Shown here one piece after another: positions 1 to 64,000 of a stretch of DNA of 64,000 nucleotides. Made by a program: the position numbers and the translations under genes. The stretch covers positions 23,083,884-23,147,883 of the forward strand of contig OZ316891.1 of NCBI GenBank assembly GCA_973895155.1, written 5' to 3'. The notes under the pieces were generated by a model that saw only the letters and a list, made by a program, of their open reading frames with translations, searched no databases and had not been told where the DNA came from. Origin of the DNA: Marsupella aquatica. Taxonomy: Eukaryota > Plantae > Marchantiophyta. Within the stretch, counting starts at the first letter, position 1. Every line of letters starts with the position of its first letter.

Positions 1-64
1 GAGAAACACAAGAAGATGCATGAGCCCGTATGGATATAGTCACGCGAATGGTCGCGTCACACAT

Positions 65-778
65 TATAAAGACAACATCCTCTACACTCTGGCCATTGAT
101 AAGTGACGTCTGTTGAAGTGCTTGATAAGAACTTGATCAACATGTCTCACACGTACAGATGCTCCCATATATCCTCATTCAGATCCCAATCTCGATATAG
201 ATTTCTAATCGACCAGATGGGATAATCGAACGCAAGACAAAGCCCTGAATCTGATAGCTTTCATAAATATGGAATGAGGTCATCTCTCAAAACGACATCA
301 TCCAACGATCCTTGAAACGACTTAGCGAACAATAATCCGCATACAATTGTCTGGCATGTATGGGAAGGACAGGCATCAATCTAGATTATATTCTCTGGTC
401 GATAATTTTGAAACATATCACGTAGTCTCTCGATAGATTTGAAGACAACAGTCTTATAATTTTTCTTCACATAACCAAGATTCCAGCAATGATCCCGCGT
501 GAACACATATATTAGCTACGACAGGTCGGTGCTCGACAACACTTTTGAAAGTATCTGATAAACCAGTTTATCGTCGAGAATAGACCAGACCATCACATCA
601 AAATGATCATAACAGAATTTTATAAGATCATGAAGATGCAGCCTCGGAACGACACATAGAGATCCGATACGAATTTTGGGTGTCGACTTGAGCTGAGGAG
701 TATATTTTGAAACAGAGCACAGGAAGTTTTCCAGTCCTAAAACTAGAAGTTGACGCGACCTGCTCCACTTAGACACTT
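65..778 (-). pseudogene. Second FCP1/NIF (HAD-like CTD-phosphatase) domain of the interrupted multi-domain gene; degenerate active site
   Basis: Reads QLLVLGLENFL...VVPRLHLHDLIKFCYDHFDVMVWS...VFKSIERL...ENII*IDA, the LLVLDLD / RP.L..F / V.VWS / N.ILVDD layout of NIF domains. GLE replaces DxD and there are in-frame TAG stops. The left limit is approximate. Confidence 0.7.
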
Positions 779-905
779 GTAAATGAACAATTTGATTCTC
801 ATATTATGCAATTGCAAACAACCACGCGACCGAGCGCGTCACTCCCAAAATATAAAGTTCAATTTCAATCAATTTATAAATAATAATTGATAATAAACAA
901 TAAAC

Positions 906-1346
906 GTTTACTTATTGGACTTATCCCAGGCTTCTATAGCACGGTCTTTTTTGGCAGATAAGTATTTCATAAATTCGTCAAACTTTTCTAAATGGTCTTT
1001 ATTCCCCTGATTACGAATGATCACATTTCTTCTCCAAAGATTTGTCTTATCAATATAATCTTTCTCAAGATTTTCTTGAGAGAACGTTGGAATCCCATAT
1101 CCACTAAGGAGCTCGTGGAATGTCAACTTGTCAATTGACATGTCGCATAGATATGGATATACTTTCTTTCTAAAAAATAGGTCATCATCGAGCCCAGAAT
1201 ATGCATCGGGATACAGCGATGAATAGATAGAAGTCATTAAGGCTCGTTTTATATGCAGCATCATCGACAAGAATGACATTCTCAATGTTGTAATCTTTAA
1301 TATCGGCGGCAATGTCGAAGAGACATTTGACAAATAAGGGGATGTC
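906..1346 (-). pseudogene. C-terminal half of the first FCP1/NIF domain, separated from its N-terminal half by element A
   Basis: DIPLFVKCL...ENVILVDDAAYKTSLN...LYPDAY continues ...GQESTRLIGKNNND from 38949 across the ATGTC TSD. There is one frameshift near 1225. Confidence 0.8.
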
Positions 1347-1601
1347 TGTGGTGCATCCCATGGCTCCCCAAACCCAAGAAACCCCCCCGCACAAGCCGAT
1401 TCCTGCAGGTTTCGTGCTCGGCGAGGCCATTTCCGCAGCTTAGCGGCATGGGATGCTGCTACCCTCCTACTACTCCTATTAACATTTTACACACATATAC
1501 TAGACAGATCCTTCATCGGGTCATGAGATACGCAGTTGGCCTAATCTAGACCTTCTCTTGTCTTTCTCTCCTGTTGGTTAGGTATATTTGGATTCCGCCG
1601 C

Positions 1602-3828
1602 TGTCATGAGGTTTCCATCCTAAAGGAGGAATCCTCATGTTTTGTGAAGGAAGTTGAAACCAATTTTGCTTCTAACTTGGGCAAGTTGACTTGACTTGAG
1701 CTAACTTGACCAAGGTGAAGGAGGAAGTAGAGTTATGAGGGTCAAGGTAGGGATGAGGTCGAGCCTACCCACCCTTGTTACTATTGTGGGGTATGTTTTT
1801 CATTTGTGACCAGCGATTAAGTTATCATTTGGCGGATTGGCGGAATGGAGGTTGCTTGCTCAACAAGCAAGGTATTTAGGGTTTTGGCAACATGGTGACC
1901 AGGTTCATTGAATACATGGAGGAGGTGACCAGGTTCAAGGCATGTAAGAGGGTTTGATCCAAGTGCATCAGTTTTGTGAGATTTGGACCAGATTTAGATT
2001 TTTGTGTTAAATGGACCAAATTCAATGTATCTACTTCAACGGTGGATCTGGGTTTTGGTTAATGGATGGTTTGGATTGAAGGTGGAGATGTGAGTTAGGG
2101 CTTGGTGGAGGTCGTGGCTTTTTCAAAAAGGTCAAAGCTCATTTGGTTTACAAGTTACTAAGGAGGGGTTTTTTGGCTCATTTTTGGCCGTTTGATCTAA
2201 TTGGTGTGAGATCGAGGGCTGTGATTCAACGAGGATTAAAACCATAAGTGGAGGGGCTTGTGGGTGCCCTGGGCCTTCCCACGTGGGTACTAAAGGAGGA
2301 AGTTCGAGTGGCCAAGGGTTCGGAAGTTAGATGCTGCTGAAGTGCTGCCGTTTTGCCGTTTTGGAGTGTTAAGTCCCATTTTTAGTTGTAGGAGCGAACC
2401 TCTTGAGGGGAGCTCGAGCATGAGGCATGAGTGAAGGGGGAGCCCTCCTCCTTGGCCATGGCCTTAGGATTTTGAGGGTAGGAGATGTAGAGGCAATTTT
2501 GTGAAGAGATAGATGGAGTAGAAGCTTTGAATGTGAAGAGATTGAGTTTTGTGACGGTTTTTCTAGGGATTTGGAGAGAGGTTTCGAATGTAGGAGAGGC
2601 TGACTCAAAGCCTTAGGAAGGAGGTAGGATGTGAGTAGGAAGTATAAGGAGCTTGCATGAGAGATTGCCCACAAGAAGGCATACTCGAATGTAGGTTTGT
2701 TGCTTCAAGTTTTGAGGAGAATGGACTCGTAGGAGATTTTCAAAAGCTTAGAGGAGATAAGACCTAATCTTGTTGAAGCTTGGGAGTCTTGCATTAGAGA
2801 TGGCTCACTAAGAAGCCTACTCTCTTGTAAACTCCTTGACTTGAAGCTTCAAAAGTAGATTTGGTTGATAGAAGGAAGTATGAGAGAAGGAGACTAGGGT
2901 TTTGAAGCTTGGATAGGCTATGGAGGGATTTTGAATGCTTGGTTGATGATTAGACTTGGTGATGATTCATTTTTGCTAGGAGGGTCTTGCTTGTGACCCA
3001 TGTTTTTACTTGGAGGCCATGATGCTACATGTGCCTTCTTGCTATGCATTTAGAGGAGAGGTATCCTCGTTTTTGAGATGTGTGTTGATGCCTTGCTTTG
3101 GCTATGAGTGATGGAATGGTTAGAATGAATGTCTTCATGCCATTTTTGAATGTTGTTGTGAGCTTGAAGGTGTTTTTGAAAGTAGATGGGTTGGATGAAG
3201 GTACTTTTGAAAGTAGTTATTATGCATGAGGGAAGTTGCAAGAGTAAAGAGTGAAGGCATTTTTGATTGATGGAATGGGTTGTTTGTGGATTGTACTTGG
3301 TGGTTCTACTAGAGGAAGGGACTAAGGTCAATTCCATGTTTGTTAAGGAGTTTGTTGACCAACCCTAGGTCACTTTTCAAAAGTAGTTTTCCATGTTTCA
3401 ACAGTTGGATGTTTGACTGGTGCATAGAGATGCCTTGCATACCTTTGGATGTCCCACTTGTCTTAGCCACAACCAAGAGTGACCCTTAACTTGACCACAT
3501 TGATGTAAGCTTGAACTTGTATACCTTAGAGGGTTGCAAGGGATTGTGTGCAATCAAGTGTTGGAAAAGGAATGGTGACCAATTGAATGTTGGGCTTAGA
3601 CTTGTGAGGATTACATTGGGAAGCTTGAACTAGTTATTTTGATTGTGATTGGATATGAGTATGTAAATGGCTTGAGTTTTGAAAGCATGCTTGCTTGCTT
3701 GTGATGATGTGGATGAAAGGTTAGGGTAGATACTTTGTCTTGTTTGCAACCGTTTCCTATCTCAAGCAGCCGTACACCCTGCGTGTCCCTTGAGGCCTTT
3801 TCCCACCTCTTTGCTTATCCTCAGGACA
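1602..3828. mobile_element. Solo LTR D (2227 bp) inserted in the 3' LTR of A
   Basis: Termini TGTCATGAGG...CCTCAGGACA form an imperfect inverted repeat; 4-bp TSD CCGC (1598-1601, 3829-3832); the empty site GATTCCGCCGCCGGAATG is seen at ~31153 and ~52806; no retro domains inside. Confidence 0.88.
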
Positions 3829-6674
3829 CCGCCGGAATGATCCCCAATTGGTTTGGTTAAGCCGCTAAGACCTCTCTCAGCTCAACACATCCAACTCTCA
3901 CTCCCTTGCTTACTTCCCTTCTACTTGTTGATGTGGGCACTCTTCACACAAGTTAATGCGACACACAAATAGCAAAATGACTCCTTCTGACTGAGTTATA
4001 CCATGCACATGAAATACAGACAGTACATCTCATGTACAAGCTCTGCGAACTAAGCCGTGAGGCCAACTCTATTGAGTACTTAGGTATGAGGAAACATGAA
4101 TATACACAAGGGTCACTGTATAACTAATCGAGAGCTTCTCTTACTACTTGATCCCAGCCCTGCTGGTGCAACTAAAAACTTGCTAAAGAAGAGGCCCTGA
4201 ACTCCCCGCAACCCAGGTACTTATCCTGGTTGCGGATCCGCCTGATTCCTTGCAGTGTAAGCCTAATCTACCTACAGTAATCTACTTGACTGTAATCTAT
4301 CTATGTACAGCAAGCCAGGAGCACAAGTGTCACCCTCACCCGTGGATCCAAAATCCCACTAATCTAAGTGTCAGGGCCGTCTCCAGGTCCTGATCCTAAG
4401 TCTAAACTTGGAGATCAGCGCCCGCCCTTCCCACTCACGCCTCCTACCTCCACGTCCGCCTTCCCTAAAAGGGACGGCGCCCTTACACCGTCACGACACC
4501 GGTGGCTGGTCCTCACTGGACACCCCCAACGCATCCTCTATAGCCACTGCCGTTGGTCCGTCCTCTAACAGATTACCTGCCCTTGACCGAGTCAACTCTT
4601 CATCGGCCTGACTGGGTCCACCCTCGGCTTTGGCCTCAGCCTCGGTCAAGGCCTCCAATACGGCTACGGCCTCCCCGGCATGTTCTAGTGGAGGATCCGG
4701 TACCTCGGTATCATTACTGGTTCTCCCGGCCTCGCCCTTGCCATCTCCTCTTCCTAGGACTGGTGGATCCACCGTCATGCCGATGCTGGAGATTGGTGTC
4801 GGGTTTATCTTCTCGGTCACAACGGCTTGAGAAGCCATATAACTCCCAGACCCAAAAGGTTTCCGCTTCTTTTGCTTCCCTATTTTGACAGCCAGTTCCT
4901 TCCCCTTGCCACTTACCTTTGGCACTGGGGTGAGTGTTTCGGCTTATCCTACGGCCAATACTACCCCTGGTAACTGGGTTCCCCCAATTGGAGTTGGACC
5001 TGATGAAGCCAAGCATTTAAATACTGCGGCTTGTGTCTTCAGCCGCTCCGTTTGGTTGTTGGCCCTCCGCTGTAGGTTCTCCATCTTCCTTGTGATTTCC
5101 TCCAACTCCTCTTGGGTCTCGTCCAGGTCGTTGCACGCCTCCTCCAGCTCCTTATTGGCTTCCTCCAATTCTTTCTTTAAGGTAGCCCTCTCCTCCTCGG
5201 TTGCTCTTAGCTCCTTGTCGAGCTCTGCTATGACCACAGACTCCATCTTATTCATCTTGGCATAAGTTTGGTTGAGCTGGTCGTCCTTTTCATGCAGGTC
5301 AGCCTTGAAGCTGGCCGTTAGGGACGCAAGCTCCTGTTGCAGTGCAATAATCCCTTGATAGGATTTCCCTAACTCTGCTTCCTTCTGCTCAAGGGCTCCA
5401 CGGATATCTTCGAGCTTTCCTTTCAACGCCCTCTCCCTTCTTTGGTTCTCCACCATTGCTCGATTGTTGGTTGCTAAGTGGGCCTCCTCTGCATCCCTTA
5501 GCTCCCGCTTCCATTTCTCTCTTTCTTTGACTGTGCCGGCCAACTGTCCTTGGGTCCGAATCAGGTTATCCTTGATAATCTGATTGTCAGACTGAGCCGT
5601 ATCCAACTGCCCTTGCATGATGTTTAGCTCATGCCGCTTGATCCGTAGCTCATCTTGGGCTTTCTTGGCCACCTGTAGGACTTCCACCTGGGCTTCCTTC
5701 TCCCTAAGCCGCCGGATGACCTCGTTCTTCTTGCTTCTCTCCAAAGCCACCGCTTCTTCTAATCGGTGCTTTTCTGTCACGTCATCAGCCTTGGCCTTAA
5801 CTCGGGCTTCAACTTTAAACGGGCACATCCTTTGTAAATATGAGGGTTCGGGCAGGGAGGGAAGAACGTAATGCACCTAATTCACGTAAACTAGCGCTAA
5901 GTGCGCATACTATTAGATACGGACACCTCCTAGGTATGGTTTGTGTTCTGCCGCCGGAACGTACCTTAGTCAATAGCAGGATCAACCCCGGCCTAAGGAC
6001 TTCTAAACCGTTGTGTTGTCCACCTTTGATCCGGATTCAATGATACAGGTCCTCAACCCGTGCTCGCAACCACATACCCGCAAGCTGCACCTCGTGCACG
6101 ACTCGAGTAGTGCGTTCGGCCCGGTGTCGTCACCTATACACAAGATTCATACACACATACACACGCACAAGCATACAATCTCAATTTACACGAAGGAAAT
6201 AATGGGAAAGGATTTTACTACATAGGGGACATAAGTGTACACTTGGTTGACCCGACAGCTCAGGAATGAACAGGTTCAAGGCCGAGGGTGTACACTACAA
6301 TGGAGCCCGGCTCCGCACTTGCCCGACGAGCTTAGTCCTACCCCCCTCCACTTGGTACTCTTTCACTCCCAAAGGTCAGGACTCCTCGCACGTACCACGG
6401 ATGTCCAACTCTGAGACTAAAAACCCCCCCTTGCTTCTACCGAGGGGTGCACTAAATACTAAGGGCCGAGGAACAGAGTGTCCTCCCGCCCAAAGATTTG
6501 CTGACTAAGGTCCTAACTAAGCTGACTGTCAGGCCAAAAAACGGCTGTATCTTATTAGAAGATCCTAATCTACGCAGGCTGGACAGCATGGCAGTGCTGC
6601 TGTAACTAAGGCAGGTGCCTGTCCCAATAGCCTGACTTAGCTATTCCTAACCCTATTCTAATCCTACTCCGCCG

Positions 6675-9314
6675 CTAATGTATGGCACGCTTGCCAGAGC
6701 CGTCCAAGTGGGAACGGTCATCCCGTTGCTTGCAAAGTCTAGCGTTGTCCGACTTGAGGAGTTGGACTTGGTCTAGTAGAGATTTGTTCTCTCGCTTCGC
6801 CGCATCCGTCTCCTCCGTTGCCTCCTGGCATGCCTCTTCCAGCTGCTGGGCGTCGCTTGTCAACTTGCCCACCAACTGGTCCTGCTTCTCGGCTTTGGTT
6901 TGAAGCCGCGCTACTTTGGCTTGTAGCGTGGCTATCTCCGCAGTGTCCCGCTAGGCCCGTTCTTCAGCCTCCTCCAGGTCTTTCTGCCAGATGACAGTTT
7001 GATTCTTCAAACTGTCAATCTGGGACCAGAGCCATGAAATCTCGGCCTCGTTCCCAGCTTTGGCCTGCTCGGCTAGGGCGATAAGGGCATGCGCCTTTGC
7101 TAACAACTCATTGGCGGCTGCAACTTTGGGTCGTAGTTGCAGAAGCTCAGCCTCTTGAGCTGCAACTTCATTCTTTAAGTATACGGACTCCACCCGGTAC
7201 CGCTCTATCCTCTGAAGGGCCTCTGACTGGGCCCGACCTGCCTGTACTGCGGCAACCAACTCCTGATTGAAGAAACAGGCTACCTTCCGGGCCATGAACT
7301 CCCCGGTATCCCGGGAAATTTGATGAGAGAAATCTCCCAGAAGCCCGTTCAGAAATGTACCCGATACGAAGAGTTCCAGGTGGTCCAGGTTGTGCCTGTC
7401 CGGAGTTGGGCACGGGTAGACGTCAACACGCGCGGGGGCCGGGGCAGTGACATCCAGCCCTAGGGACGTGTTGGAAGGGGCTGGAGTGTCCTCCTATAGC
7501 AAAGTCTGGTTCTCCGGAACAGCCACCGGTGGGTCCTTGGGAGACCCGGGCATGAGTAAGACCTCCGCTGTACCAACTTCTGTACTTAGCCCGGCTTGTT
7601 GGATCGCATCTACGGTTGTGATAATCGACCCATCCGGTACCTCCTTGGTCACGACTGCAGCTATTTGTGGGGGTGGGGTGGGTGAAGCCTGCGTGTCCGC
7701 TGGACTTTGGGCCTCGGGTTGGGGCCGTCTCTCCTAGGCCGGGAAAACCCACCTAACTGGGACCAGCCTGGTAATGTTGACACGGGGAAGGGTTCGTCGA
7801 TCAAACCGAGCATACCACTCAAGAATGATCTCGATGTGGCTAGCGAAATACGCCTTCCCTCCAATGTACAGCGTCTTTCTTCGCAACTCCATCTCTTCAT
7901 GGAATTTTTTAACAAAGTACGACGCCCACTTCCTAGGTCGATAGTTCTCGACCTGGATAACCTGGGCGACAGAGATCTCCCCCCGGGGTTCCATCATGTG
8001 GAGGGCGTACCTTTGGAACTCCAGTCGCTCAGCTATCTCGGGGATGAGGCAGGTCCTCATCACAAACCCGTTGTCCACTGCTCCCTTTGAGGGAAAACTC
8101 AAGGATTGGTACTTGGCTCCCTTGCCCCCGGGGGCCCATGATTCGACTGGGTGGTCCCCTTCGGGTAACCCGAAGATCATCTTGAGCCGCTCTTCCGTGA
8201 GGGACATATTCCTTCCCTGCAACCGAGTTTGTTGACGTGCGTCATCATAATTCTTGACGAATTCTGTCATATCCTCCCCGTAGTACCTGCAAGTGTTCCA
8301 GGGGAGAGAGGCGAGGTGCTCAAATCCCTGAGTCTTTAGGTACACCGCATGCTTGGGATGGAGGATGTTTTTATGCACGTTTTCTCCCATGCGGTGCATT
8401 GTCACCTTGGCCACGGCTACCGTGGCCAATGGTAACCCAGATACAGTGGTGGGTTCCTTCCTCTTCTTCCCCCGTGACTGGCTCGGGGAGGGTGACACCT
8501 CCCCATCCTCTCTATCGGGCATAGGTAGTGCTACCGCCATTAGTAAGGGGCCCGGGGTGGCCACGGTCACCGTGTTGTCTGCTGGAGCCGCTCCTTGGGT
8601 CCGAGCATGGGGAGGGGACGATGTAGTGTTGGCCCCCTGAGTGTTTGCTCTTCTGGGCCGCCTGAGCAAGGGTGGGGTAGCCTCGTCGTCGTCGCTAAGG
8701 TCCACAGCGTCCATGACAGAGCGTACTTGTACTGGCGGGGAAAATGGCGGTTGGGTTTGGCTAGGCTGAGGCTGAGGTTGAGGCTGAAGCTGAAGCTGAG
8801 CCTGAGTTGGTGCGGGTACGGGTATGGGGTTGACTGGGCCGGCGCCGGCGGTTGAGGGTCTAGTTCCCATGAAGCTCTGCAGGTGCTGGTAGAAGTTCTC
8901 CGCAGCCGGTGCAGGTGTCCTTGTTGGACGGGTAGTGCTGGACTCGCTGTTGATGATAGCCTGAACCTGAGCAGAGATGTGGTCGAAGTGATGTCGTTGC
9001 AAGTCGATCGTACCCAGGATATTGAAGACCTCGTCCGGGAGCCAAAGCAATGCTTCCTAGAAACCGATATAGTTGTCTCCGTTGAAGAAGTACCCAGATA
9101 CCTGTGCTGGTCGGTAGAGCTCGCTCTGAGACGGGTAGTCAAAGTTAAGGATATAGCGGTGTCATCCTGCTAGGCGGATGGCTCTCGCGTACTCGCGTTC
9201 AATTTTGTATCGGCGCGGGTTGGCGTGTTTCAACGAGTCGGCCAAGTGTCTTCTGGTAGATAGGAACTGCGTCCAGAATCGAATGGCCGAACTGGAGAGG
9301 ATCATGTGAGACAT
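6675..9314 (-). pseudogene. LTR-encoded ORF of family C (~880 codons): Pro/Gln-rich region, conserved globular domain, coiled coil
   Basis: One reading frame from ATG 9314 through track ORFs 7734-9050, 6951-7295 and 6675-6875. It is broken only by in-frame TGA/TAG stops (~9165, 9057, 7734, ~7495, 6951). Homologous to the family A LTR ORF. Confidence 0.85.
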
Positions 9315-9410
9315 TCAGAGGAGATAGTAGTGGCAAGTAAGAGCAAACGAGAGAGCTGGGGTCGAAGCTGGCGCGCGGTCTGATGGACTGGTTCACTACA
9401 AAGGGTCGGC

Positions 9411-9423
9411 TCCCTTTTTATAC
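9411..9423 (-). promoter_or_regulatory. Candidate TATA box of LTR C
   Basis: GTATAAAAAGGGA on the minus strand, ~360 bp inside the LTR and ~100 bp upstream of ATG 9314. Confidence 0.5.
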
Positions 9424-12155
9424 CTTGAGGGCTTGTCGCTCCCCTGACATCTCCTTGTTGCCTATAGGCTGAACCGTTCACGCTTGTAGTGTACCGGCCA
9501 CTCTGCCGGTCTGAGTCACCGCGTGTTAGTGGATGCCTCCCGAAGTTCGTTATATGGACCGGAGGGAGGGGCCCCTCCACGCTCGTAACCCGGGCGTGCA
9601 AATGGTGACGCGCCGCCAGCCCGAACATGAATTCCCCTTATTGACTAATGATTTCCTACTCATAATGGCTACCTAAATACTGTCGTTATGCTAATCATAG
9701 CGGCTTAAGATACCCCTAACGCGCGTGCTAAGCACGGTTTAGACCAAATTACTCATTACTCGCCGTACCGGCGGCGTCACATTTTCCAACATCTCCCTCT
9801 AGAAAAAGGGTCCCCACACATCTCCCCGTACTCCATGGCTCTATCCTTAGCATAGGTGGAGTAACTAGAAGTCATCGGCATCAACCACCCCGGCCTCTGC
9901 TCCCAAGCCGCCTTGCGGATTTCTTCTATGGTGGCAAGAGGGTTGCTTCTTTTTTCGGCAAGCCGCCTGATGTCCTTCGGCCAATCTCCTCCTAGTAAAT
10001 CCTTCTCCCTAGCCAGGGCTGCTTTCTCTTCCTCCCTAAGTCGCTCCTGAAATTCTTGTGCCGTCTGCTTTATGCCGTCAAAGCTCGGGGGAGAAATCTC
10101 TGGTGGGGGAGACTCGGGGCTACTCTGTTGGGTGGGGTCCCCTCGAACTACTCTTGGAAGCGTGGGGATAAATTGGCCACAGGTCCTTACTCCTGGAACA
10201 TGATGATCCGACACATAGCCGGAGTTATCATTGCTGTAGTCCTCCACCGCCTCCTCCACTACTTGGACTCCCGGCTTCTCCCTTTGGTCCCCTGGTCTTG
10301 TTGTGAAATGGCCTCTGGTTCCTCTGGTTTCCAGGCTGTCGTCTCCCTTTGCTCTCCGCGGGAAGGAGCCTTAGGCTGCTCTGTCTCTGATTCGGGGCTT
10401 GAGGCTCCCACATACATTTGCACTCCCGGCTTGTGTTCTGGCCTCCTGGTCTCCTTGGCTCCAGTAAAGGGGTCTTCCCTTCTGAGTCGGCTTAGGCCCA
10501 CCTCTAGGGTATCGTCCTGTATTGTTGCCGTTGCCGTTGCCATTGCCGGAACCGTTCTCCTTTCCTTCTCCAGCAATTTCAGCAGATTTTGCATGCCTGG
10601 TTGCTGCATCGGCACGTCTTCTTTCTTTGTCCGAAACACTTGCTGGATCGTTGGACTGTCAGGCTGGTTGGGCTTCTCTGGTGCCGGCCCTTGCTCCAGA
10701 ACCTCCTCCGGTGCCCTTGCCGATAGGGGAAGTACTGGGGCAAAGAGTTGACTTCTGGCATACCGGCACAACAGCGGCATGTGATAGCCAAGCCGGGACA
10801 CACTTCCCACGCCGATCACCTGCTGTTCCTCCTTCAAGATTTTCTTTAGTTGGTTGAGGAGGTACCCGTTGTAATCTTGGCTTGGGTCTAGCCTTTCTGC
10901 CAGGTAGACCTGAGCCTTGCCAATCTCTGCCCTCGGCAAGTTATAGTGCATGGTCACCCGCAAGAAATCGATCATCTCTCCAATGTGCGGGTTGGTGCAG
11001 GTGTTTGGGAAGAAGCCATTCTTCATTGATGGTCCTGGGAACGACCGGAACTCCTTGTCAGGTAAGGTCTTCCTGGTATCAACCTTGGTCTTATTACCCA
11101 TCGGCAAGCCAAACACCTCAACAATCACCCGGGGAGTGACATAGAAATCCTTCCCATACACCCTCGTGGAATTGGTCTCGGGTTCCCATGATCCCACAAA
11201 TTCTAATAAGTCTGAGTCCGGCACCTCCGGCTTCAGCCATGGTAATCTTACAAAGGCTTCAAAGCCGGATCCGGCCATGAAGCCTTGGTACTTCTTGGTC
11301 TGCATGGCCGTAAAGCATGCATCCTCCTCCCGTACAAAGTGTAATTGCACCTCCTTCAGTAGGGTTGCCGCCCAGCCTTTCCAGGTGTCATCGTTTGTTG
11401 GAATGGCCTTGATGGGATTGACCTCTTCCTCTTTGGCGTCTCCCCTTGTCCTGCTTTGCTGCTCTGCTGGCTTCCTAGGTACCGCCAACCTTGCTCTTTT
11501 TGTCGGGTGGCCTTTTCGTTGTTGTTGCAGCGATTGGCTTCCTGGATGCCGACGATTCTATTTTCGCAAAACAGAAGGTCGTCGAGCTGATTGGCAGTAG
11601 GAGTCCACAAGAACTCGGCCTTGATAAGTTCTCCTCCTAAGAAAGCCATCTTTTGCAGTTCCCAGAGCCGAGAGAGCTCCTGCCGTTCTCGAGCTGCTCT
11701 CTCTGATTCTTCATCCTCGTAAGTCCTGATGTACTCACCTGCCCATTCAAACAGGCATCCCCAAAAATGTGCCGCTTGATTGACGTTGCTCATACCCTCC
11801 TTGAGTTGATCATTGGTATCTGTTCCCACCCCAAGTGCTTGCCTAAGCAGCTGACAGCATTTGTCCTCCCGTGGTTGTCTGCCCAGTTCGTTCTTGCAAA
11901 TGAGTCACTATTCCTCGCGAGCGGTCCTTACCCCTCTCCTCCTCTGGTCTTCCCTTGTTGGTCACCCCTAGCCGCCAACGCTTAGCGCGCCCTAACCCTA
12001 ATCGTGTTCTCTCCCCCGGCGTCCTTACTTCCGGCCTCGGCCCGGGTTCCATAGTCACCCTTAATTGTTTATATTTTCCTTGTTTTGTTCCTATACTAAG
12101 GTGTTTCTAGGGTACACTCCTGCTTTACCATGTAAACCGGGCTAGTGATTCTTGG

Positions 12156-12359
12156 CTAGGCATCACATAGCTCCCCACTTAATTGTGAAGCGTCCTCGCA
12201 AACAACTTCATCTTCGTCCATATAATATTTCTTGAGGCGGTCGTAATGGATGCAAACTGGGTACACCTCTCCAGTAATGTTGGCCAATTGCACGGAGCCA
12301 TTGGAGAACCTCATGGTTACTCTAAAGGGTCCTAACCAGCGAGTGTAAAGTTTACCTGG
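12156..12359 (-). pseudogene. Integrase C-terminus (GPY/F motif) of element A
   Basis: PGKLYTRWLGPF...IHYDRLKKY continues ...LLYDNRYNRFP from 24851 across element B. Confidence 0.9.
12168..12182 (-). other. Polypurine tract of element A
   Basis: TTAAGTGGGGAGCTA directly before the TG of the 3' LTR on the minus strand. Confidence 0.8.
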
Positions 12360-15300
12360 TGTCAAACACTTGCCAAGGAGCTTAAGCGGCTTTTCTCCCC
12401 AAAAGACTACCTAATACCTGCTCCATGTCATACCAGGGTCACAAAGGATTGACAAAACTTCTGAAGTGTGCTTACAATGTCCAATCACTCCATACATAAG
12501 TAGTTTCAACTCTCCACTTCTAGAGAGGTAGTCCCCTTGACTACTTTTGTACTCACCCCTTCCCCTCTCCTCTACTCCAAGGATCAGCAAGGGGGATCTC
12601 CGCTCCAAGCTGTCACCTTAGAGTAGATTCTCACACAAACACCCAAGAACCCAAAGTACTTTCCTCTTCAAGCTTAAGTCTCCTCAAGACCCTCAAAGTA
12701 GTGTTACCCCTCAACCTTGCCCCCCTGGCCTTGGTTTGGGTCCACACATCCCCTTTGAGCCCTAGAGAAGGCTCCTCTATCTAAGGACTCTTCCTCTTGT
12801 TCTTACTTCTTGTTAACACCACACACCAAGCAAAGTACTTTCCACCCTCAAGCTATAATCCTCTCTAAGTCTCAAAGTAATGCTATACCTTAACCTTGCC
12901 TCCTTGGCCTTGGTTTTGTACTAGCACATCCCCTTCAAGCTTAGACCAAGATTATACCATAGCATGGACTCTTCTCTTGCTCTCATATACTTCAAATGCA
13001 CTCACACTTAATGGTCACAATGAAGATTGGTAAGTCTCCTTTTATTGCATCACCTTTACAACAAAAGTTCACTACACATTCTCCACACTAAGCATGGACC
13101 ACCTCTCCTTTCTCAAGCTTAGCCCTACCTTGGCAAGGTAGAGATTTCACTTAAGAGATGAGACTCCCGGTCCCTAACAAATGAAAACTTCCTCCTTATA
13201 TACTATCTCCTTCCACATCACACCAAGCTTGACCTGGGGTCCAACTATACCTCCCCCAAGTCCTCCTAACACACAAAGTCCAACTCTATAGTTCATAGCC
13301 CACCCTACTACTTGCTATTTTGCCTCCTTCCAAGCCCTGGAATATGCCACACATGAGTGGTATGCTTTGACTTCCAAACCTACTCCCACTTATGGTCCTC
13401 CTCACCAGCTTACCAACCCACTTGAAAGCTCGCAAAAAGAGTGAGTGAGTCTCAAGTTGTGCCTAGTCAAAGTTGGCCTTATTTTACTTGTAACCCCTTT
13501 ACTACCCTAAGTAAACTACCCCCTATATTTACTTTTCTTAACTTGATGGCCTTACACCTTTGGCCAAAGGTAAGTACCCTTCTCTAGAGCCTAACTCAAG
13601 TGGTATGGGTGCAAGAAAGGTCAGCCCCTAAATCTGGTATTCATTCCCCTATGCCGACTTTGGTTTGCAAGTTGTCGGGACTCCCTCGTGGCCTCGGTTA
13701 AAAATATATTTGAGTGATTACTTTTCTGGGGTTCCACCTTCACCAGGGGGTGCCTTATCTTCCCCTAACTCAGCACAAAAAAATTTGGGCCCCAACGGAT
13801 ACCTCTAGCCAAAGTTATGCCCATTCTCCCAAGGCCTGTTTTTGGTGTAAAGCGGGTGTAAGCGGCGGCCCGATTACACTTACCTTACATGCCCCTTATG
13901 GGGATTCCACGTGTCATGAGGGGAGAGCACTCTCATTATACTCATGTTTCTTATGAAGAAATTGTAAGGACAGCAATGTTTGCAGCCATTTCTCTCTCGT
14001 GAATTCAATCTAAAACCACAGCATTCTCTATTGGATTCTTTCTTGTGCAGCAGTCCAGCTGATCAGCCGCCAGCCCCTCAATTTCACAGCCACCATAGCT
14101 CACAGCCAGCCTAGTCAATTTCGCAGCTAGCCCACCTCTTCAATTTTGCCGCTAGCAACACAGTCAATTTCGCAGCTAGCAGCACAGTCACATCAGCGCA
14201 TTTACAGCACAACAACAGCAGATTTGAAGCACAGCAGCAGCAACCATAGCTTGATTCCTTCTCAGTCAAGCAGGTCTCTCTTCTCAATTTCGTAGCTGCC
14301 CACCTTTGCAATTTCGCAGCTAGCAGCAGCATCATTCAATTCAGCAGCATCAAGGCAGCAGCCAGCCAATTCTCATGAGCATCTCGTGCCTGATTAGTAG
14401 GAGCACCTCTAATCTAGTGTGCAGCTGTCATAGCAGCAAGCAGCCTTCCCAATTCAAAGCCAGCAGCGATCCTAATTTGCAGCCATAGCTCTTTTCCTTC
14501 TCAGCAGCCATAGCTTCTTCAATCAGCAACAGCCCTTGCTTCTTCAATCAGCAGCAGCCATTTCAATTCAGCCGCCCTTCCTTCAATTCAGCCGCCCTTG
14601 TGCTCAATTGATTCCTCAAGTAATCATGCAGCACCTTTGGACAGCCTCCCGGTGCTTGACGTCCTCACCAGCCTCGTGCTTGCTCCTCCTTGCCTCGTGC
14701 TCGCTCCTCCTTGCCTCGTGCTCGCCGCGTGATCGTCGCCCACGCGGTTTACACTTAGAAAAAAATACATTTTTTTTTTGGAAAAACAGCATTTTGGGGC
14801 GATTTTGGACCCCCCTCCAAAACTCACACATAAGTCCAAAAGGACTTCTGAGTAGCTCCACTGATTCTATGGACATAGGACTATGTCCGGGTTTACTAAG
14901 ATATAAACAAAACCCTATAACAACTTTTCTAAAATTAGGCAAAGAGGGTCAAGTCTTTATGTCTTCCAAAATTCTTCTCAACTTTGAGATGCTCCCAAAA
15001 AGTAACCAAGTGTGACAAAGTTGTCCCACAAGTTTCTAGGGATAGAGGGGACCATACTTAACCCACTTCCAAACTTGGAACCCCTACATTTACCCATCAG
15101 CTATTTTTCCCGGGACCCGCTATTTGGTAACTTTGATTTTTGCCAAAATACTTATAACTCCTAGGTTAAGACCCCACTTGACTTCATACTTTTTCAGGGT
15201 TCCCTAGGGACCTCCCAGCACCCATGGGAGAAATATCAGCCAAAAATAAGATGTCCGGTGTCGGGTCATTTTTCGGTCCCGACTTAGTCGCCTATTATAA

Positions 15301-15523
15301 CTAAGGACGGACTAGTTTCCTGCCCCTCCTATAGTAACTTGCTTACCCCTAGATAACTTTGCATAACTAAATTCCCTCTTACCTCTACTAAGCTTCCCTT
15401 CTTACTTAAGTGCCCTAAACCTAGCTACTCTGATAGCACTAAAACTTTTTCCCTAACTATTTCCTCTTCTAAACGAAAGAATGTCATGTTTCTCTACACT
15501 AGCTGACACTGAGCCATCCCACA
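12360..15523 (-). repeat. 3' LTR of element B
   Basis: TGTCAAACAC...CATCCCACA; all six small track ORFs are identical to those in 21687-24850. Confidence 0.97.
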
Positions 15524-15540
15524 TAGCCCCCTACTTAAGT
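15524..15540 (-). other. Polypurine tract of element B
   Basis: ACTTAAGTAGGGGGCTA adjacent to the 3' LTR. Confidence 0.85.
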
Positions 15541-15563
15541 GTGCAGCGTCCCCGCAAACACAC

Positions 15564-18500
15564 TTATTCCTGATTAAAGTACCTTTTCAACCTATCATGA
15601 TGCACTCTAGTAGGGAACACCTCTCCTTCAAGAGTAGCAAGCTGAATTGACCCATTAGCATAAACCTGGTGAACAACATAAGGACCCAACCACCGAGTAT
15701 GCAACTTGCCTGGAAAATGAGCATACCTACTGTCATAGAGTAATACCAGTTGTCCAGCAAGTAAAGAAGTTGGCTTCTTCAACTTCTTGTCATGATGTTG
15801 CTTCACTTGAGCTTGCTTCTTCTTCACTTGCTTGCTTGCCTCTTCCTGGATTTCCTCCAACTCCTCCAGCTGGTAAGCTCTCTCCATTAAACTCTGGTCA
15901 GCCTCCATTCTCTCCTCCACACTTACCCTCAAAGTAGGCACTTCAAACTCAACAGGTACAAGGGAGTGTTGTCCAAATACTAGGTAGAAAGGACTATGGC
16001 CGGTTGTGGTCTTGAAAGCAAGGTTGTAGGAGTACACAGCTGAGTATAATTTGTCATCCCAATCAGTCTTGTGTGCCGCCACGGTTTTGTTCAAGATCTT
16101 GCCAATGATGCCATTAGCTCTCTCCGTTAATCCATTGGCCTTGGGGTGATAGGGGGTGGTCTTCCTATGCTTAATCAAGTAATGGTTAGTGAGCTCCTCC
16201 ACAACTTCATTCAAGAAGTGAGTCCCCCTATCACTAACCAGCTCTAGAGGTGGCCCAAATCTGGTAAAAATCTGTTGATACATGAACCTTGCTACTGTGA
16301 GAGCATTATCCTTGCTGGTTGGTCTTGCCTCTACCCACTTAGTAGCATAATCAGTTGCAAGAAGGATGTATCGATTCCTTCTAGACCTGGTCACAGGAGT
16401 GATGGGACCTATGAAATCTATACCCCACTTCTCAAAAGGTGCAAGAGGTAAGATGGTGGTAAGAGGGTGATGCCTTGAGTGAGCTGGCTTACCTGTCCTT
16501 TGGCAAGGGTCACATCCCCTCACAAAAAGACTTACATCCTTATGAAGTGTTGGCCACCAATACCCTGCATCAAGAATTTTCCTTGCTGTTGTTGCACTTG
16601 CATAATGGCCACCAGCCTCCTCCTCATGCATAGCTCTCATCACAATGGAGATTTCCTTCTTCTCCAAACACCTCCTTAGTCTCCCATCAACTCCTTCCTT
16701 GTGAAGGACACCCTTCACCAATAAGTAAGGTCTGATTTTTCTCAGGAAAACAGCAGCCTCCTCTTGGTTCAAATCTCTTGGTAGCCGGGTTGTGAGAAGA
16801 AATTGGATGATATCCAAATACCATGTATCTCCTCCACTTCCCACATGAAAGAGGTCTTCATCTGGAAACTGATCATCCACCTCCTTCAAGTCCTCTTCTC
16901 CTTCAATCCTTGAGAAGAAGTCTGCATTCCCATGCTTCTTACCAGGCCTGACCCTCACCTCATAATCAAACTCTTGGAGCAACAAGATCCACCTTGCCAC
17001 TCTACCAGTTACATCAGGTTTATTCACCATATACTTGAGAGCATTGTGATCAGTATGAAAGACCACCTTATAGCCCAACAAGTAGTGCCTAAACTTCTTA
17101 CAAGAGTAGATGATTCCTAGAGCTTCTCTATCGGTTGGTGAGTAATTCTTTTCAGCTGGTGCCAATAGTCTACTTGCAAAGTAGATAGGGTGATCCCTAT
17201 TCTGGTCATCAAGTTGACTAAGCACCACACCAATACAAAAGCCAGACACATCCACATACACATGAAATTCTCTACTCCAATCTGGTGCTATCAAGATAGG
17301 GGCTTCAACCAACCTGTTCTTCAACTCCTGAAAACTTGCTAGCCTCTCAACTGAGGGTTCAACCTCAGCCCCCTTCTTAAGCATGCTGGTTAGGGGTAAA
17401 GCTACTTTAGCAAAGTCCTTAATGAACCTCCTATAGTAGTTTAAACATCCCAAGAATCCCCTCAACTCTGTCACTGAAGTTGGAAACTTGACAGCCATCC
17501 AAACAGCAACCTTCTCTTGGTCCACTTCTATGCCCTTCTTGGATACCTTGTGGCCAAGTAGTATCCCTTCTTCCACACCAAAGAAGCACTTCCCTGGGTG
17601 AAGCTTCAAACCAACTTCCCTACATCTTTGGAAGGTCATCCTCAAATGTTCAACATGGTCCTTCCCCCTTCCAAAAACAGCAAAGTCATCTATGAATACT
17701 TCCAAGAACTTTCTCAAGTAGTCATGAAAGATATTCATCATCAACCTTTGGAACATACCAGGGGCATTACAAAGACCAAAAGGCATCCTCCGAAAGGCAT
17801 AAATCCCCCACTCAGTAGTAAAGGCTGTCTTCAACTGGTCCTCCTTCCTTATCCAAATCTGGTTGTAACCTGAGTACCCATCTAGGAAGCTATACACTTC
17901 CCAACCAGCTACTAAATCAAGTACCATATCAGTAAATGGAATGGGATAGTGGTCCTTCTTAGTGGCCTCATTGAGTTTCCTAAAGTCTTGGCAAACTCGG
18001 ATCTTAGGCTTACCATCCAAGCCTGGTTTCTTTGGTACTATGACAATTGGAGAAACCCACTCACTATTCAACACAGGATAGATGAAACCTGCTTCCAGCA
18101 ATTTGTCTATCTCTTCCTTCACCATCAAGGAGTACTTGGGATTCATCCGATATTGCCTTTGTCTCACAGGTGAAGCTCCTAGCATCAAGTCGATTCTATG
18201 CTCACCAAGTTCAGGGTTTACACCAGTAAGATCCAAGTGACTCCAAGCAAACACATCCACATATTCACCTAGCAAATCTTGGATAGTTTTCTCTTCACCT
18301 GATCCCAGGGCATTTCCCAAGTTGAAGGTCTTGTCTTGCTGGACAGAGATGGTTCTGTACTGCTCAGCTCGAATCACCTCCATCTTGTTCCTCATTGTGG
18401 AGTCAAAAGTGCCCTCAAGTTGTGCCAACCTCATGCCTCCATAGACGGGTGCATTTTCAGCACTTAACTCCTCCTTCTCCTTGCTTGAATGCTGGTCTTC

Positions 18501-21500
18501 CTGAGTCTCATCCTCCTCTGAGTTTGCAGCCTTCAATTGGTCCTCTAGCTCCTTTATCTTGAGCTTTAACAAGGCTAAGTGCTTAGCCTTTAACCTCTGG
18601 TCATTACTCCTTGTCTTGATCTCAACTTGGGCAGCACCCTTGCTGGTCTGATCAACCTCCTGAGCCATTGTGATAGTGTCTTCTTGGTTGCTCTCCTTGG
18701 CTGAGGTCTCAGCCTGCTTCACCTCCTCGAGACTGGTCACTTCACTGAGACTGGGCAGAGGTGAATGGCTGGTAAGAGCCTCCTGCTCTTGCTCCTCTCC
18801 AAACACTTCTTCTTCAGTCCATTGGCTCACCATGTTCAACATGTATACCTCATCCTCATCAGATTCAGATTTGGTACTCAACTCATCGGAAAGTTCAGAA
18901 TCATATTCATCCAACTCATCAGTAGTCTCTCCTTGATGCTTGTCATGACCCCATGAAACTGAAGTGGCTGGTTTGCCAAACCTAAACTCCTTCTTGCCCC
19001 AATCAGACACTACTTTGGCTCCATATAGCCAAGGCCTCCCAATCAAGATTGGGTAAGTAGATGGCCTTGCTGGTCTCATCACCAAGTAATTCAACAAGAA
19101 CTCCTGCCCCCCAATGAGAGTAGGTACTTGAGTAAGTGTCCCCACCGGTAGCACTCTTGCTCCATTTGCTAGCCTCATTGTCCTTGCTGTTGGCTGAAGT
19201 TTCTTGAAACCTAGTTGTTGGGCAGTAGCCTCAATCATGATATTCACACCTGAGCCTCCATCAACTGGTACATACGAGAGTACACACCCATTTACTTGAA
19301 CATCAATCTCAGGTGCTCCAAGGTCTTCACAAACCATCATCACATCAGCTGGGGTACCAACCTTTGGAAGCTTCCTTCTTCTCCTTCCTACCAACATCTC
19401 CTTCAGTTGCCTCCTATACAAAGGGTTGTCTTTGATCAGCTGCCCCACTGTAGCAGTAACCAAACAATCTTTCACATCCTTCTTGATGTCATAAGAGGGT
19501 ACCTTGCTGGTCTCTTTCTTCTCTTCCACCTCAGCTTTTTCCTTCAAAGCTTTAGCAACCTTCAGGTCTTTGTTGATGGCCTCTTGATGCTCCTTAGCCT
19601 CCATCTCCTCTAGTTGCCTCTTGACTTCCTCATTCACCTTGGGATAGAAGAGCTTCGGATGGTCTCTCTTGTAGTCACTATCTTCAGCTGGTGGGACTTG
19701 AACTTCTGCTCCAACTTCAACTTCGATTGGTGACTCCGTTGAGTGCTCCTTTCTCTCCTTCCTCTTCTTCCTCTCTTCCACTCTTTCCTTCTTTCTTGTG
19801 GACCTGGTAGACACCTTGTAACACACAGCTTCCTCCTCAGGTGTCTCCATTCCTGGTAGATCTGGCTGGTTCTCCCCACCAGCAACTTGTGTCACTCCAT
19901 CTTTGGCCTCCTCTTGCCACTCCATACTCAAGAAGTTCACTGTGGCTTCACCGGGAGCCTTGGCAACCGCTGGTGGTGGTGCTTCTATCCTTCCTATCAT
20001 CATCTTGGCAGCAGATCCAATAGGACAGTTGGCTGTGGTATGACCCTCCCTTTTGCACACAGCACAAAGAGGATAGGGAGCTCCTTGTCCCTGCCTCCTT
20101 GGTTCGGGGCAACTGTTGGAATAGTGCCCTGGTTTTTGACAGTTCCAGCAGATCACCACGGTAGTTCTTGCCACTCCCCCAGGTCCTTGAGGTCCCATTT
20201 GATCCACCATCCTTGGTTGAAGACCAGGCATCAGTTGAGGTGCCATGGGTGGAGCTGGTCTTCCTTGCAAAGTTCTTGGGCCTCCTGAAATCTGGTACAC
20301 CATCTCCGGGGCTTCTTCATAGAAGTAGTCCACCACTTCACTTGCTTGATAAACATCGTTGGACTCTTCATTGACATACTGAACTTGATTCCTCCAACCT
20401 TGACACTCTTGAGGTGTATGGCCAAAACTCTTGCACTTGACACACCATACATGGGCTCTATTCACCGGCACTTTTCTCCTATCAGGTTGCACACCAGCAA
20501 AGTGAACTGATAGGGCCTTGAGTTGGTTGGTGATCTCACTCATCTTGTTATCCATCACCTTCTTCTCCTTGGTTGCTGGTGTAGAACCTTCCACCAAGTT
20601 GAAGGTTGCAGATTTGTGGTGCTTACCACCTGGCTTCTTCTTGCTGGCTCTCCTCTTCTGGTCGCTTTTTCTCTTTGCCTTCTTCTTCTTCTTCTTCTTC
20701 TTCTTCTCGGAGTCCTCCTCAGAATCAGATTCTGAATCAGAACTGGAACTACTCTCCTCAGATTCCGACTCAGAAGTATCCTCAACTGAACTACTTGATT
20801 CACTTGAGCTAGAAGAAGAATCACTATAAGCAAATCGCTTCTTCTTTCTCCTACTCTTGGAACTAGAGATCTCAGCACTCCTATAAGACTGAGCCGCCTC
20901 AATGGCCTCATCCAACGTATTAGGGTGAGATTGCCTTACTGAGACACCCATCTTCTTGGGTAGGCTTGCCACAAACCAAGCCAACAACATGGAGTCTACT
21001 GGTCTGGGGTCAAGCTTGGTAGCTAACCTTTGAAACCTTTGCAGAAACCTCCTTACTGACTCCTTGGATCCCATTCTGATCTCTCCCATCTTGATCAGAG
21101 CTTCCGATTCTTCTCCCACCTTCCTAAACTCCTGCAAGAATGCTAGCTTGAAGGCATCCCAATCATTCTTGATGGCATTTGATAGGCTATTGAACCAAGG
21201 TCTTGCTTCTCCTCTCAAGACCCCCGCCAAAGTGGTCAACTTAATATCAAACTCTCCATTGGCTTGGGCTGTCCCAATGAAGTCCTCCAACCAAGCATCA
21301 GGATCCTCCTTGGGCTTGCCATGGAATGTCTTGTACTGAAATCTTGCTCTTTGAGTCACCACCATGGCTGCTTCTTGATCTTCACTTGTGTTGGTAGTGG
21401 AAGAAGATGTATCACTCCACCCTACACCAGGTTCCGCTTCAGCTTGCAAATGAATGTCCACCCAATCTGGTTGCTCCAACTGGTCACCAAAGTTGAAACT

Positions 21501-21542
21501 AAGAGAGGCTTCTTTTAGTGCTTGACTCCTTGTAGTGGGCAT
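15564..21542 (-). CDS. gag-pol: Gag-Pol polyprotein of element B in a single ORF (likely ATG at 21542)
   Basis: Retrotransposon gag core, three CCHC knuckles, protease VDGGSG, RT (PFGLCNAP, FIDD), RNase H, integrase HHCC + DDE + GPY; no chromodomain; no stops. Confidence 0.97.
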   Translation of the reverse strand: MPTTRSQALKEASLSFNFGDQLEQPDWVDIHLQAEAEPGVGWSDTSSSTTNTSEDQEAAMVVTQRARFQYKTFHGKPKEDPDAWLEDFIGTAQANGEFDIKLTTLAGVLRGEARPWFNSLSNAIKNDWDAFKLAFLQEFRKVGEESEALIKMGEIRMGSKESVRRFLQRFQRLATKLDPRPVDSMLLAWFVASLPKKMGVSVRQSHPNTLDEAIEAAQSYRSAEISSSKSRRKKKRFAYSDSSSSSSESSSSVEDTSESESEESSSSSDSESDSEEDSEKKKKKKKKKAKRKSDQKRRASKKKPGGKHHKSATFNLVEGSTPATKEKKVMDNKMSEITNQLKALSVHFAGVQPDRRKVPVNRAHVWCVKCKSFGHTPQECQGWRNQVQYVNEESNDVYQASEVVDYFYEEAPEMVYQISGGPRTLQGRPAPPMAPQLMPGLQPRMVDQMGPQGPGGVARTTVVICWNCQKPGHYSNSCPEPRRQGQGAPYPLCAVCKREGHTTANCPIGSAAKMMIGRIEAPPPAVAKAPGEATVNFLSMEWQEEAKDGVTQVAGGENQPDLPGMETPEEEAVCYKVSTRSTRKKERVEERKKRKERKEHSTESPIEVEVGAEVQVPPAEDSDYKRDHPKLFYPKVNEEVKRQLEEMEAKEHQEAINKDLKVAKALKEKAEVEEKKETSKVPSYDIKKDVKDCLVTATVGQLIKDNPLYRRQLKEMLVGRRRRKLPKVGTPADVMMVCEDLGAPEIDVQVNGCVLSYVPVDGGSGVNIMIEATAQQLGFKKLQPTARTMRLANGARVLPVGTLTQVPTLIGGQEFLLNYLVMRPARPSTYPILIGRPWLYGAKVVSDWGKKEFRFGKPATSVSWGHDKHQGETTDELDEYDSELSDELSTKSESDEDEVYMLNMVSQWTEEEVFGEEQEQEALTSHSPLPSLSEVTSLEEVKQAETSAKESNQEDTITMAQEVDQTSKGAAQVEIKTRSNDQRLKAKHLALLKLKIKELEDQLKAANSEEDETQEDQHSSKEKEELSAENAPVYGGMRLAQLEGTFDSTMRNKMEVIRAEQYRTISVQQDKTFNLGNALGSGEEKTIQDLLGEYVDVFAWSHLDLTGVNPELGEHRIDLMLGASPVRQRQYRMNPKYSLMVKEEIDKLLEAGFIYPVLNSEWVSPIVIVPKKPGLDGKPKIRVCQDFRKLNEATKKDHYPIPFTDMVLDLVAGWEVYSFLDGYSGYNQIWIRKEDQLKTAFTTEWGIYAFRRMPFGLCNAPGMFQRLMMNIFHDYLRKFLEVFIDDFAVFGRGKDHVEHLRMTFQRCREVGLKLHPGKCFFGVEEGILLGHKVSKKGIEVDQEKVAVWMAVKFPTSVTELRGFLGCLNYYRRFIKDFAKVALPLTSMLKKGAEVEPSVERLASFQELKNRLVEAPILIAPDWSREFHVYVDVSGFCIGVVLSQLDDQNRDHPIYFASRLLAPAEKNYSPTDREALGIIYSCKKFRHYLLGYKVVFHTDHNALKYMVNKPDVTGRVARWILLLQEFDYEVRVRPGKKHGNADFFSRIEGEEDLKEVDDQFPDEDLFHVGSGGDTWYLDIIQFLLTTRLPRDLNQEEAAVFLRKIRPYLLVKGVLHKEGVDGRLRRCLEKKEISIVMRAMHEEEAGGHYASATTARKILDAGYWWPTLHKDVSLFVRGCDPCQRTGKPAHSRHHPLTTILPLAPFEKWGIDFIGPITPVTRSRRNRYILLATDYATKWVEARPTSKDNALTVARFMYQQIFTRFGPPLELVSDRGTHFLNEVVEELTNHYLIKHRKTTPYHPKANGLTERANGIIGKILNKTVAAHKTDWDDKLYSAVYSYNLAFKTTTGHSPFYLVFGQHSLVPVEFEVPTLRVSVEERMEADQSLMERAYQLEELEEIQEEASKQVKKKQAQVKQHHDKKLKKPTSLLAGQLVLLYDSRYAHFPGKLHTRWLGPYVVHQVYANGSIQLATLEGEVFPTRVHHDRLKRYFNQE

Positions 21543-21648
21543 GCCACTCACAATCACCTTCTTATCTCCCTTCTTCTCTTGAACAGCAAACCTGCAAACA
21601 CACCTCCAAGTCTTGTGGCTCCACTCCAACAAAAACTGTAAAGAGTTG

Positions 21649-21666
21649 TCCCCGGCAGCGGCGCCA
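21649..21666 (-). other. Primer binding site of B, tRNA-Asp type
   Basis: TGGCGCCGCTGCCGGGGA matches the complement of the plant tRNA-Asp 3' end as recalled (one mismatch), the Athila-type PBS. It lies 20 nt from the LTR. Confidence 0.8.
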
Positions 21667-21686
21667 AAAACAAGGGTGGGACTCTA

Positions 21687-24600
21687 TGTCAAACACTTGC
21701 CAAGGAGCTTAAGCGGCTTTTCTCCCCAAAAGACTACCTAATACCTGCTCCATGTCATACCAGGGTCACAAAGGATTGACAAAACTTCTGAAGTGTGCTT
21801 ACAATGTCCAATCACTCCATACATAAGTAGTTTCAACTCTCCACTTCTAGAGAGGTAGTCCCCTTGACTACTTTTGTACTCACCCCTTCCCCTCTCCTCT
21901 ACTCCAAGGATCAGCAAGGGGGATCTCCGCTCCAAGCTGTCACCTTAGAGTAGATTCTCACACAAACACCCAAGAACCCAAAGTACTTTCCTCTTCAAGC
22001 TTAAGTCTCCTCAAGACCCTCAAAGTAGTGTTACCCCTCAACCTTGCCCCCCTGGCCTTGGTTTGGGTCCACACATCCCCTTTGAGCCCTAGAGAAGGCT
22101 CCTCTATCTAAGGACTCTTCCTCTTGTTCTTACTTCTTGTTAACACCACACACCAAGCAAAGTACTTTCCACCCTCAAGCTATAATCCTCTCTAAGTCTC
22201 AAAGTAATGCTATACCTTAACCTTGCCTCCTTGGCCTTGGTTTTGTACTAGCACATCCCCTTCAAGCTTAGACCAAGATTATACCATAGCATGGACTCTT
22301 CTCTTGCTCTCATATACTTCAAATGCACTCACACTTAATGGTCACAATGAAGATTGGTAAGTCTCCTTTTATTGCATCACCTTTACAACAAAAGTTCACT
22401 ACACATTCTCCACACTAAGCATGGACCACCTCTCCTTTCTCAAGCTTAGCCCTACCTTGGCAAGGTAGAGATTTCACTTAAGAGATGAGACTCCCGGTCC
22501 CTAACAAATGAAAACTTCCTCCTTATATACTATCTCCTTCCACATCACACCAAGCTTGACCTGGGGTCCAACTATACCTCCCCCAAGTCCTCCTAACACA
22601 CAAAGTCCAACTCTATAGTTCATAGCCCACCCTACTACTTGCTATTTTGCCTCCTTCCAAGCCCTGGAATATGCCACACATGAGTGGTATGCTTTGACTT
22701 CCAAACCTACTCCCACTTATGGTCCTCCTCACCAGCTTACCAACCCACTTGAAAGCTCGCAAAAAGAGTGAGTGAGTCTCAAGTTGTGCCTAGTCAAAGT
22801 TGGCCTTATTTTACTTGTAACCCCTTTACTACCCTAAGTAAACTACCCCCTATATTTACTTTTCTTAACTTGATGGCCTTACACCTTTGGCCAAAGGTAA
22901 GTACCCTTCTCTAGAGCCTAACTCAAGTGGTATGGGTGCAAGAAAGGTCAGCCCCTAAATCTGGTATTCATTCCCCTATGCCGACTTTGGTTTGCAAGTT
23001 GTCGGGACTCCCTCGTGGCCTCGGTTAAAAATATATTTGAGTGATTACTTTTCTGGGGTTCCACCTTCACCAGGGGGTGCCTTATCTTCCCCTAACTCAG
23101 CACAAAAAAATTTGGGCCCCAACGGATACCTCTAGCCAAAGTTATGCCCATTCTCCCAAGGCCTGTTTTTGGTGTAAAGCGGGTGTAAGCGGCGGCCCGA
23201 TTACACTTACCTTACATGCCCCTTATGGGGATTCCACGTGTCATGAGGGGAGAGCACTCTCATTATACTCATGTTTCTTATGAAGAAATTGTAAGGACAG
23301 CAATGTTTGCAGCCATTTCTCTCTCGTGAATTCAATCTAAAACCACAGCATTCTCTATTGGATTCTTTCTTGTGCAGCAGTCCAGCTGATCAGCCGCCAG
23401 CCCCTCAATTTCACAGCCACCATAGCTCACAGCCAGCCTAGTCAATTTCGCAGCTAGCCCACCTCTTCAATTTTGCCGCTAGCAACACAGTCAATTTCGC
23501 AGCTAGCAGCACAGTCACATCAGCGCATTTACAGCACAACAACAGCAGATTTGAAGCACAGCAGCAGCAACCATAGCTTGATTCCTTCTCAGTCAAGCAG
23601 GTCTCTCTTCTCAATTTCGTAGCTGCCCACCTTTGCAATTTCGCAGCTAGCAGCAGCATCATTCAATTCAGCAGCATCAAGGCAGCAGCCAGCCAATTCT
23701 CATGAGCATCTCGTGCCTGATTAGTAGGAGCACCTCTAATCTAGTGTGCAGCTGTCATAGCAGCAAGCAGCCTTCCCAATTCAAAGCCAGCAGCGATCCT
23801 AATTTGCAGCCATAGCTCTTTTCCTTCTCAGCAGCCATAGCTTCTTCAATCAGCAACAGCCCTTGCTTCTTCAATCAGCAGCAGCCATTTCAATTCAGCC
23901 GCCCTTCCTTCAATTCAGCCGCCCTTGTGCTCAATTGATTCCTCAAGTAATCATGCAGCACCTTTGGACAGCCTCCCGGTGCTTGACGTCCTCACCAGCC
24001 TCGTGCTTGCTCCTCCTTGCCTCGTGCTCGCTCCTCCTTGCCTCGTGCTCGCCGCGTGATCGTCGCCCACGCGGTTTACACTTAGAAAAAAATACATTTT
24101 TTTTTTGGAAAAACAGCATTTTGGGGCGATTTTGGACCCCCCTCCAAAACTCACACATAAGTCCAAAAGGACTTCTGAGTAGCTCCACTGATTCTATGGA
24201 CATAGGACTATGTCCGGGTTTACTAAGATATAAACAAAACCCTATAACAACTTTTCTAAAATTAGGCAAAGAGGGTCAAGTCTTTATGTCTTCCAAAATT
24301 CTTCTCAACTTTGAGATGCTCCCAAAAAGTAACCAAGTGTGACAAAGTTGTCCCACAAGTTTCTAGGGATAGAGGGGACCATACTTAACCCACTTCCAAA
24401 CTTGGAACCCCTACATTTACCCATCAGCTATTTTTCCCGGGACCCGCTATTTGGTAACTTTGATTTTTGCCAAAATACTTATAACTCCTAGGTTAAGACC
24501 CCACTTGACTTCATACTTTTTCAGGGTTCCCTAGGGACCTCCCAGCACCCATGGGAGAAATATCAGCCAAAAATAAGATGTCCGGTGTCGGGTCATTTTT

Positions 24601-24850
24601 CGGTCCCGACTTAGTCGCCTATTATAACTAAGGACGGACTAGTTTCCTGCCCCTCCTATAGTAACTTGCTTACCCCTAGATAACTTTGCATAACTAAATT
24701 CCCTCTTACCTCTACTAAGCTTCCCTTCTTACTTAAGTGCCCTAAACCTAGCTACTCTGATAGCACTAAAACTTTTTCCCTAACTATTTCCTCTTCTAAA
24801 CGAAAGAATGTCATGTTTCTCTACACTAGCTGACACTGAGCCATCCCACA
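21687..24850 (-). repeat. 5' LTR of element B
   Basis: Direct repeat of 12360-15523 followed on the minus strand by the PBS. Confidence 0.97.
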
Positions 24851-27800
24851 CCTGGAAACCTATTATACCTATTGTCATAAAGTAATACAAGATCTCCTGT
24901 GTGAATACTGACTGGTTTCAACCTCTTATCATACTGTTGCTTCATGGTATTCTGTCTATATTCTACTCTCTCAGCTGAAATCACTCTTGCCTCCTCTAAA
25001 GCTTCTAACCTATACTCTCGCTCCTTTAGGCTTTCCTCCGCTGAAGATCTCTCCTCAATTGTAACTTGAAATGTCGGAATCTCAAGTTGCATTGGTACCA
25101 GGGCTTCCTATCCAAAGGTTAGGAAAAAAGGTGTATGACCGGTAGTGGATTTATAGGCTAAATTGTAAGCAAAAATAGCAGCAAACAATTTATCATCCCA
25201 ATCGAGTTTGTTCTGAGCTACGGTTTTGTTCAATATCTTTCCTATAATTCCATTGGCTTGTTTTGTCAACCCATTTGCCTTTGGGTGGTAGGGAGTAGTA
25301 GGCCTATGTCTAACTAAATAATGCTCATGTAAACGACTAATTATATCATTCAGAAAATGGGTTCCTCTATCACTAACTAATTCTAAGGGTGCGCCATACC
25401 TGGTGAAGATCTGCTCATACATGAATCGAGCCGTAGTAATTGCATCATCCTTTATTGTCGGCCTGGCCTCTACCCACTTAGTTGCATAATCCGTGGCCAA
25501 GATAATGTACTTGTTTCTTTGAGGATGAGTCAATGGTTTTAGAGGTCCAATGAAATCAATACCCCACTTCTCAAATGGTGCCAGAGGTAGAATAGGGTGC
25601 CGTGGATGTCTTGTGGACGCCCTTGGTCCTCCCGCTTGCTGACAAGGATTGCATTGTTTGATAAATTTATAGACGTCCTTGTGCAAGGTGGGCCACCAGT
25701 AACCGGCATTTAATATCTTTTTAGAAGTGGTTAATGGAGCGAAATGCCCCCGGCCTCCTCCCCATGCATAGCTCGTAAGACTCGTTTTATGTCTCCCTCC
25801 TCCAAACACCTTTGAATCGTGCCACTGATTCCGTGCCTGTGTAGTACGCCCTTAATGCACTGATACTGTCTGACTTTCCGCAGAAAGACTGCGGCTTGCT
25901 CTTGGCTTAGCCCTGGCTGTAATCTGGAAGTGCTGAGAAATTGTAAAATCTCAGGGTACCATGTATCAGCTATTTCCACAACGAATAACTCCTCGTCGGG
26001 AAATCAATTGTCGATGCAATCCGTGGCAGGTTCACCTATGATCCTTGAAAAGAAGTCAGCATTGGCGTGTTGCTTTCCCGACTTGATTTTTAGCTCGTAG
26101 TCAAATTCTTGTAATAGCAAAATCCATCTTGCTACCCTGCCTGTAAGGTCCGGCTTATTTACTAGGTACTTCAAACTTTCATGATCGGTATGAAAGATTA
26201 CTTTGTACCCTAGTAGATAATGCCTAAACTTTTTACATGAATGAATGACTCCTAATGCTTCTCTTTCTGTGGTGGAGTAGTTTCGTTCGGCATCAGCAAG
26301 CTGACGGCTTGCAAAGTATATGGGATGGTCCCTTCCTTTCTCATCCAATTGACTTAGTACTGAGCCGATATAGAAGCCTGAGACATCTACAAAGACATGA
26401 AAATCCTTGTTCCAGTCTGGTGCTATCATGACTGGGGCCTCTACTAACATCTGCTTCAATTCCACTACTGCTGTTACTCGTTCTGGTGTGGGTTCAAAGT
26501 CTGCACCTGCCTTGAGCATGTTGGTTAATGGTAAAGCTAGCTTGGCAAAATCCTTGATGAACCGGCGATAATAACCAATGCACCCCAAGAAGGATCTCAC
26601 ATCTTTTATGTTCTTAGGTTGCATGATATCTAGCCATACTGCTAGCTTACCTTTGTCAATCTCAATGCCCTTCTTTGATACCTTGTGACCTAGGAGCACA
26701 CCCTCTGTTACTCTAAAGAAATATTTATCGGGGTGTAACTTGAGACCTACCTCTCTACATCTCATGAAGGTTCTCCAGAGGTATTTAGCATGTTTCGATG
26801 CCTTCCCAAATACCGCAAAGTCATCAATGAAGATTTCCATGAATTTTCTCAAGTAGTCATGAAAAATATTCACCATTAATCGTTGGAACATAGCTGGTGC
26901 ATTACAGAGTCCAAACGGCATACGATTGAAGACATAGATCCCCCATTCCGTGATGAAGGCTATCTTGATTTGGTCCTCCTGCCTAATCCTGATTTGGTTA
27001 TAACCAGAGTACCCATCCATGAATGAGTATAGTTCATGACTGGCTACCATGTCTAACGCCATATCAGTAAAGGGTAAATGAAAATGATCTTTCAATGTAG
27101 CCTCATTCAACTTCCTGTAATCCTGACAAACACAGATCTTTGGTTTACCATCGGGTCTAGCTTTCTTGGGAACTATCACAATTGGAGACACCCAGTCTGA
27201 ATGCAGGACTGGAGTGATGAATCCGGCTTCCACTAGTTTATCGATTTCAGCCTTGACCATCAGAGAATACTTAGGATTCATCCTTTGAATCGGTTGTCGA
27301 AATGATTTGGCCCCTAACATGAGATCAATTCGGTGTTCTCCTAGTTTTGGGTCTACTCCCTTTAGATCTTGGTGACTCCATGTGAACACATCCTGAAATT
27401 CAATTAGTAATTCACTGATCTCTTTCTCAAGCTCAGGTGCTAGGTCCCGCCCCAAGTTTAGTTCCCTTCCTTCTCCTAAGTCGAGCTTCCGGTATTGCCG
27501 TGCTTGGATCATATTAATCTGCTTCTTCAAATTCGGGTCCAACCCGGCCTCCAGCCTCTCCAGTCTCATACCTCCATAGACTGGAATCTCGGCAGTACTA
27601 GCCGAGTTGGTTGACTTGGATTCTCCCTGGTTATTAACAGACTGCTCCCTTACCATTCTGCTTGGTTTTGAATTGGTTGGCGGCTCCTCTTCCTGACTTG
27701 GCTCTGGTTTCTTCCCGTGCATCATATCTATTCCTGCTTCCTGAGTGTTAGGACGTCGGGCTCTTCCGGCTTCTAGCAGGGCCTCAATTTGTTCTGCCCT

Positions 27801-30800
27801 TGTGATCGGCTTGTAAGCCGATCCCTTGGTTTTTAATTTGTTGCCGATGATAGACGGCGTTGTGGATCCTGTCGGCTCTGCCACAACGCCTGAGGAAAAT
27901 CCACTGTCTCTGGTGTAGCTCCCCACTTAGCCGTTTCTAGCCGATCCGCCTCTTGTGTCTCCTCCAGAATTGAAGCTAAAAAAGTTGACTCTATGGCAAA
28001 GCAATCCTCATTCTCTTCTTCACCTTCCTCCAGGTTACTCTCCACAGGTTTGTGCCATAGTCCGCTAGGGGGTACTTCCGGTCCAAACACACTTTCTTCG
28101 GTTAGGTCAGTGAGGCATTCCAACCAACGTACTTCATCGGCTGACTCGAGTCCACTGTCGTACCCATCTACTTCCTTGATGCCTTTCCTACAATCATCCT
28201 TAGTGTCCCAGGATACCGTGATAGAGGGGATCCCAAAAGTGAACTCCTTCTTACCCCAATCTTCTATTATCTTGGCTAGGTACAGCCATGGCCTGCCAAT
28301 TAATAGTCAGAATGACGTAGGGTTTACTGGCTTCATCACTACATAGTTAATGCTAAAGAAAATACCTCCTATCTCAGTTTTGATGCCGGTTAACACCCCC
28401 GTGGGAATGACCTGATACCCATTGGCCATGTTTAACACTCTTCCAGTCATCTCCGGCGTTAGACCCCATCCTTTTGCTGTTGAATCAATCATAATACATT
28501 CCCCGGATCCTCCATCAATGGGTACCCGCAATAATATTTCTCCTTGAATCATTAATGGTAATGCTGGGGCTCCTTGATCTTCTTCTATCATCAGCACATC
28601 GGATCTGGTTGCTACCTTGGGTAATCTCGGTTTGCCAAGAATCGCCTTTCTTAACTGCTTTCGGAAGTACGGGCTATTTTTCAGTAGTTGACCTACTGTT
28701 GCCGAGACTCTAGATTCTAGCACATCTTTAGCCAGGTCATAGGGAACTATCGGCTTCTCTTCTGGTAGTGTCTTCATCTTGGCTTCGGCCTGTTTCTTCA
28801 CGTTGGTTTCCGCAGCCGTTGGATCCTCCGAAGCAAACAGTGCTTTTGCTCGTTCCACATCCTTGGCTATGGCTTCGGTATTCTCCAGGGTTTCTAATTC
28901 TTGCAGTTGTTCTAATTCTTGCAGTTGTTCCTTAACACTAGCTGTAATAGCGGGGTAGAACAGTTTAGGGTGATCTCGATTGAAATCGCTGTCCTGTGAA
29001 GGATTGGGGTCACTGGTGAGCTCATGGCTTACCTGTGTTGCCGGCGCCTTTCCTTCCCCTTCCGTCGATGTTGACAAAGAGTCGATTCTTTCTTCCTTAT
29101 CCTTCCCTTTATTTTGGCCAGCCCATCCCACCTTTCCTTCCTTCTGGTGGATCAAGTAGAGACCCGATAGCAATCATGATCCAAATCTTCTTCTGAAAAT
29201 GTTGATAAGGCCTCGGCCTCATCATCAGATGGTCCGAACTCTGCCTCGGCATCCGTTTGCCATCCAAGTTTGATGTGGTTGATTTGAACTCCTCCAGGGG
29301 TAGTACCTAGCGGTAAAACTTTGACTGGCAAGAGCTTATGATTTGCAGCCAGGCCTGCCAACCAAGTAGGACATTGTCCTAGCATGTGACCCTCCTATCG
29401 GCATCCCATACATAGCTGAGCTGGTTGTCCATCTCCTTGTTTGCGTGCATTCGGGCATTCTCTAGCAAAATGGCCAGGTTGACCACAATTATAGCATGCC
29501 GCAAATCTTTGCACATTTGGCCTAGGAGGTACTGACGGATTCTGAATAATCCGAGGATACATCTCTCCCAGATTGTTCCTTAATCCTGACCAGAGAGATG
29601 CAGGTCTGTTGGATAAGCCTTGTGCTCCAGTCTCATTGATGCCGAAAACACTATCAGCGGCATCCCCTAAAAAGTACTCTACTTCTCCCTGACATGGTCT
29701 AGCCTCAGCCACATGCCAAACATGACTAGTATTAAGTTTAGGACACGCATCTTTATGGTGTCCGGTTTTATAACATAAGGCACACCATACAGAGTTATCC
29801 TCTTGTACTACCTTCTTCTTTGGTTTTACTTCTGCTATTATAGCCTTAAGCTGCTCGGTAAGAGCTACGATGTTATCTGGCGTTTTAGCCTCTAGTTTGA
29901 CTTTCAACTTCCCCCTCCTTCTGCCCTTCTTTTTCCTAGTTTTTTCTTTTTCAGAACTAGAAGATGACTCACTCTTGCTACTTCCACTATCCGAGCTTGA
30001 GTTATCACTTCTTGACTTCTTAGAATGTTTCTTTTTCTTATCTTTTTTCTTGTGGGGTGATCCCTCCTCCGATGAGGAACTCTCATACTTAAGCTGTTTC
30101 TTTCGGCTTGTGATATCTGCATTAATGTATAATTGAATATCCTTAATTGCCTCGGCTAAAGTTTCTGGGTTCTCCTTCCTAATTGCAAAACTCATCTTCT
30201 GTGGCAAAGCATTCACTAACCATTGAATTTGCATACCTTCAGATGCATTGGTCTTTGTACGTCTTACCAACTTTTGAAAGCGTTGCAAGAACTTCCTGAA
30301 GGATTTGTTCTACTTGAACCGAAGTCGTCCCAACTTCAGTACTGCTAACTCTGAAGTTCCAATGGGTCAAAACTCCTTAACAAATAGTGGTCTGAAAGTA
30401 TTCCATATGGCTTGATCTTCCACGTCCAAGGCTTTGTACCAAGGCCTAGCCTCACCTTTGAACAGGCCGGGAAGAATTTGCATCTTGATGGTCGATTCTC
30501 CATTTGCTACAACAGTTCCTTCAAAGTCATCCAACCATTCGTTCGGATCCTCATCTCCTCTACCATGAAAGGCCTTGTAATGAATACGTGACCGTTGGCT
30601 CAGTCTGGTCCCTGGCCTCTTGTCTGGCCGTGCCTCTGGTTCCCCCATGTCAGTTGGAGACTCACTTCTCCTTACCGACCCTTCTTGTGGTATGTCTTCT
30701 TCGATGCCACTTTCAGTTACGGAGCTACTAGCTCTTTCTGCCCCTCTCAGTCGCTGTGTATCATGCCACCCGGCAAGCTGTTGCAGACAAACTCTCTCCC

Positions 30801-30840
30801 GTTGAATCGCTCTTTCCTCCCTCGGCGTAGGTTCAATCAT
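24851..30840 (-). pseudogene. gag-pol: Degenerate gag-pol of element A
   Basis: Fragments: gag (30367-30840, 29395-30288; three CCHC), protease IDGGSG (28307-29173), RT/RNase H FIDD (26004-27926), integrase (24851-25979). Many stops and frameshifts; homologous to the B polyprotein. Confidence 0.95.
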
Positions 30841-30886
30841 TACCTACGCTCCCTTCCTAACTTCATATCTCACGGCTAAAGAAATG

Positions 30887-30905
30887 CCCCCTCCATCTAG
30901 CGCCA
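30887..30905 (-). other. Primer binding site of A, tRNA-Asn type
   Basis: TGGCGCTAGATGGAGGGGG, 4 nt from the 5' LTR; resembles the complement of the plant tRNA-Asn 3' end as recalled (one mismatch). Confidence 0.72.
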
Positions 30906-31322
30906 AAAATGTGGTGCATCCCATGGCTCCCCAAACCCAAGAAACCCCCCGCACATGCCGATTCCCGCAGGTTTCGTGCTCGGCGAGGCTGTTTCCGCAG
31001 CTTAGCGGCATGGGATGCTGCTAACCTCCTACTACTCCTATTAACATTTTACACACATATACTGGACAGATCCTTCATCGGGTCATGAGATACGCACTTG
31101 GCCTAATCTAGACCTTCTCTTGTCTTTCTCTCCTGTTGGTTAGGTATATTTGGATTCCGCCGCCGGAATGATCCCCAATTGGTTTGGTTAAGCCGCTAAG
31201 ACCTCTCTCAGCTCGACACATCCAACTCTCACTCCCTTGCGTACTTCCCTTCTACTTGTTGATGTGGGCACTCTTCACACAAGTTAATGTGACACACAAA
31301 TAGCAAAATGACTCCTTCTGAC

Positions 31323-34300
31323 GAGGTTTTTCCCCGTGACAGGAAACAGTAAACAGGAATTATCATAACAGCAAAAATGGTCAAAGATAACAGGAGTTTT
31401 GTGCGCAATGCCGAAAGAAAATTCCCTCTTTAAGGACCAAAATTACACTACAATTTGAACTGAGCAATTGTAATATATGTAACAGATACAATTATTATAG
31501 ACATAAATCTTTACTAGCGCCAAAGATTTTCTACACATGAAGGCATCATTTGATAATAGCTCAAGAATGCTTGCAACAAAAATCATCACAAGAGCAATAG
31601 AAGTACATATAAATCCTAACCAAGTAAGGATTTGCAATTCTTGAGTGTTTGGATCTGGAATGTTATGCTCTCTCAAGCTGATCCCTCATTTAGTGCAAGC
31701 CAACTCTAGTGCATCTCCATTGACATCTAAGGATAATCAATGAACTTGCTCTTCCCCTATAGATGAGACGGGAGATGAGATTGTCTTGCTGATTGAGTCT
31801 TCATTCCTTTGCTAAGCGTAGACACTCCATATATGGTGGTCCGCCAAGAGGATTGTTGTATATAACATTATGACCAAAGAAACTGTTAGTTCATCTATGT
31901 ATATACCAATATTCACGCTCAAACCTATCGTGCACGACGTCAAAACTATATAAAGATTATAAGACAAAAGTTTATTCCCCTTTAGACACCCTAATTGTCA
32001 TGCTCAAACTAACTTGAATTATATTGAATCATACTTTGATTTGGACGTCTAGTAGTGACAAACTATCGATAAAGGAGCACATCATATCAAGGGTTCCATG
32101 CATCTTCCAAAGTACTACCGAGAAGATTGTAAATGTGTGGATTGACCAAAGGTTAACATCCTCACGGAGAGTGATGTGAGCAAAAAGATATACTCTTGCT
32201 ATCAAATGCAATACACTCTGGTCATTTGAATGCTCTAACCAATGATGAGGAGTTTGACATATTGTAAATTTTGATTGAACCGCCTTAGACCATTAGAGGA
32301 TGCTATGTTCTTTTTTTCTAGTAACAAGGTCAGCAGCCGTGACATTAGATAATATTAGTGATAATATAACCATTAAAATGTTACAAATGATGATCTAATA
32401 TAGTAGCACCACAAACTAATATAATAAATTGATAATTAGAGCCATTGGTTTTGACCAAAATTTATAGCAGCGCCTGGCGCTTATCAAAATATATCCTTCA
32501 GGCTATAGTCATTTTTGTTCATATTACCATAGTAGCACTCAACGCCAACAAAGAGTCCTCTTTGGTGAGGTCTCATTTACATAGATATTTCTTTATTACT
32601 TGCAAAATTGCATGACCTTCCAAAATATCCTTTGGTGTATTTAACAACAATAGCAAACACAAGAGATAAAACGGTAATACTACTAGTGAAATAGGTGGTA
32701 TATCAATAAATAATTAAAGCTCACAGACTCAAAAAAATGTTTTTCTAGAGGGTTTGGGCCAAAGTCACATTACTAGCTTTTGGCGCTAGTAATGTTCCTT
32801 TGTTTTTCTACATTTTTTGCGCAAAATTTCTCTTGTAAATTTCTCAAAATGGTGCTATTATGGAGGGTCCAAGCAAGTGTGACATTACTAGCTCCCGGCG
32901 CTAGTAATGTTAATTTATTTTTATAGCCCAATTTTCTAAAAAAATTCTCATAAATACACTCAATATGATGTTATTTTAAAGGGTCCAAGCGAGTGTGACA
33001 TTACTAGCTCCCGGCGCTAGTAATGTTGATTTATTTTTATAGCCCAATTTTCTAAAAAAATTCTCATAAATACACTCAAAATGATGTTATTTTAAAGGGT
33101 CCAAGCGAGTGTGACATTACTAGCTCCCGGCGCTAGTAATGTTAATTCATTTTTATAGCCCAATTTTTGTAAAAAAAATTCATAAATACACTCAATATGA
33201 TATTATTTTAAAGGGTCCAAGCGAGTGTGACATTACTAGCTCCGGGCGCTAGTAATGTTAATTTATTTTTATAGCCTTTTTTGCTTAATTTTTTCCCATA
33301 AAGACACTCAAAATAGTGTCATTGTGGAGGGTCTAGGTGGGTGTGACATTACTAGCTCTTGGCGCTAGTAATGTTTTATCATTTTTGTTACTCTTTGCTT
33401 ACTTATCTTTTGTAAACATGCACTCATATAGTGTCATTTTGGAGTGTCTTGGTGACTTGAATATTACTAGCTCTCGGCGCTAGTAACATTTTTAAATGTT
33501 TTATACTAATTTAGCTCAATTTTTTGTAGAAAAATTCTTAAAATAATATCATTCTTAGAGGGGATCAAGCCAAGTAAGATATTACCAGCACCCGACGCTA
33601 GTAACATTTGTATCTTTTTTATCTTTTTTATTAAATTTGTTTTATGGGTTTATGTTTATTATTTCTTGTAATTAACTCTTGTGCCAAAGTTTCTTTAAAA
33701 AATGATGGATGTTTCTACACATAAATGTGTCATTTGATGATAGCACCTAATACTTTTATCAATCAATACTTCAAATAAATATGATTTATGATAGCGCCTA
33801 GGGCTATTATACATTCTGCACAAGATTTTAGGACTATTGAGATAGCAATTAGGTACTAAATTAGGGATTATATCATATAAATATATTCAATTTGTCTCAA
33901 TTTCTTTTGCATCTGGAGTTATTATGGGATTTATTTCTAGATTTAATCCAAGAGTTTGATCTTCATGACCTTTAAACACATCAAATTACGCCAATTTGTA
34001 TAGTAGAGTATGGCATTACTATCATATTTTCCTTGTTCTATACTAGATATTTTGGGGTTGCTAGAGAGTGTCAAACTCTAATCCTATTGTAGCCTAAAAC
34101 TTTTCTCATTTTCTTAAGCACCTCACATTCTTATGAGAATAATTTAGAAGTAATTCTATTTTTTTTTTATGAAAATAACAACAACCCACATATATAGAAT
34201 CAACAACTTGAAAAATATAAAATATGTATTACTTGAGATTTCCTATATAATTGAAGGTTTGATTTAATTAGGAATTAGATAAAAAAAAATTCCAAATGAG

Positions 34301-34918
34301 GAGTTTTTTGGCCAAGACTGTGTCCCTCACGTAAGCACTCTTTCAATAATCTTGATGATGATGTACACTTTAAGTCTCCCCCTTAGAATTTAAAGAGGAT
34401 CAGATTTGGCCAAATGCAAGAAATACGCACTTGGTTTATAGGAGAAGTATATTGCATTTTTGTAAGAGTTCAACAAACATAGGAATTTGTTGTATGTTAA
34501 TTGTAAATCTTGTGACTATGTAAAAACTATGATGGTATTTTGACTAGCGTCGGGAGGGGGTGTTAATGATAACCCTTGCCAAAATGCTAAGTATCCACCG
34601 ACAAAATACAAATTACATACTTTCCAATAAACAATGCACATTTTGTTTGCCTAACATGTGATGTAATTTGCTAATTATAACCCTTGCAACTAATATGAAA
34701 ACGTATCATTGTATTTTGGCTAGCGCTCGACGCTAGTAAACTTATCCCATTATAACAAAAAGCGATAGCCTGGATCATGAATATCATAGAAAATATATTT
34801 TTGGCTCTTGAAAATGAAATATTTTTTTTGTTGTGAGCGCAAAAACTCCTGTTATCTTCCTTGAATTTTCCTGTTATGATTTTTCCTGTTTACTGTTTCC
34901 TGTCACGGAGGTCAGGCC
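31323..34918. mobile_element. Non-autonomous TIR DNA transposon (MULE-like, ~3.6 kb, AT-rich)
   Basis: TSD (C)CTTCTGAC, 8-9 bp, at 31314-31322 and 34919-34927; ~90-bp imperfect TIRs with core CCGTGACAGGAAACAGTAAACAGGA; empty site at ~3983; no transposase. Confidence 0.88.
32730..33650. repeat. Tandem array, about 8 x 116 bp, each unit with a palindrome
   Basis: ACATTACTAGC...GCTAGTAATGT (degenerate in the last two units) starts at 32767, 32882, 32998, 33114, 33230, 33346, 33461 and 33579. Confidence 0.92.
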
Positions 34919-35426
34919 CCTTCTGACTGAGTTCTACCATGCACTTGAAATACAGACAGTACATCTCATATACAAGCTCTGTGAACTAAGCCATGAGGCC
35001 AACTCTATTGAGTACTTAGGTATGAGGAAACATGAATATACACAAGGGTCACTGTATAACTAACCGAGAGCTTCTCTTACTACTTGATCCCAACCCTGTT
35101 GGTGCAACTAAAAACTTGCTAAAGAAGAGGCCCTGAACTCCCCGCAGCCCAGGTACTTATCCTGGTCGCGGATCCGCCTGATTCCTTGCAGTGTAAGCCT
35201 AATCTACCTACAGTAATCTACTTGACTGTAATCTACCTATGTACAGCAAGGCAGGAGCACAAGTGTCACCCTCACCCGTGGATCCAAAATCCCACTAATC
35301 TAAGTGTCAGGGCCGTCTCCAGGTCCTGATCCTAAGTCTAAACTTGGAGATCAGCGCCCGCCCTTCCCACTCACGCCTCCTACCTCCATGTCCGCCTTCC
35401 CTAAAAGGGACGGCGCCCTTACACCG

Positions 35427-38400
35427 TCACGACACCGGTGGCTGGTCCTCACTGGACACCCCCAACGCATCCTCTATAGCCACTGCCGTTGGTCCGTCCT
35501 CTAACAGATTACCTGCCCTTGACCGAGTCAACTCTTCATCGGCCTGACTGGGTCCACCCTCGGCTTTGGCCTCAGCCTCGGTCAAGGCCTCCAATACGGC
35601 TACGGCCTCCCCGGCATGTTCTAGTGGAGGATCCGGTACCTCGGTATCATTACTGGTTCTCCCGGCCTCGCCCTTGCCATCTCCTCTTCCTAGGACTGGT
35701 GGATCCACCGTCATGCCGATGCTGGAGATTGGTGTCGGGTTTATCTTCTCGGTCACAATGGCTTGAGAAGCCGTATAACTCCCAGACCCAGAAGGTTTCC
35801 GCTTCTTTTGCTTCCCTATTTTGACAGCCGGTTCCTTCCCCTTGCCACTTACCTTCGGCACTGGGGTGAGTGTTTCGGCTTGTCCTGCGGCCAATACTAC
35901 CCCTGGTAACTGGGTTCCCCCAATTGGAGTTGGACCTGATGAAGCCAAGCATTTAAATACTGCGGCTTGTGTCTTCAGCCGCTCCGTTTGGCTCAAGGGC
36001 TCCGCGGATATCTTCGAGCTTTCCTTGATAGGATTTCCCTAACTCTGCTTCCTTCTGCTCAAGGGCTCCGCGGATATCTTTGAGCTTTCCTTTCAACGCC
36101 CTCTCCCTTCTCTGGTTCTCCGCCATTGCTCGATTGTTGGTTGCTAAGTGGGCCTCCTCTACATCCCTTAGCTCCTGCTTCCATTTCTCTCTTTCTTTGG
36201 CTGTGCCGGCCAACTCTCCTTGGGTCCGAATCAGTTTATCCTTGATAATCTGATTGTCAGACTGAGCGGTATCCAACTGCCCCTGCATGATGTTTAGCTC
36301 ATGTTGCTTAATCCGTAGCTCATCTTGGGCTTTCTTGGCCACCTGCAAGACTTCCACCTCGGCTTCCTTCTCCCTAAGCCGCCGGATGACCTCGTTCTTC
36401 TTGCTTCTCTCCAAAGCCACCGCTTCTTCTAATCGGTGCTTTTCCAATATCTCCCTTTGGAAAAAGGGTCCCTGCTCCAAATCCTCCCCAAAGATGCTGA
36501 GCGCCAGGTCCCCACACATCTCCCCGTACTCCATGGCTCTATCCTTAGCATAGGTGGAGTAACTAGAAGTCATCGGCATCAACCACCGTGGCCTCTGCTC
36601 CCAAGCCGCCTTGTGGATTTCTTCTATGGTGGCAAGAGGGTTGCTTCATTTTTTGGCAAGCCGCCTGATGTCCTCTGGCCAATCTCCTCCTAGTAAATCC
36701 TTCTCCCTAGCCAGGGCTGCTTTCTCTTCCTCCCTAAGTCGCTCCTGAAATTCTTGTGCCGTCTGCTTTATGCTGTCAAAGCTCAGGGGAGCAATCTCTG
36801 GTGGGGGAGACTCGGGGCTACTCTGTTGGGTGGGGTCCCCTCAAACTACTCTTGGAAGCGTGGGGATAAATTGGCCATAGGTCCTTACTCCTGGAACATG
36901 ATGATCCGATCCATAGGCGGAGTTATCATTGTTGTAGTCCTCCACCGCCTCCTCCACTACTTGGACTCCCGGCTTCTCCCTTTGGTCCCCTGGTCCAGTC
37001 ATGAAAATGGCCTCTGGTTCCTCTGGTTTCCAGGCTGTCATCTCCCTCTACTCTCCGCGGGAAGGAGCTTTAGGCTGCTCTGCCTCTGATTCGGGGCTTG
37101 AGGCTCCCACATACATTTGCACTCCCGGCTTGTGTTCTGGCCTCCTGGTCTCCGATAAAGGGGTCTTCCCTTCTGAGTCGGCTTAGGCCGACCTCTGGGG
37201 TATTGTCCTGTATTGTTGCCGTTGCCATTGCCGGAATTGTTCTCCTTTCCTTCTCCAGCAATTTCAGCAGATTTTGCATGCCTGGTTGCTGCATCGGCAC
37301 GTCTTCTTTCTTTGTCCGAAACACTTTCTGGATCGTTGGACTGTCGGGCTGGTTGGGCTTCTCTGGTGCCGGCCCCTGCTCCAGAACCTCCTTCGGTGCC
37401 CTTGCCGATAGGGGAAGTACTGGGGCAAAGATTTGACTTCTGGCATACCGGCACAACAGCGGCATGTGATAGCCAAGCCGGGACACACTTCCCACGCCGA
37501 TCACCTACTGTTCCTCCTTCAAGATTTTCTTTAGTTGGTTGAGGAGGTACCCGTTGTAATCTCGGCTTGGGTCTGGCCTTTCTGCCAGGTAGACCTGAGC
37601 CTTGCCGATCTCTGCCCTCGGCAAGTTATAGTGCATGGTCACCCGCAAGAAATTGATCATCTCTCCAATGTGCGGGTTGGTGCAGGTGTTCCGGAAGAAG
37701 CCATTCTTTGTTGATGGTCCTGGGAACGACCGGAACTCCTTGTCAGGTAAGGTCTTCCTGGTATCAACCTTGGTCTTATTACCCATCGGCAAGCCAAACA
37801 CCTCAGCAATCACCCGGGGAGTGAGATAGAAATCCTTCCCATACACCCTCGTGGAATTGGTCTCGGGTTCCCATGATCCCACAAATTCTAATAAGTCTGA
37901 GTCCGGCACCTCCGGCTTCAGCCATGGTAATCTTACAAAGGCTTCCAAGCCGGATCCGGCCATGAAGCCTTGGTACGTCTTGGTCTGCATGGCCGTAAAG
38001 CATGCATCCTCCTGCCGTGCAAAGTGTAATTGCACCTCCTCCGGTAGGGTCGCCGCCTAGCCTTTCCAGGTGTCATCATTTGTTAGAATGGCCTTGATGG
38101 GATCGACCTCTTCCTCTTTGGCGTTTCCCCTTGTCCTGCTCTGCTGGCTTCCTAGGTACCGCCAACCTTGTTCTTTTTGCCGGGGTGGCCTCTTCATTGT
38201 TGTTTCCTTTCCTCTTCATCTTGGCTGTCGTGGATGTTTCTCCTAGCAAGGTTGCCTTTGTCCACCCCTCCGTGTTACCCTTCAACTCCTAGTGTAGGTT
38301 GTTGCAGCGATTGATGGCTTCCCGGATGCCGATGATTCTGTTTTTGCAAAACAGAAGGTCGTCGAGCTGATTGGCAGTAGGAGTCCACAAGAACTCGGCC

Positions 38401-38832
38401 TTGATAAGTTCTCCTCCTAAGAAAGCCGTCTTCTGTAGTTCCCAAAGCCGAGCAAGTTCCTGTCATTCTTGAGCTGCTCTCTCCGATTCTTCGTCCTCGT
38501 AAGTCCTGACGTACTCACCTGCCCGTTCGAACAGGCATCCCCAAAAATGTGCCGCTTGATTGACGTTGCTCATACCCTCCTTGAGTCGATCGTTGGTATC
38601 TGCTCCCACCCCGAGTGCTTGCCTAAGCAGTTGACAGCATTTGTCCTCCCATAGTCGTATGCCCAGTTCGTTCTTGCAAATGAGTCACTATTCCTCGCGA
38701 GCGGTCCTTACCCCTCTCCTCCTCTGGTCTTCCCTCATTGGTCACCCCTAGCCGCCGACGCTTAGCGCGCCCTAACCCTAATCGTGTTCTCTCCCTCGGC
38801 GTCCTTACTTCTGGCCTCGGCCCGGGTTCCAT
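35427..38832 (-). pseudogene. LTR-encoded accessory ORF of family A, 5' LTR copy
   Basis: Track fragments from 38623-38838 to 35427-35996 match the other two copies; stops, frameshifts and a deletion near 35990. Confidence 0.85.
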
Positions 38833-38948
38833 AGTCACCCTTAATTGTTTATATTTTCCTTGTTTTGTTCCTATACTAAGGTGTTTCCAGGGTACACTCC
38901 TGCTTTACCATGTAAATCGGGCTAGTGATTCCTAGCTAGGCATCACCA

Positions 38949-39425
38949 ATGTCATTATTATTCTTCCCAATAAGTCGAGTTGATTCTTGTCCCCATATAA
39001 ATTTAATACGTTTCAAAACTTCGGGTCGAAGTATCAGCCTTACACAAGATAGAATATTCCGTTTGAACATGCACGACCAGATTGCAATGTCGTATAGATC
39101 TGCCACCTTCTCAAGAAATTTCATTAAATCAGGCCTTGGATAGATAACCTTGTGCATCTATCTCACACCCCTTGACCGAATGGGCATCCCAGGGCTGATC
39201 TTCTCTGACCAGATAAGTACCTGATTCAGATCAAAAATTACAAGTCTCTTCTAAACTGGTGACTTCTTTGTCGATGGATTAGGCGCCATTTGTACCTATG
39301 ATTTTTGTGCCGCAGGGTTTGGAGAACGTACTAGAACGGTCTGTTTGTTTCCCACCTCCGGACGATCACCGAACTTCCGGACTGGTGCCTTTGATACTCA
39401 ATCAGGGGTTTTTGGGATAGGCTTC
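38949..39425 (-). pseudogene. N-terminal half of the first FCP1/NIF phosphatase domain
   Basis: KRLVIFDLNQVLI...YPRPDLMKFLEKVADLYDIAIWS...FIWGQE (plant DLN-type NIF motif); two in-frame TAG stops. Confidence 0.82.
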
Positions 39426-39582
39426 TGTAAAACATTAAGAAATGAAAATAAGTTTATAACGCGAACGGTCGCGTGACTACACAGAGAGACACTAAAATAA
39501 AGTGTATTACATGTACAAGACGGTTGTTCAGTGCTGGAATTCCATCGGAAATGTCAATCATAGCAGCACGGATCCCGGTAAC

Positions 39583-39933
39583 GGGTATAGCGACGGAGAC
39601 AAGAAACAGGTAAATAGGAATTTTTTTTCCTGTTTTTAGTATGCTGTTACCAAGAAAAAATCAATGTTACCAAGAAAAATGACAATTTAAAATGTCTCCT
39701 AAAACATATTATTTCCAAAAAAAATTAACAATGCAACATTTTTGGCTAGCTTTGGGCGCTACTATTAGCAACGCCGGGCACTAGCAAAAAAACTGGTCGA
39801 CCAAAAAAAATAATCTTTTTCAAAATAATTTCAAAAATAATTTCCACCCATTTTCCTGTTACCAGTTTTTTTCCTGTTACTAGTTTCTGTTATTAAATCC
39901 TGTTTCCTGTTTGCTGTCTTTTGTAAACACCTC
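39583..39933. mobile_element. ~350-bp MITE related to the 31323-34918 element, inserted at the end of the Ulp1 exon
   Basis: TSD (C)CCGGTAAC / (C)CCAGTAAC; GGG.../...CCTC ends; AAACAGG-type subterminal repeats and TAGC..GCGCTA motifs shared with the larger element. Confidence 0.72.
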
Positions 39934-40727
39934 CCAGTAACTAGGTTATTTGCGGACGTTGGCTTGCGGAAGTCCATGTCAAATAACGACAAGACTATCT
40001 CCCTACGAAATTTCTCAATTTGATCCGCGGGGAAATTAATTTTTTTTCCTTGACACAAGCACTTGGCGTATCTCAAGATAAACACACCACAATTGTGGCC
40101 GTCACTCTGGTGAGGAATATCATTCCGATATATCCGTTCCCAACCTGAGAGATCCAAGTTGACACCAGTTCTCCAACCAATTTTGTCGGTGGAGTACTTC
40201 CCAACAATATCTAGCACCCCAGGATTTTGTTGATTATGAACTAGAGAATCTAGGTACTCGAGCCGTTTCTCCTTCGGATACACAACTACCAATGACCAAT
40301 GTTCTTTCACAGCATTGTGTACTAGAAAGACCAGTTTGTTGTATTCACTGATTTTTAGCGGAAACTCCTTTGTCCAAGCTGCTCTCTCCTCATCAAAAAT
40401 GGTAGGATCCATGGAGAGAAGCTCAAAATGGTGTGTTTGGAAGAATTTGACAAGGTCTGACTTTCCAACTCTATCGAGAATCAGTTCGAGAAAACTCAAA
40501 TAAGCGTTAATTATATCATCGGTGAGCAACTCGCGCGGTCTCAGACACATCATATGTTTCCTCTTGATCAAGTGTTGTAAGAACTTGGTCAATAGCTCTT
40601 CCATATCCTTAGAAGGATCAAGGCATTGATCTATTTGACTAGCCAAATTTTCAAAAAACTGCAAAAAACAGAGATTTCGGTACGCCTTCAAATAACGTAC
40701 TGAGGTTGTAGCCTAAGGGTTCTACCT
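39934..40727 (-). CDS. Ulp1/peptidase C48 (SUMO protease-like) domain exon
   Basis: LRPRELLTDDIINAY...EHWSLVVV...YLDSL...PHQSDGHNCGVF; His-Asp-Cys triad and oxyanion Gln intact. The gene as a whole is disrupted. Confidence 0.92.
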
Positions 40728-40791
40728 CAGAAAACAGAAACAATAACAAATCAATAATAAAATAATGACGTCTATAATAGAAACTTTAAGC

Positions 40792-42344
40792 TTATAGCTT
40801 GCGAATGACCTTTGGATTGGGTGGATCCGGCCTTTTCGCAGCTGATCTCTTGGGTGCCTCCTTCGCAACAACATCCTTCAGCCCTCCTCGAGACCGCAGT
40901 GATTGCTCCACCAGACCAGTTTGCGAAGGTCGGAGCGATGAGGCGGGAAGACCTTCAAATGGTTGTGGCATTTGATTTAAATATTCCACAATCTGGGAAT
41001 CCGATTCCAAAATATCCGGTGCCACAATTTCTGCACGAGTGACCTCTGCAATATATCGGGGTTGAGACCACGAACCCGGTCGCGTCAAGTCAGCTGTTAG
41101 TCTCTTAACAACTTGAGCCAAGTCTGGTGCCAAAGACGTTCCCAGGTCTTGCACTCGATTCTTGGAAAAGTGGACATTATTGATGATTGTCTCCATTATG
41201 GATGCAGTGGCAGTCTTCTCCTCGGTAATCAAAAGACCCTTCCAATATTGCAAAGCAAGGACTGCCTGGACTTGGAGCTGCTCCAGTGAATATTTATTCC
41301 AATCATCCAACGAGACCGTACTTAAGGGTGGATTGTTAAATTCAAACTCCGGGTGAAGAAAATAGTCTAATATTTTCTTCTTAACTGCAATTGAGGGTGA
41401 AGAAGGCTTCTTCAAATTCAACTTTATTTTTGGTAGACGTTGTGCCTCAAGAATAAGCGAAAGATCCTTGGCCCTCTCGGACTCCTTCCTCGCTGCCTCC
41501 ACCTTCTCCGCCTCCACCCTCTCCAGTCTTGCGGCTTCTTCTCTCTCCAGTCTTGCGGAATTGACCTTTTTTGCCTCCAACTTCTCCGCCTCCACTCTCT
41601 TCGGTCTTGCGGTCTCGTCCGCCATCCTCTCGGCCAGCAACCTCTTAGCCGCCACACTCTCCACCTTGGCCCTATTTGCCTCTGTCACTAAAAGGACTCT
41701 CGCAGCCTCCGCTTTCTCAACCTGGGCTTTCTCAGCCTAGGGTTTCTCAGCCTCCGCTTTCTCGGCCTCCGCTTTCTCCGTCTGGGCTTTCTCAGCGTCG
41801 GCTTTTTCCTTCTTCTTTGTGGCAGTTGCTTTTCTAGCTGCCACCTTTTTCTTCTTAGCCTCCTTCTTTTGAAACTCCTCTTGCCGGGCCGCCTCTTGTC
41901 GGGACGCCTCTTGCCGGGCCTCCTCTTGTCGGGCCGCCTCCTGCCGGGCCGCCTCTTGTCGGGCCTCCTCCTGCCGGGCCGCCTCCTTCTTTTGAAGCTC
42001 CTCTTGCCGGGCCGCCTCCTGCCGGGCCTCCTCTTGCCGGGCCTCCTCCTGCCGGGCCGCCTCCTCTCTGGCCTCCTCCTGCCGGGCTGCCTCCTCTCGG
42101 TCCGCCTCATGTCAAGGCTCCTGTATGGCCTCTTCATCAGAGTCCTCAACATCCTCAGAACCCTCCATCTCCTCGTCCTCTTCATCAGCGTCCTCAGCGT
42201 CCTTCATCTCCTCTTCGTCACTCTCTTCCTCACTATTGTCGGAATCTCCGACATTGTTCTACGTATCGGTCATCCACTCTGGATCTTGGTCATTGACATC
42301 CCCATCCGTGTCACCTTCCCCCTCACCATCCGCATCACCATTGC
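40792..42344 (-). pseudogene. Large exon with acidic tract, EEARQ/AEKA charged repeats and a downstream globular segment
   Basis: 15-bp-period repeats at 41700-42100 encode E/A/R/Q/K helix-like runs and continue into track ORF 40792-41688; cut at 42345 by solo LTR E. Confidence 0.6.
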
Positions 42345-43769
42345 TGTGGACTAGCTCAAAATAGGGTATGTAAGAAACTCACCATTTTTTTTGCTTTTTG
42401 TACAAGGATAGTAAGAAATACATTTTAGCATTAGTAAAGTACTTAGGGTTTGTAACCCTAAGTCACTAAGGAAGGATAGTAGGGAATCATGGAAGGGAAA
42501 AATATGTTATTCTAAGAAGATGTAAAGGGATAAGTGAGGTCTTTATGGTAGGGCAGCAAATATTCTTTCCTTAGTTAGGATAGGCGACTAAGTCGGGACC
42601 GGAAAATGACCCAATACCTGACATCTCATTTTTGGCTAATATTTCTCCCATGGGTGCGGGGAGGTCCCTAGGGAACCTTGAAAAATTATGAAGTGAAGTA
42701 GGGTCTCAACCTAGGAATTTTGAGTATTTTGGCTGAACTTAAAATAACCATCTAGCGGGTCCCGGAGAAATTAGCCAAGGGGTAGATATTTTTGGTTCGA
42801 GGTTAAAACTGGGTATAGTATAGCCCATAATATCCCTTGAAAGTCTAAGAAGTAGTTTATCAACTTTGGTTAGTTTTTGGGAGCACCTCAAAGATTGGGA
42901 AAAGTAATGCAACCTATAGATATGGGCAAACTTAGGTATTTTTAGAAAAGTCAGTGCGGGGTATTTAGTGCGTTTGACAAATTCAGGAGGGAGTCCTATG
43001 TCCAAGGATCCCATAACTATGCTCAGAAGTTCTTTTAGACCTATGGGTGAGTTTTGGCATGGCTTTAAAAAGGGCTAGTACAAAGTTTTCTCCCACGAGA
43101 GAACCAAAGTTTTTCCAAGTGTGGAAACGCGACGACGCTAAGTATGACTAAATGTGAAGTGTTTGAGAGCAAGAGAAGAGTCCATGCTAGGATGCAATCT
43201 TGGTCTAATCGTGAAGGGGAGGTGCTGGTACACAACCAAGGCCAGGGAGGCAAGGTTAAGGTGGAGCACTACTTTGGGGTTTAGAGAGGATTGTATCTTG
43301 AGGGTGGAAAAGTACCTTGCTTTGTGTGAGAACCAAGAGGAAGAGTTCTTTGCAAGAAGAGTTTTTCTAGAGCTCAAGGGGGTGTGTGGACCCAAACCAA
43401 GGCCAGGGGGCAAGGTTAAGGGGTAACACTACCTTGAGGATCTTGAGGGGACTTAAGCTTGAAGAGAAAAGTACTTGGGGTTCTTGGGTGTTTGTTTTAG
43501 GGTCTACTCTAAGGTGACAGCTTGGAGTGGATATCCCCCTTGCTAATCCTTGGAGTAGAGGAGAGAGAAAGAGTGGGAGTGCAAAAGTAGTCAAGGTGAC
43601 TACCTCTCTAGAAGTGGAGAGTTGAAACTACTTGTGTATGGTGTACTTAGACCTTGCATGCACATTTCAGAAGTTTTATCAATCCTTTGTGACCCTGGTA
43701 TGACATGGAGCAAGTATTAGGTAGTTTTTAGGGGAAAAGATGCTTAAGCTCCTTGACAAGTGTTTGAGA
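42345..43769 (+). mobile_element. Solo LTR E (1425 bp), a diverged and shorter relative of the B LTR in the opposite orientation
   Basis: TSD ATTGC (42340-42344, 43770-43774); TG...GA ends; reverse-complement similarity to both ends of the B LTR but lacking ~1.7 kb (B ~13010-14735) at a junction near 43140. Confidence 0.9.
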
Positions 43770-43774
43770 ATTGC

Positions 43775-45176
43775 TCCCTGCATCCTCAACATTGAAGCCG
43801 CAGTCGACTTGATCTGAATAAAATCAGATCATTAGATAAGAATGACTCACACGCATATTCGCGTGAAAAGAAATGTTAAGAATGTCCACGCGCATGTTCG
43901 CATGACGCAATAAAAAGTAAGAGGTTTCAAAAGTAACCTACCTTGGATTGGCCCACTAGGGTACTCCGTTGGTCGAATGTACAATCGATCGGAATCTTCA
44001 TAGAGGGCATACTCTTGCAATAATTGATTACAAATATTATCAGGGATATGTTGTTCGTGGAGGACATCCAAAACATCAGCCCTGAGAGTAGTTATGGATG
44101 GACGGTACTTCATTAATTTATCTATACATTTTTCTATACTAGCCCGTACTGGGTCAATCAATGATAGCGTTGTATCAATTGTTGCCATGGTGTGTTGCAA
44201 GAAACAAGACAACTCCCTATGCGTTGCCATAGGGCAGTAATATTTTACATTGGATCTAGCATCCTGTAAAAAAAGCCGAAATTAGTTCACAATATTAATT
44301 GAGAATATAATAATCTAAATAATCTTAAAATTGAAACCCCAAAATATAAATCTAAAAACTTACCATTAAGCACTGGATCAAGTTCGTTCCCTCGCCGAAG
44401 CATATAGCCCATTCCCCACATTGGACGAATTGACTAACAATACTTTCAAAGAATGGAAGTATCTTTTCTGGGGAAGGTGTCGTGTACTCGCCGCTCTCTT
44501 CAAAATTGGCTATCTTCTCAATCCAATATTTGGAGACCAATTGGAACTTGAGGGCTTGTGGATCGCCCATTGTGCTGAAGGCCAAGCTGTGAAAAGCGTA
44601 GGTTACAATAAGCTTCTTCTCCTTCAGCCGCTTCTGAATATAATGGCTATCAACAGCAACGTAGTGTGTGTACTTCCCTAATTCCCGTTTGATTAAATAA
44701 GACTCAACGGGAGAGGCTACAATAATAACCACATGGTGTGGTTTTGCCCCTATCTCGCTAGTAGCACAAAATAACCCCTCATAGAATGAACAATTTGGCG
44801 GACGCAAATCTCCCATTGATGAGGAATCAAAATAAATCAAGCTTGCAAGGTTCTTGTGTTCATGTATGATACAGTCTGCAAACCCAGTATTTTGTATATC
44901 CTGCAGGGATCGCAATTTCAGCCTCTCACTGACCGGCCGCACTAGTTGGTTTTTTTGACTATCAACTGATTTCTGTATTCCTTCCACCAACCTGTAGAAT
45001 ATCGGGTCGATCTCTTTCAACAAATTATCAGCACTATGTAAGCACTTCTTTAGATAAGCACTCAGCGCCTCTCTCAACTGCTTCAGCACCATCTTGTCGA
45101 GCTTAAAGCGACCTGGGCCGGCTCTACTTTCTCCCGGCCCGACCTTGTCACCGGTCGGGATCGACCGGGACGACAT
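43775..45176 (-). CDS. First exons of the interrupted multi-domain gene; possible degenerate amino-methyltransferase-like fold
   Basis: ORFs 44352-45176 and 43847-44230 joined by AT-rich GT-AG introns. The resemblance to N4/N6-MTase motif order is weak and judged by eye. Confidence 0.5.
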
Positions 45177-46762
45177 ATGTCATTTGTCATCCAAAATCCT
45201 CCTATTTGTCCGACAAGTCCAAACTAGGGTCTGGAGGGGATCCAACTCTTTCTCTCTAACTAGAGGGCACGCACTCCTCTCTGATTAGAGGGCACGCACT
45301 GACCCATCATTCTTCCGTCGAGTAGGTTTCCCAACAATTTTCAAACGTACAGTAGAATGCTATCCAATGGAGATGGTTACGTGAAAGGGAGTGGTTAATA
45401 ATTCATCAGTAGCCTCGACTACCCGTTCTTTGAACGTGAACAGCTAGGGAGGATAATAAAAATGTCACCAAAATAAAATTCCTTAGTCAAATTTTTTGAA
45501 GTTAAATGAAATGATAAAACAACCATCATACATGCCATCATTTTAATAATCATACCCCAAATCATACATTACATATCATAGTCTTGTCTTTTTATGCACA
45601 CCCTTCTTTCTATGCACATATTATGGTGGGGCCATAGAGCTCATGTTTTAATACAAATAAAAATCATGACAAAAAGCATGATTGCATGATTCTCATTTGA
45701 CATACATCATAATCATGAGCTTTCCCATCCGTATACACTGGGTTAAATCAACATCGCATTAAGGCTCCCCAGCCTTCTTGGGGCCCCGTACCCTACCCGT
45801 CACTAATCCCAATGCTGCTGCCCGCAAGCCCGCGCGTCCGTCAATCACCGTTCTGGTGCACTTGAAACATATTAGCCCCAATCGGCGATGAACAGAAAAT
45901 TTCCGTCCATTTCAAATTTCACGGCCTTTAGGGCGCGGGACACGCTTACCCTCCAACGTCGCCCACTCCATTGCCCATTTGCAAGTTCTTCCTATTTTTA
46001 TTCAATTTTTGGTGGTCGTACCGATCTTGCATTGTGGAGAGAGCGTGCCTTGCACTTTTCTGTCTCCAAAGTCTTTGTCAGGGCGTGGTGAGGAGGACAG
46101 CAGTCAATCCGCTTGCCTGTGGACCCACATTCTTCACGGTTCTGTATGTGGACACATTGTCAATGTTGGGGACCTTTTTACTTTTCTAATCGTTTCTTGA
46201 GTGCCTGCTGTGGTTTGACGATCGTGCGGTTGGGAAGTGATGATTGGTGCAACCCTGCCCCCTTGCAACGACAACGATGGTGTGTTTCTTATGCAATGCT
46301 GACTTGCATTTTGTGGCGTGGGGCATAAGGTCCCTTGTTTGAGCTTGCAACTTGCGCTATGCAATCGTCGTTCTTCATAAACCTAAACTCTAAACTCTCT
46401 ATTTGTGTTACTGTTATGGTTTTGTGACAGTAACTTCCTCAATTTACCATAGACTTCAGCTCTTTTGGGTTTCAACAATTGTGCGGCTGGGAAACAGAGA
46501 TGGGCGCAACACTGCCCCTTGCAACGACGACGGTGGTGTGTTTCTTTGAGACAACCATCCCCATGCTCTTCTCAATTAGATTTTGTGGCGGAAGTGGGGC
46601 CGGAAGGTCCCCCATTGAGCTTGCAACTTGCGCCATGTTATCATCATTTTTCATAAAAGTTAAACTCTAAACTCTTTGTTTGTGTTACCGTTCTGGATTT
46701 ATGACAGCAAGTTGCTCATTCTGCAGTGAGTGTGATCTCGACGATTTTATAGTGTTGTGACC

Positions 46763-49700
46763 ATGCCTCGGTCATTTTCAAGCCAGGCTAGGAAAAGCAA
46801 GTTGCCTATCCCACCACCTGAAGTATGGGCACAATTTCCTGAGGCACAAGAGAATGTGCATTGGTTCCGGCAGAAAAACCCTTCCTTTCTCAGAACTTCA
46901 GGATCTGGTTACGTTTGCAAGGTGATGACTGATGATAGTTGTACACATTTCATCCGAAGAACCTCCTTCCTGGATCACATGCAATCCTTACATCGCATGA
47001 ACCCAGGAGAATGTAAGAAAGGTTGTCCGAAGACCTCAGCCCGACAAAGGTGTGTAACTTTATTTGCATTATATGTGACTATTCTGCCATGACAACATTT
47101 ATGTGATGTTTTGTGTCATGTTCACTGTTCTGGCATGCAAATGTTCAGGAATCCACCAAGTACAGCAGTGATTGAACATATAATAGAGAATCAACACTTG
47201 GGTCATTTCGTGGACGGGTGTGGAAGCAAAAGAGGCAGAAGTTGACATGGTGGTTACGCTGGGCACATAATTTGAAGATCAACCATGAGGGGGATGAAAC
47301 CGAATGGATAGTTCAGAAGGCAACAGAAAGGTACCAACACTGGAGGCGATTGGCTGCCTTCACGAGCACATTGTCTAGTGTTAGGGACAACACAGTGGCA
47401 TTTTGGAATAAGCATAGTCCTGACATTGATCCTGAGGAGATGCGTGCTAAGGTTTGTCGCTTACCAAATTGCTTTGCCTCATACATAATTAATTGTTTGT
47501 TTGTGTCTTTGTTCTGCCATAACTTTCTTGTGATCTGAATTTCCAAATGATTGCATGTTGGGCCTGTTTGCCGAAATGTGAACTCGAAGATTGGAGTAGC
47601 GATGATGGAATGTCTGAATGCAACTTGCAGCAAACCAATTTTCAAACTGAGAAGTATGTCTTCCACTCACGAAAGGTAGAAAAACCCATACATAAGCCAA
47701 AAAGAAACAGAACCAAAAGGCTAAGGGGAAGCCATCTCGTGAAACAAAAAACCCCTTAACAAAGCCTACTCTAGGAGCAAGAAAAAAGCAATGCATGCAA
47801 AGGAGCAGCAGGCAGAAGTTCAACCTGACCGAGAAGAAAGAGCAAAAAGAAGGGAAGCTTGTAACAATGACAAACCCACCCAAAGGAAGAAACAAAAGAA
47901 GATGGTTGTTACTGAGGTACCATTTCACAAGCTTTCTCTTTTGACGATTTGTACTTGTTTGTTTTTATTGTTCTTCTGGTTTGCAAGCTTTCTCTTTTGA
48001 AAATTCATACTTGTTTGTTTCTATTGCTGTTCTGGTTTGCAAGCTTTATCTTCCGACTATTCATAATTGTTTGTTTCTATTGTTGTTCTGGTTCGCAAGC
48101 TTTCTCTTCCAACAATTCATACTTGTTTGTTTCTATTTATGTTCTGGTTCGCAAGCTTTCCCTTATGACAATTCATACTTGTTTGTTTTTATTGTTGTTC
48201 TGGTCGGCAGGAAGTGGCGGACAAGGAAGTCTTGGAAGCTACGGAAGAAGACCCTGACACTATCAGCCATGGAACAGAGCCTTCACATGAAGATAGTCAT
48301 GAAGGAGAGAAACACTCAGGTACTGGTGATGAAGAAGAACAAGAAGTCCTGCAGAACGAATATGCCAAAAATCAAGCCAACAATGAAGAATCCGCCTTTG
48401 AACATGAAGGCAACGAAGCAAGAGACCAACTCGGGGGGTTAACTAAGTGTATATTTTGGGGTACCACGTGCGATCCTAGCCTAATATAAATAGACCTATT
48501 TTATAAAGAAAATATTCCAAGAATATTCTCCATTTTCAATATTAATAATCTATTTTATTTTATAAAAAGTATATATTAGAGAATATTCTATAAACATGAG
48601 TTTATAATACCTTCTTTTGCCTCCTACGCTTTTTAAAAATTTAGTTAACTTCTATCAAAAATACCTATTTTGGATTGCATGTGGTTCCTAAGATTTTTTA
48701 TAGTCAACCCCCCAAGGAGACCAAGGCACTGAATCAGGCTCCGAACAAGCCACTGAACAAGTAGACTACATTGAAAATGAAACTAGATTCCCAAATGATC
48801 AAGAATCCTACGAAAATGAAGGTGGAGGCACAAAAGAGCAAGAACCAGACGGAGACAGTGAAACCTCTGGAGTACACACTAGTACAAAGCATTCAGAGGA
48901 TATTGAAAACACAAAAGCCACAAATGTGCCGTCTACTACTAAAGTATGGGCACTTGCTAGCACTGTACAATTTAGGGGCATTGTGAGTTTTAATTTTGTT
49001 TGCTCCTGTTCATATACATGATAGGCAATTTTGACTCTTTATGGATTACTATTTTGTGTTGCAGGGTACTCCTTCCGTAGAGAAAAAAGGCTCAAGAAGA
49101 AGCCAACAACCAGGAAAAAGGGATCAAGGACAAAAACCCCAAAGAAGTTCAAGGTTCTTGCCACTATTGGAGGTAAGATAAGAGGACTTCAGGGACGACT
49201 GATGGTCGTTTCACTTTTACTTACTACATTTTCTGTGGATTTGTGGAATGAATTCAACTTACTATTGTTCTCATCATTGTTCTGGTAGGATTGCTCCCGA
49301 CCATCACACCGCCAAGTTCCGATGAGTCATGGGGTATGATCAGGTGGAAGGCTGAATTAGGTCTCCTGCTAACCCATGCAGCAGAAAATTTACTGCATGT
49401 TGTCCCCACTTTGCCCAATTCTGTAGTTGGTCTTGATGGGCAGGTCATCCCCTTCATATATCAAAAGCTACAATATATCAGCCAAAAATGGCAAGCAAGT
49501 TTGGCTACCACTACACGCAAAGAGGCGGAAGTCCTACACACAACTCCAAGTTTTCCTATGGGTTTACCACACAAGGTAACAGTGCCTTGCCAACCATTCT
49601 CTCCCTCTGAATATAGGTATGATGTAGGGAAGAGGACTTTGCTAATTACACTTTCTGTTATGCTCTACAGGAAGATAGCGGTACCTTTTCCGGCAATTGA

Positions 49701-49914
49701 CAATGCTCATCCATGGCCGCCATCTCTATATTGTTGGGTTGGACCAGATGGCATCCCCATTGCCCCTCGCCATTGGGACTTGTTAACAACCACCAGAATT
49801 CAGCTTAGAGCCCTTCAGCTTCACTCAGACAAGAATGTCACAGTTGAGACCATTGGACCCATGACTGACTGCCAAAAATTCCCACCCCTGGAATTGGATT
49901 CTTTGCCTGTTTAG
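46763..49914 (+). CDS. Multi-exon accessory gene convergent with the MULE transposase (C2H2-like Zn finger, basic and acidic regions)
   Basis: Exon-like ORFs at 46763-47049 (YVCKV...C...FLDHMQSLH), 47149-47451, 48211-48945, 49064-49171 and 49288-49914 with GT-AG boundaries; disrupted by a MITE. Confidence 0.6.
47928..48207. repeat. Intronic tandem array, 5 x 56 bp
   Basis: CAAGCTTT unit starts at 47928, 47984, 48040, 48096 and 48152. Confidence 0.92.
48430..48716. mobile_element. MITE (287 bp) with 8-bp TSD
   Basis: TIR CTCGGGGGGTTAACTA / TAGTCAACCCCCCAAG with further inner symmetry; TSD GAGACCAA (48422-48429, 48717-48724); AT-rich interior; splits an acidic exon. Confidence 0.85.
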
Positions 49915-50129
49915 GCAGGGAAGTATAGAGCCCACTAGACATAGACATCAATGGAAATGTCATGGTTGAACCATGTCCAATGTAACTATGCCTGCCTCTT
50001 GGCAACTATCTATATAATAGCAAATGAAGTTATTTACACATCAAAAGAAACCAAATAGTGTGAAAGCACTCTGCTCTTTGTACATTCACTCTCCAGCTTG
50101 CAATGAATTGTCGTGATACATCACCAAAT

Positions 50130-50730
50130 TTGTGTGACTGTTCTGGCAATTGTTCTTTTGCACCGCTACATTTTATACATTTGTGTGACTATTCTGGTAG
50201 CCGTGTACTTGCCCAATACAAGAGTTGTCGTACGTGTTCATGTGACTATTTTGGCAGCCCTGCGATTGCCCAGATATAAGGGTTATCGTCTTTGTGTGAT
50301 TGTTCTAGCAACCCCGTGTTTGCCTAGCTACACGGGTTTTTGTGTTCGTGTGACTGTTCTGGCAGCCCTACGATTGCCCAGATATAAGGGCTGCCATCTT
50401 CATGTGACTGTTCTGGCAGCCTCATGCTTGCCTAGCTACAAGGGTTTTGTGTTTGTGTGACTGTTCTGGTAGCCTTGCGATTGCCCAAATATAAGGGTTG
50501 TCATCTTCATGTGACTCTTTTGGCAACCCCGTGTTTGCGCAAGTATAAGTGTACTGTTGCACTTGTTTTAGTGTTCTGGCAGCCCTGCATTTGTGACCTA
50601 TGGTTGTTTCTCGTGTTTGTGTGATTGTTCTGGCATATGAAAATTCTTTGTAGACTTTGACGGTCATTGTCCTCATCACATTCAACTAATGAGAAATACA
50701 CTTGCATTTATGTGACTATTCTAGTGTCCA
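50130..50730. repeat. Tandem array of ~54-bp units with a 108-bp higher-order dimer, between the convergent MULE genes
   Basis: TGTGACTGTTCTGGC at ~50133, 50184, 50241, 50295, 50349, 50403, 50456 and onward; two unit types alternate. Confidence 0.9.
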
Positions 50731-52551
50731 CTTATTTGCACACACAAGATGTGAAGTATGCCTAAGATCAATGAGTTAATCAATAGCTAGGTAACTTATA
50801 GTCACTTTTAAAAGGGTCTTAATAAGCAGTGTTGTGTGGTCACTGAGCACCAAATTTCATTATCATGAAGCCTCCTCATGAAGGAATACATTGAGGTCAA
50901 TATTGGTGTTTATGTCTACATCCCTAGCACCACCTCCAAAGTGCATGACACAAGCAAGAAGTGGTGGAGTGAACTGATTTTCTGTCCTACGTCGCCGCCT
51001 ACCGTCCTTAAATTCCTTGCCTAACCTACTCAGATGCTGCCTGATAGATTCCTGAACCACTTTGCGCTTGGATGGTAGTTTACATGGTGTTGTGCCATCC
51101 TCCTCCTGCCATTCAAGAAAGTTGCTAAGTTACCGCTCTTCAATTATTTGGTTTTTCATACAGGACAGAACAAAAATTGGAACAAACAAAAAATATAGAA
51201 CTTACCATATTAGTAATTATTTGAGATGAAGCTGCTTGTTCTCTTGTTTGTGTTGTCCTCAAAGCCATAGTCCTCCTTCGTCTCTTCCCACCGTGGTAAA
51301 TGTCCACAACACCTAGACGTCACTTGGATGTAAGACCCATAGGCCTGACAAAAGCATCCACAGGACCTATATTGTCTTTCATTGAGAGGTGTTTAGTTTG
51401 TTCTTGGCTCTTCACTTTGTTCAAAGTAAGTTGTGTTGCCAGGAATACTTGCTCTGTTAGACGGGCATCCCCTTCCACAATGAGCAAAATCTCATCAAAC
51501 ATCTGTTGCACAGATTGTCTGAGGGACTGCTCTGGGTTCTCTTTAGGCAGAACAGAAACATGAAGGCTAGATTCCATTGTTTCACAAACCACATTAGGCT
51601 CAACTTGGCCTTCTACTTCTACATGTTCAGGTGGTGTCTCGATGTTCTCATCCGCATTCAAATGTGAGATGCCACCCATGAGGCTACCAAACCTGGTACC
51701 TAGTTGTTGAACCAAGACAGCACCTTGACAACCTCTCACTAGCAATCCCTTCAATTGGTGCTTGCACATGTTCCCTTCATCAGCCCACTTACAACAGCAT
51801 GAAGGAAAGTATGAATATATATTGTGCACAATATACTCTCTCCCAATAGATTTTAAACTTTTCACAATTGCCTGATTGGGCAATGTTGGATCAGGAAAAC
51901 AGACCTGATGGTCTTTCATTTGATGCTCTGCCTTGTGAAGACTATTCAAGACTATTTCCTCTTTCTTGTAGTTGATGACTCTTCCCCTTGCTTTGCACCG
52001 AATTTGGTACCAAAAGAATGGAAGCATCACTTGAAAAAGTGCATTCACAATCCGATCAAGGCGACATGCTCCAATGGCCCCTATTACTCTCCTTATCATC
52101 TTTTTCAAAGTGCAATGCCAAGCTTCAATTGCACCATTTGTATTCTGGTTGGCACGGGGCATTGATCGAACAGCCCTCATCCACTTTGCTGGAATATAAG
52201 ACATGCCACAACATTTAGTACCAGAGATCCAGGCGGAGTTCTGAAGTATTCCACAACTATAGAGACACAGGATATTATGCAATACAGAACAGCTACAAAG
52301 GCACACAAACTTGTGCAATACAGAATAGCTACAAAAACATTGCAAAAATAAAATACATGGCAAGATATAAATACAATACAAAAACCTTAGACCAAATGGA
52401 CATGTTGACAACAAAGAATTTACTAAAATGGCCAGGCATACCCCAAATAGCAAACCACATACCTGTTCTGTACATCCAAGTGTCCTCAAAATACTTCAGA
52501 AATAGCTTTTCAAAGTTGTATTTAATTTTGAAGGCATGCCACAAGGCTTGC

Positions 52552-55500
52552 TGTGGTGCGTCCCATGGCTCCCTAAACCCAAGAAACCCCCCAGCTCAAG
52601 CCGATTCCCGCAGGTTTCGTGCTTGGCGAGGCCGTTTCCGCGGCTTAGCGGCATGGGACGCTGCTAACCTTCTACTACTACTATTAACATTTTACACACA
52701 TATACTGGACAGATCCTTCATCGGGTCATGAGATACGTAGCCGGCCTAATATAGGCCTTCCCCTGTCTTCCCCTGTCTTCCCCTCCGTCTTGTTAGGTAT
52801 GTTTGGATTCCGCCGCCGGAATGATCCCCAATAGGCTTGGTTAAGCCGCTAAGACCTCTCTCAGCTCGACACATCCAACTCTCACTCCCCTGCTTACTTT
52901 CCTTCCTTCTGTTGATGTGGGCACTCTTCACACAAGTTAATGCGACACACAAATAGCAAAATGACTCATTCTGACTGAGTCATACCATGCACTTGCCATA
53001 CAAACAGTACATCTCATACACAAGTTCTGCGAACTAAGCCGTGAGGCCAACTCTATTCAACTCTTAGGCATGAGGAAACATGAATATACACAAGGGTCAC
53101 TGTATGACTAACCGAGAGCTTCTCGTACTACTTGATCCCAGCCCGGCTGGTGCAAACTAAAAACTTGCTAAAGAAGAGGCCCTGAGCTCCCCGCTGCCCA
53201 GGTACTTATCCTGGTAGTGGATCCGCCATTCTTTGCATCGTAAGCCTAATCTACTTAACAGTAATCTACTTGCCCGAATCTACCTATGTACAGCAAGGCA
53301 GGAGCACAAGTGTTGCTCCTACCAGTGGGACCGCAATCCCACTAAGCTAAGTGTCAAGGCCGCTCCTGGTTCTGATCCTAATCCTAAACGTGGAGATCCG
53401 CGCCCGCCCTGCCCACTCACGCCTCCTCCCTCCACGTCCGCCCTCCCTAAAAGGAACGGCGCCCTTGCACCGTCACGATACCGGTGGTGGATCCTCAATG
53501 GACGCCCCCAACACTTCCTCCTCAGCCACTGCCGTTGGCCCGCCTACTGACAGATTACCTGCCCTTGACCGAGTCAACTCTCCATCGGCCTGACTGGGTC
53601 CACCTTCGGCTTCAGCCTCGACACCGGCCTCGGCAATACCCACGGCTTCGGCCTCAGCCACTCCCACGGCTTCGGCTTCAGCCACTCCCCTAGGGTAGTT
53701 GGATCCTTAGCCGTGACCCTGTCTGGGGTCGGTGCTGGGTCTACCTCCTTGATCACCACGGCCTGTGAAGTCGTATTACTCCTTGACCCTGAAGGTTTCC
53801 GCTTCTTCTTTGTTGGTGGCTCGACAGCTGGTCCCTTCCCCTTCCCACTTACTTCCGGCACTGGTGCAGTTGACGCGGCTTGTCCTTCGGCAATTACCAC
53901 CCCTGGTAACTGGTTTGTCCCAACGGGAGATGGACCTGCTGCAGCTAAGCATTTAAATACTGCGGCTTGTTTCTTTAGCCGCTCTGTTTGGTTGTCGGCC
54001 CGCCGCTGTAGGTTCTCCATCTTCCTCGTGATTTCCTCCAACTCCTCTTGGGTTTCATCCAGGTCCTTACGTGCCCCCTCCAGCTCGTTTTTGGCCTCCT
54101 CCTGCTCCCTGTGGGCTTCCTCCAATTCCTTCTTCAAGGTAGCCCTCTCCTCCCGGGTTGCTCTTAGCTCCTTGTCGAGCTCTGCAATGATGACAGACTC
54201 CATCTGGTTCATCTTGGCGTAAGTCTGTTCGAGCATCTCGTCCTTCTCCCTTAGGTCGGCCTTGAAGCTGGCCGTCAGGGACGCAAGCTCCTACTGCAGT
54301 GCCATAATCCCTTGATAGGATTTCCCTAACTCGACCTCCTTCTGCTCAAGGGCTCCGCGGATTTTCTCGAGCTCCCCTTTCAACGCCCATTCCTTTCTTT
54401 GGGTCTCCGCCATGGCCCGGTTGTTGGCTGTTATGTGGGCCTCCTCTGTATTCTTCAGCTATTGCTTCCACTTCTCCCTCTCTTTGATCGTGTCGGCCAA
54501 CTCTTCCTGCGTCTGAGTCAGTTTATCCTTGATATTCTGATTATCAGCCTGCGCGGTGTCCAACTGCCCCTGCATGATGTTCAGCTCATGTCGTTTAATC
54601 CGCAGTTCATCTTGGGCTTTCTTGGCTGCCCTTAGATCTTCAATCTTGGCTTCCATCCTCCTAAGCCGCCGAATGACCTCGTCCTTCTTGCTTCTCTCTA
54701 AAGCCACCGCTTCTTCTAATTGGTGCTTCTCCAACTGCTCCCTATGGAAAAAGGGTCCTACCTCCAACTCCTCTCCAAAGATGCCGAGCGCAAGTTCCCC
54801 ACACATCTCACCATACTCCATGGCTCTATTCTTAGCGTAGGTGGAGTAAGTAGAAGTGATCGGCATCGCCCATCGTGGCCTCTGCTCCCAAGCCGTCCTG
54901 CGGATCTCTTCAATCGTGGCTAGAGGTTTGCTTCCTTTTTCGGCTAGCCGCCTGATGTCCTCCGGCCAATCTCCTCCTGGTAAATCCTTTTCCTTAGCCA
55001 GGGCGGCCTCTTCCTCCTGCTTGATTCGCTCCTGAAATTCCTGCACCGTCTGTTTTATGCCGTCGAAGCTCGGGGGAGCAACATCTGGTGGGGGAGACTC
55101 AGGGCTACTCTGCTGGTTGGGGTCCCCTCGCACTACCCTTGGAAGTGTGGGGACAAACCGGCCACAGGTCCTTACTCCTGGAACGTGATGGTCCGACCCA
55201 TAGCCGGAATTATCATGGCTGCAGTCCTCCACTGCCTCCTCTACCTCTTGGACGTCCGGCTTCTCCCTCTCCTCTTCGTCGGTAGGAGCTTCAGGCAATT
55301 ATGCCTCAGATTCGGAGCTTGAGGTTCCCACGTACATTCGAACACCTGGCTTGGATTCCGGCCTGATTCTCTCCTTGTCTCCAGCAAAGGGGTTTTCTCT
55401 TGTGAGCCGGTGTAGGCCTACCTCTGTAGTAGTGTCCTGCATTGTTGCCGTTGCCGTTGTTGTTGCCGATGCCGATTTCTTTTCTTTCTCTAGTAGTTTC

Positions 55501-57189
55501 AGCAGACTCTGCATGCCTGGTTGCTGCATCGGCAAGTCTTCCTTCCTGGGCCTAAACACCTGCTCGATCGTAGGACTAACAGGTGGTTGAGGCTTCTCAG
55601 CCAACGGCCTCGGCGTTGGAGCTTCCTCGGGTGCCCTTACCTGCAGGGGAAGTACCGGGGCAAAAGTCTAACCTCTGGCATACCGGCACAACAGCGGCAT
55701 GTGATAGCCAAGCCGCGACACGCTCCCCATGCCGATTACCTGCTGCTCCTCCTTTAAGATCTTCTTCAATTGGTTGAGGAGGTACCCGTTGTAGTCCCGG
55801 CTTGGGTCTGGCCTTTCTGCCAGATAGACCTGTGCCTTGCCGATCTCTGCCCTCGGCAAGTTACAATGCATGGTCACCCGCAAGAAGTCGATCATCTCTC
55901 CTATGTGCGGGTTGGTGCAGGTGTTCCGGAAGAAGCCATTCTTCGTTGATGGCCCGGGGAACGACCGGAACTCCTTGTCAGGCAAGGTCTTCCTGGTATC
56001 AACTTTGGTCTTATTGCCTATCGGCAGGCCAAACACTTCGGCAATTACCTTGGGAGTAAGATAGAAATCCTTCCCATATATCCTCGTGCAATTGGTCTCG
56101 GGTTCCCATGACCCCACGAATTCTAATAGGTCTGACTCCGGTACCTCCGGCTTCAGCCATGGTAATCTTACAAAGGCCTCTAAGCCGGATCCGGCCATGA
56201 AGCCTTGGTACTTCTTGGTCTGCATGGCCGTAAAGCATGCATCCTCCTCCCGTGCAAAATGTAGTTGCACCTCCACCGGTAGGGTTGCCGCCCAGCCCTT
56301 CCAGGTGTCATCCCTGGTTGGAATGGCCTTGATGGGATTGACCTCCTCCTCTTCGGCTTCTCCCTGCCTCCTGCTCTGCTGCTCGGCTGGCTTCTTTGGT
56401 GCCGCCGACCTCGTTCTTTTTGCCGGGGTGGCTTCATCGTTGACGGCTCCCTTCCTCTTCATCTCTGCTGCCGTGGAGGTTTCTCCTAGCACCGTTGCCC
56501 GGGTCCACCTTTCCGTGCTACCCTTTAATTCCCAGTGTATGTCGTTGCAGTTCTTGATGGCCTCTCGGATGCCGACGACGTTGTCTTTGCAAAATAGAAG
56601 ATCGTCGAGTTGATTGGAAGTAGGCGTCCACAGGAACTCGTCCTTGATGAGTTCGCCTCCTAAGAAAGCCATCTTCTGCAGCTCCCACAATCGAGCGAGC
56701 TCCTGCCGTTCTCGAGCTGCCCTTTCTGACTCCTCGTCCTCGTAAGTCTTGATGTACTCAGTTGCCCGTTCGAACAGGCATCCCCAGAAATGTGCCGCTT
56801 GATTGACGTTGCTCATACCCTCCTTAGGTCGATCGTCGGTATCTACTCTCTCCCCGAGTGCTTGCCTAAGCAGCTGACAGTAGTTGGCCTCCCGTAGTCG
56901 TCTGCCTAGTTCGTGCTCGCAAATGAGCCACCATCTCCTGCAAGCGCTCCTTACCCCTCTCCTCTGCCGGTCCTTCTTCCCGTTGATCCTTCCTAGCCGC
57001 CGACGCTTAACACGCCCTAACCCTAATCGGGTTTTCACCCTCAGCCTTACCTCCGGCCTCGGCCCGGGTTCCATGGTTGCCCCTAATTGTTTATATTTTC
57101 CTTGTTTTGTCCCTATACTAAGGTGTTCCTAGGGTGCCTTCCTGCTTTACCCACTTAACCGGCCGAGTGATTCCTGTCTAGGCATCACA
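52552..57189 (-). mobile_element. Solo LTR of family A (4638 bp, diverged subfamily, no nested inserts)
   Basis: TGTGGTGCG...GGCATCACA; TSD CTTGC (52547-52551, 57190-57194); colinear with both LTRs of element A. Confidence 0.95.
53473..57074 (-). pseudogene. LTR-encoded accessory ORF of family A (~1200 codons), best-preserved copy
   Basis: Track ORFs 55668-57074, 55299-55604, 54459-55298 and 53574-54236 share one frame, separated by single stops; one frameshift near 53690 leads to the DPPPVS* end seen in all copies. Globular domain at ~56225-55675 and long coiled coil at ~54740-53960. Confidence 0.88.
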
Positions 57190-58363
57190 CTTGCATGTCT
57201 TCCTCAGCATACATTAAATCTCCAAGATCATCATTCATGTTTAGGAGCTTGGCTCTGTTGGGAACCTTCTTGATCAGATTCTCCTTCCAAGCTCTATATG
57301 CACTAGTAGAAAACAATGTATTTTATGACCGAAACAATGACTATTAATCAGGTCTTTTTAACAAAACAATGACACAATCGTTCTCGTCTTTCCAGACGCG
57401 TCACAACGGACATTTTGGTCATGGTCCTTTTGGACAAATGATGCTAAAAATGTGTGGTCATTTCATACTATCCTAAATGACCATTTTTATGATATGGTCA
57501 TAAATGCTTAACGGTCCAAAATGACAACACAAATCACCATCTACGGTCAATTGCCATTGACTGTCGATGGTCCCCGTACCCAATCACACAACGACATGTG
57601 GCAATCCAAAAACAAATAGCATTGGTCATTTTGGACTTGTCCAAAATGACGTACATTATATAACAAATCAAATAGTGACACATGGTTCAAAGAGGATTCA
57701 CCATTTGGCAATATATTTGGGTCATTTTGGACAAGTCCAAAATGACCACGGTATAAACAAGTCATATTGAGACACGTGGTTCAATTGGGAGAAGACACAT
57801 AAAGATACACATTAGTCATTAATGACATGTCTTGAATGACATAAAGTGAGTCATAGTGGACTTGTTTATAATGACCATGAGAACAGTCATTGTATATGTC
57901 ATTCTTTGAATCATTTAGTCTATGTCTTTAATGACCAGAGTTGAGTCATATTGGTCACAAAGATAGTTGTGGATAATGACCATTACATCAGTCATTCTAG
58001 CCAGTCATTCAGACGAAGTATTCAATGATTTGGAGAAATTCAAAATTAAGTGATCATGATAGATAAAACTTCATGTCAATCAAAAATCATACATTACAAA
58101 GCCATTCAATAGATTTGCTGAATGAAAACTTAAAGAAATATTCGATATATATCACAAATCCAATTGACATTCATACAAGATACCTTCATAAGTCTCACGG
58201 TAATTACTGAACTCAATGCAAATTTATGAAACAAAATTACATTGACATCAATAATATTAGATTATCAATTGTTACAACCTGACATACCAATCACTCTGCA
58301 TGTTTATAGAAAAACAGAGCTATCATTCTATCATGTCTATTGTTTCTTGACAGAGTGCTATTT

Positions 58364-61190
58364 CTATTGCTTCTTAAGCAATCTAGAGTTCCATAGGGCA
58401 TTCATCCCTTTCACATCAGATAATTTAGACTGGTTCTCCCCTGAATTGGCAATTGGCAATGCCACATCTACAAACACTTCAATCACACGCACTCGCAAGA
58501 AAGGGCTTTCAAAATCTGCACAATGAAACTTATCTTCTCCTGGCAGCCCTGTCACCTCACCTTCTGCCACTATCATGGAATTGTCCACAACGTTCTTCAT
58601 CTTCACCAAATCTCCTCTTGCAAACTGTGAACAACACATTTTGTTAAAAATGCAATAAACAGAAATTGAAAGATAGAAGAACACTCAAATCAAACACACA
58701 TTTACCTTTGCAATGGGGTTAGGAGACTGCATTGGTTTCTTCTGTGCAGGTGATGCATTTGCTGAGGATCCTTTCTTCCTTTTCTTCTTTCCCTTTCTAG
58801 TTGATGGAGTGTCATCATGCTCACTTGGAACAGGAGTTTCTTTTGGCAACTCAGATGATTCTGGGGTTACATCCGGTGTCAACCGAGTCGACTTATCCTC
58901 TGGCAACTGAAAGGCATCTGAAATGGCTTCTTTGGGCAACTTAGATGGCAAAAGGTTCACTTCCAATTTAGTTTGCTTCAGAGTACTGTTAGCTGTGTCA
59001 ATTGGTCTTCCCTGCGACACAGGAGGCTCCCCGAAAGATGCTGTCATAAAACACACACAAAAGAAATGCATAAACAAACATGTATACACCAGCAACATAT
59101 AATCACACTAAAAACATGCAAGAACATTATAAACATGCAATGACATATACACATCACAATAATTACATTGAATGGACAATGTATACATGATAGAGAATTT
59201 TACCTTCATTGTCGCCTGAAAAAGTAAGAGATCGCTTTCTACTACCTTGTTTGGTAGCTGTAGTCAACATACTATGACTAGGCACAACTGTTGGAACTTG
59301 TGCATTACTGGTGTGATGTGCCATCCACGTAGTCATCATGTTTGTCAACTCCTTCACAATGCCTTTCAACTCAGCGACATCCAATTTCACAGCCCCAATG
59401 GCAGTGATCTCTTCTTTTGAATGTGGGGTCTGTAAATGAACCACAAACCAACACAACATTCTCACTGTCAAACTTACAAACGACACAACACTCTGTCAAA
59501 TGGAGAATGATGTACAAATCAAATTGGTATGACAATACTCACAGCTGATCCATGTCTGTATCCTTGCCCCAGTAAGCTAGCACTTTTACCCTCCCCACTT
59601 GCCAATGATGGGCTCACCTTTGCTCCCACAAAACTACCAGTCTGACCTTCTGCACTTGCCAATGATGGGCTCATTGTCACCTTTGGCAATGAACCCTAAC
59701 TACCATGGTTTTCTTTCAGGTCAGATATACCTGGGCTTGATCCTCTCTTCTGCTTCTGTTCAAACACACAATGAATGAGAATCACAGAGTCTATTTTCAT
59801 CAAGATTCACAAACAAGATAGAATTGATAGTGAAAATGATACAGGCCACAATTTACCATTCTCTTTGCTGCTGCAGCATGCCCTCCTCTTCCAAAGTGAG
59901 AGGTATCTTGCACTCGTGCTCTTTTATCAGTCATCTGTTTACTCAAAGATATCAATGCTGGACTGGTAAAATGAGATACCAAAGCTGCCCATTTCTTTGG
60001 ATCAACACCAGATGGCCCAGGTTTGGTTGGATCCTCATTGCAAACTTTCTTCCAGTAAACATGCATTTTATGGCGCTCTCTCTTCAATATGCCACGACAA
60101 TAACTCTGGAATTTGGTGTTAATAAATTCCCCACCCACATACTCCCACTCAGCTACCATGTTATTCCACACTGTGGTTGTATGTACTTGTGGATGATCAG
60201 TCCATTTTGGCTTTGATACATCAAAGACTCTGAGTACGTTGCCACAAAGTTCCTCCAGCCAATATTGTTTGTTGCCATCAGAATCATCAATATCATTGTC
60301 ATAAATCTGCATTTCACAGACAATGTCAGATCATAACTCTGGAATTTATGCAGAGTCCAGGTTTTATACACACAACAATAGAGAGGATCAGATTTGTCTA
60401 AATCTACATTCAAAAAAAGTACAATACTCACTTTAATGTGTTTGGGCAACTCTCCGCAATCCCTTCGTTGTTTGGCAGTATTATCAAACTGCTTCTTAGC
60501 ATGCCTTTGTTCCCTGCGCATCTCAGAGGCCCCGCTTGCAATGCACACACATGCATTCAATCAAAAAATATGTACATGATTGAAAAGTACAGCAAATGCA
60601 CTTGCATATGCATGGCGAGCAGATTGTGTATTACCTGAAGATCCTCTGGAATGTAGTACATCAGATTGACTTGATCTGCCTTCAGATGCTGATGAAACCA
60701 CTAAACAAACACACAACACCAAAGCACTTCAATTAATTTCATTTCCAAGTAGAATATCAACTTCCAAACACACCTGAAAAGTAGAACAGTACAATCCACT
60801 CACTTTCATATAAGAGTCCAGTGTCTGGGTCTTTCCAACATCTCACCAGCCCACCTCCACCAGGCCCAGTCTTCTTAGGACCACGATTTTGTTTCTGTAC
60901 CTACATCATGGACAACGTAAGCATATCAACATATAATTTGAAAAAGGGACAAGGATCCCTTCCTATTAGGATGATGAAGTTCAAGCATTACCTGTTGTTC
61001 ACTCTCTGGTTCTGACCCTCCAATGTCACAATCCTCAGTGTCATACCGAGAAGGAGAACCATAGCCATCATCACCAGACTCTGCCATGTTCACCTTGGTA
61101 ACTTCTGATAGTCTAGAGCTCCTCCTCTTTGGCAATGTTTTAGTTGAAGTACCTTTCACCAAAGCAGGCTTTCCTCTCTCTCATTGTACA
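58364..61190 (-). CDS. Multi-exon TnpA-like CACTA protein (Ptta/En/Spm Transposase_24-like plus C-terminal Tnp1-like domain)
   Basis: P.GVDPKKWAALVSHF...KRARVQDTSHFGRGG (59800-60312) and VAEG...FH...RVRV..V..DVALP...W (58364-58626); many short GT-AG introns. Exon limits are approximate. Confidence 0.75.
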
Positions 61191-61634
61191 TGTGTGGTTG
61201 GGCCTCTAAGGAACAATTCAAGCAATCATCAACATACACCAATGCAGATCAAACATACATGCAAAATGAATCTACAACACCGTAACACTAGTACTTATGT
61301 ACAGGATCCATACTAGTACGAGACCAATCTGGAATATGACAACAGAACATGAACTTGACAACTCCATCTACTGAATCAAATTTGCAACAGACATATTAAC
61401 ACACACATCAGCTTGCAGTCTGGCCCCAGTCCTAGATCACGCATAATTCTGACATTATGCTCTATGTTCCGATTTCGGGCCTCCTCATAAGGATTCACAA
61501 AATGTGACAACCCCTGCAATCTTCCTTTCATAGGCTGCATTCACCAACTGCACAAATGGGTAAACCATTAGTCTGATTTCATATATAGTCCATACATGTA
61601 GTCCATCTATGGACTTCACACACCTAAAACCTAT

Positions 61635-64000
61635 TCACTGCTTAGGCCTGCCCTTTCTTGTAGATCCCTCTGCATCTCTGCCTCGTTTGGGACCAGTATT
61701 TGGTCCTGGATTTGCTCTGGACCTATAGGCCTTAGCCAATTCGATGTGTAATTTGGCATTGTTTTCCATTGTAGCATGGAAATCAACGTCTGTGTAATCA
61801 CCTAACACCCTTGTGGACCTGGATTCTTTGTGGAGGATTGTTCTCCATGCTATCCCTTTCTCATTGGGGTGGAAAAAAACCTGCTCCACTTGCTTTGGGA
61901 AAACGTAATCCATTTTCTTGGACACACCCAGTTCTCTATGGAAATTCACCTGCCAAAGACCAGACTCGGAATACCTCATACTGGTAGAGGATTTAGGAGT
62001 CCATGATGGATCTGCCCATTTCCCTTTGAAAAGAATCACCTCTTTCCTCAAGCTGCTATAATTCAGTACCAAGATATCTGTCAAGGCCCCTACATACTGT
62101 ACAGATTCTTCTATGGTTGCACCAGACCTGTCCACTTGCTTCTCAGTGAATGTAGAAGCCATCCCAGAATCAAAAGTGCTGAAAGCACCAGAATCACAAT
62201 CACTCAAACACCCCAAGGATGGAATAGTCCTCCAATGGTGCCCATAGGCTCTGCATGCCCTATACAGTCGTGCCTTCAAACTAGGTGGTGTGGAGTATGC
62301 AGATAGTAATGACCGCTTAGACTCTTTCTCAAAATTATGGGTATTGACTAATGTTTGAAACCATTCCCTGAAAGGTGGCAATTCTTGGCAGTTAGCGGGA
62401 AATTCCACTGGTTTTCTTTGATTGGCAGGCTTCCTCATCCATTCTTTCCGGAAATCCACTCTTTGTTTGGTAACAGTCTCATTGGTAGCATCATATATCC
62501 TGCATGGCAACAACAATAGTGAAGACATTAGTACACGATCCACCATGAATATACACACACAATGGGGCAACATAATTATGATCCATATGCCGAAGGATAG
62601 GAGGGTTTAGGGTTTATGTACCTGTACCATGGAGCCACTTTCTCTTCATTCTCCAATATATAATGATGCATGGCCATCATTTCAGACCAATCCAAAGTTA
62701 TCGCCTTTGCAGCCCCTTCCAAAACAATGCCTGCAACGCCAGCATCCTCCTCCAACTCCCAGGTTTGTTTTCCCTCTCCCTTTGCATCAATCATGTATTC
62801 AGAAAGGAATCCCAAAGACTCATCTGATACATAGCCTTCAGCCATAGAGGCCTCTGGACGTGCCTTGTTTTGTACATAACCCTTCAATACCTTCAGGTTC
62901 CTCTCTATTGGGTACATCCATCTGCCTGTAACTGGGCCACACAAGTCTAATTCCTCCACTAGGTGAATCATTAAATGGGTCATGACATCAAAGAAGCTTG
63001 GTGGAAAATGGATTTCCAAAATGCAGAGAGTGAATGCAACATCCATCATCAAATTCTCATACATTGAAGGGTCCCACACCTTCGTACAGATCTGGTGATA
63101 GATATTGCTCACCCCAGCTATGACCAAGCGAACCCCTTCATCAAGTAATCCCATTGTTGCCAGAGGGAGAATCAGTTGCATGAGTTGGTGGAAATCATGT
63201 GATTTCAACCCAAAGAGTTTCTTGGATTTTGTAACACACTTCGCTAAAGAACTTGAAAAACTAGTGGGCCCTTTCAAGGTCAATAACACCTCCAAGAACC
63301 TTGTTCTTTCCTTCTTGCTCAGGCAATATGGGGTTGGGGGCATCAACAATTTGTCATCGTTACGCTTGGGAGCTGGATTGGGTACAAGCCATAGGTGTTG
63401 GCGCACCTGTAAGAGCTTCATGTCTTCTCTCACAGAAGGAGTGTCCTTGGTCCCAATGATAGTGTGCACAATGTTGTGTGCAAGATTCTTCTCACAGTGC
63501 ATGGGATCTAGACAATGGTTAATGAGTAGGTGTTGGCGCACCTGTAAGAGCTTCATGTCTTCTCTCACAGAAGGAGTGTCCTTGGTCCCAATGATAGTGT
63601 GCACAATGTTGTGTGCAAGATTCTTCTCACAGTGCATGGGATCTAGACAATGGTTAATGAGTAGTTTCTGCAGTGGACACACAATTCAGAAATCAGGGCA
63701 TTGAATACAACTTTTGGCATCACTGGGCAGTAGTTTGTGCAGTAGACACAATTCAGAAATTAGTGCATTGAATACAACAATTACAAAATCTGGGCTACAG
63801 GAAGTATATGAAGAGAATATATTTCAAAGTCATATGAAGAGATTGCAGAAATTCATTGTAGTAGTATGGAGTCTTACATTCCAATAGGGCAACTTGTACA
63901 GACCAGTAGCCCTCTTCACTCCATGCACCTTTATGGGGCAGCTCTCATCCTCAACCTTGGTTCCTCCCTTCTTCAAATATTCTGTTGTCTCGTCTCCCCA
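61635..64000 (-). CDS. CACTA transposase TnpD/Tnp2, C-terminal exons (DUF4218- and DUF4216-like regions)
   Basis: LDPMHCEKN, GLKSHDFH, FPPSFFDVMTHL..HLVEE...GPV..RWMYP.ER..K.LKGYV.NKARPEASMAEGY; downstream LFKGKW and YVFPKQVEQVFF. Confidence 0.93.
63392..63661. repeat. Exact in-frame 135-bp tandem duplication within TnpD
   Basis: 63392-63526 equals 63527-63661, duplicating LLINHCLDPMHCEKN...VRQH; TAG microhomology at the junction. Confidence 0.95.

What the first reader, a model, noticed from the sequence alone, without database searches (positions are those of the whole stretch)
38949..45176. Interrupted multi-domain gene: SUMO protease plus two CTD-type phosphatase domains plus a charged helix
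Seen: after removing A (TSD ATGTC), the MITE and LTR E, one minus-strand exon chain runs from 45176 to beyond ~65. It contains an N-terminal globular domain, an acidic/EEARQ helix, Ulp1 with an intact triad, NIF domain 1 (DLNQVL) and NIF domain 2 (GLE, likely pseudo-enzyme). Known: Ulp1 domains are common cargo of plant MULE (KAONASHI, VANDAL) and CACTA elements; FCP1/SCP phosphatases act on the Pol II CTD. I know no standard host gene with this fusion. Inference: a transposon-borne toolkit for deSUMOylation and dephosphorylation of transcription or silencing machinery.
Basis: partly seen in the sequence, partly recalled or inferred. Interest (0 to 1): 0.72.

Follow-up and report, generated by a model that had tools for sequence, protein, structure and literature searches.

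The report
Dead transposon cargo: SUMO protease–phosphatase fusion
This is a broken copy of a much-repeated plant gene whose exons line up into one reading frame joining a SUMO-protease domain to two phosphatase-like domains; it is likely transposon cargo that would dock on a palindrome in its own introns to keep the element from being silenced.

Summary
The exon chain is real. Removing three insertions (each with a target-site duplication) leaves six exons and five GT-AG introns in phase, 1,678 codons long. Order: unassigned globular domain, acidic/EEARQ coil, Ulp1 (H-D-Q-C intact), NIF1, NIF2.
Corrections: this copy is dead (11 stops, one frameshift) and cut at its 5' end, so ATG 45176 is probably not the start. 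Neither NIF has DxDx(T/V), and the protease lacks the SENP lid Trp.
The gene is highly repeated: thousands of variant contigs cover it, and other copies lack each insertion. The MULE-like element next door is covered about tenfold less deeply, so it is probably not the carrier.
New here: all 5 matches to the palindrome ACGCG-N6-CGCGT lie in the gene's introns or at its 3' end (0.14 expected), and the gene keeps its CpG (0.83, against 0.13-0.59 in 9 neighbouring TE segments).
Best reading: a self-targeting anti-silencing cargo with a pseudo-phosphatase tail. Carrier, splicing, the methyltransferase-like fold and all activities are unproven. The scan found this family before on other DNA of this genome.

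The parts
44364..45110 (-). Surviving part of exon 1: alpha/beta globular domain of no assigned family (methyltransferase-like by eye only); cut at its 5' side
   Evidence: 46% identical over 263 columns to P0155, E 1e-77, ending at the same donor; no Pfam, PHROG or PDB match of note; folds failed
43942..44263 (-). Exon 2
   Evidence: GT-AG borders, open frame, phase 0 to 1
43849..43903 (.). Two one-mismatch copies of palindrome ACGCG-N6-CGCGT in intron 2
43770..43813 (-). Exon 3, piece before the solo LTR
42345..43769 (-). Solo LTR inserted in exon 3, duplication GCAAT; related to the LTR 12360-15523
   Evidence: empty-site joint 42339>43770 in one contig of run X3
40810..42339 (-). Exon 3 main part: acidic tract, EEARQ/EKAEA 15-nt repeats (predicted charged helix), linker; 3 stops
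39932..40658 (-). Exon 4: Ulp1/C48 protease domain, His-Asp-Gln-Cys present, Leu at the SENP2 Trp410 position
   Evidence: Pfam E 6.6e-16; SENP2 E 6e-26 with profile A3
39583..39931 (.). MITE-like insert behind the protease domain, 10-bp duplication with one mismatch
   Evidence: empty-site joint 39577>39937 in one contig of run X1
39511..39572 (-). End of exon 4, in frame with Ulp1 once the insert is removed
39459..39474 (.). Perfect palindrome in intron 4
38949..39424 (-). Exon 5, first half: linker and NIF1 N-half (DLNQVL); 4 stops
   Evidence: Pfam NIF 26.8 bits
1347..38948 (-). Ty3/gypsy-type LTR retroelement splitting NIF1, duplication ATGTC; LTRs 30910-38948 and 1347-12167 (3.5% mismatch), gag-pol about 24851-30900, further nested insertions
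   Evidence: three X3 contigs run from 38949 into letters equal to window 1329-1341
912..1341 (-). Exon 5, second half: NIF1 C-half (Lys and DD motifs), 4-nt frameshift near 1230
824..839 (.). Perfect palindrome in intron 5
58..759 (-). Exon 6: NIF2 (GLE, no nucleophile Asp); 4 stops; 21% identical to NIF1 (E 5e-13); 3' end uncertain
   Evidence: Pfam NIF 40 bits
42..57 (.). Perfect palindrome at the predicted 3' end of exon 6

Best explanation
This is a dead, 5'-truncated copy of a highly repeated gene whose exons form one reading frame (globular domain, charged coil, Ulp1 protease, two NIF domains), likely the accessory gene of a large DNA transposon. In intact copies the protein would be aimed at the element's own DNA by an N-terminal module that is missing from this copy, reading the ACGCG-N6-CGCGT palindrome in the introns (inferred). 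The coil would act as a spacer. Ulp1 would strip SUMO from silencing or chromatin factors near those sites (inferred from family). The NIF pair would more likely bind phosphorylated partners such as the Pol II tail than dephosphorylate them, because NIF2 has lost the nucleophile and NIF1 the second Asp (motif loss shown, role inferred). The net effect would be escape from CG methylation. Shown: frame, domains, insertions, repetition, palindrome placement, CpG retention. Inferred: splicing, carrier, binding, all activities.
For: One in-phase frame, 11 stops against 101 by shuffle. Variant contigs laid on the gene region: 2168 (X1), 3196 (X3), 95 (X5), 329 (X6); median summed depth of 15 gene-specific bins 8,067 in X1 against 128 for a unique junction contig, and empty sites for all three insertions. 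Palindrome: 5 of 5 matches in the gene's introns or at its end, 0.14 expected, 0 of 100 shuffles reach 5. CpG observed/expected 0.78-1.01 in gene parts against 0.13-0.59 in 9 of 9 neighbouring TE segments. Relatives at 46-55% identity break at the same intron positions; all other Ulp1 hits are at most 37%. Precedents: VANC binds motifs in introns and spacers of its own element (PMC5735166, passages); Ulp1-bearing KIU/VANC genes (PMC13317346, passages).
Against: No transposase or termini of the carrier were identified; the adjacent MULE-like element has about tenfold lower depth. No DNA-binding domain is present in the window. The methyltransferase-like reading failed every test: HMM score -1.2 with 55 of 300 shuffles as high, HHalign probability 0.8%, pLDDT 36 and 30. 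CpG retention also fits an unmethylated host gene, and this copy has itself gained A/T against its sisters (138 versus 88 places in X1). The lid Trp is Leu here and Cys in P0152/P0003, Trp only in P0002. Introns 1 and 3 carry no palindrome. Summed contig depth is not a copy number (tool warning). No full-length fused relative was found.
Confidence: 0.45

Rival explanations
1. Same cargo, but NIF1 is an active phosphatase in intact copies: the DLN reading is decay or is tolerated, and the protein removes both SUMO and phosphate from transcription machinery.
For: NIF1 keeps the first Asp, the Ser, the Lys and the DD motif positions (motif roles recalled). One G-to-A change separates an Asp codon from the Asn codon, and this copy shows such drift.
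Against: DxDx(T/V) carries the activity in this family (PMC4163886, passages). NIF2 lacks even the first Asp. One search showed only 40 of 797 variant rows and none at this codon, so the state in sister copies is unknown.
Confidence: 0.15
2. The Ulp1 part and the NIF part are neighbouring but separate transcripts; the in-phase link is a remnant or a product of my splice choices.
For: No RNA evidence of the junction; splice sites were chosen to fit; unreviewed notes on related elements describe a separate phosphatase-like gene (e1-10635241) or doubt that Ulp1 is fused (e1-10634255).
Against: After the insert is removed the Ulp1 exon has no stop and reaches a GT donor; the 86-nt intron and AG acceptor are in phase with NIF1; no room for a promoter.
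Confidence: 0.13
3. An expanded host gene family (tandem or segmental duplication), not transposon cargo, with ordinary unmethylated gene bodies.
For: Normal short AT-rich introns, high CpG, no carrier seen.
Against: Very many divergent copies; repeated TE insertion and decay; no annotated protein with this architecture among 27 long Ulp1 hits scanned, of 151 returned; private palindrome.
Confidence: 0.12
4. Passive captured fragments (Pack-TE or Helitron style) with no selected function; the palindrome is an RNA hairpin or a replication or capture signal.
For: This copy is non-functional; gene capture by TEs usually ends in pseudogenes (PMC13317346, passages); the palindrome can pair as a hairpin.
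Against: Catalytic residues and intron positions are kept at 46-55% protein identity; phases match across all five introns.
Confidence: 0.1

Closest known systems
KAONASHI (KIU) / VANC genes with a Ulp1 domain in Arabidopsis VANDAL non-TIR MULEs (PMC13317346 and PMC5735166, passages seen)
   Same: Multi-copy TE-type gene with a Ulp1 domain, tandem peptide repeats and a private short motif in introns
   Different: No VANC similarity detected (no such Pfam hit); two NIF domains added; motif is a 16-bp palindrome, not a 9-bp oriented repeat; the adjacent MULE-like element is probably not the carrier
ParB-like + N4C/N6A methyltransferase accessory protein of Ectocarpus Sola1-1_Ec32 (PMC12477816, passages seen; supplements not read)
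   Same: Proposed design: large DNA transposon with an accessory protein that binds its own sequence
   Different: ParB part absent from this window; methyltransferase fold not confirmed here; 'ulp1' does not occur in that paper's main text
Plavaka accessory genes PAG2/PAG3 of red algae (bioRxiv 10.1101/2025.02.11.637652, passages seen)
   Same: TE accessory genes paired with inverted-repeat sites, proposed self-modification
   Different: SET and 2OG-oxygenase domains there; Ulp1 and NIF here; sites dispersed in introns, not in tandem arrays
SENP1/SENP2/Ulp1 SUMO proteases (clan CE, family C48)
   Same: Profile match E 6e-26 to SENP2; His-Asp-Gln-Cys present
   Different: At most 37% identity to other Ulp1 hits; Trp410 equivalent is Leu; domain sits mid-protein
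FCP1/SCP CTD phosphatases (Pfam NIF, HAD superfamily)
   Same: Both domains pass the Pfam cut-off
   Different: DLN and GLE instead of DxDx(T/V); tandem pair; fused behind a protease

Membership tests
Ulp1/C48 SUMO protease | C48 profile match above cut-off | tested here: met
   59.2 bits, cut-off 20.7; 17 PDB sequences at E<=0.001, all SENP or Ulp1 type
Ulp1/C48 SUMO protease | His-Asp-Cys triad and oxyanion Gln | tested here: met
   Present in the window and invariant in 4 of 4 aligned sequences
Ulp1/C48 SUMO protease | Trp over the Gly-Gly tunnel (SENP2 Trp410) | tested here: not met
   Leu in the window, Cys in P0152/P0003, Trp in P0002; W410A lowers activity (PMC11587528, passages)
Ulp1/C48 SUMO protease | Cleaves SUMO conjugates | not testable with these tools
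   Needs an enzyme assay
FCP1/SCP phosphatase | NIF profile match above cut-off | tested here: met
   26.8 and 40 bits, cut-off 21.8
FCP1/SCP phosphatase | DxDx(T/V) signature | tested here: not met
   DLNQVL and GLENFL; state in intact copies unknown (one search found no relatives)
Beta-class N4/N6 DNA methyltransferase fold | Profile or structural match; DPPY-type and FxGxG-type motifs | tested here: inconclusive
   No Pfam/PHROG hit; 35-sequence profile not above shuffles, HHalign P 0.067 though aligned to the motif-I region over 66 columns; folds unusable; canonical motifs absent
ParB-methyltransferase TE accessory protein | N-terminal ParB-like domain | not testable with these tools
   5' part missing from the window; P0155 N-terminus has no ParB hit; no genome held
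KIU/VANC (VANDAL MULE) | Lies inside a MULE with its transposase | tested here: inconclusive
   MULE-like transposase 5.7 kb upstream, but median depth 714/1,149 against 8,067/9,286 for the gene; depth is only a proxy
DNA-transposon cargo (any superfamily) | Multi-copy | tested here: met
   Thousands of variant contigs and empty-site alleles
DNA-transposon cargo (any superfamily) | Termini, target-site duplication and transposase around the gene | tested here: inconclusive
   None found; 3' flank ends at the window edge, 5' part is cut

The most novel reading that the evidence does not exclude
A plant transposon family encodes one giant protein that finds its own copies through an intron palindrome and brings a SUMO protease plus a tandem pseudo-phosphatase reader of the Pol II tail, so that it holds polymerase on the element and strips silencing factors: an anti-silencing route through protein modification, separate from VANC and from self-methylation.
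Probability: 0.2. Interest if true: 0.8.

Novelty: new variant of a known kind. Interest (0 to 1): 0.5.

Why it matters
Ulp1 domains recur in plant transposons and their role is stated to be unknown (PMC13317346, passages). A family that fuses Ulp1 to two CTD-phosphatase-like domains, marks its introns with one palindrome and keeps its CpG gives a defined target site and a measurable read-out. That makes 'what does TE-borne Ulp1 do' testable outside Arabidopsis. I found no paper on a NIF domain as transposon cargo in two full-text searches; the library lacks most subscription journals.

Tried and rejected
No genome is held, so tBLASTn copy counts and flank inspection were impossible. No RNA holder was listed; this is no evidence on expression. 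Search for longer Ulp1 relatives gave 1 hit, an unrelated Ulp1-RT protein. 27 of the 151 Ulp1 hits, chosen mainly for length or flanking sequence, were scanned with Pfam: 0 of 27 had NIF. NIF alignment search found 0 of 540 candidates, with a poor alignment. ESM Atlas gave nothing for exon 1 or P0155. Metagenome scan gave 16 loci, 15 at 23-30% identity and one 21-residue match at 52%; 0 of 16 carry the palindrome. Two folds had pLDDT 36 and 30; Foldseek on the first gave no match at E<=0.001; the second was not searched. PDB, PHROG and phage searches for the N-terminal domain were blank; NIF2 had no PDB hit. The methyltransferase profile test was not significant. Rejected: ATG 45176 as start; 45410-45443 as an exon (contigs show many different flanks at 45410, a repeat end); the adjacent MULE-like element as main carrier. 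Two papers were not held. No supplements were read; those of PMC12477816 and the Bostrychia preprint may list further accessory domains.
Full report
Setting. The window is a nest of plant-type transposons: Ty3/gypsy elements (RT, RNase H, integrase, gag hits) and a CACTA-type element (DUF4218, DUF4216). No genome is held. The organism is coded in the run list; earlier unreviewed notes call it liverwort-like, which I did not test.

Insertions. A TG..CA LTR element spans 1347-38948 with ATGTC on both sides. Its two LTRs differ at 151 of 4,290 aligned bases, and the gag-pol at about 24851-30900 is its interior. A second gypsy element with identical 3,164-bp LTRs (12360-24850) is nested in it. A solo LTR with duplication GCAAT splits exon 3, and a MITE-like piece with a 10-bp duplication sits behind the protease domain. 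Contigs of public runs show each empty site: three X3 contigs leave 38949 into letters equal to window 1329-1341, one joins 42339 to 43770, and one joins 39577 to 39937. So the two halves of NIF1 are contiguous in other copies.

One frame. Six exons and five GT-AG introns (86-152 nt, 63-79% AT) are in phase. With one 4-nt unit skipped near 1230 the frame has 1,678 codons and 11 stops, all TAG or TGA; 200 shuffles give a mean of 101. Without the skip there are 34. I chose the splice sites, and the last acceptor is weak. Two borders have outside support: P0155 ends at the exon-1 donor and P0002 runs in at the exon-4 acceptor. This copy cannot make the protein. It also has more A/T than its sisters at transition sites (138 versus 88 in X1, P 0.001; 159 versus 119 in X3, P 0.02), as expected from deamination.

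The start. P0155 is 46% identical to exon 1 but only from 45107; its first 181 residues have no counterpart in the window. Contigs show many different flanks at 45410, the end of another repeat.

Domains. Ulp1 passes Pfam, its best solved relatives are SENP2 and SENP1, and His, Asp, Gln and Cys are invariant in the four family sequences. The residue matching SENP2 Trp410 is Leu here, Cys in P0152/P0003 and Trp in P0002; loss of that Trp lowers processing in SENP2 (PMC11587528, passages). Both NIF domains pass Pfam and resemble each other at 21% (E 5e-13), which suggests an old tandem duplication. Neither has DxDx(T/V), the signature tied to activity (PMC4163886, passages). By eye the N-terminal domain recalls a beta-class DNA methyltransferase without its motifs. 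A 35-sequence profile placed its best local alignment on the expected segment but scored no better than shuffles, and both folds failed. I leave it unassigned.

Repetition and carrier. 2168, 3196, 95 and 329 contigs were laid on 38900-45600 from four runs, most below 99% identity. In 15 of 30 bins (LTR, MITE, repeat-coil and edge bins left out) the median summed depth is 8,067 in X1 and 9,286 in X3; a unique junction contig in X1 has 128. This points to tens of copies or more, though the tool warns that depth is no copy number. The MULE-like element upstream (transposase motifs recognised by eye, no Pfam support) has medians of 714 and 1,149 in 25 of 30 bins. It is probably not the carrier of most copies. 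No carrier was identified here; unreviewed notes on the same genome disagree (Sola-like, Helitron).

Palindrome and CpG. ACGCG-N6-CGCGT occurs 5 times with at most one mismatch: twice in intron 2, once each in introns 4 and 5, once at the 3' end; 0.14 are expected and 0 of 100 shuffles reach 5. At two mismatches five more appear, one in exon 3 and four outside the gene. The gene keeps CpG at 0.83 of expectation (parts 0.78-1.01), against 0.13-0.59 in all 9 neighbouring TE segments measured, coding ones included. This fits long-term escape from CG methylation, but also an unmethylated host gene.

Mechanism. The arrangement parallels VANC, which binds motifs in introns and spacers of its own element (PMC5735166, passages), and KIU genes that add a Ulp1 domain of unknown role (PMC13317346, passages). 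Self-binding ParB-type accessory proteins are proposed for brown and red algal transposons (PMC12477816; bioRxiv 10.1101/2025.02.11.637652; passages). I had the palindrome before the look-up; the ParB lead and the self-targeting wording came from earlier AI notes and could not be tested, because that part is missing here. Most likely the intact protein is tethered to its own element, removes SUMO from silencing factors, and uses the NIF pair as a binding module (0.45). Rivals: active NIF1 (0.15), separate transcripts (0.13), host family (0.12), passive cargo (0.10).

Novelty. Ulp1 cargo and self-targeting accessory proteins are known. I found no Ulp1 + NIF protein among 27 of 151 hits scanned and no paper on NIF cargo in two searches. 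It is a new variant of a known kind, seen here in a dead, truncated copy. Interest 0.5.

Noticed in passing
window 1347-12167, 30910-38948, 52552-57189: The large retroelement has LTRs of about 4.5 kb that contain long ORF remnants (for example 10262-11557, 55671-57128, coiled-coil 4947-5876) with no Pfam family; a solo LTR of the family (duplication CTTGC) splits the MULE-like transposase.
   Followed up: partly
window 5775-9808: A 4-kb insert in the 3' LTR, absent from the other two LTR copies, holds its own minus-strand ORFs (7737-9056, 6954-7493) with no Pfam hit.
   Followed up: no
window 12360-24850: Young gypsy element: LTRs 100% identical over 3,164 bp, duplication CCTGG, one open 2,039-codon gag-pol frame, CpG only 0.13 of expectation.
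   Followed up: partly
window 31334-34908: TIR element (67-nt arms, 87%) with 116-bp tandem repeats inside the 5' LTR; its ends share an ACAGGAAA-rich motif with the MITE-like insert in the Ulp1 exon.
   Followed up: no
window 45900-52550 and 57190-57301: MULE-like element: minus-strand transposase remnant and a convergent plus-strand gene (ORF 49252-49911, no family hit) with 54-bp and 56-bp repeat arrays, a VANDAL-like layout.
   Followed up: partly
window 48430-48717: Very high-depth MITE-like insert (summed depth 65,000-177,000) with an empty-site joint in both runs.
   Followed up: partly
window 57302-64000: CACTA-type element ending in CACTAG at 57302, inserted in the MULE-like transposase; 135-bp perfect tandem duplication inside its transposase region (63392-63664).
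   Followed up: no
window 45111-45890: Two repeat-derived pieces in front of the truncated gene: a GC-rich stretch with a 25-nt tandem duplication, and a high-depth repeat ending at 45410 with variable flanks.
   Followed up: partly

Follow-up and report, generated by a model that had tools for sequence, protein, structure and literature searches.

The closest described arrangement is found in an animal retrovirus. The sag gene of MMTV and related betaretroviral open reading frames (ORFs) lie within the long terminal repeat (LTR), are under purifying selection, are kept mostly in solo LTRs and are reported to have LTR-internal promoters (PMC4667437). What the accessory ORFs of plant retrotransposons do has long been an open question (PMC7264820). 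In Athila elements, roughly half of the reported members have an accessory ORF placed after pol and before the 3' LTR, and 166 of the 168 ATHILA ORF-1 matches listed are 3' and sense (PMC6317226). Their second ORF is described as 'env-like' and as expressed from spliced RNA (PMC7197481). The plant mobile domain of Ogre and the TRP28/SMC-like ORFs of Retand combine a globular domain with a long coiled coil (PMC6317226; PMC11963269; PMC5418596), but are reported as internal and mostly antisense, in lineages with aRH, and Retand LTRs measure 315-1194 bp. Among DNA transposons, the VANC proteins of Mutator-like elements target tandem motif arrays (PMC5735166) and are reportedly dicot-specific and derived from MAIN (PMC13547354). 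Both VANC and the Athila domain have been modelled as coiled-coil multimers (PMC13547354), and the PMD-C domain reportedly resembles DUF1985 of VANC, with PMD-A encoded by retrotransposons (bioRxiv 2024.09.27.615353).

In the literature searched, no case of a gene inside a plant LTR was found. Here a liverwort Ty3/gypsy family, family A, is described from a stretch of 64,000 nucleotides (the window). Its LTR holds a real gene, broken in the copies at hand and under purifying selection in the family. As with sag, which the preliminary description had aptly named as the precedent for this layout (PMC4667437), a selected protein gene lies within the LTR and survives in solo LTRs. Sag, however, encodes a superantigen of unrelated function and has an established U3 position, whereas for the liverwort gene U3 is one of two candidate positions. 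The features are summarized in Table 1.

Table 1. Coordinates of the LTR-borne gene and surrounding features in the window.
Feature	Position	Strand	Remarks
Solo LTR, family A	52552..57189	-	4638 bp, TG..CA
Target-site duplication CTTGC, left	52547..52551	+	flanks solo LTR
Target-site duplication CTTGC, right	57190..57194	+	flanks solo LTR
Predicted core promoter, TATAAA	57090..57095	-	LTR position 95; putative function
Likely 5' leader	56817..57074	-	stop-free in solo copy, unselected; telobox-like TTAGGGTT
LTR-borne accessory gene	53574..56816	-	about 1080 codons; stops at 55670, 55301, 54461, 54293
N-terminal helical domain	56475..56816	-	about 110 aa; common to family C and other homologues
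Core domain	55671..56327	-	about 220 aa; predicted VANC21/DUF1985-like fold; naturally stop-free in solo copy
Long predicted coiled coil	53940..54734	-	about 260 aa; dN/dS 0.22-0.25
Non-coding tail	52552..53573	-	1022 bp; TATA-like CCTATATTA near 52754
Element A 5' LTR	30910..38948	-	3.6-kb Mutator-like insertion; gene copy broken
Element A PBS	30888..30905	-	TGGCGCTAGA..., 4 T beyond LTR
Element A internal region	12168..30909	-	gag-pol only, 6246 bp without nested element B
Element A polypurine tract (PPT)	12168..12180	-	adjoins 3' LTR; identical motif at identical place in sister B
Element A 3' LTR	1347..12167	-	two nested solo-LTR-like insertions; gene copy broken
Family C unit	5775..9781	-	4007 bp, TG..CA, TTTTC duplication
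Family C gene homologue	6675..9305	-	876 codons, one frame, 5 stops

The LTR and its element

The unit at 52552-57189 is a genuine solo LTR from a Ty3/gypsy retrotransposon, as it has TG..CA ends (TGTGATG first and CACCACA last on the minus strand), is flanked by a CTTGC duplication, and recurs as the two LTRs of element A (38948-30910 and 12167-1347; nested insertions split both) beside a PBS (30905) and a PPT (12168). Element A as a whole is flanked by an ATGTC duplication (38949-38953 and 1342-1346). The earlier identification of the 4.6-kb unit as a true LTR is confirmed. The two LTRs of element A differ at 166 of 4284 sites (3.9%), and the solo LTR is 83-90% identical to them, varying by region.

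Between the LTRs of element A, Pfam domains follow the order gag, RT, RH, INT, and no accessory ORF is found between pol and the 3' LTR. Pol extends across the PPT to a stop 10-12 bases within the 3' LTR, and it ends at the LTR boundary in sister element B as well. Within the window, the core domain of the accessory protein is confined to four LTR-type units. Element A has a 5-bp target duplication and, in Pfam searches, neither aRH nor a chromodomain. The PBS of element A is presumably of the tRNA-Asn type. That of sister B is one letter off the published TGGCGCCGTTGCC (Athila PBS test, tRNA-Asp/tRNA-Asn); element A shares only the stretch TGGCGC with it. Athila ORF-1 (PF03078) and Transposase_32 (PF20167) are similar in being sense accessory ORFs of non-chromovirus Ty3/gypsy elements with 5-bp duplications and, as reported, no aRH (PMC6317226; PMC11728184), but they are located after pol and before the 3' LTR.

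A second unit in the window, of family C, is likely the solo LTR of a second family, although its own PBS and PPT junctions were not seen. Its DNA is unrelated to the family A unit, yet it carries a homologue of the gene. It is repeated along its whole length, and empty sites are present in other family A copies.

It is conceivable, but very improbable, that the 4.6-kb unit is an oversized repeat produced by local recombination or mis-assembly and that the gene is normally internal. Contigs from public sequencing runs that exit the unit at 57189 continue into a weakly PPT-like consensus (run X3: 4 contigs, agreement 0.52), and such few and weak PPT-side ends, together with the unseen family C junctions, would suit an artefact. 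At 52552 the consensus of exiting contigs is PBS-like (X2: 31 contigs, agreement 0.4; X3: 4 contigs), while no PBS- or PPT-like continuation is present among the matches listed for X1 and X6. Against an artefact, summed contig depth rises several hundred-fold at the left end (runs X1 and X2) and remains high throughout the unit, three copies have the same two ends with a separate 5-bp duplication per insertion, the unit directly adjoins the PBS and PPT, with pol ending at its boundary as in sister B, and a second family has the same layout.

The gene within the LTR

The preliminary description proposed an open gene of about 1200 codons, starting 115 bp inside the LTR, covering 78% of it and ending about 920 bp before its end. 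The gene itself stands, but it is neither open nor of that length. The solo copy has a single sense frame without frameshift from 57074 to 53574, with four stops in 1081 codons, whereas none of 300 shuffles had fewer than 18 (median 27). Chance openness of the frame was rejected. The four stops are private to the solo copy; at the three stop sites for which depth is shown, 95-100% of it has another letter in all four public runs. The gene copies of element A have additional stops and frameshifts, and all four copies in the window are broken (three of family A, one of family C).

The first ATG, which lies 115 bp into the LTR, was rejected as an unlikely start, because codons 1-85 counted from it are unselected (dN/dS 1.1-1.3) and contain one frameshift and two stops common to both element A LTRs, and because the initial methionine of the homologues aligns to the column of ATG 56816. 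With the start at this ATG (LTR position 374), the gene has about 1080 codons and makes up 70% of the LTR, and its end lies 1022 bp from the LTR end. A plant LTR can thus be 70% coding, and surveys in which extra ORFs are assigned according to their location within the internal region may miss such genes.

Codons 86-1125 have a dN/dS of 0.28-0.29 (CI 0.23-0.35), which falls to 0.19-0.20 in the N-terminal domain and 0.11-0.15 in the core domain. The last approximately 40 codons are unselected and their frame varies between copies. As a control, the core domain compared between paired LTRs of a single insertion gives 0.99 (CI 0.44-4.6). The whole gene compared between the element A LTRs gives 0.55 (CI 0.39-0.83) against an expected value of 1, a deviation that is not fully explained. 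The other five frames give 0.90-1.19, except for the antisense frame with common third positions (0.38), and an antisense ORF was rejected as the real gene. As the preliminary description proposed, each element carries two copies of the gene and a solo LTR retains one, though all are broken here.

Predicted protein and its relatives

The family A protein has 64 matches among 1.84 billion proteins, and its named relatives are from liverworts, Calypogeia and Riccia among them. It shares its domain order with the family C protein, to which it is 26% identical over 279 columns (E 2e-17). Two Riccia matches fused to a DDE_Tnp_4 fragment were considered as a sign of DNA-transposon origin and rejected, possibly being gene-model joins. 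Three word-index protein searches gave no match (the last covered 1368-3905 aa only), nor did scans of metagenomes in which a homologue or the LTR end motif served as query. No Pfam family was above cut-off, PDB sequence searches gave no real match, and DUF1985 was absent among the 25 families listed for 66 aligned proteins. Weak independent leads from sequence and from a language model point to Transposase_32 and ATHILA ORF-1.

Fold prediction gives VANC21 as the one clear match of the core domain (model pLDDT 91.7). The model aligns with residues 284-525 of VANC21 (VIA Z 8.0-8.3, rmsd 4.0-4.3, 203-207 of 219 residues, 7% identity), and a scan of 48,161 chains returned two at Z 2 or more, namely DNA-bound VANC21 (8.0) and a design (2.0). 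In Foldseek, VANC21 reaches TMq 0.57 with an E-value of 4.0, and the other 49 matches shown are at or below 0.17. For the N-terminal domain (pLDDT 78.5), Foldseek gave no match and the best Z of 5.6 was to generic helical bundles. With 7% identity and an rmsd of 4, a Z of 8 comes close to what the fold tool calls common. One match in a viral fold library (E 0.06, TM 0.33) was set aside.

VANC21 of Arabidopsis VANDAL21 (PDB 9LNK/9LNJ) is alike in predicted core fold, coiled coil and status as a transposon accessory gene (PMC5735166; PMC10398659). VANC is, however, described from dicot Mutator-like DNA transposons with tandem motif arrays, whereas here the gene is in a retrotransposon LTR, identity is 7%, no array was found and the family A and C proteins have an extra N-terminal domain. 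Because VANC is reportedly dicot-specific and derived from MAIN, the likeness would reflect at most distant kinship. The second family with its homologue and this predicted fold, as a lead to protein function, are additions to the preliminary description, and the model ties a plant accessory ORF to the solved VANC21-DNA fold.

The resemblance could also be a mere common arrangement in a structural or RNA-handling factor, such as a particle scaffold or a cell-to-cell movement protein comparable to the 'env-like' proteins. The 7% identity, the Foldseek E of 4.0, the long coiled coil and the spliced, env-like second ORF of Athila (PMC7197481) would fit such a protein. It is nevertheless improbable, since VANC21 is matched over 207 of 219 residues with no comparable second match (next Z 2.0) and no transmembrane segment is found (maximum Kyte-Doolittle 19-mer 0.82 in A and 1.28 in C), on which ground an env-like membrane protein was rejected. 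Pfam coiled-coil matches to the coiled-coil stretch are sub-threshold only. Basic clusters are present in both family A and family C proteins, including a nuclear-signal-like KKKRK near 53800, after the coiled coil.

Promoter, CpG content and possible function

Across the 4.6 kb of the LTR a single canonical TATA-like motif occurs, the TATAAA at position 95. It lies ahead of the gene and is kept in all three family A copies; in family C a TATA at position 360 precedes the ATG at 477. The earlier suggestion of a complete promoter-plus-gene cassette is plausible in view of this lone conserved TATA, but all four gene copies are broken. A U3 position with its own promoter has about an even chance for the gene, and R/U5 a slightly smaller one. 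Between the solo and element A LTRs the tail is 89.5% identical, compared with 83% in the gene, and a 15-bp repeat (three copies, 53254-53283) is present in the tail of all three family A copies. No 7- or 8-mer in the head or tail of the A or C LTR is enriched over shuffles (the best was reached by 6 of 100 shuffles).

The reading that we favour, at roughly even confidence, is that the predicted VANC21-like DNA-binding fold belongs to a nuclear, sequence-specific anti-silencing factor serving its own family. It builds on the LTR boundaries, the single frame, the purifying selection, the second-family homologue and a fold model that matches VANC21. Transcription would begin from the TATA near the 5' end of the LTR, and the protein would multimerise via its coiled coil, enter the nucleus and bind short motifs in the LTRs of its own family, lowering CG methylation there so that the family stays active. 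Synonymous junction CpG in pol is retained at 25 of 98 sites in element A and at 5 of 136 in the gene-less element B (p 1.4e-6; non-CpG control, p 0.82). This contrast, which concerns a single lineage pair, is compatible with escape from methylation, and gene-less Mutator-like stretches likewise retain CpG (o/e 0.47-0.73). Weighed against an anti-silencing role are the Z of 8 at 7% identity and the Foldseek E of 4.0 (fold likeness shows no function), the lack of any Pfam match at cut-off or any motif array, CpG data from one pair, four broken copies and the whole-gene control dN/dS of 0.55 between the element A LTRs.

With gene and fold correctly identified, a different nuclear task is a substantial, though lesser, possibility: activation of the LTR promoter, chromatin tethering of integration, or import of the pre-integration complex. 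Host proteins of this fold are reported to oppose Polycomb silencing or to promote transposon silencing without demethylation (PMC5418596; bioRxiv 2024.09.27.615353), Retand TRP28 and the Athila ORFs are described without a known function (PMC11963269; PMC7264820), and no motif array was found in the head or tail of either LTR. The CpG retained in A compared with sister B, and an anti-silencing factor as the sole solved fold match, argue for the anti-silencing reading instead.

As to origin, the gene may descend from an Athila-type sense accessory ORF behind pol and may have become part of the LTR once a PPT at the extreme end of pol was used, in which case it would lie in U3 and have a promoter of its own. 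Each insertion would then deliver two gene copies and solo-LTR formation would leave one. A broader scenario is rather doubtful: that a liverwort Ty3/gypsy lineage moved a VANC-like, sequence-specific anti-silencing gene with its promoter into its LTRs, that solo-LTR formation, by which hosts usually purge such elements, left expressible cassettes shielding the whole family in trans, and that the VANC/PMD/Athila-ORF1 fold is an old module predating flowering plants and not a dicot invention. Solo LTRs need not be inert. As sister element B is gene-less and has lost CpG, it provides a natural control with which anti-silencing is directly testable.

LTR structure of family A

The 4.6-kb unit of family A, a Ty3/gypsy retrotransposon, had been described as a true LTR, and its structure bears this out. 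Self-comparison of the window finds the unit three times, two copies being split by nested insertions, and all three have a TG start and a CA end on the minus strand (with one additional G behind TG in the 5' copy). ATGTC words flank the complete element A, whose LTRs abut the PBS (TGGCGCTAGA, behind the 5' LTR with four T in between) and a purine tract directly ahead of the 3' LTR; the gene-less sister element B has an identical tract in the identical place. The solo copy has its own target duplication, CTTGC on both sides, as also described. The internal region of A is 6246 bp (nested B excluded) and encodes gag, RT, RNase H and integrase; pol runs through the purine tract to a stop 10-12 bases into the LTR. 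The LTR pair of A differs at 166 of 4284 sites.

Contigs from four of 17 listed sequencing runs (X1, X2, X3, X6) were aligned to the solo copy. Summed contig depth in X1 and X2, which is not copy number, climbs from ~350-1800 left of the LTR to 144,000-1,270,000 within it, and the right flank is also repeated (13,000-58,000). Contigs exiting at 52552 have a PBS-like consensus (31 in X2, four in X3) with low agreement, as expected because the contigs are a mix with flanks, and the four X3 contigs exiting at 57189 have a weakly PPT-like one; none of the PBS- or PPT-like exits listed came from X1 or X6.

Features of the window
Feature	Position	Details
Family A solo LTR	52552-57189 (-)	4638 bp
A 5' LTR	30910-38948	split
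A 3' LTR	1347-12167	split
LTR gene	53574-56816 (-)	core 55671-56327
Element B	12360-24850	very young Ty3/gypsy element lying within the integrase of A; its two LTRs (3164 bp) are identical
Family C unit	5775-9781 (-)	4007-bp insertion; TG..CA, TTTTC duplication
Insertion in A's 3' LTR	1602-3828	2227 bp; TG..CA, CCGCC duplication; likely a solo LTR from another family, non-coding
Mutator-like insertion in A's 5' LTR	31326-34918	long inverted ends; 9-bp CCTTCTGAC duplication
116-bp tandem array	32767-33486	inside Mutator-like insertion
Ulp1 protease ORF (PF02902, E 7e-16) and second ORF without Pfam match	39831-42113	15-bp repeats; CpG-rich (o/e 0.73); likely Mutator-like element
B-family LTR pieces	42551-43767	opposite orientation; 80-86% identical
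391-codon frame adjoining solo LTR	51320-52495	SWIM-like Cys/His pattern by eye; no Pfam match
CACTA-type ORFs (DUF4216, DUF4218)	61635-63685	exact 135-bp duplication at 63392-63664

The gene within the LTR

The preliminary description proposed one sense ORF of ~1200 codons, starting 115 bp inside the LTR and filling ~78% of it. A single frame without frameshifts does run from 57074 to 53574 in the solo copy, but it is not open, containing four stops (at least 18 in shuffled sequences). All four are private to this copy, and at the three covered by the stop-site read-out another letter takes 95-100% of depth in all four runs. Comparison of the solo copy with both A LTRs gives a dN/dS of 0.28-0.29 for codons 86-1125 (core 0.11-0.15, N-terminal domain 0.19-0.20, coiled coil 0.22-0.25), 1.1-1.3 for codons 1-85 and 1.5 for the last 40 codons. 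As a same-insertion control, for which neutral drift is expected, A's two LTRs give 0.99 in the core and 0.55 overall, the latter not fully explained. Codons 1-85 also contain one frameshift and two stops common to both A LTRs, and the family C protein and three further homologue clusters all open with a Met that aligns with ATG 56816. Because the first 85 codons are unselected and the homologues open at this later ATG, start and length are revised to ATG 56816 and ~1080 codons, 70% of the LTR. The LTR-borne gene is almost certainly real. Its true stop codon may differ between subfamilies. Near its end lies a 24-bp tandem repeat (53625-53689), where solo copy and A LTRs differ in frame.

The LTR-borne gene is more general than first described. 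The family C unit, likely an LTR, is repeated along its entire length in the runs and absent from other A copies; no PBS or PPT junctions were seen for it. It carries a homologue of 876 codons in one frame with five stops (26% identity to the A gene, E 2e-17) and the same order of N-terminal domain, core, linker and coiled coil. The core domain is absent from B's LTR.

Predicted fold and relatives

The core model (pLDDT 91.7) was compared with 48,161 chains, two of which reach Z 2: DNA-bound VANC21 (Z 8.0, rmsd 4.3, 207/219 residues) and a designed protein (Z 2.0). A second VANC21 entry gives Z 8.3. In Foldseek VANC21 ranks 15 (E 4.0, TMq 0.57), the remaining matches listed having TMq of at most 0.17. 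The N-terminal domain had no informative match. The likeness to VANC21 is one of predicted fold, at 7% identity; assignment of the product as a VANC was rejected. Both A and family C proteins have a basic cluster and neither has a transmembrane stretch. VANC21 binds a short motif and demethylates its own transposon family (PMC5735166), PMD-C resembles the VANC DUF1985 domain and PMD-A is encoded by retrotransposons (bioRxiv 2024.09.27.615353), and VANC and the Athila domain have each been modelled as coiled-coil multimers (PMC13547354). An anti-silencing function has roughly even chances.

A core profile search of 1.84 billion proteins gave 64 matches at E <=0.001; the 30 looked up include nine from Calypogeia fissa, two from Riccia sorocarpa and two hypothetical proteins. 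These relatives make a liverwort or some other bryophyte the likely host. No Pfam family reaches cut-off for the product; Transposase_32 appears in 4/66 aligned proteins (best E 0.006). Atlas gives a Transposase_32 cluster (0.89) and an ATHILA ORF-1 cluster (0.88) at lead level only. Family A is at most a candidate member of Athila. Riccia homologues P0052 and P0060 have a DDE_Tnp_4 fragment ahead of the core domain; PIF/Harbinger elements may also carry this domain, or these gene models may be joins.

MMTV sag is a U3 gene whose surviving copies are mainly in solo LTRs (PMC4667437), and plant extra ORFs are placed in the internal region (PMC7264820, PMC6317226, PMC11963269, PMC11728184, PMC7197481, PMC3485330). 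A literature search, with subscription journals outside its coverage, listed no case from plants of a retrotransposon whose LTR contains a gene. The feature is an LTR gene in the retroviral style, carried by a plant retrotransposon, and the fold predicted for its product is an anti-silencing one.

Probable promoter and CpG retention

The sole canonical TATA-like motif of the A LTR, at position 95, is conserved in three copies, and the family C unit has one at 360, upstream of its ATG at 477. These motifs make a promoter inside the LTR likely and so support the idea of a promoter-plus-gene cassette. If this promoter also started genomic RNA, the gene would lie in R/U5; if a second promoter in the conserved last kilobase did, it would lie in U3. 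Motifs by themselves do not suffice to place LTR borders (PMC3601003). We lean towards U3, because ATHILA ORF-1 genes are sense and downstream of pol (PMC6317226), and A pol abuts the PPT.

Element B has a single open frame of 2039 codons and a PBS of Athila type preceded by a 20-base spacer, and its CpG loss is extreme (o/e 0.13 in pol). An A lineage escaping CG methylation would be predicted to retain CpG better than B. Across the homologous RT-RH stretch, 23 CpG are present in A (o/e 0.42) and three in B (o/e 0.05), a contrast from one element pair. At synonymous codon junctions before G, C is used in 25/98 cases in A and 5/136 in B (p 1.4e-6), whereas before non-G bases the two show no difference (p 0.82). 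Because A inserted earlier than B, post-insertion decay would act in the opposite direction. Mutator-like stretches lacking the gene also retain CpG, and a target-motif array sought for the protein was not found. The SWIM-like pattern in the frame adjoining the solo LTR suggests insertion of this LTR into a Mutator-like transposase gene.
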